In this document: positions 1-32,000 of the stretch, one piece after another
Numbering within the stretch: position 1 is the first letter of the stretch
Layout of the letters: each line of letters opens with the position of its first letter
DNA from: a cyanobacterium endosymbiont of Epithemia turgida isolate EtSB Lake Yunoko
Lineage (GTDB): Bacteria; Cyanobacteriota; Cyanobacteriia; Cyanobacteriales; Microcystaceae
Reading direction: 5' to 3'
NCBI RefSeq assembly: GCF_000829235.1
Contig: NZ_AP012549.1
Span: 2,280,001-2,312,000, forward strand
Length of the DNA stretch: 32,000 bases
Notes under the pieces: generated by a model
Database searches by the model: none
The model's input: the letters and a program-made list of their open reading frames with translations, nothing else
Told to the model about the DNA's origin: nothing
Translations under genes and position numbers: made by a program

Positions 1-729
1 CACAGTGAAGTATCCCCAGGTAAAGCTAAAAAACCTAACTTTACCATACCAATCAATGTAGACGGCATATTGAAGTTGTAATCGGTCTAAATAAACATAG
101 CTCTGTAATTCAACTCTCAAAGTGAGATTATCCTATGTTTTTCATTGATCTTTATAAAGACACCTTAAACAAATTCCCCTAAGACTAGTGAAATAAGGAG
201 ATTACAGATTTTACATAATAAATTAGTTTGTTTTTCTAGGTTAAAGTAGTTGTAATTCTCTAAGTTAAATCATTATTTAATATTAATTATAGGCAAAATA
301 CAAAATTTTCTTTATTTTTTATGTTAATCAACCAAGTATAACTCAAAAAAAAATACAAAATGTAGCGATCATATCAAAATAATGTTGCTATTTCAATTAT
401 TGAAATAGGTTATTAATTTTATTAATATATCAGCATCAATATAAATATTTAAAAATATTAGTCACGTCTTTATTGAGATATATAGTGGTCTGTATAATGT
501 CTAAGTTTATCAGATAACTTTATTAAATAATATATATTTTTTATAAAAATAAAGATGGTAGTTAATTATTAATAATTAATTTTTTTTATAAAAAAGACAT
601 CATACTTCAGTGTCAGGTTGCTTAGAATACAACTAATAATTGATAAAATAATTCGTCTGAGTCTACCAACTAGAGTATTTTTTCAATTCTAATTTTTTTT
701 TAATAAACTATAAAAATAGTATTTTATTA

Positions 730-773
730 ATTTTTTATGATGATTAAATTTAAATTTAATCATCATAAAAAAT
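730..773. repeat. 44-nt perfect palindrome with 22-nt arms and no spacer
   Basis: I checked every position from 730 to 773 pairwise and each pairs with its mirror partner (attttttatgatgattaaattt / aaatttaatcatcataaaaaat). It lies inside a 1.4 kb ORF-free AT-rich spacer with no adjacent gene. Confidence 0.9.
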
Positions 774-1145
774 AGCAATATTACCAATATTTTTCTCATA
801 ACTACTATGTCAATTTTATCCCAATAACAAATAAAAATAGCATTTAAAGTGTAAACAGAAACCCCGTAATAAACTTAATTTTTTTGTTTTAATTAAAGAA
901 TTATAGTTAACATAATAGCCATTAATATTATTTTACTTGTCTAAAACTTGGTCCTTATACCCCATCTATTTTATTAGAAAGTATTCAATTTAAATAAAAA
1001 ATTAATAATTGTAGTAATACTCATTTATCAAAAATAAATACCAATAGAAAAAACTGCTCACTATTATTATTTTAAGGGAATAAATTTCAGAATAGTCTTC
1101 AACTTAAAATAAAACTAAATTAAAGGAACTAAAACGGAAAATATT

Positions 1146-1187
1146 GCTCAAACTGCATTGAAACAAAAATCACTATGCAGTTTGAGC
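1146..1187. repeat. Inverted repeat with 13-bp perfect stem and 16-nt loop
   Basis: gctcaaactgcat (1146-1158) is the exact reverse complement of atgcagtttgagc (1175-1187). The stem is more GC-rich than the surrounding spacer. Confidence 0.8.
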
Positions 1188-1492
1188 TAAACTACTAATG
1201 ACTAAACAGTAGACCATCTTACACAGACTGGAATGTTTTCTATATGATGGATAAAACTTGATAGATAGCACAATCAATTCAACCTAGATAAATCAATCCC
1301 CCTATGAAAAACATATAACTCGAAGTATAAATCAAGACCTCTCAAAAAAAAGTGTGATAGATCTCCTTCATAGTCATATCATTAACCGAGGCAATATTTA
1401 CTATACAATAAGCACCAAAAACGACGATAACAGCAGTAATACTAACTCATTAACTGACTAAATCTTGATTAATTTTCCTGATTTATAAGTAT

Positions 1493-1732
1493 TTAGATCT
1501 TAGGATGGCTTCTTGCGTAATAATTCGATGCTACCACCTCAAGCACTTGCCCCGATTTAAATAAAGGAAAAATACAGTTAACTCGATTTTCCCAGACTCT
1601 ATGGGCAATTTCGTCATCAGGGCAACTAATGCGATACGTGTAATCAGAGATCACGGAAAAAAAACAGCCATAAGGGAGAACAAAAGACAGAAGCAACTCA
1701 AGAGTATTTTGATGTAACTGAGAATGGATCAT
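1493..1732 (-). CDS. Hypothetical small protein (79 aa), orphan ORF
   Basis: ATG-initiated ORF with more balanced composition than the flanking AT-rich DNA. I recognise no family and see no clear Shine-Dalgarno sequence. It may be real or a gene remnant. Confidence 0.35.
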   Translation of the reverse strand: MIHSQLHQNTLELLLSFVLPYGCFFSVISDYTYRISCPDDEIAHRVWENRVNCIFPLFKSGQVLEVVASNYYARSHPKI

Positions 1733-2242
1733 ATAACTTTATAGTTTATTTTCCTGTTTCTTCTAGACTGAGTATGAGCAATCAGTAGCCAGTCACTCCC
1801 AAAGCCATTATGCCAACTGCATTCTATGAGCCTAAAAATTTGATTTTTCCAACGACCAAGTTTTTAGAATTTTAGAAGTTTTGCCGAGTGAAAATTTTAG
1901 CTTTTGTTTGTTATAGCGTTGCCGCAGCTAGTCTGGAAGAGTTATTTTTTAGAACTCCTACTCAATTTTATCAGGTATGTCGTTCACTATTGTCTATCTT
2001 TTTATTGAGATATATTAACTTTTATGTAAGTTAGTTGTTGACAGATTGCGTAGGATATACATATCTAGAATAGATAAAGTGTGTGCTATAACCTCAAAAA
2101 GACTCAAAGTTCATTCCATCTAACTACTTTAGTGCCTGGTGGTAACATTCAATACCCCAATGAATCAAACGATATAGATACATTTATAAGTTTTAAATCA
2201 ACTAATATTATTTTTGTCAATTAAAACCTACTTGTATTTAAG

Positions 2243-2301
2243 TTTTTTATAAGATGAAAGATGAAATATGATTTATATTTCATCTTTCATCTTATAAAAA
2301 A
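2243..2301. repeat. Inverted repeat with 27-bp perfect stem and 5-nt loop, 86 nt downstream of the ruvA stop
   Basis: ttttttataagatgaaagatgaaatat (2243-2269) is the exact reverse complement of atatttcatctttcatcttataaaaaa (2275-2301). The arms contain an internal 7-nt tandem (atgaaag atgaaat). The T and A runs are inside the stem, so it is not a canonical intrinsic terminator. Confidence 0.9.
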
Positions 2302-2386
2302 TTCGGCATCCATCTCCTATTTTGACAAATATTTTATTTTTAGCAACTACTTAATATTTTAGACATTTCATCTTCAAGTCTAGCTA

Positions 2387-3034
2387 CTATGTAAGGTTTT
2401 CATTTTGATTTAACCAAATGATTGCTTCTTTAATCCAGTCCTCACCATTATGATTTTTTAAAATTTGATTATCTTTACTAAGAGTAGAAACAGCTTGATT
2501 AATTTCTTTATTGGTATAACCTAATGCTAACAAAGTTATTTCTAAATCTTCTAGCACCTCTAAAGATGGAATTGCGGCACTAGAAGATAAGGGTTTCCCT
2601 AATAGGTTTTTAAATTGAGAGAGTTTATTTTTGAATTCCAAGATAATACGTTCAGCAGTTTTTTGTCCTACTCCTGGTGTTTTGGATAGACTCCGAGTGT
2701 TACCATTAATAATTGCTTGCACTAATTTTTCTAATCCTAAGGTATCAATTAGAGCGATTGCTAATTGCGCACCAATTCCATTAACATTGATTAATTGACG
2801 AAATAAGTCTCGTTCATCCACAGTGGCAAAACCATATAAAATGGGGTAATCATCCCTAATTTGTAGACAGGTAAAAACTTGAATATTTTCTAGTTGGTTT
2901 TCAACTATTTTTTGGGAAAATCGTGATAAAATTTGGATTTCATAGCCCATGTTATTAACTTCCAATATCAGAATAGTCTTATTTTGGATATCATTGATCA
3001 CTTCAACCGGATTGCCTTTAAGAAAACTTAACAC
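2387..3034 (-). CDS. ruvA: Holliday junction branch migration complex subunit RuvA
   Basis: 215 aa with a GTG start. It has two helix-hairpin-helix motifs (VNGIGAQLAIALI, TPGVGQKTAERII) and the length and domain order typical of RuvA. Confidence 0.9.
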   Translation of the reverse strand: MLSFLKGNPVEVINDIQNKTILILEVNNMGYEIQILSRFSQKIVENQLENIQVFTCLQIRDDYPILYGFATVDERDLFRQLINVNGIGAQLAIALIDTLGLEKLVQAIINGNTRSLSKTPGVGQKTAERIILEFKNKLSQFKNLLGKPLSSSAAIPSLEVLEDLEITLLALGYTNKEINQAVSTLSKDNQILKNHNGEDWIKEAIIWLNQNENLT

Positions 3035-4624
3035 AGTTTATTATTAATGATTTAAGTCTTAATAAATTATTTTTTAATTTACTTTATCTATTTATTTTAA
3101 ATGTAAAACACTTAAAATAGTTTAAGTTTTATAAAAACTTGTTACATAACGAGCTTAAGTAAAATTATCATAAATAATTTAATTATTTTAATACCGTTCA
3201 TACAATTATATTTGTGCATTGCAAGAATAATCACACACTTTTTCTTTGAAAAGGTAATATTTGTCCTTAAATTGCTAACATAAGAGTTTATTTAGACTCA
3301 ATTCATAATCTATTACACAGATATCGAATTGCCAATCTCTTATCTCTATGAACTGGTAAAATAAAAAAGTATAAATAGAATTATAGATAATTTTAGTATA
3401 AATAATACTATTGTATTAATCTTAATTCAAGATAACATATTACTCCTGTTATAGCTGTTATAGTAAAAGAATAACTAATTTAGAAATGACTTTGTTCAGA
3501 TTCTAGTTGTAATAGTAAATTTTTAAAATAACTGGTAATCGCACAAACTTTGTTTTGGTTTCAATTTTGTTTTTGAAAATTTGCCTAGTAAATATCAACG
3601 TCCTCCTTAGAGAAAGCAAAATAGATTTGAGTTTCTATAGAAGCAATTAAAGTATCAAGCAATTATAGCGATTTTTTTGGAAATTATACTATAAATAAAG
3701 TGATTGCTATGTTGTATATAAAAATTTAGTCAGGTAGGCAATCTGATATTGATTGACATGTTTATTAAAAATGGTTAAAAAATTATTATTGTCTAGTAGA
3801 AAACAATCCAGCTAAGTCACAAACAAAGAAGCTAGACATATCAAATATTTATACATTTTATTATTTTTTTATGTATTTTATGATTATTAAGTTTTTAAAA
3901 TTACTTTACTTATAAAACCACAAAATTGCTTCTGAACAATTTGGTGACTATTAGTTTATGTATTCGAAATACATACCAATATGTGCCCTATTAGTATAGA
4001 TATATTTATAATAATAAGTAATATAAAAAATGTAGATATTGTTTCACCTATTGAATTGACTAAAATAAGAGAAACTTCTAAAAACTAGAAGAATTTGACC
4101 TATAACGGTATAATTTTTAGATTGTAATCTTGATCAAACAAGTATAATTACTAAATCATTCATTGCTAATACCTAGTATTAATTAGATAAATTGTTGACT
4201 ATATAAAACTACCTAATTTAACTTTATTTAAGTAATATATGACTATCTAATTGCTACTATTTACAATAGTATCTCAGTCACTAAAGCTTTATCTAGAAGT
4301 TATATCTTGACAAATTATTTTAAATATATATCGCCCAGGATAAATAAAGTGATCACTATTTATTGGACTAACTTAAAATTGACTTCAGATAAACGATATC
4401 GTTCAATCATAATATATTGACTTTTCTAAATAATTTCACTTCTAAATAAACAATATGTACATTTTTTTATTTCAATAGACTTTTAACTTTTTAAAAGCAT
4501 AATTTACTAGTCAAAACTTATAAATCTAATTTCAAGTTGTTTTTTTATTAAACTTTAATTCTTGGTCACGAAATAAGTTATTAAATATTAATAATTACAA
4601 ATTATATATTTCAATTTGACGACA

Positions 4625-4669
4625 AAATAGGTTAAAAGGCTAAATTATATTTAGCCTTTTAACCTATTT
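4625..4669. repeat. Inverted repeat with 21-bp perfect stem and 3-nt loop, 174 nt downstream of the larB stop
   Basis: aaataggttaaaaggctaaat (4625-4645) is the exact reverse complement of atttagccttttaacctattt (4649-4669), checked pairwise. Confidence 0.9.
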
Positions 4670-4842
4670 ATTAATAAACATTATGATAGCTATCTTCCAT
4701 CTTTGACAATCTCTTGTATATACATTAATTTTTACTTTTTATTCTTATCGATTCAATAAGTTTGAATTTTTAGATAGTCCATATTTGATATGTTTATCTA
4801 GGCAATCCGTGACTTATAGAATCTATATACTACACTAATTTT

Positions 4843-5616
4843 TTATTTGTCAATTAAACGATTAGCGGTTCGTAAAATTTGTCCAGCTAAAATAGCAGCC
4901 CCAAAGCCATTATCAATATTGACTACCCCAATCCCTGCCGCACAAGAATTAAGCATTGTCAATAATGAGGAAACCCCCCCAAAACTTACCCCATAACCCA
5001 CACTAGTTGGAACTCCAATTACTGGACAGTCAACCATTCCTGCTACCACACTAGGTAAGGCCCCTTCCATCCCTGCCACCACAATCAACACATCTGCTTG
5101 ATTGATCAACTCACGGTGACTTAATAGACGATGAATACCTGCTATTCCCACATCCCACAACCGTTGTACCTCAAACCCGCAAAGTTGTGCAGTAATGGCA
5201 GTTTCTTCAGCTACGGGTAAATCCGCTGTGCCTGCTGTAAGAATCCCAACTACTCCTAATCCAACCGAAGGGATTTCGGAGGTTTTTAAGGCACAAATAC
5301 GAGCCACTGGATAGTAAATTAAATTAGGCACTTGGTCTTCAAGTTGTTTGGCCACCGTTGCCTCAATACGAGTTGCCATAACCACAGGAGAATGACATGC
5401 CATCGTGAGCATAATTTGAGCAATTTGTTCAGGGGTTTTTCCTGTACCCCAAATAACTTCAGGAAATCCTGTTCTTAAATAACGATGATGATCAATTTTT
5501 GCAAACTCATCAACAGATTCAAAACTGAAATATTTGAGCTTTTCTAATCCTTGATCAGGACTAACTTCTCCTATGGCAATCGCTTGCAAAAGAGACCGAA
5601 GTGCATCTGGATTCAT
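4843..5616 (-). CDS. larB: PurE-like AIR carboxylase family protein, LarB-type (nickel-pincer nucleotide cofactor biosynthesis)
   Basis: 257 aa with an N-terminal helical extension followed by a PurE-like domain (GILTAGTADLPVAEE, VVAGMEGALPSVVAG, GVPTSVGYG). This architecture matches the LarB / NCAIR-mutase-related family as I recall it. Confidence 0.8.
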   Translation of the reverse strand: MNPDALRSLLQAIAIGEVSPDQGLEKLKYFSFESVDEFAKIDHHRYLRTGFPEVIWGTGKTPEQIAQIMLTMACHSPVVMATRIEATVAKQLEDQVPNLIYYPVARICALKTSEIPSVGLGVVGILTAGTADLPVAEETAITAQLCGFEVQRLWDVGIAGIHRLLSHRELINQADVLIVVAGMEGALPSVVAGMVDCPVIGVPTSVGYGVSFGGVSSLLTMLNSCAAGIGVVNIDNGFGAAILAGQILRTANRLIDK

Positions 5617-5804
5617 GGTCTTAAATTTACCTTTAATTATTAACTATTTCAACGATTGAATACGACTTATCGGCTAACCAATTTTATAGACTTTTTCTAC
5701 AATCACCTCCCTAGGTAAAAATTCCGTAAATAAGAGTCTATACTGTTATTTTGCTCAAATTTTAACACTAGAGAATCATTAGCATCAGTTAATTGAGGGC
5801 TAAA

Positions 5805-6375
5805 TTAATATTTAAGCAGTTCAGCAATGTAAAGTTCATTCAAAGGATGATTTTTCAGGCAACCTTTTTGATTAGCCACATTAAGAGCCTCTCCAGACTT
5901 CCCGACCTTAGTGTAACAGTAAGCCAATTCAGAATCACCAACTTTAATAGTTTCTGATTGAGAAAAAACAACAATATTCCTATATTCAGAAACATAGTTA
6001 GGGGGATTACTCACGAACAATACCTAAGCTGTAAAGTAGATTTCATCAATTCACCAAAAATAATAAATTTCTTAAATTGTTGATTAGTGCATTGGCGAAC
6101 CTAAAATTTGTCTCTTTAGTAGAGAGATCAACCCCAAAAATATTGACTGAGTAAATATAATATAGTCGAGGAAGCAATGCATTTAGCCCTTGACTGTGTT
6201 CCCATATACCATAAAAATATTCCATAAGTCCATCGATATTAAAATAAATTGATTTTACAGAAACATAATTGCCCGTAGAAGATTTTCTTTGTAAAGCTAT
6301 CCCATGTCTGAGAAAAATATCTATAGTATTCACAGCTAAACAACTAAGAAGCTTTATCAAGAGATAAAGCTTCAA
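5805..6375 (-). pseudogene. Possible decayed gene remnant: two adjacent same-strand ORF fragments of 109 aa and 71 aa
   Basis: ORFs 6046-6375 and 5805-6020 are co-directional and 25 nt apart, and both begin at TTG rather than ATG. Their composition is Ile/Leu/Asn/Tyr/Phe-rich, and I recognise no family. They could equally be chance ORFs in AT-rich DNA. Confidence 0.25.
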
Positions 6376-6595
6376 ATACTTCTAGCAGTTATTTTACTTA
6401 TGAAATACATCAAGTTTTAGTAGTAGTCAGAAGGTAAAAGTAATAAGTCAGAGTGCATCTCCTAAAACCAAGAAAAACTATGTATTCAGTTTCGACTCAG
6501 AAAAGATGATTGTTTTTAATTTTTAAATATCTAACTTAGAAATCTTTGAGATAATAGCTTATGCATAACTTACGATAATACGATAAAAGTTAAGG

Positions 6596-7993
6596 TTAAT
6601 TTGATAAATGTGGTAAGGCTTGCTGAATAAAGTTTTGGACCAGAGTAGTGCGTTTATTTTTTTCGAACACCTGTCTTATTTTTTGAGGAAATTGAGTTAA
6701 ATCTATTTCCTCTATTGCTGATAAATTAAGGTCTTGGTCTTGGAAATATTCCACTAAACTTAATCCAGCTAAACGAGTTAAATAGGCGGCACTTATTGCC
6801 TGAACTGTTCCACCAGCAATATAGGTAATAGCATTATTTTTGAGAAAACTGCCAATAGTTTGAGTTGATAGTTCAACTAATCCTAATTTGACTATTAATT
6901 TACCAATAGTTACTGAAAGAGCTTTTCCTTGAGAGAAAGACAATTTCTGTTTATAAATTACCCCTAAATCTATAACTAGTTGAGAACTAATAGCGACCAT
7001 AGCTAACAAATCTAAAGCAGCTACAGGATTAGCAAAAGCACCGGCTGCCGCAATCCATTGATATTTTTCAATAATAGGTAAAGCACAATCGTGTCTTATG
7101 CTATCAAGATTAGCTTTAGCCTGTTGTTTAAGAGATACTGCTTCACGCCATAGACTTCCCAAAACTAACATTTTCCTTTCGAGTTCTAAAACAAGGTTTA
7201 AGCGATCACTTAAGAGGTTAATATCAGGAGGTTGGGATTCAGTCCACTCCCGAATTGTCCCATTTTCTTCATGTTGGCGAACTTTCAGAGCTTGAGGAGC
7301 CGCACTAGTGGCAATAACATCGGAAGGGGCAATCATCGATTTTAGTTGTTGCCGTACTTGTTCTAGAATCAAGGCTCTTTCTTCTGGAATATACTGATCC
7401 TTTTTATTGAAAACCAAAATAAATCGTTGATGGTCTTGGTTACACTTTTGCAAAAATCTCCAATGAGAATTGGTTAAATCTCCGGTAATTAATAATAAAA
7501 TCAAGTCCGCCTTTATTTCAGGTATTTTTGTTTCTTTAAACACAGATTCTATCTCTATAAAAGAGAGCTCATTAGAGAGATATTGAGCTAATAATATTTT
7601 TTTTAAAGTTGTTTTTCCAACCTTTTTATCTCCTGCTAAGGCAATAGTTAGTTCTTGACGATCAAAGCCTAAAGATAATTGAGTTAATTGTTGCTTAAAG
7701 ACAGAAATATCACGATCTGGTTTTTCAGTGCCTAAGGTATTAAGGATTAGTTCTCCTTGAAGAATTACATCTCTGACCGATTGTTCAGTTAAACGTGTTA
7801 TTGACAATGGCTTATTTGTCGTTTCTTTTTGTTCTTGCCGCCACAAAAAAATTCCTAACCCCAAGGAGACTGCGCTGAGAAGTCCCCATTCTCCTACTTC
7901 TAGAATTTGCTGACTAAAACTAGTATAAAACCACAATATAAATGAAATACCGACACCTGCCACTAGAATTGGCTTATTAACTTTTTTTTTCAT
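6596..7993 (-). CDS. Membrane-associated P-loop GTPase with a C-terminal DUF697-like hydrophobic domain
   Basis: 465 aa. It has N-terminal hydrophobic helices, a Walker A / G1 motif (GDKKVGKTT), an NKxD G4 motif (NKKD), and a long C-terminal hydrophobic region (AAAGAFANPVAALDLLAMVAISSQLVIDLGVIY). The family assignment is from memory of DUF697 GTP-binding proteins. Confidence 0.75.
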   Translation of the reverse strand: MKKKVNKPILVAGVGISFILWFYTSFSQQILEVGEWGLLSAVSLGLGIFLWRQEQKETTNKPLSITRLTEQSVRDVILQGELILNTLGTEKPDRDISVFKQQLTQLSLGFDRQELTIALAGDKKVGKTTLKKILLAQYLSNELSFIEIESVFKETKIPEIKADLILLLITGDLTNSHWRFLQKCNQDHQRFILVFNKKDQYIPEERALILEQVRQQLKSMIAPSDVIATSAAPQALKVRQHEENGTIREWTESQPPDINLLSDRLNLVLELERKMLVLGSLWREAVSLKQQAKANLDSIRHDCALPIIEKYQWIAAAGAFANPVAALDLLAMVAISSQLVIDLGVIYKQKLSFSQGKALSVTIGKLIVKLGLVELSTQTIGSFLKNNAITYIAGGTVQAISAAYLTRLAGLSLVEYFQDQDLNLSAIEEIDLTQFPQKIRQVFEKNKRTTLVQNFIQQALPHLSN

Positions 7994-8014
7994 TTTTCGA
8001 TGTTTTTTACTTTT

Positions 8015-8512
8015 TTAAGATTGCCATGTCTTTTTTAACTTATCCCAAAGACCCGAAAGGGATTCTTTCATTTGTTTCTTAAGACTCCAACGTTGAAAAG
8101 CTTGTTCATAAGCTTCCCCCTCTGTTTGAAAGACTTTATAGGTATCTAGAGACAGAGACAATCCTAAGAGTAAGAAAGTATACAACGACCAAGATAAAGT
8201 CCCCGAACTAAAGAAATTTATCATAAAAAAAAATCCGTTGATAATAGCATAGCGAACAGCCTTTTGTTTCAATTGTTCCTGCCTATAATAATCAAATTCA
8301 TGCCGTTTACGTTCCATTTTTTTACTAGTAAGCCAATCGTGCTCAGCAGACCTAAGAGAGTCAGGATCAATGTCTAATTCAGTGGCAATTTCCCACAGTT
8401 GTGTTCTTGACAATTTTGAACCATCGGCTGTACGAGTTATCGCTAGATAAAGAATTTCTTGGACATCATTTTGACTGTAGAATTCAGGGGGTTGCAGGTT
8501 AGAAGTTGACAT
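8015..8512 (-). CDS. Small membrane protein, 2TM-domain-like, conserved hypothetical
   Basis: 165 aa with an ATG start. A soluble N-terminal half is followed by basic residues and two adjacent hydrophobic helices (AIINGFFFMINFF..., SLYTFLLLGLSLSL). It ends 21 nt upstream of the GTPase start on the same strand, so the pair is probably an operon. Confidence 0.65.
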   Translation of the reverse strand: MSTSNLQPPEFYSQNDVQEILYLAITRTADGSKLSRTQLWEIATELDIDPDSLRSAEHDWLTSKKMERKRHEFDYYRQEQLKQKAVRYAIINGFFFMINFFSSGTLSWSLYTFLLLGLSLSLDTYKVFQTEGEAYEQAFQRWSLKKQMKESLSGLWDKLKKTWQS

Positions 8513-8794
8513 AATTTACTTACTTTAAACTCAACTTAGTGAACCAGCTTGTCTGACTATGATTGTCGCCGGAAAATCAGCCAGGACAGACCTCTTTAGA
8601 TTCTATCTTGAATCTGAAAACAGGGAGCTACTAACTGTTGATAGTCTATTATCAAACAAAGGTTTTGATAAGCAATGAACAAATTTTATAGAAAAAATAG
8701 GGTTAATTTATGATTTTAATCCTAAACTGACTCTGTGTTGTACTATGCACCTACTTTTTGCATCTTAATCAAGAGTTAGAATTCTTGAATATTC

Positions 8795-8824
8795 GTTGCT
8801 CAGTAATTTTAATTACTGAGCAAC
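8795..8824. repeat. 30-nt near-perfect palindrome with 14-bp arms and a 2-nt centre
   Basis: gttgctcagtaatt (8795-8808) is the exact reverse complement of aattactgagcaac (8811-8824). It lies in the spacer between the 2TM gene and ppa. Confidence 0.85.
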
Positions 8825-9216
8825 TATAATGCTTGTTATGCTTAAAAAAATTATTTATTTTTCTAGCCTAACTGTGAAAAGTCGCAATAAAAAACCCTAA
8901 AAAGAAACTTTTTACAGGATTTTCATAATGCCAAACACTTAAATTGTATAAAAATCAAGTCTTTAGAATTACGAAATACTCCCGGAATAATAAGTTTGGA
9001 AGTCATTAGTTACTGGTATATTATTCTCAGTTCAGAAGGACCAAATTATTTTCTTGCATGTTCCATCTTCATTGTAGAATAGTGAGCTAGGGAACGCTTA
9101 ACCCGTCCCTTTTGGGGGGCTATATTGCTTAGTGGCAGGTGTGTTCAAGCTTTGAGAATACTTTCTTAGGGCTTTTAAGATGAATTGTAATTTTGTATAG
9201 CATTTGGAGAGAGTTA

Positions 9217-9759
9217 GTGGACTTATCCCTCATTCCAGCCCAACCTAAGCCTGGTTCAATCAACATTTTGATTGAAATTCCTGCAGGCAGTAAAAATAAA
9301 TATGAGTTTGACAAGAATATGAATGCCTTTGCGCTAGATCGCGTCCTTTATGCATCGGTCCAGTATCCTTGTGATTATGGATTTATCCCTAACACTTTAG
9401 CTGATGATGGTGATCCTTTAGACGCAATGGTGTTAATGGATCAACCGACTTTCCCCGGGTGTGTCATTGCTGCTCGTCCTATTGGTCTATTAGAAATGAT
9501 CGATGGAGGTGATCGTGATGAAAAAATTCTTTGCGTTCCCGATAAAGATCCCCGCTATATCCAGGTTAAATCTCTCAAAGATGTTGCTCCTCATCGCTTG
9601 GATGAAATTGCTGAATTTTTCCGTACCTACAAGAATTTGGAGAAGAAAGTCACAGAAATTCTTGGATGGAAGGATATTGAAGCTGTACTTCCTCTTGTTG
9701 AAGAATGTGTAAAAGCTGGAAGTAAATCACTTCTAAACACTCCAACTCAAACTCGGTGA
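9217..9759 (+). CDS. ppa: Inorganic pyrophosphatase, family I
   Basis: The sequence is strongly PPase-like ([37 protein letters not shown]). I place the start at GTG 9217 ([13 protein letters not shown]), which matches the usual cyanobacterial Ppa N-terminus, with ggagagag lying 4-11 nt upstream. The ORF-track start at TTG 9193 adds 8 unlikely residues. Confidence 0.9.
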
Positions 9760-9771
9760 TTTATCGATACT

Positions 9772-9797
9772 CCCCGCCCAAGGTGCGGGGTTTGTTT
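9772..9797 (+). terminator. Rho-independent terminator of ppa
   Basis: GC stem ccccgc (9772-9777) pairs with gcgggg (9785-9790) around a 7-nt loop and is followed by tttgttt. It starts 13 nt after the ppa stop. Confidence 0.75.
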
Positions 9798-10739
9798 GAC
9801 TGTAAACCCTTATAAACCATAATATTTAATTGATTTATTTATTTTGTTATATTGCTTCAATAAATTTCTAATTTTTAAAGGTAAATAAGGCAAAGTTTTT
9901 AGATTATAACATAATTAAATCTTCCCAAGAAAAAACAATTTTATAGAAAGCTTAAGATTTATTAATACTTTGTCCTTTTACTTTTTTTATTGTAAGAATA
10001 GTCTCGAGATTTTCTATCTTTAAGTCGTTAAATTTACTAAGATAAGTAACAACAAATTATTCCAATAACTAAGACTGTAATTAAAGTCGTATTAAATTAT
10101 TTGACTAAAGTGTTTCAATAGCTGCAACAGTGTGTTTTAAGTCCAATTTAATCATGATATTTAAGTTATGTAAAAATTATTGTATATCTTGATTGTCTTG
10201 TTTCACAATTTTTAATTGTTACATATTAAATAAGGAAGTTAATTAACTATAAACTAAGCAAAAAAATGAAAATAATATTCAATCGTCCAAAAAATAGTAT
10301 CCAATCTCAATCAACTAATAAAGATATTAGTTTTGAGCCTTGTTTGAGCTCTTTAGGCTAAGTAATCTTCCTATTTTTTGAATATAAGTTGACAGTTTTT
10401 TTGTTTCCTTAATGGGTTTTAATATAAAAAAGTCTTACTTTCAGCCTTTGTTTATTAAAACATTGTCATAGCTAGTCCAGGAGAACTATTAATTTAAGCT
10501 GGCATAAGATAGTATACTTGAGTTTTTACGATTAAATCGAAACTCTAAGTCAATGCCACAATCAATATCATCAAAGCGGTCCAACCATTAGTAATCTCTA
10601 TGAGAAGTCAAACTAGGCGATAAATCATAGTTTAGCTTATTTAGCTTCTTGCCTACTCTAATCTTCTCTTATCCTTAAGGGTGAAAATGAACTAAGATTG
10701 ATCTAAAGTATTGTTAACATTCTACTAGCATTCAAGGCT

Positions 10740-11096
10740 ATGCTCTTAAAGTCTACTACTCGTCATATTCGTCTTTATACAGCTGAAGTTAAAAACAGCG
10801 AACTAGTTCCTAGTGATAATGTCTTAACCCTTGATATCGATCCCGATAATGAATTCAATTGGAGTGAAGATTCACTGCAGAAGGTTTATCGAAAATTTGA
10901 TGTCTTGATAGAATCCTACAGTGGAGAAGATTTAACTGACTATAATCTCCGTCACATTGGCTCAAACTTGGAATATTTTATTCGTTCTCTGCTGCAAAAA
11001 GGGGATATTAGTTATAATCTTGGAAGTCGTGTTCTTAACTACAGTATGGGACTTCCTAAAATAGAAAGTCCAGAGACTGAAGGTAATTATAGTTAA
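10740..11096 (+). CDS. ndhM: NAD(P)H-quinone oxidoreductase (NDH-1) subunit M
   Basis: 118 aa. [17 protein letters not shown] ... DPDNEFNW ... [19 protein letters not shown] ... [11 protein letters not shown] closely matches the cyanobacterial NdhM sequences I remember. Confidence 0.9.
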
Positions 11097-11541
11097 TTCT
11101 TTTTTCAGCTTAAGCTGATAGGGATTCTAGACAAATACTACGCTATGGCTCGAACTACAGTTTTTTTTCTTACCCAATAAGCTGAAAGGTGGGGAAGAAA
11201 GAACGGTCTAACTGGGAACAGCTAAACTATGCTACGCTTTCTTGAATTAAGCATGATGCAAGTAAAGTATCCCCTTGAACCGTAAAGAAGACTAGGCCAT
11301 AGCATGAAAGTAACTTGGTAACTGCTTGGCGACGGTCTTGTCTGAATTGATACAGCTGATGGCAGTATCCCGAAATCAGAATCAGTATCTGAGAGTAGGT
11401 AGCGTCTCTTTAAGTATTTCTCGTCAAAACTAAAGATTTAGTCACAACGTTAGAAACTAACGCTATCAGAAGTAGACAGCCGAACCTCTCTGCGCAGTAC
11501 ATAAAGTTAGTATAAAAGTGTATCAGTTGAAAATTTACTTG

Positions 11542-12336
11542 TTAGGGCAATTTCCATCCTAATCTTGTGGGTTGCTGATAGATTTTCTTCAGTGTATTAA
11601 CATCCCTTACAGAAATAGGAGAAAGACTGCGGACTTGAGAAAAATATAAAGCATCGGTTTTTTGATCGCTGTGTCCCCAAATTCCCAACCCGTGTCCAAG
11701 TTCATGGCGGGAAGCTGATAAGATTGATGATTGACTTAAACTAGGACTAATCTTAATAGTCATACGATGGCGCAGAATAGGAGGACTATCCTGAGTCAGA
11801 TAAAAATTATAACTAGTTTGGGCTGATCGCGCCCTAGGGATTTTTAGTTGTCTAGTTTCGGAATCAAAGCTGGCATCTAGGGGAGGCTCAGTTCTTTCTA
11901 TAACAATATCTGCTAGTTGTGGATCTTTTACTTCTAGTAAAGGCAAAAAGTCTTGCCACTCTGAGATCGCCTCCATAACAGCGTCTACCCACTGTCGAAA
12001 ACGACGGGTACTTGCGACGGCAAGATCATTCAGATTAGTAGGACGATCCAAATAAAATTTAATAGGAAATTTCGACCAAATTAAATAGCCTGCAGGACTC
12101 AATGATATTTGGTCAAAATAATCCCCTGAGTCTTTTGAATCTCGCCATTCAACTAGGGTTAAGGGTAGGGGATGTGGGTGTAAAGGGGGCAAGAATCTTT
12201 CTAAGTCATCCCTTTGAGCATTCAAGGGTTGAACCCAAAATATGATCAACATAGTCATCCAGACTATGCCCAACAAAAAAGGAGATTTCCACAAGAAACC
12301 TTTTCTTTGATTGAAAATATTAGTCATCCGCTGCAT
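11542..12336 (-). CDS. Membrane-anchored matrixin-like zinc metalloprotease
   Basis: 264 aa with an N-terminal hydrophobic anchor (FLLGIVWMTMLIIFWV) and a C-terminal zinc motif HELGHGLGIWGHS. The HExxH is followed by Gly and a third His one residue later than in the canonical metzincin HExxHxxGxxH. Confidence 0.7.
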   Translation of the reverse strand: MQRMTNIFNQRKGFLWKSPFLLGIVWMTMLIIFWVQPLNAQRDDLERFLPPLHPHPLPLTLVEWRDSKDSGDYFDQISLSPAGYLIWSKFPIKFYLDRPTNLNDLAVASTRRFRQWVDAVMEAISEWQDFLPLLEVKDPQLADIVIERTEPPLDASFDSETRQLKIPRARSAQTSYNFYLTQDSPPILRHRMTIKISPSLSQSSILSASRHELGHGLGIWGHSDQKTDALYFSQVRSLSPISVRDVNTLKKIYQQPTRLGWKLP

Positions 12337-12429
12337 AAGCTTACAATTTAGACAAGAAAAGAGTTTCCACCTCGGATTTCCACTCCCTTATATAACCGAA
12401 TGTAAACATCGAAACACTCTGGTTATCTA

Positions 12430-12666
12430 CTAAGACGGGTTTAACCATCCTGCACTCAAAACAATAGTTAGGGCAATAAAAACTGTACTTAACGTCCATG
12501 TAATTTGATTAAGAGTTTTTTCAGCACTTTTAGCACTAGTAAACAACTGTGCTTGTCCTCCAATACCCCCAATACCGTCCCCTTTGGGACTATGTACAAG
12601 AACAGAGACAATCAACAAAGCAGCAGAAACCACCCAAATAACTTGTAGTAGTTGTCGAAGAGTCAT
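12430..12666 (-). CDS. secG: Preprotein translocase subunit SecG
   Basis: 78 aa with two TM segments separated by a Gly-rich loop (SPKGDGIGGIGGQAQLF). It lies 29 nt downstream of gpmI on the same strand. Confidence 0.85.
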   Translation of the reverse strand: MTLRQLLQVIWVVSAALLIVSVLVHSPKGDGIGGIGGQAQLFTSAKSAEKTLNQITWTLSTVFIALTIVLSAGWLNPS

Positions 12667-12695
12667 AAATATTCAATTCCTTGATCAAGAAACAA

Positions 12696-14294
12696 TTAAC
12701 GAGCAAGCCAAATAGCAGTACGATTAGTTTTGAACTCAACCGCAATAGGTTTAATCAATGATTGCCCTGTCATTTCTTTTGGCTGTGGTAATTGTAATAT
12801 TTCAAGTATAGTCGGGGCAACATCTGCGAGTCGTCCATTATCTCTGAGTTCAACAACTCCCCCATGGCCAAAAATTTTCCGCTTTTCTCCTTCAACTACA
12901 ATTAAGGGAACAGGATTTGTGGTGTGGGCAGTCCAGGGATTTCTTTGTTCATCACGCATTAATTCAGCGTTACCATGATCGGCAGTAATTAAGGCGGTTC
13001 CTCCCATTTTACTAATACTGCTTAATAACTGTCCTAAACAATTATCAACAGTTTCCACCCCTTCAATTGCTGCTTCTATGTTGCCTGTATGACCGAGCAT
13101 ATCAGGGTTGGCATAATTAATTACCACTAAAGTGTAAATCCCCTTTTCAATAGCAATACGGGCACGGTTCGTAACAGCCTCTGCCGACATGGCCGGAGAT
13201 TTATCGTAGGTGGCTACCATAGGACTTGGTATTAACTCTCGATCCTCTCCTTCAAAGGGATTTTCCGAGCCTCCATTGAAGAAATAGGTAACGTGGGGAT
13301 ATTTTTCAGTTTCCGCAATGCGAAATTGGTTTAATCCTTGACGGGCAACTATTTCCCCTAAAATATTATTGAGGTTTTGGGGGTCAAAAGCTACTTCAAC
13401 AGGGAGATTAGGATCATATTGAGTAAAGGTAACAAAACTCAGGGGACAAATTCGTTGCCGTTCAAATCCATCGAACTCAGCCAAGGTCAAAGCATAACAC
13501 ATTTGCCGTGATCGGTCGGGACGGAAGTTAAAAAAGATTATTCCATCTCCCGGTTCCACCGCGCCTGGGGCAATGCGGGTAGGAAGAATGAACTCGTCGG
13601 TGATATTTTTGCTATAGAAATCTTTAATCACATCGACAGTTGATCGGCTATCTCCTATGCCATCTAGAGTTATGATATCGTAGGCTTTTTTTACACGATC
13701 CCAACGGCGATCACGATCCATCGCATAGTAACGACCACTAAGAGTAACAATACGCCCCAATCCAATTTTCTTGATATAAGACTCAAGTTTTTGAATGACA
13801 TTTATCCCTTCAGTAGGGTAAGTATCCCGTCCATCAGTAATGGCGTGAATACACACTTGTTGAAGAGTTTGCTCCTTCGCTAAATCTAATAATCCCAACA
13901 GATGATCGAGATGAGAATGGACCCCTCCCTCGGAACATAAACCGATTAAATGTAGTTTTCCTTGACGAGAATGAACTTCTTGACAAATTTTTACTAACTG
14001 AGAATTTTTTAATAATGAGCCGTCTTTTACTGAATCGGAAATGCGAACTAATTCTTGAGGAACTATGCGACCAGCCCCAAGATTGAGATGTCCTACTTCT
14101 GAGTTACCCATCTGACCTTGGGGCAAACCGACATCTTTCCCAGAAGCTTGGATTAGAGTGCGAGGATAAGTAGTCCAAAGGCAGTCCATGACTGGAGTTT
14201 TTGCTAAAGCAATGGCGTTGTTTTCCATGAATGGGCGATAACCCCAGCCGTCTAAGACCACCAGTACCACTGGAGATACAGGTGCTTTTGCCAT
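12696..14294 (-). CDS. gpmI: 2,3-bisphosphoglycerate-independent phosphoglycerate mutase
   Basis: 532 aa with iPGM hallmarks (VVLDGWG, GNSEVGHLNLGAGR, ITDGRD, ADHGNAE). Confidence 0.95.
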   Translation of the reverse strand: MAKAPVSPVVLVVLDGWGYRPFMENNAIALAKTPVMDCLWTTYPRTLIQASGKDVGLPQGQMGNSEVGHLNLGAGRIVPQELVRISDSVKDGSLLKNSQLVKICQEVHSRQGKLHLIGLCSEGGVHSHLDHLLGLLDLAKEQTLQQVCIHAITDGRDTYPTEGINVIQKLESYIKKIGLGRIVTLSGRYYAMDRDRRWDRVKKAYDIITLDGIGDSRSTVDVIKDFYSKNITDEFILPTRIAPGAVEPGDGIIFFNFRPDRSRQMCYALTLAEFDGFERQRICPLSFVTFTQYDPNLPVEVAFDPQNLNNILGEIVARQGLNQFRIAETEKYPHVTYFFNGGSENPFEGEDRELIPSPMVATYDKSPAMSAEAVTNRARIAIEKGIYTLVVINYANPDMLGHTGNIEAAIEGVETVDNCLGQLLSSISKMGGTALITADHGNAELMRDEQRNPWTAHTTNPVPLIVVEGEKRKIFGHGGVVELRDNGRLADVAPTILEILQLPQPKEMTGQSLIKPIAVEFKTNRTAIWLAR

Positions 14295-14748
14295 AATTGT
14301 TCACCTACTTAATTTTTAATTTTATGCACATAGATGATACCACCGACTTTTAGAATCTGTTTATTCTTTAACATTTTTCTAGACAATTTTAGGAAATAAA
14401 TTTGCTGATTTCAACTATTTTTACCAAAATATCGATTTCATCGTTTATCGCACCTGCGATATATCTTAAATTAATCAACATACCTTTATAGATTTTGTTA
14501 TTAAGTATATTTTGTTTAAAATATCATCTGTAATACAAAACCTATTTTTATACATTACGGTAGAAAAAAAGAAGATAAATTATTCCAAAACCCGTATTTT
14601 ACTTAAAAAGTACCAAAACTGATGTTTCATCTAATAACAGTTTCTTAAAGTTTATTCCAAACTCACTTTTATTAAATTTGCTAATCTTAAGGACTAAGGA
14701 GACTCTATCAATTTAATTAATTCCTACTTTCCAATTCTAAATACAATT

Positions 14749-16548
14749 ATGAACTTAATTGTCCAAAAATACGGTGGAACTTCTATAGGTTCTGTAAGAC
14801 GAGTTAAGATAGTAGCACAACGCATCCACGAAATAGCCCAAAAGGGCAACCAAGTAGTAGTTGTGGTTTCAGCTATGGGCAAAACCACTGACATATTAGT
14901 CCAATTGGCTTCGGAAATTACCCCCGCCCCCTGTCGTCGAGAAATGGATATGTTGTTGTCAACAGGAGAACAGGTCTCTATTGCTTTGATGAGTATGGCT
15001 TTGCAACAATTGGGTCAGTCAGCAATCTCTCTAACTGGGGCGCAAGTTGGAATCATTACCGAAGCTGAATATAGTCGCGCCCGTATTGTATCCATTAAAC
15101 CCCATCGTATTCAACGCCATTTAGATCGAGGTGAAGTAGTCGTAGTAGCAGGATTTCAAGGGATTAGTAATGAAACTGATTTAGAAATTACTACCTTGGG
15201 ACGAGGAGGATCAGATACTTCTGCGGTAGCTATTGCAGCTTCATTAAAGGCGAGTTGCTGTGAAATTTATACTGATGTCCCTGGCATTTTAACCACAGAT
15301 CCACGTTTGGTTTCTGATGCTCAATTAATGAGCGAAATTACCTGTGATGAGATGTTAGAGTTAGCCAGTTTAGGAGCTAAGGTTCTCCACCCAAGAGCGG
15401 TGGAAATTGCACGAAATTATGGAATTCCGTTAGTAGTCCGATCAAGTTGGAGTCTTGCCCCAGGAACTCGTGTTATTTCTCCTATTCCTAAACCCAGATC
15501 CATTAATGAGTTAGAACTAACTAAAGCAGTAGACGGGATAGAATTTGACCCTGATCAAGCTAAAATAGCTATATTACGGGTTCCCGACTGTCCTGGAGTA
15601 GCAGCGCGGTTGTTTGGCGAAATTGCTAACCAACAAGTAGATGTGGACTTGATTATTCAGTCCATTCATGAAAGCAATAGTAATGATATTGCCTTTACCG
15701 TGGTCAAAAAAATATTAAATAAAGCCGAAGCGGTAGCTGAGGCGATCGCTCCTTCCTTAAGAACTTCTTCAACTAACAGTGACGAAGCCGAAGTTCTGAT
15801 AGAAAAGGAGACAGCTAAAATTGCCATTGTAGGGGCGGGAATGATTGGACGGCCAGGAATTGCCGCTAAGATGTTTAAAACTCTGGCTGATGCTCAGATT
15901 AATATTGAAATGATTGCTACGTCCGAGGTGAAGGTAAGTTGTGTCATTGCCTCTGACAATGGCAATCGTGCCATTGATGCCTTGTGTAAGGCATTCGATG
16001 TCAAGTTATCCAAAATTCCGGTAGCCCCTGAAACTGTTAAAGTCTCTCCTCCTGTTCGGGGAGCCGCCCTTGACACAAAACAAGTTCAAATTGCTTTACT
16101 TCATGTTCAGGATCGCCCTGGGATGGCATCTAGGATTTTTGGGGCTTTAGCCGACAAAAATATCAGTGTCGATACGATTATTCAATCTCAACGTTGTCGC
16201 ATTGTTAATGGAATGCCCACTCGCGACATTGCCTTTACGGTTGCCCAGGAGGATTTACAAATTGCTCAGACTTCTCTAGCAATCCTTTCAGATAGCTTCA
16301 CTGAGATGATTATTGATACAGATATTGCTAAAGTGAGTGTTGTTGGAGCAGGTATGGCTGGACAACCTGGAACAGCTGCTAAATGTTTTAAAGCTTTAGC
16401 CAAGCAAAAAATTAATATTAAAATGATTGCTACCTCAGAAATTAAAATCAGTTGTGTGGTGGCTAAAGCAGAAGGTATACAAGCATTGAAAGCAGTGCAT
16501 AAAGCTTTTGGATTAGCAGTACAAGGAATTCTAGAAGTCTCTGGCTAA
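14749..16548 (+). CDS. lysC: Aspartate kinase, long cyanobacterial form with duplicated ACT-domain pairs
   Basis: 599 aa. The N-terminal kinase domain has QKYGGTS, VVVVSAMG and GRGGSDT. It is followed by two tandem copies of the ACT pair region (IAIVGAGM...IEMIATSEVKVSCV and VSVVGAGM...IKMIATSEIKISCV). Confidence 0.95.
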   Translation: MNLIVQKYGGTSIGSVRRVKIVAQRIHEIAQKGNQVVVVVSAMGKTTDILVQLASEITPAPCRREMDMLLSTGEQVSIALMSMALQQLGQSAISLTGAQVGIITEAEYSRARIVSIKPHRIQRHLDRGEVVVVAGFQGISNETDLEITTLGRGGSDTSAVAIAASLKASCCEIYTDVPGILTTDPRLVSDAQLMSEITCDEMLELASLGAKVLHPRAVEIARNYGIPLVVRSSWSLAPGTRVISPIPKPRSINELELTKAVDGIEFDPDQAKIAILRVPDCPGVAARLFGEIANQQVDVDLIIQSIHESNSNDIAFTVVKKILNKAEAVAEAIAPSLRTSSTNSDEAEVLIEKETAKIAIVGAGMIGRPGIAAKMFKTLADAQINIEMIATSEVKVSCVIASDNGNRAIDALCKAFDVKLSKIPVAPETVKVSPPVRGAALDTKQVQIALLHVQDRPGMASRIFGALADKNISVDTIIQSQRCRIVNGMPTRDIAFTVAQEDLQIAQTSLAILSDSFTEMIIDTDIAKVSVVGAGMAGQPGTAAKCFKALAKQKINIKMIATSEIKISCVVAKAEGIQALKAVHKAFGLAVQGILEVSG

Positions 16549-16990
16549 TAATTTAGATAATTAAAGTAATAACGGCATCAATCTAAATCCTTGAATTGAC
16601 TATTAGGCTTTTAGGTAAAGCAGTTCTTGACGAGAGATTAGTACTATATAATCAATTAAAGTAAATGAGCTTAACTAAGTATTTTCTAGAAAAATAGTTA
16701 ATTAGAGAGAATAATAACGATGGCAAGATGCCATACTTAGTAACAATTACACTAATAAATTAGGAGAGCAAACACGATTAAAGTTTAATTTACCCTCAAA
16801 AATATACTACAAAATGAAAATAAAGAACAGGAATGTTATCTTTAAATATAAAGACATAAAGCTTTCAAAAAGTCTAGATTGGATAAATCTATCAGAAAAT
16901 ACAATTAAAAAATAATTTTGAGATAAATTTTTTAAGAAAAAATATTTTAAAAGTCTCCTAAATATTTACTAGTAAACAGTTATTGAGCTT

Positions 16991-18337
16991 ATGTCATTTC
17001 CTTTTGTTACTCTCAAAACAATTTCTAATCATCAAGATTTAATTATTGATCTCCAGTCTTCAGAATTAGCTCTACAAGGAACTCTTAAAATTCCTGGGGA
17101 TAAGTCGATCTCCCATCGCGCTCTAATACTGGGAGCGATTACTCAAGGGGAAACTATCATTGAAGGATTATTATTAGGGGAAGATCCCCGCAGCACTGCT
17201 GCTTGTTTTCGAGGAATGGGGGCTGAAATTTCTCCTCTCAACAGTGACCGCATTACTATCAAAGGGGTAGGACTAGCAAATTTACAAGAACCTATAGATG
17301 TCCTTGATGCTGGCAATTCAGGCACAACCATGCGGTTAATGCTAGGGTTACTAGCTTCTCATCGAGGTCGTTTTTTTTGCATCACGGGAGATAATTCTTT
17401 GCGATCACGTCCCATGTCTCGTGTAGTTGAACCCTTACAGAAAATGGGAGCGAAAATTTGGGGAAGAAATAATAATTCCCTAGCTCCCCTTGCCATTCAA
17501 GGACACAATCTAACCCCCATCCATTACCATTCTCCCATTGCATCAGCTCAAGTCAAATCTTGTCTTCTTCTAGCAGGATTGATGACTGAGGGAAAAACCA
17601 CAGTCACTGAACCTGCTTTATCTAGGGATCATAGCGAACGAATGTTACAGTCCTTTGGGGCAACTTTAGAAATTGATCCATCGACCCACAGTGTAACCAT
17701 TACGGGAGGAACTCCCTTAACTGGACAAAAAGTGGTAGTTCCCGGAGATATTAGTTCCGCGGCCTTTTGGTTGGTTGCTGGGTCCATTGTTCCACAGTCA
17801 GAATTAGTTATTGAAAATGTGGGGATTAACCCAACTCGAACCGGTATATTAGAAGCATTAGCCATGATGGAAGCTGATATTACCATCGAAAACCAACGAG
17901 TGGTTACAGGGGAACCTGTAGCAGATTTACGGGTGAAACAAAGTTCTCTGAAAGCTTGTGTCATTGAAGGAGAGATTATTCCCCGTTTAATTGATGAAAT
18001 CCCTATTTTGACAGTGGCAGCGGTTTTTGCCCAAGGGACAACTATCATTAAAGACGCGGCAGAATTGCGGTTTAAAGAAAGCAATCGTTTAACAGCCATA
18101 GCCTCCCAATTAAACCGTATGGGGGCTAAAATTACGGAGTTACCCGATGGTTTGGAAATTGTTGGGGGAACTCTCTTAATAGGGCATGAATTAGATAGTT
18201 ATACAGATCATCGCATTGCTATGAGTTTAGCGATCGCTGCTCTCATGGCTAAGGGATTAACCACAATTCATCGTGCACAAGTAGTAGCAGTTTCTTACCC
18301 CAAATTTGTAACTACTCTGCAACATTTGATTAAATGA
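16991..18337 (+). CDS. aroA: 3-phosphoshikimate 1-carboxyvinyltransferase (EPSP synthase)
   Basis: 448 aa with the motifs [28 protein letters not shown] and [13 protein letters not shown]. Confidence 0.95.
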
Positions 18338-18403
18338 GAACTGTAGGATAGGCAATCGCTGCCCTATAATCAACTCTGAGCATATCCACTGCCACAAATA
18401 CAA

Positions 18404-18427
18404 ACCTAACCAAGATTTTGGTTGGGT
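18404..18427. terminator. Hairpin between convergent aroA and rpmA, a candidate bidirectional terminator
   Basis: acctaaccaa (18404-18413) pairs with ttggttgggt (18418-18427) around a 4-nt loop, with one T-G wobble position. It is flanked by moderately T-rich sequence and sits 67 nt after the aroA stop and 39 nt after the rpmA stop. Confidence 0.45.
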
Positions 18428-18465
18428 CTGTATTTACTGAGACTATTGTTTTAGCCTGTAGAGGC

Positions 18466-18729
18466 TTATTCGTCCGTTACAGGGTAAATACTTACTTTTT
18501 TTTGACTCCTGGTTTTATACTCAAAAGTGACAATTCCATCAATTAAAGCAAAGAGGGTGTCATCACTACCACGACCAACATTGTTCCCTGGATGAACTTT
18601 AGTTCCCCGTTGACGAATCAGAATATTTCCGGCTCTAACAATTTGACCACCATACCGTTTAACTCCAAGTCTTTGCGCTCTTGAATCACGACCATTTCGT
18701 GTACTACCTGTTCCCTTTTTGTGAGCCAT
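18466..18729 (-). CDS. rpmA: 50S ribosomal protein L27
   Basis: 87 aa. [24 protein letters not shown] is a textbook L27 N-terminus. Confidence 0.95.
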
Positions 18730-18773
18730 TTTTTCCTGTCCTTATTATATGAAGTTATTTCTGTTTTAGAAGT

Positions 18774-19181
18774 TTATCCTTCCTCAGTGGCGCTTGTTAC
18801 CACAGGAGTAATCATTTCTGTTGTAACCATTGATACATCTTCTGAGTCTTCTACAATGACTTTGTCATCAATCTTAATAGCGGTAATCATCAAGCGAGAC
18901 AGTTCTTGGCGATGTCCTCTTTTTTTCCGAGTCTTCTTCTTAGGACGCATTTTATAGACAATAATTTTACGTCCCCGCCTATGTTCCAGAATTTTTCCTT
19001 CAACGATTGCACCTTCAATAAAAGGCTGTCCTATCCTGATTTCTTCCTTATCGTTGACCAATAAAACTTTATCAATAGTGTAGGAGCTGTCAGGGTCGGC
19101 TCCGAGATAATTTATATCGTAAAAACGACCCGGTTTAACACGAATCTGTTGTCCGCCGATCTCAATAATAGCGTAACTCAT
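18774..19181 (-). CDS. rplU: 50S ribosomal protein L21, with an acidic C-terminal extension
   Basis: 135 aa with an L21 core (MSYAIIEIGGQQIRV ... KKKTRKKRGHRQ). About 30 extra residues rich in Asp/Glu/Thr/Val follow the conserved core. It lies 44 nt upstream of rpmA. Confidence 0.9.
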   Translation of the reverse strand: MSYAIIEIGGQQIRVKPGRFYDINYLGADPDSSYTIDKVLLVNDKEEIRIGQPFIEGAIVEGKILEHRRGRKIIVYKMRPKKKTRKKRGHRQELSRLMITAIKIDDKVIVEDSEDVSMVTTEMITPVVTSATEEG

Positions 19182-19320
19182 ACTTAAATAAATTGTCCTT
19201 TTTTTAGTTGCCGTACAGGTAGCAGAGTTAGGTCTTACCTATTTATTTTCATCTATTCTGCTTTTACACCGATGTCTTAACCTGATCCGAGCAGGGATGA
19301 TTTAGACACACTAGTCTAGT

Positions 19321-19349
19321 ATTATCTAGGATTTAACTATTTATGTCAA
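19321..19349 (-). promoter_or_regulatory. Candidate sigma-70-type promoter of rplU-rpmA
   Basis: Read on the minus strand: TTGACA (19349-19344), an exactly 17-nt spacer, then GATAAT (19326-19321). This would give a leader of roughly 130 nt before the rplU ATG at 19181. Confidence 0.5.
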
Positions 19350-19662
19350 TCTCATACAATGAAAAGAATAACTAATAATGATTAATTAAAATCCTTATAA
19401 TTCATTAAGATTAATATAAGTTCTTTCTACTTTTTTGTCAGTTAACTATTTTTTCTACTCTTGATAGATTTTGACTCTTCATATAAACTCAGGAAATTAT
19501 GTATGTAGCTAACTGTTTTTTAAGTAAATATTCGTAGCTAATACCTAGAATAACTTGGTTAGATTAAAACTACTAAAAATACTTATAAAACCTCCCAAGG
19601 AATTCATTTAAATTGATATAATTCAGTCTGGATTGACAGGAAATTATTACGCATTGAAGAAT

Positions 19663-19723
19663 AAAAAAATCAACATTATTAGTCTTTACTGAATATAGAA
19701 AGACTAATAATGTTGATTTTTTT
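19663..19723. repeat. Inverted repeat with 25-bp perfect stem and 11-nt loop, shaped like a bidirectional terminator (A7 - stem - T7)
   Basis: aaaaaaatcaacattattagtcttt (19663-19687) is the exact reverse complement of aaagactaataatgttgattttttt (19699-19723), checked pairwise. It sits in the middle of a 1 kb ORF-free spacer between ndk and rplU. Confidence 0.9.
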
Positions 19724-20153
19724 GTCTACTAAGAAATTTGGTAATTTAGATTCATTAATAAAAATAGACCTTTCACATTGTTTAAATTTTTGCTGTTAAA
19801 ACTTTTAAATATTATCGAATATAACTTATAGGATCAAATAATAAGCTATTCGATATACTTTTTTAAAAAAAGAAATGCCGCTCCAATTCTTATTAAGTTT
19901 AAATTGAAAAAATTAGAATATATAATTATTTTTGTACATTCTATTAGTAATAATAGCATTAGTCTGCGCAGTTAATAACTTTTAAAAACATTTATGAAAC
20001 TATCATTTTGTTATTGTATAGTGATTGTAAAAGTTACTTTAGAATTTATGAGATTTTTCTTTACCCTAATTCTGAACATGGTTTTTTGAAATATCAACAG
20101 TAATGCCATTATTAAGACCTAATGAAATAAGATTCATTCTCAAAGATACAATT

Positions 20154-20195
20154 TCGCTTACACGAAAGGATTTGCTTCTCCTTTCGTGTAAGCGA
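20154..20195. terminator. Hairpin with 17-bp perfect GC-containing stem and 8-nt loop, 46 nt downstream of the ndk stop
   Basis: tcgcttacacgaaagga (20154-20170) is the exact reverse complement of tcctttcgtgtaagcga (20179-20195). A T-run (tttta) follows on the plus strand only. On the ndk-sense strand the trailing sequence is aaattgtatcttt. Confidence 0.55.
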
Positions 20196-20240
20196 TTTTA
20201 TTATAAATCAATTAAAAACAGGGGTAAACATATTCTTCAA

Positions 20241-20690
20241 CTACTCATGTAACCAAGGTGTCATAGTCGGTTCCCAACTTCCCAATTCCTTCTTACTAAA
20301 CCAGAGACTAATTTCTTTCTGAGCAGTTTCAATAGCATCAGAACCATGAATCATATTACGTTCAATACTCATTCCATAATTACCCCTAATGGTTCCTGGC
20401 GCAGCCGTTAGGGGGTTTGTTGCTCCAATAACAGTTCTAGCAGAAGCTACTACCCCTTTTCCTTGCCACACCATGGCTACTACTGGCGAAGAACAGATAA
20501 ATTCTACTAAACTGCTAAAAAAAGGTCGTTCTTTGTGAACATCATAATGTTCTTCAGCTAATTCCTTAGAGACTTGCACAAGTTTGAGTCCTACAAGGGT
20601 AAAGCCTTTAGCTTCAAAACGACTGATGACTTCGCCAATTAAGCCACGTTGTACTCCATCGGGTTTGACCATAACAAATGTCTGTTCCAA
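20241..20690 (-). CDS. ndk: Nucleoside diphosphate kinase
   Basis: The NDK core has [14 protein letters not shown] and the active-site motif NMIHGSD. I place the start at TTG 20690, which gives [12 protein letters not shown] and 149 aa, the usual NDK length. AAGGAG lies 6 nt upstream on the coding strand. The ORF-track start at 20765 adds 25 non-conserved residues. Confidence 0.9.
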
Positions 20691-20812
20691 GGTTAACTCC
20701 TTTTTGCTTACCTGATTAAGAATGTCTGTAAAACACCTAACTAGTTTACCTTTGTGGGTTAACAACGATCAATAATGGATAAAACTATCTTTTTAAACAG
20801 GAGTTATCCTTA

Positions 20813-21433
20813 GTGTCCTTAAACGCTATTTTCATCGCGCCTACTGGTGGAAAAATTCCCCAGTCTCTTTTAATTATGTTGCATGGTTGGGGGGCTCATG
20901 CCGAAGATTTAGCTCCCTTAGCTTCAATGCTATCTTTAGGGGATTGTCAGATTATTTTCCCAAATGCACCCTTCCCCCACCCTGAAGTTTCCGGAGGACG
21001 AGCTTGGTACGTTCTAAAAACCCTAGACTATCAGGGATTATCTCAAAGTCAGAATCTTTTACAAAATTGGTTATTTTCTTTAGAAAATCAGACGGGAGTT
21101 CCTTTATCTCGGACAGTTCTTGCCGGCTTTTCTCAAGGGGGTGCAATGTCTCTTGATGTCGGTTTAAAATTACCTCTTGCTGGTATTTGTAGTTTAAGTG
21201 GCTATTTACATTTTCAACCTCAGGCTACCCAATTTTCTTGTTCTCCTATTCTAATTACGCATGGGATACAAGACATGGTAGTTCCAATCCAAGCTGCCCG
21301 TGAAGCTAAAGATGCTTTAACAGATATCGGTGCAATGGTTGAATACCATGAACTTAATGGAGGTCATGAAATTTCTTCCACTACTCTGGCTATTCTCCAA
21401 CAATTCATTCAAAAAATTGTTAAATTAATTTAA
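20813..21433 (+). CDS. Alpha/beta hydrolase, phospholipase/carboxylesterase family
   Basis: 206 aa with a GTG start preceded by aggag. It has the nucleophile elbow GFSQGG, plus downstream Asp (HGIQDMVVP) and His (GGHEI) consistent with a Ser-Asp-His triad. Confidence 0.8.
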   Translation: MSLNAIFIAPTGGKIPQSLLIMLHGWGAHAEDLAPLASMLSLGDCQIIFPNAPFPHPEVSGGRAWYVLKTLDYQGLSQSQNLLQNWLFSLENQTGVPLSRTVLAGFSQGGAMSLDVGLKLPLAGICSLSGYLHFQPQATQFSCSPILITHGIQDMVVPIQAAREAKDALTDIGAMVEYHELNGGHEISSTTLAILQQFIQKIVKLI

Positions 21434-21742
21434 TTTATAAAACTCTATCTAGTCATAAAATCTATTTTTAATAAATAAAAAAATAAATATTAAATATTAA
21501 AAATAACTCAATAAATATTAGATTTTTTTATATAAAAGTTATAATAGCAGAGTCAAGAACTATCTATTTAAATTCAGGTTATATTTGCTTTTAATTGACA
21601 CTAATATTTTCAGCAAATCATACACAATTGATAAAATATCCTACATTTAGGTTCTACTGTTATTGGCTTCAATCTGTTTCTCAATAAGAGTGATATGATT
21701 AACAATTACTTTGTAATCACCTTCTCCAATAGCTGGGACGTC

Positions 21743-21768
21743 ATTAATCCTATTGATTAATCCTATCC
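21743..21768. repeat. Tandem duplication of a 13-bp unit (11 of 13 identical) inside a relic ORF
   Basis: attaatcctat occurs at 21743-21753 and again at 21756-21766, a period of 13. It lies within a start-less 40-codon minus-strand ORF fragment (21647-21769). Confidence 0.8.
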
Positions 21769-22039
21769 CTCAATCGTTAGCTATAAGTTTTTTAGCAATG
21801 ATATGATACATAAAAAATTTGTTTTAGTAATTATTCATGTTCAGAGTGAAGTAATTTACTATCAATAGTTTTTTATAGTAAATACCAAAAAATTGATCTT
21901 TTAGGGCAAAAATAGTATTATGTTTAATTTTTAAAGGCTTACTGTTAAATTTAGTGATTTATTATATCAATAATGCTATTTTTGCTGTTGCTTATATCAT
22001 CTCTAGCAAAGACTATTTTAAATTAAAAATAAAACTATT

Positions 22040-22081
22040 TAGCAATTTAATTAGCTAAAACTTTAGCTAATTAAATTGCTA
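22040..22081. repeat. 42-nt near-perfect palindrome with 20-bp arms and a 2-nt centre
   Basis: tagcaatttaattagctaaa (22040-22059) is the exact reverse complement of tttagctaattaaattgcta (22062-22081). Confidence 0.9.
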
Positions 22082-22412
22082 TCAATACCTAATTACCTAT
22101 TTAAAACTATCAAGATTAAATATTGTTATTAACAGACAAAATAAGTTAAGTTTAAAAACTTAAATTAAAAGAAAATTATTTTTATATAAAACCATTATTG
22201 CTATGATTATTTACTTATTTTTTGATAAATTTTTGAGCATGTTGAAGTTAATCACATTAACACATCTAAACTATTTGTAATTTTGAATCTTTTTTTATAT
22301 CATTTTGTAGTTTAACTTTATTCAAATATTTGAAAACTATATATTAAAAAATATTTTTTTAAATAATTAAAAGTTATATTTACACTATTTATTAGTAGTA
22401 AATTAAAAAGTG

Positions 22413-22462
22413 TATTTAGTCAAATATCTAACCTATAAATAGGTTAGATATTTGACTAAATA
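22413..22462. repeat. 50-nt near-perfect palindrome with 24-bp arms and a 2-nt centre
   Basis: tatttagtcaaatatctaacctat (22413-22436) is the exact reverse complement of ataggttagatatttgactaaata (22439-22462). Confidence 0.9.
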
Positions 22463-22657
22463 GGAGATAAAAAACTTAATAATTTAAGTTTAAAATATAT
22501 TTTTTATTCCACAGATAAAACTAGCTTATATTGGTAAATATTTATGATTATCTTTACTATTTTTACAATTTATGTAAAAATTAAATATTATGATAACAAT
22601 ATTATTTTTTACAATTTGAATAAAAAGCTAATTGTATATTTTATTTAAATTAATTAA

Positions 22658-22705
22658 TTTATACTCATTTAGTAGTTTGTAACAAAATTAATAAATGAGT
22701 ATAAA
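22658..22705. repeat. Inverted repeat with 14-bp perfect stem and 20-nt loop
   Basis: tttatactcattta (22658-22671) is the exact reverse complement of taaatgagtataaa (22692-22705). Confidence 0.8.
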
Positions 22706-23095
22706 AATAAGAAAAAATTAAATAAATGTCTTGATCACTATTCTTTACATAAATTTTAAATATTTGGCTACCGATTACACTAAAATAAATTTGTTTAGCA
22801 GGTAAACTAGCAATATTTTAAATAGGAGTTAAAGACTGGTAAGAATAAGTCACTTATTAAATAATTTATGGAGTCTCAGGAGTATGATTAGCAGCTATTA
22901 TTATTTTCTACTTTTTTAGTTTAAATATATGAAGTAAAATATTCCAAACTGATTTTATCTTTAGAAAAAATTGTTTTTATAAAAAAGTTAGATTAAATAT
23001 CGAGGTTATTATATTTTGAGGAATAAAATCTAATTTTAGATAATTTTTACTAAAAAACTTATGATAACAATTTTTGTGATGATTAAACCTATGAC

Positions 23096-23134
23096 AATAC
23101 AAAGGTTTCTCTCTTTGGGAAAAACCTTTGTATT
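23096..23134. repeat. Inverted repeat with 13-bp perfect stem and 13-nt loop
   Basis: aatacaaaggttt (23096-23108) is the exact reverse complement of aaacctttgtatt (23122-23134). Confidence 0.8.
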
Positions 23135-23333
23135 TGGAGACAGACAGCAGTCACAAATTAAGTGGAGATTAAAATACATTGGAATCGTTTCTTCTTCTCA
23201 CTAATAGTTTAAGTTGTTGCCTTTTTACACTAAGTATTAACGGTGTATTCAATCCCAGGCAACATCTTTTATTATATTTCTTTTTAACAGTTTTATGTTA
23301 CCTCATGATTATTATTGGCAATTTCAAAGTGAT

Positions 23334-23376
23334 AACTAATTAACACGTCTTCTGTTATAAGACGTGTTAATTAGTT
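23334..23376. repeat. Inverted repeat with 18-bp perfect stem and 7-nt loop
   Basis: aactaattaacacgtctt (23334-23351) is the exact reverse complement of aagacgtgttaattagtt (23359-23376). Confidence 0.9.
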
Positions 23377-23803
23377 CCTATGTATAAATAGTCAACAAAA
23401 ATAAATAATTTAAATTTTGTGGGTTAGCTTATGGTTAAAGTAAGCCATTTTTCTTAATAAATCTTTAATTCCCTACATTGTTTAAAAACAAAATCGTTAT
23501 TTCAATTATTTTGTTCAGCTTAATTTTATAAATTAAACTGAAATTAGTAGGATAGATTAAACATCTCTAGATTAGAAAATACAGACTAAAGACTTGTTAA
23601 TTATAATTGAATAAATTATATCAGCTTGCTATAGATAGACCTGCAGCGCTTTTCTAAAAGAGTAGATGAAACAATCGTAGTATGTTACGACTAACAATGT
23701 AGTCGCTATTGAATTTGAATCTTTTAGAGTTTAAGAAATGACCGTTTATATCTAGTACCACTCAAGGGGAAAACTCAGAATTTAAAATGGTTCTGTCCTG
23801 ACT

Positions 23804-23845
23804 TGAATCCTAGATTAAGCTCCCAAGAGCTTAATCTAGGATTCA
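23804..23845. repeat. Inverted repeat with 19-bp perfect stem and 4-nt loop, about 285 nt upstream of groES
   Basis: tgaatcctagattaagctc (23804-23822) is the exact reverse complement of gagcttaatctaggattca (23827-23845). It is followed on the plus strand by ctgtgtttgagc. Confidence 0.9.
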
Positions 23846-23986
23846 CTGTGTTTGAGCAAATTTATATTTAAAATAGTAACAATAAAAAATTTTTAGCTAA
23901 AAATGACAATATATACGAATAACTTAGCTCCCCACAATGTTTATCACGACAATACACGATAGTTAATTAAGCATCTTTTTGTACCA

Positions 23987-24002
23987 GTTCGGGAACCCGT
24001 AC
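23987..24002 (+). promoter_or_regulatory. K-box-like element upstream of the groESL promoter
   Basis: GTTCGG-GAAC-CCGTAC fits the cyanobacterial groE K-box consensus GTTCGG-NNAN-CCNNAC as I recall it from the Kojima and Nakamoto work. It lies 12 nt upstream of the putative -35. Confidence 0.6.
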
Positions 24003-24013
24003 ACAACCACCTG

Positions 24014-24043
24014 TTGCCACGTTCACCTATATTTCGCTAGATT
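24014..24043 (+). promoter_or_regulatory. Candidate groESL promoter
   Basis: TTGCCA (24014-19), an 18-nt spacer, then TAGATT (24038-43). The -10 abuts or overlaps the left arm of CIRCE, as is typical for HrcA-controlled promoters. Confidence 0.4.
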
Positions 24044-24068
24044 AGCACTCATGAGGTGAGAGTGCTAA
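24042..24068 (+). promoter_or_regulatory. CIRCE operator (HrcA binding site)
   Basis: TTAGCACTC-N9-GAGTGCTAA is a perfect match to the CIRCE consensus. It ends 62 nt upstream of the groES ATG. Confidence 0.95.
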
Positions 24069-24129
24069 TTTTTGACACACATCACCTTCTAAGATTTAAC
24101 CTTGAATCAACATCCTAGAGGATTTATAC

Positions 24130-24441
24130 ATGGCAGCAATCAGTATCAACGTTTCAACCGTTAAACCCCTTGGTGATCGCGTGTTTGTCAAGGTCAGTGC
24201 ATCTGAGGAAAAGACAGCCGGAGGCATCTTACTTCCCGAAACCGCTAAAGAGAAGCCCCAAATTGGTGAAATCGTCGCCGTTGGACCTGGTAAACGTAAT
24301 GATGATGGTAGCCGTTCTGAAATTGAAGTCAAAGTAGGCGACCAGGTTCTTTACTCCAAATATGCTGGAACTGACATTAAACTCGGTGGCAAAGATTATG
24401 TCTTGTTATCTGAGAAGGATATCTTAGCAGCAGTTGCCTAA
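24130..24441 (+). CDS. groES: Co-chaperonin GroES
   Basis: 103 aa with [12 protein letters not shown], the mobile loop [11 protein letters not shown], and [10 protein letters not shown]. Confidence 0.97.
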
Positions 24442-24538
24442 GCTTGAAACAAGGGTAATTTATTTCCCGTTGATTCATTAGAAAAGTCAATTAGGGTAGG
24501 CAAGATAGAAGCTACTTGTAGCTATACACAAAGATTGA

Positions 24539-26215
<1,677 letters not shown>

Positions 26216-26242
26216 GTTCAGATTTGTTAGATATTTTTAGTC

Positions 26243-26270
26243 GGGTGGGTGTTTCCCACCTTTCTTATTT
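26243..26270 (+). terminator. Rho-independent terminator of groESL
   Basis: Stem ggtggg (26244-49) pairs with cccacc (26255-60) around a 5-nt loop, with a possible extra G-T pair, and is followed by tttcttattt. It starts 28 nt after the groEL stop. Confidence 0.7.
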
Positions 26271-27262
26271 ATACTCACCTACTTGTTGAGCTGTTGTAAA
26301 TTTGGAGACTTTAATAAAGATTCTATCCCAAGTTTTAATTGACGTACCTCTATCCTTAGAGATTCTGTCATATCCTAACTGACTTTTCTAATCTAATAAA
26401 CATAAGTTCAACAAAACTTAAAAACATGGTTGTCATTCTTAAATATTTAAGTCAGAATTAAAAGAGATTAACGATTATCTAAAATAGTAACTATGAACAA
26501 TTGGGAGTTTAATAATTGGCTATTTTAAAACCACTAGAAGACGAGATAGATATACTTCCCTAATTTCCCATAAAAACTCAGTGTGCCACATTGTGAGTAT
26601 GATGACAGACTTCTATCGGAGTGGAGTTATCAAACTAATTCTTATAATTTATACCTTACAGGTCTGTAAAAAACAATATATTAACATCATTACCGAGAGC
26701 ATAAGCTCCACAAAACGATTATATTTCACTAGAGTAGGAAGTTTTTTTTTATAATAAGGAAGGACTTATGACTTATTTGATTATTTAGATGTATTTAATT
26801 ATTGAAGAGTTCAATATTATAACCCATAAAAAGTGATTACGGGAGTCATCGCTCCACCTGTTATAAAACACAAATGATATCCTTTTTTTGAATAAATACT
26901 ATAAGTTGATGAGAAGCAGAATAACAATATTTTCAAATCTCTGGTAGAAGTGATTTAGGTTAGATGATACTTCAGTCAGATCAAGATGGGATTTCGTATC
27001 CATAGTACCAGAAATTTATAAAATAAGGCTTCTAGTATAAAACTGCTACTTTCCTTTATCTCCACTTTTTTTGCACTAACGTCAATAGAGTCTCTCACTT
27101 AAATTTATTTTTATAACGTCATAATTTTCTGGTTATTTTTATTAGTAGTAAAATTATCAAAGCGAAATAAAATAATAAATAATATGAATATGTAAAACTA
27201 TAGAATAGTTTTCACTTTCTCTTCTGTTAAGGAAAATACTTATAGACACAAAGCAAAAACTA

Positions 27263-28402
27263 TCACTGAGTAAACCGACAATAAGCTAACTTGGAAGCTA
27301 ATTTAATGGCTGTTTTCATACTTGTAGCTCTAGCAATTCCTTTACCTGCAATATCAAAAGCAGTTCCATGATCGGGGGAAGTCCGAATAAATGGTAATCC
27401 AATAGTAGTATTAATAGCTTGGTCAAAAGCCATTAATTTAACGGGGATTAACCCTTGATCATGGTATAGTGCCAAATAACCATCTCCTAATTCTTTCATT
27501 TTTAAAATTGAGCAATGACCTGAAGTATTACTCGTTTGTATTAACTCTAATCGATTTCCATACCAAGCTTTTCCAGGTTTGACCCACATGGTATCAGGAG
27601 GCACTAACCCTATCAACTTAACATCTTTATGTTGCTTTTGTTGAGTCTCTAACCAAGAGAATAACCAGTCTTTTTCTTCGGTTCCTAACTGTCCTTGTTC
27701 CCCGCTATGCGGATTCAATCCGGAAATAACAATCTTAGGGTTTTTAATAGCAAAATCTTGTTGTAAACAGTTGATTAATAATTCTAATTTTAAGGTCATT
27801 AATTCAGGCGTTAAAGTAGCGGAAACTTGGCATAAAGGAATATGAGTAGTGGCTAATAAAGTTCGCAATGTCCACCCTGTATAGGGTGATCGTGCGATGA
27901 ATAGCATCCCAAACTTTTCTACACCTGCTTTTTTGGCTAATATCTCCGTTTGTCCAGGATAATTATGCCCCGCCGCATTCCAACAAGACTTAGCAATAGG
28001 CGCGGTCACAATACCTTGGAACTCACCTTTTATGGTGCGGTCAGTAGCCGCCTCTAAATAAGCAAAACTTGCCCTACCACTAGCTTGATTTCCCTGTCCT
28101 AGTATTATCTGGGATAATATTGTCTTATCGAGCGGAATATCCACCACAGACAAAGACTCAGGATTAGCTAATGACTCCCCAGTAGCCTGCAATACTTGAT
28201 AAGTATTTTGTAATATAGACCGCGTTCCAAAAACTGTTAAACGACAACTTTCAGTGATTGAAGGATCGGCTAAGGCTTTTAGGATAACTTCTGCCCCAAT
28301 TCCTCCAGGGTCACCCATGGTCACCGCTAAATGAAGACATTGGGAGTTAGGTTTGCTGATAATTTTATCAGTTAATGGATCTGTCAAGTTAAAAGGTTGC
28401 AT
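27263..28402 (-). CDS. pdxA: 4-hydroxythreonine-4-phosphate dehydrogenase
   Basis: 379 aa with [27 protein letters not shown] and [12 protein letters not shown]. It is longer than the PdxA proteins I recall. About 25 residues precede the conserved GDPxGIG block, so the true start is uncertain. Confidence 0.88.
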
Positions 28403-28586
28403 CTGACAATATCGCCTTAATGTTTTAGAATAATATTGATGGATAAGTCAATTTCAGCTTAACGTTTGTAAGCATTTTTATCTGCTAATTATGTTCAACT
28501 AAACTGAAACTAGGGGACTTATTGGTAGTTAAAATAATAACAAAAATTGATATTTATCGATTCATTAAGGTTAAGGAGGAATTAGA

Positions 28587-28700
28587 ATGAGTGCAGAAAG
28601 TATGATGTTCAACGGAGCAATTCTATGTATTGTTATCGTGTTAGTTGGTTTAGCTTGGGGGTTCCTTCTTCTTAAGATTCAGGGAGGAGGGACTGAATAA
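28587..28700 (+). CDS. petM: Cytochrome b6-f complex subunit 7 (PetM)
   Basis: A 37-codon ORF below the ORF-track length cutoff: [37 protein letters not shown]. It closely resembles the Synechocystis PetM I recall ([36 protein letters not shown]). A strong SD, aaggagg, ends 7 nt upstream of the ATG. Confidence 0.85.
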
Positions 28701-29207
28701 TTTAAAGTTTTTACTTGGGGATAAGAAAACAGATATTTTTATTATCCCTCATCTCTATAAGTTTTAAGAAACAGGTTTTATAGTCCATCATTGATGAGTA
28801 ATAATTGCTCCGATTAGCGATCTAATAGAATAGAGTTTTTTGTCGGGATTCAAGAATGTCGATCTACGCCATGGTAAAGAGAAAATTATCCGTAGTATTC
28901 TGATACTACTTGAAAATCTAAAATATCTAGAATAATTCAGTAATTTTAGGGAATAAATGGGAATAAACTTATGGATATTTACGCTTGATTAACTCTAAAA
29001 ATTTAATTCAAAATTTAGCTTTTCTCCCTTAAAGTCGTTTGGGAGAGGAATAAAGCAAATGAGTTACAACGAATTAAGTGTGTATTTTCAATTGAACAAG
29101 ATGATCATCGGGAATATGAAATATTTCTATGCATAAGTTAATAGTATTAGTGATAAAGATACTCCAAATTAGTTAGAAATTCAGTTATTTTATTACCTGT
29201 TCTTTTT

Positions 29208-30131
29208 ATGAAAATTGCCATTGCCGGAGCTACTGGATTTGTTGGTAGTCGATTAGTTAAAAAATTAAAAAATGATGGACATCAGTTGTTGATTTTTACT
29301 CGTAATGCTAATCGCGCTAAACAACTGTATCCTACTTCTCGGTTTCCTAATTTAGAGATTATTTCTTATCAACCAATGGAATCAGGAGATTGGCAAAAAG
29401 CCGTTTCTGGTTGTGACGGAGTAGTAAATTTGGCAGGGGAAACTATCGCGAAACGGTGGACCTCAAAAAATAGAAAAGCTATTCTAGAAAGTCGTCAGTT
29501 AGGAACCCGAAAAATTGTCGAAGCTATTGCTCAAGCAGAGACTAAATCATCGGTTCTAGTGAATGCCTCAGCTGTTGGTTATTATGGAACCAGTGAAATA
29601 GATATCTTCGATGAAGATAGTGACCCTGGAGATGATTTTTTATCTCAAGTCTGTCAAGTATGGGAGAAAGAAGCTAACGAGGTAAAACAAGCAGGTGTTC
29701 GCTTAGTTATCTTGCGTCTGGGTATTGTTTTGGGTAATGGAGGAGCATTAGCAAAAATAATTCCTCCATTCAAATTGTTTGTAGGAGGACCATTAGGAGA
29801 GGGACATCAATGGTTTTCATGGATTCATCTGGATGATTTAGTTGATTTAATCATTGAGTCCCTTGAGCGCAATGATGTTGAAGGAGCATTCAATGCTACT
29901 TCTCCTCATCCTGTTCGTATGAGTAAACTGTGTGAGATTTTAGGGGAAATTATGAATCGCCCCTCTTGGTTACCTGTTCCAGATTTTGTTTTAGAATTCT
30001 TATTAGGAGACGCGTCAAAATTGGTGTTAGAAGGCCAGCAAGTTTTACCTAAAAAAACTCAATCTATAGGGTTTGAGTATCAATATCCAAATTTGAAAAA
30101 AGCCTTAATGGATATCCTGCCTCGAGTTTAA
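29208..30131 (+). CDS. SDR-family NAD-dependent epimerase/dehydratase, TIGR01777 / DUF1731-type
   Basis: 307 aa with the N-terminal Rossmann motif GATGFVGSRL. The length and C-terminal region (RPSWLPVPDFVLEFLLGD ... GQQVLPKK) are typical of the YfcH-like family as I recall it. Confidence 0.8.
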   Translation: MKIAIAGATGFVGSRLVKKLKNDGHQLLIFTRNANRAKQLYPTSRFPNLEIISYQPMESGDWQKAVSGCDGVVNLAGETIAKRWTSKNRKAILESRQLGTRKIVEAIAQAETKSSVLVNASAVGYYGTSEIDIFDEDSDPGDDFLSQVCQVWEKEANEVKQAGVRLVILRLGIVLGNGGALAKIIPPFKLFVGGPLGEGHQWFSWIHLDDLVDLIIESLERNDVEGAFNATSPHPVRMSKLCEILGEIMNRPSWLPVPDFVLEFLLGDASKLVLEGQQVLPKKTQSIGFEYQYPNLKKALMDILPRV

Positions 30132-30229
30132 CTAAAGTCAATAAGTATGAAAAAATAAAAACCCTTTAAAAGTAAAAAAAAGTAGCAGCTTATCTTTTGA
30201 TATTAAACATAAAGGTGATTAACTGTTTT

Positions 30230-30263
30230 TTATGTAATAAAATTACATAATTTTATTACATAA
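30230..30263. repeat. 34-nt near-perfect palindrome with 16-bp arms and a 2-nt centre, between the epimerase gene and coaX
   Basis: ttatgtaataaaatta (30230-30245) is the exact reverse complement of taattttattacataa (30248-30263). It is almost pure A/T. Confidence 0.85.
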
Positions 30264-30341
30264 TCCATTGTTGAGGTAAGGGTATAACCCGCTGAATGAT
30301 GGAATACTGAAAGGTTTGATCATCTAGTATTTAGTGGTAAT

Positions 30342-31136
30342 ATGAATATTAACATTTCAAATTTATCCCCATATTTTGCTCTAATTGTAGGGAATTCACG
30401 TCTCCATTGGGGGTATTTTAAAACAGATAAACTACAAATAACTTGGGATACTCCTCATTTATCTAAACCTATTACAACCAACAAATTACCTAAACATTTA
30501 TTACTTCCCCAATTACCAGATGATTTACCCGTTTATTTTGCTTCTGTAGTTTTTTCCCAAACCCAATTATGGGAAACTTATCCAAAGATCAAAATTATTA
30601 CCCAAGTACATATACCTCTACAAAAACTTTATCCGACTCTAGGAATTGATCGTGCTTTAGCGGTCTTGGGTGCTGGGAAAACTTATGGGTTTCCTTGCCT
30701 GGTAATTGATGTAGGAACAGCCTTAACTTTTACAGGAGTTGATGGCGATCAGGCTTTAGTTGGAGGAGCAATTTTACCGGGATTAAGGTTACAGTTTAAG
30801 TCCCTAGCTAATAATACAGCTGCTTTATCTGAAGAAGTATTGCCGATGAGTTTACCTATTCTTTGGGGAACAACGACTTCTGAGGCGATTCAAAGTGGCA
30901 TTGTCCACGCTATTTTAGCAGGAATTAAAACATTTATTAAAGATTGGTTAGAAAAATTTTCCGACAGTCAAGTGATTATAACAGGGGGAGATTCGCAACA
31001 AGTCATAACTTATCTAAAAGATAATAATTATGATTTTTTAGATAAGTTAAAACAAGATAGCAATCTTGTTTTTTGGGGAACTAGAGAAGTATTTTCCTTA
31101 TGTATAATTAATAATGGTACAAAAATTAAAGCCTGA
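30342..31136 (+). CDS. coaX: Type III pantothenate kinase
   Basis: 264 aa with VGNSRLHWGYF near the N-terminus, IDVGTALTF, and ITGGD. These are the ASKHA-fold phosphate and adenosine motifs typical of CoaX. Confidence 0.85.
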   Translation: MNINISNLSPYFALIVGNSRLHWGYFKTDKLQITWDTPHLSKPITTNKLPKHLLLPQLPDDLPVYFASVVFSQTQLWETYPKIKIITQVHIPLQKLYPTLGIDRALAVLGAGKTYGFPCLVIDVGTALTFTGVDGDQALVGGAILPGLRLQFKSLANNTAALSEEVLPMSLPILWGTTTSEAIQSGIVHAILAGIKTFIKDWLEKFSDSQVIITGGDSQQVITYLKDNNYDFLDKLKQDSNLVFWGTREVFSLCIINNGTKIKA

Positions 31137-32000
31137 TTCTACATTATTGTTTTTTATATAATTACTTGTTAATCCTATTTATTGTCGATTCATTTATCGT
31201 AAAATATTTATTTTTTAAAATAAGAAAATTCGAAAGTATTTCCAAATTTAATTTTTATTAAGTATTTAATTTAAAACCTACATTAATTTAAAATTATTTT
31301 TTATTTTGAGTAGTTAAACAAGTTAATCTTATGTATATAAATATCTTATTTGCAATATATTAAATACAATAATATTGAGCTATCTTACTTTCTATCTTTA
31401 CAAAAAAAAGATTTAATAAATATGAGGGCTAACAAACGTTATGCCAATACAGAGACACAGCAGCTATATGCAAAAAATAGAACTTATTGAGGTCTAGTGT
31501 TATGGATATAACATATCATATCGTCTTATTTTTACAGAATTATATTCTAGTACAGACCACAATTTTTGTTAATTGATAAAGAGTATTATCATCTTAGTTT
31601 TCGATTGATAGTATTTATTCTAAATAACTACCAAGTTTGCGTAAAATTAGCAATTTTTAAATTTAAATTACTCTTTATATATCATAAAATTAAATTCTTT
31701 AGAAATTTTATATATTGTAGAGGTTTCCCATTTTTAAAAATATTTCTTGTTGATTTTAATATAATTTTTTTATGACGTTTTTGCTATAAAAAATGATACT
31801 ATTGTGCTGGTTTTATTGACATGCAAAAGAGAAGTCATAGTAATTAGTTTCATTGTCTTTTTCCTAAAAATATTTAGTTAGGTTTTTAAACATAAAAATT
31901 TAGTTTCAAAGACTTAGTTTAATGAGACTAAAATTTTGTAAGATTGTATTCTAAATTTAAATAAAGCTCAATTCTGAACTAAGACAGTAAATTATTAACT

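Follow-up and report, generated by a model that had tools for sequence, protein, structure and literature searches.

Perfect hairpins in the non-coding DNA of a diatom endosymbiont as probable products of recurrent template switching at inverted repeats

EtSB, the spheroid body or diazoplast of the diatom Epithemia turgida, is a nitrogen-fixing endosymbiont with a cyanobacterial genome of about 2.8 Mb. In a 32-kb stretch of this genome (hereafter the window), about half of which is non-coding DNA, we found a dense population of mismatch-free hairpins. They are mutational hotspots that change faster than the DNA around them yet stay perfect, with recurring patterns of change whose polarity can be read in several cases. 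The hairpins are unique in sequence, and the comparisons argue that they are probably the outcome of short-range template switches that recur at inverted repeats and comprise quasi-palindrome correction, stem extension and spacer inversion. We compared the window with the sister genome EadnSB, to which it is 95–98.5% identical, with a pair of less closely related spheroid-body genomes, and with several strains known from metagenomes; L005 is the R. gibba spheroid body. Complete genomes are on record for EadnSB as CP076462, for the R. gibba spheroid body as CP067995 and for RgSB as AP018341.

The first-pass annotation had listed 14 perfect hairpins, and an exact scan of the window places all of them where they were reported and adds two further perfect stems, at 31006 and 6348 (Table 1). 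Stems of 20 bp or more number six, one fewer than had been counted. As a null model we used 60 dinucleotide-preserving shuffles of the whole window in 500-nt blocks: 15 stems of at least 12 bp are observed against a shuffle mean of 0.13, and 10 of at least 16 bp against none in the shuffles. For the spacer upstream of groES alone, 400 shuffles gave a mean of 0.035 stems of at least 13 bp (six observed) and no stem of at least 18 bp (four observed). These composition-matched controls exclude chance in AT-rich DNA as the source, which had earlier been argued from a rough estimate. Folded as DNA, the hairpins have energies between −16.5 and −24.6 kcal/mol (z-scores between −8 and −11). Their stems contain no G·T pair; counts of stems in which G·T pairs were allowed proved uninformative without a null model of their own. 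Per kilobase of non-ORF DNA, hairpin density is 0.93 in EtSB, 0.94 in the R. gibba spheroid body and 0.68 in EadnSB, as against 0.23 in free-living relatives. Orthologous hairpins are present in the EadnSB genome and in other metagenome contigs, and their recurrence in other assemblies and species, with evolutionary changes, rules out an assembly artefact. The Logan contig L167 is 100% identical to the window across 744–9034, its end falling inside the palindrome at 730.

Table 1. Hairpins and associated elements, in coordinates of the 32-kb window.
Position	Feature	Strand	Description
730..773	perfect palindrome	.	22-bp stem, no loop
1146..1187	perfect hairpin	.	13-bp stem, 16-nt loop
2243..2301	perfect hairpin	.	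27-bp stem, 5-nt loop; 86 nt 3' of ruvA stop codon
4625..4669	perfect hairpin	.	21-bp stem, 3-nt loop; 174 nt 3' of larB stop codon
6348..6373	perfect hairpin	.	11-bp stem, 4-nt loop; within decayed signal-peptidase gene remnant
8795..8824	perfect hairpin	.	14-bp stem, 2-nt loop; between divergent genes
18398..18436	imperfect quasi-palindrome	.	between convergent aroA and rpmA
19663..19723	perfect hairpin	.	25-bp stem, 11-nt loop
20154..20195	perfect hairpin	.	17-bp stem, 8-nt loop; 46 nt 3' of ndk stop codon
21434..24129	gene-free spacer	.	esterase gene to groES; six perfect hairpins, one imperfect, CIRCE
22040..22081	perfect hairpin	.	20-bp stem, 2-nt loop
22413..22462	perfect hairpin	.	24-bp stem, 2-nt loop
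22658..22705	perfect stem	.	14-bp stem, 20-nt loop (21 nt at 90% if extended)
23096..23134	perfect hairpin	.	13-bp stem, 13-nt loop
23334..23376	perfect hairpin	.	18-bp stem, 7-nt loop
23514..23542	imperfect hairpin	.	12 of 13 positions pair
23804..23845	perfect hairpin	.	19-bp stem, 4-nt loop; about 285 nt upstream of groES
24042..24068	CIRCE operator	.	TTAGCACTC-N9-GAGTGCTAA, read directly from the sequence; upstream of groES
27194..27212	short hairpin	.	8-bp stem, 3-nt loop
30230..30263	perfect hairpin	.	16-bp stem, 2-nt loop; 99 nt 3' of preceding gene
31006..31049	perfect stem	+	14-bp stem, 16-nt loop; within coaX coding sequence

The spacer upstream of groES is gene-free, as first described: it holds no ORF longer than 54 aa, and EadnSB has no gene call there. 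Searches of this spacer against Rfam and for tRNA genes (ARAGORN) gave no match. Pseudogene remnants were considered and rejected, since tblastx against free-living relatives, in which groES and the esterase gene are not adjacent, found no match. A metagenome scan with the esterase as query returned no close relatives.

In forming hairpins of 30–60 nt in intergenic DNA, the elements resemble REP, MITE or RPE repeats, and as our copy search covered 32 kb they could be copies of a mobile or dispersed palindromic family with its other members outside the window. We regard this as extremely improbable. The hairpins have no consensus and no string longer than an 8-mer is common to any two of them, and no second copy of an arm exists in the window. 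Indeed, arm 12-mers are single-copy in the 32 kb save for one from the 22413 arm that recurs at 10098, on inspection what looks like a chance match. True families are seen in the unrelated cyanobacterial loci L044 and L045, where hairpins have 13–14-mers in common. Furthermore, the hairpins lie at orthologous sites in sister genomes, and their origin is the local rewriting of orthologous sequence, not an insertion. The first-pass annotation had set aside both REP or MITE families and a CRISPR array, rightly in the latter case as well, the sequences being unrelated and their spacing irregular.

What the sister-genome alignments reveal is one arm rewritten against a conserved partner, compensatory pairs and flipped loops. 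This is the behaviour expected of templated correction, a process that the earlier annotation had named as one way in which the arms might evolve. One arm is rewritten at 19663, where L004 and L005 have kept the right-arm core AAGACTAATAAT but have an unrelated left arm, with 9/25 and 8/25 positions pairing respectively (EadnSB lacks the segment 19646–19894). At 730, EadnSB retains the left arm with one difference and has a non-complementary right arm that is 6 nt shorter; at 22658 it retains the right arm, again with one difference, and differs at seven or more positions in the left arm. Both of these comparisons involve one sister genome and are unpolarised. The hairpin at 23334 has one mismatch in EadnSB, and L001 differs from the window at six left-arm positions and one right-arm position. 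The longest stem, at 2243, is perfect only in the window: the EadnSB left arm is without 7 nt (AAGATGA) whose complement stands in the right arm, a change of ambiguous polarity since the 7 nt form a tandem repeat and one sister genome was compared. Elsewhere the degree of pairing differs between genomes. At 30230 it climbs stepwise from 8/16 in L005 through 10/16 in L004 and 13/16 in EadnSB to 16/16 in the window; L004 pairs at 13/20 positions of 22040 and at just 5/24 of 22413, the latter a 22-bp stem with one loop-proximal change in EadnSB; and the EadnSB counterpart of 1146 carries a single one-sided mismatch. The coaX stem at 31006 has the same sequence in EadnSB and pairs at 13/14 positions in L005 and 11/14 in L004.

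Several stems have demonstrably been created or lengthened. One arm has been rewritten in the hairpin at position 14196 of L005, for which the window, EadnSB, L001 and L004 have a common non-hairpin state. EtSB, EadnSB and the R. gibba spheroid body each possess private perfect hairpins, and therefore some of these must be gains wherever the tree is rooted. Extension into the flank is also seen. In the R. gibba spheroid body the right flank of the CIRCE element has been rewritten, giving a perfect 21-bp stem (L005 11293–11343) in place of 9–12 bp. At 23514, EadnSB and L002 have a perfect stem of 19 bp in place of 13 bp, by way of a 5-nt insertion in the left flank and about three substitutions (six differing alignment columns), and the short form is that of the window and of the outgroup L001.

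Compensatory double changes are mostly transversions, and most of the pairs therefore have no wobble intermediate. At 23804, which is perfect in four of the five alignable spheroid-body sequences (L002 has one mismatch), the window has a G:C pair and the loop CCAA where EadnSB, L001 and L002 have T:A and the loop TTGG; in L005 this hairpin has a perfect stem of 18 bp and differs by three additional compensatory changes, among them a paired 1-nt deletion. At 4625 the window and EadnSB each have a mismatch-free stem of 21 bp, with two compensatory pairs between them (A:T to C:G and G:C to A:T) and an inverted loop (TAT against ATA), again in one sister genome and unpolarised. The hairpin at 8795 exists in three states, C:G with loop TT in the window, a C/T mismatch in EadnSB, and A:T with loop AA in strain L166, so that EadnSB preserves the mismatch intermediate. 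At 20154 a T:A to C:G compensatory change is found in L004.

Loops are inverted exactly at 4625, 6348, 8795, 20154, 23804 and 27194. The window loop at 20154, TTTGCTTC, is the exact reverse complement of GAAGCAAA, the loop of EadnSB, L004 and L005; the loop at 6348 is AAGA in the window and TCTT in L166; and that at 27194, which was detected by an unbiased inversion scan, is AGA in the window and TCT in EadnSB. Three further inversions are near-exact, with one extra change each: the centre of 22040 in EadnSB, where the stem boundaries have also shifted, the loop of 23096 in EadnSB, whose stem has two mismatches, and the centre of 23514 between the window and L001. By a hand tally from the alignments, seven of 14 comparable hairpins have flipped loops between EtSB and EadnSB. 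The window states at 23804 and 20154 are derived, since EadnSB, L001/L002 and L004/L005 have a common alternative state. An unbiased and strict scan for mutation clusters, in which the whole cluster and its flanks were to equal a nearby reverse-complement copy, recovered just a handful of events.

Hairpin spans diverge from EadnSB by 14.3%, a figure inflated by the choice of hairpins that are perfect in the window, other non-coding DNA by 4.0% and coding DNA by 0.87%. With the same ascertainment, hairpin spans evolve 3.6 times faster than neighbouring non-coding DNA and yet stay perfect, which is the signature of short-range template-switch mutation. Stems might also be kept perfect by selection and ordinary compensatory evolution if the hairpins were functional RNA elements such as intrinsic terminators, 3'-end stabilisers or small-RNA processing sites. 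The hairpins at 2243, 4625, 20154 and 30230 are indeed located 46–174 nt 3' of stop codons, those at 20154 and 23804 survive in genomes that are about 13% diverged, 18398 sits between convergent genes, and a terminator scan hits 20154, 22040, 22413 and 23804 as well as 18398. As an account of the population, however, we consider RNA function unlikely. G·T pairs, which an RNA stem could tolerate, are absent; the compensatory pairs, mostly transversions, have arisen within 2–5% divergence; and exact inversion of a loop has no rationale at the RNA level. Hairpins are densest in a gene-free desert without an Rfam match, where they have no upstream gene within 600 nt, and many are lineage-private gains out of non-hairpin sequence; the hairpins also evolve faster than adjacent non-coding DNA. 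The T tract at 20154 lies on the strand opposite ndk, and the groEL terminator at 26243 is of another type, a short GC-rich stem. Most of the hairpins differ from Rho-independent terminators and from CIRCE in being AT-rich, overlong, devoid of a T tract on the relevant strand or far from genes.

A minority does resemble such elements. The hairpins at 20154 and 18398 and the CIRCE–HrcA operator are conserved and stand at expected sites, and all three probably started as functional elements. The ndk hairpin is kept in all four spheroid-body genomes. The quasi-palindrome at 18398, probably a bidirectional terminator, pairs at 15/18 positions in the window and 10/18 in L004, and its counterpart in the R. 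gibba spheroid body (L005 7534–7569) is a perfect 18-bp palindrome. The CIRCE element, the one such element in the set, matches the consensus exactly, 62 nt 5' of the groES start codon. Selection may act on a subset of the hairpins (23804 and the four within 200 nt of a stop codon, 20154 among them), and we infer that most of the population is selectively neutral. Of the explanations offered by the first-pass annotation, templated quasi-palindrome correction is thus strongly supported by the comparative data. Terminators or processing sites of small transcripts, and fossil terminators under selection against read-through, fail as sources of the population because of its 3.6-fold faster evolution, its lineage-specific gains and a density that peaks in gene-free DNA.

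Homologous recombination or gene conversion between the arms, as proposed for hairpin inversions in chloroplasts, would homogenise arms and flip loops as well. For an existing hairpin its outcome is identical, namely loop flip-flop and concerted arm evolution; RuvA is encoded in the window, and RecG, RecJ, RecO and RecR are retained in these endosymbionts. Where the sequence is not complementary, however, exchange between arms cannot build a second arm, nor can it lengthen a stem into an unrelated flank, and new arms and extensions are what we observe at 19663, at L005 14196, at the CIRCE element of L005 and at 23514 in EadnSB. In addition, arms of 8–20 bp are short for RecA-dependent exchange. 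We therefore hold arm-to-arm recombination to be very improbable and replicative template switching to be the probable process.

In a template-switch event the nascent strand would quit its template at a short or imperfect inverted repeat during DNA synthesis, pair with the other arm, carried by the nascent strand or by the opposite one, copy a few to a few tens of bases, and return. A single switch could make one arm the exact reverse complement of the other, drive the stem outward into its flanks, convert a one-sided point mutation to a compensatory pair or, if it crosses the loop, invert the loop. Longer stems would promote more switching, and hairpins would for that reason stay mismatch-free while turning over faster than neutral surroundings. 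Their loss would proceed mainly via deletion, and they would accumulate in the non-coding half of the window because events are tolerated there. Short hairpins with a function were presumably the starting point of some (the hairpin 3' of ndk, the terminator between aroA and rpmA, and the CIRCE operator), and chance complementarity that of others. Stems of 13–27 bp are far below the length at which SbcCD makes a palindrome toxic, and the loss of SbcCD, which had been invoked to explain their tolerance, is not needed. Every pattern seen here has been described as a footprint of template switching (PMC8794818, PMC5453318, PMC8604942, PMC5941160).

A candidate cause of the high density is the loss of recQ and rnhB, which may have raised the rate of template switching. 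The RecQ helicase gene and RNase HII are absent from all Rhopalodian endosymbionts (PMC12903740), and in yeast the loss of RNase H2 raises quasi-palindrome mutations (PMC3820800). UCYN-A likewise has neither rnhB nor recQ. The case is weakened by the variation in hairpin density among spheroid-body lineages with the same repair-gene losses (RgSB 0.44, L164 0.13 per kb). A more far-reaching view, which we put forward tentatively and with some doubt, is that template switching is a dominant and abnormally frequent mutational force in diazoplast non-coding DNA, at a rate owed to the loss of RecQ and RNase HII. Loops would then be near flip-flop equilibrium, as about half of them are flipped at 95–98.5% identity, and might be polymorphic within cells, and the process would also have created or remodelled regulatory hairpins (terminators, CIRCE) and even coding sequence (coaX) as the organelle formed.

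Evidence for template-switch mutation usually comes from reporter genes or from the rare events that a large data set contains. This pair of sister endosymbionts displays dozens of events within a few tens of kilobases, with stems created and extended, compensatory pairs and loop flips, and is therefore a natural setting in which to quantify how often template switching occurs and with what spectrum; the link to recQ and rnhB loss is testable. Selection is not necessarily what lies behind multi-nucleotide differences or seemingly compensatory evolution in these genomes, and new hairpins, among them potential terminators or altered operators, can appear in one step early in organelle evolution. 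The mechanism is already known. The density of hairpins appears to be undescribed in the searchable spheroid-body genome papers, in which we found no mention of hairpins, palindromes or inverted repeats.

Among known systems, minute inversions associated with hairpins were reportedly described in chloroplast non-coding DNA by Kelchner and Wendel in 1996. The flip-flop of hairpin loops is discussed in PMC12928735. As in chloroplasts, the genome here is organelle-like, the hairpins lie in spacers and often 3' of genes, and both loop orientations occur among close relatives; unlike the chloroplast case, the genome is that of a cyanobacterial endosymbiont of about 2.8 Mb, and stems are created de novo in addition to the flipping of loops. 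In yeast, template switching between inverted-repeat arms leads to arm homogenisation, spacer inversion and repeat expansion, including in protein-binding sites (PMC8604942, PMC13100816). The same outcomes are found here, the CIRCE extension in the R. gibba spheroid body being comparable, although the yeast cases concern a eukaryotic nuclear genome and coding and promoter contexts. In bacterial genomes, perfect short inverted repeats are over-represented relative to a null expectation, which has been ascribed to template-switch correction of imperfect repeats (Lavi et al. 2018, PMC5941160). The inverted repeats of E. coli were reported there to be conserved, whereas turnover in the endosymbiont exceeds that of the flanks and many hairpins are lineage-private. 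Agreement extends to all four patterns in the case of quasi-palindrome template-switch mutation itself, for which our reference systems were the Ripley model, the four-point TSM model (Löytynoja & Goldman, PMC5453318), the study of Mönttinen & Löytynoja 2022 (PMC8794818) and the E. coli reporters of the Lovett laboratory (PMC7202029). In common with these, perfect stems are made or repaired in one multi-nucleotide event, compensatory changes span several bases, stems are extended, and loops are inverted, alone or together with a compensatory change. The published cases come from RNA genes, human and yeast genomes and reporter loci; what sets the spheroid bodies apart is the high density of hairpins in the non-coding DNA of a young endosymbiont, with stems of up to 27 bp and, at 95–98.5% identity between genomes, opposite orientations of about half of the loops.

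An exact scan of the window recovered all 14 hairpins listed in the first-pass annotation at the stem lengths given there, as well as two more, and counted six stems of at least 20 bp where seven had been claimed. That annotation had also judged chance an insufficient explanation, and we agree: 15 stems of at least 12 bp were observed against a mean of 0.13 in 60 dinucleotide-preserving shuffles of the window (500-nt blocks), and 10 of at least 16 bp against none in any shuffle. Within the desert (21434-24129, the gene-free spacer between an esterase gene and groES) six stems of at least 13 bp were observed, whereas 400 shuffles averaged 0.035. No ORF longer than 54 aa and no Rfam or tRNA match was found in this spacer, and the sister genome EadnSB has no called gene there. 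Hairpin DNA folding energies range from -16.5 to -24.6 kcal/mol, with z-scores of -8 to -11. As previously noted, the hairpins do not form a repeat family, having at most 8-mers in common and arm 12-mers that are single-copy within the window; those in two unrelated, also high-scoring cyanobacterial loci (L044 and L045) are repeat families with common 13-14-mers.

Perfect stems found by exact scan, named by start position in the window, and comparator coordinates of the segment missing from EtSB at 23707
Feature	Position	Stem	Remark
Perfect stem	730	22 bp	
Perfect stem	1146	13 bp	
Perfect stem	2243	27 bp	
Perfect stem	4625	21 bp	
Perfect stem	6348	11 bp	additional
Perfect stem	8795	14 bp	
Perfect stem	19663	25 bp	
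Perfect stem	20154	17 bp	
Perfect stem	22040	20 bp	
Perfect stem	22413	24 bp	
Perfect stem	22658	14 bp	
Perfect stem	23096	13 bp	
Perfect stem	23334	18 bp	
Perfect stem	23804	19 bp	
Perfect stem	30230	16 bp	
Perfect stem	31006	14 bp	additional, within coaX
Missing segment	L001 486-609		
Missing segment	L002 301-424		
Missing segment	L170 16497-16614		

The window (proteins BAP18306-BAP18325; about 47% outside long ORFs) belongs to the 2,794,318-bp genome of EtSB, the cyanobacterial endosymbiont (spheroid body, also called diazoplast) of the diatom Epithemia turgida. We compared it with its sister EadnSB from E. adnata (CP076462, loci L168, L170 and L172; 95-98.5% identity), the EadnSB-like L002, metagenome strains L001 and L166 (~94-96%, outside the EtSB-EadnSB pair as judged by distance), the distant spheroid bodies of R. 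gibba (L005) and R. gibberula (L004; both ~86-89%), and free-living Crocosphaera/Cyanothece-type relatives (L006-L013 and L165). EtSB and EadnSB differ at 0.87% of coding positions, 4.0% of non-hairpin non-coding positions and 14.3% of positions in hairpin spans (Fisher p = 4e-21), the last being an upper estimate since the hairpins were chosen for being perfect in EtSB and their changes come in clusters. Even so, it rules out simple sequence conservation. Hairpins also disappear by deletion: EadnSB lacks 19646-19894, ~250 bp that adjoin and include the 25-bp hairpin at 19663 and are present in L004 and L005.

Alignment of orthologous spacers, a check the annotation had proposed, revealed compensatory pairs and arms rewritten from each other. 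At 19663, L004 and L005 keep the right-arm core AAGACTAATAAT and have in common an unrelated left arm (pairing 9/25 and 8/25); the EtSB left arm is perfectly complementary to its right arm. At 730 and 22658 EadnSB retains one arm with a single difference while its other arm is non-complementary, and at 23334 six differences from L001 fall in one arm and one in the other. The R. gibba spheroid body carries a private 24-bp stem (L005 14196) at a site where EtSB, EadnSB, L001 and L004 have a common sequence whose pairing is limited to an inner hairpin of 8 bp, and the quasi-palindrome at 18398-18436 in the aroA/rpmA spacer is in L005 a perfect 18-bp palindrome. A 13-bp stem, retained in its short form by EtSB and the outgroup L001, is lengthened to 19 bp in EadnSB and L002, where one flank carries a 5-nt insertion and ~3 substitutions (six alignment columns differ). 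Pairing at 30230 rises from 8/16 in L005 to 10/16 in L004, 13/16 in EadnSB and 16/16 in EtSB. Because private perfect stems occur in each of the EtSB, EadnSB and R. gibba lineages, no placement of the root makes all of them ancestral and several must be gains.

Loops change as well. The hairpin at 4625 is perfect over 21 bp in both EtSB and EadnSB; two compensatory pairs distinguish the two genomes, and the loop reads TAT in one and ATA in the other. At 23804, EtSB has G:C and loop CCAA, and EadnSB, L001 and L002 have T:A and loop TTGG; L005 has a perfect 18-bp stem with three more compensatory changes, one of them a paired single-base deletion. Three states occur at 8795: EtSB pairs C:G and has loop TT, L166 pairs A:T and has loop AA, and EadnSB shows a C/T mismatch. 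At 20154, EadnSB, L004 and L005 have the 8-nt loop GAAGCAAA and EtSB has its exact reverse complement, TTTGCTTC, so this flip is derived in EtSB. Further flips lie at 6348, 22040, 23096 (13-nt loop), 23514 and 27194. An unbiased scan of every EtSB-EadnSB mutation cluster independently returned exact inversions at 4646-4648, 20171-20178, 23823-23826 and 27202-27204, each lying between the arms of a perfect 8-21-bp inverted repeat. By hand tally from the alignments, loop orientation differs in ~7 of the 14 hairpins common to both genomes, close to expectation under randomised orientation.

Arm rewriting, stem extension, multi-base compensatory change and loop inversion are the published footprints of template switching (PMC5453318, PMC8794818, PMC8604942, PMC5941160), and their match to the EtSB patterns makes it likely that the hairpins are products of recurrent short-range template-switch mutation at inverted repeats. 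A switch to the opposite arm that crosses the loop would simultaneously copy one arm onto the other and invert the loop, which would explain why flips and compensatory pairs coincide at 4625, 8795 and 23804. Flips and homogenisation would look the same under recombination or gene conversion between arms, but that process cannot make or lengthen stems from non-complementary sequence, which is observed here, and we regard it as very improbable. The annotation's suggestion of templated correction coupled to SbcCD loss is thus upheld for the correction, by the arm rewriting, compensatory pairs and flips; stems of 13-27 bp would be tolerable without SbcCD loss.

Its other suggestions, terminators or processing sites and fossil terminators under selection, amount to selection at the RNA level, an unlikely general cause. 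Stems are strictly Watson-Crick, compensatory pairs are mostly transversions, loop inversion has no RNA rationale, hairpins are densest in gene-free DNA, many are recent lineage-private gains, and the clear groEL terminator (26243) has the usual short, GC-rich stem. The Watson-Crick-only stems, flips, gene-free density and recent gains argue against both suggestions for the population as a whole. For a few of them a functional origin is probable (20154, 3' of ndk; 18398, between convergent genes; and CIRCE), perhaps also for the conserved 23804, and template switching acts on this subset too.

CIRCE, the HrcA operator, is canonical (TTAGCACTC-N9-GAGTGCTAA, 24042-24068, 62 nt upstream of groES). 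Its right flank is rewritten in the R. gibba spheroid body (L005 11293-11343), where the operator lies inside a perfect 21-bp stem, against 9-12 bp in all other genomes compared; such remodelling could change HrcA binding or groESL expression. The ~270 bp 5' of groES (23860-24130) are ~90% identical to L004, far above the rest of the spacer across spheroid bodies, which would fit conservation of a promoter and 5' leader. At 23707 EtSB lacks ~120 bp (118-124 bp by comparator) found in EadnSB, L001, L002 and L005, a short deletion particular to this lineage in the spacer 5' of groES.

Several other features were observed in the window. At 16958/16959, between the aspartate kinase gene and aroA, EtSB lacks ~3.9 kb (L170 6051-9968) carried by EadnSB, L004 and L005, a recent EtSB-specific gene loss; in EadnSB an intact gene for a 599-aa CitMHS/TrkA_C transporter lies there, together with two private perfect hairpins. 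The coaX repeat (31006-31049, TYLKDNNYDFLDKL) lies in coding sequence, and since the repeat-perfecting changes relative to RgSB (TYIKDDNDDFLDDL) also alter amino acids, templated mutation may be reshaping the protein C-terminus. The larB-DUF697 spacer (5617-6400) aligns at ~77% with a gene for S26 signal peptidase in a free-living relative (L165 8917-9966), and at 69% in a second segment (6213-6362); lacking an intact ORF, it is a pseudogene remnant, and a 109-aa TTG ORF (6046-6375) is probably spurious. Logan contig L167 (SRR29904087, 36 kb) is 100% identical over 744-9034 and stops within the loopless 22-bp palindrome (730-773), which suggests that perfect palindromes break short-read assemblies. 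The cyanobacterial HIP1 octamer GCGATCGC occurs only twice in the 32 kb (15742 and 18230), both in coding DNA.

Stems of at least 12 bp per kb of DNA outside long ORFs number 0.93 in EtSB, 0.94 in the R. gibba spheroid body, 0.68 in EadnSB, 0.44 in RgSB, 0.13 in another spheroid body (L164), 0.23 in free-living relatives and 0.35 in 70 other cyanobacterial loci, terminators and repeat families included; stems of at least 16 bp number 10 in the window and zero in 162 kb of free-living relatives. The excess therefore has two components: per non-coding base, hairpins arise more often or persist for longer, and there is simply a large amount of non-coding DNA that tolerates them. RecQ helicases unwind such structures. 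According to the PMC12903740 supplement, rnhB (RNase HII), recQ, phrB and radC are missing from all Rhopalodian endosymbionts, and recJ, recG, mutS, mutL and polA are retained; loss of yeast RNase H2 increases quasi-palindrome mutations that extend arm identity (PMC3820800). Loss of rnhB and recQ is thus a possible, candidate cause of the excess, although spheroid bodies with the same losses vary in hairpin density.

Hairpins, palindromes and inverted repeats are not mentioned in the four spheroid-body genome papers searched. These hairpins offer a natural system in which to measure template switching and counsel caution in evolutionary analyses of spheroid-body genomes. Although the mechanism itself is already known, such prominence of it in the genome of a diazoplast seems not to have been described before.
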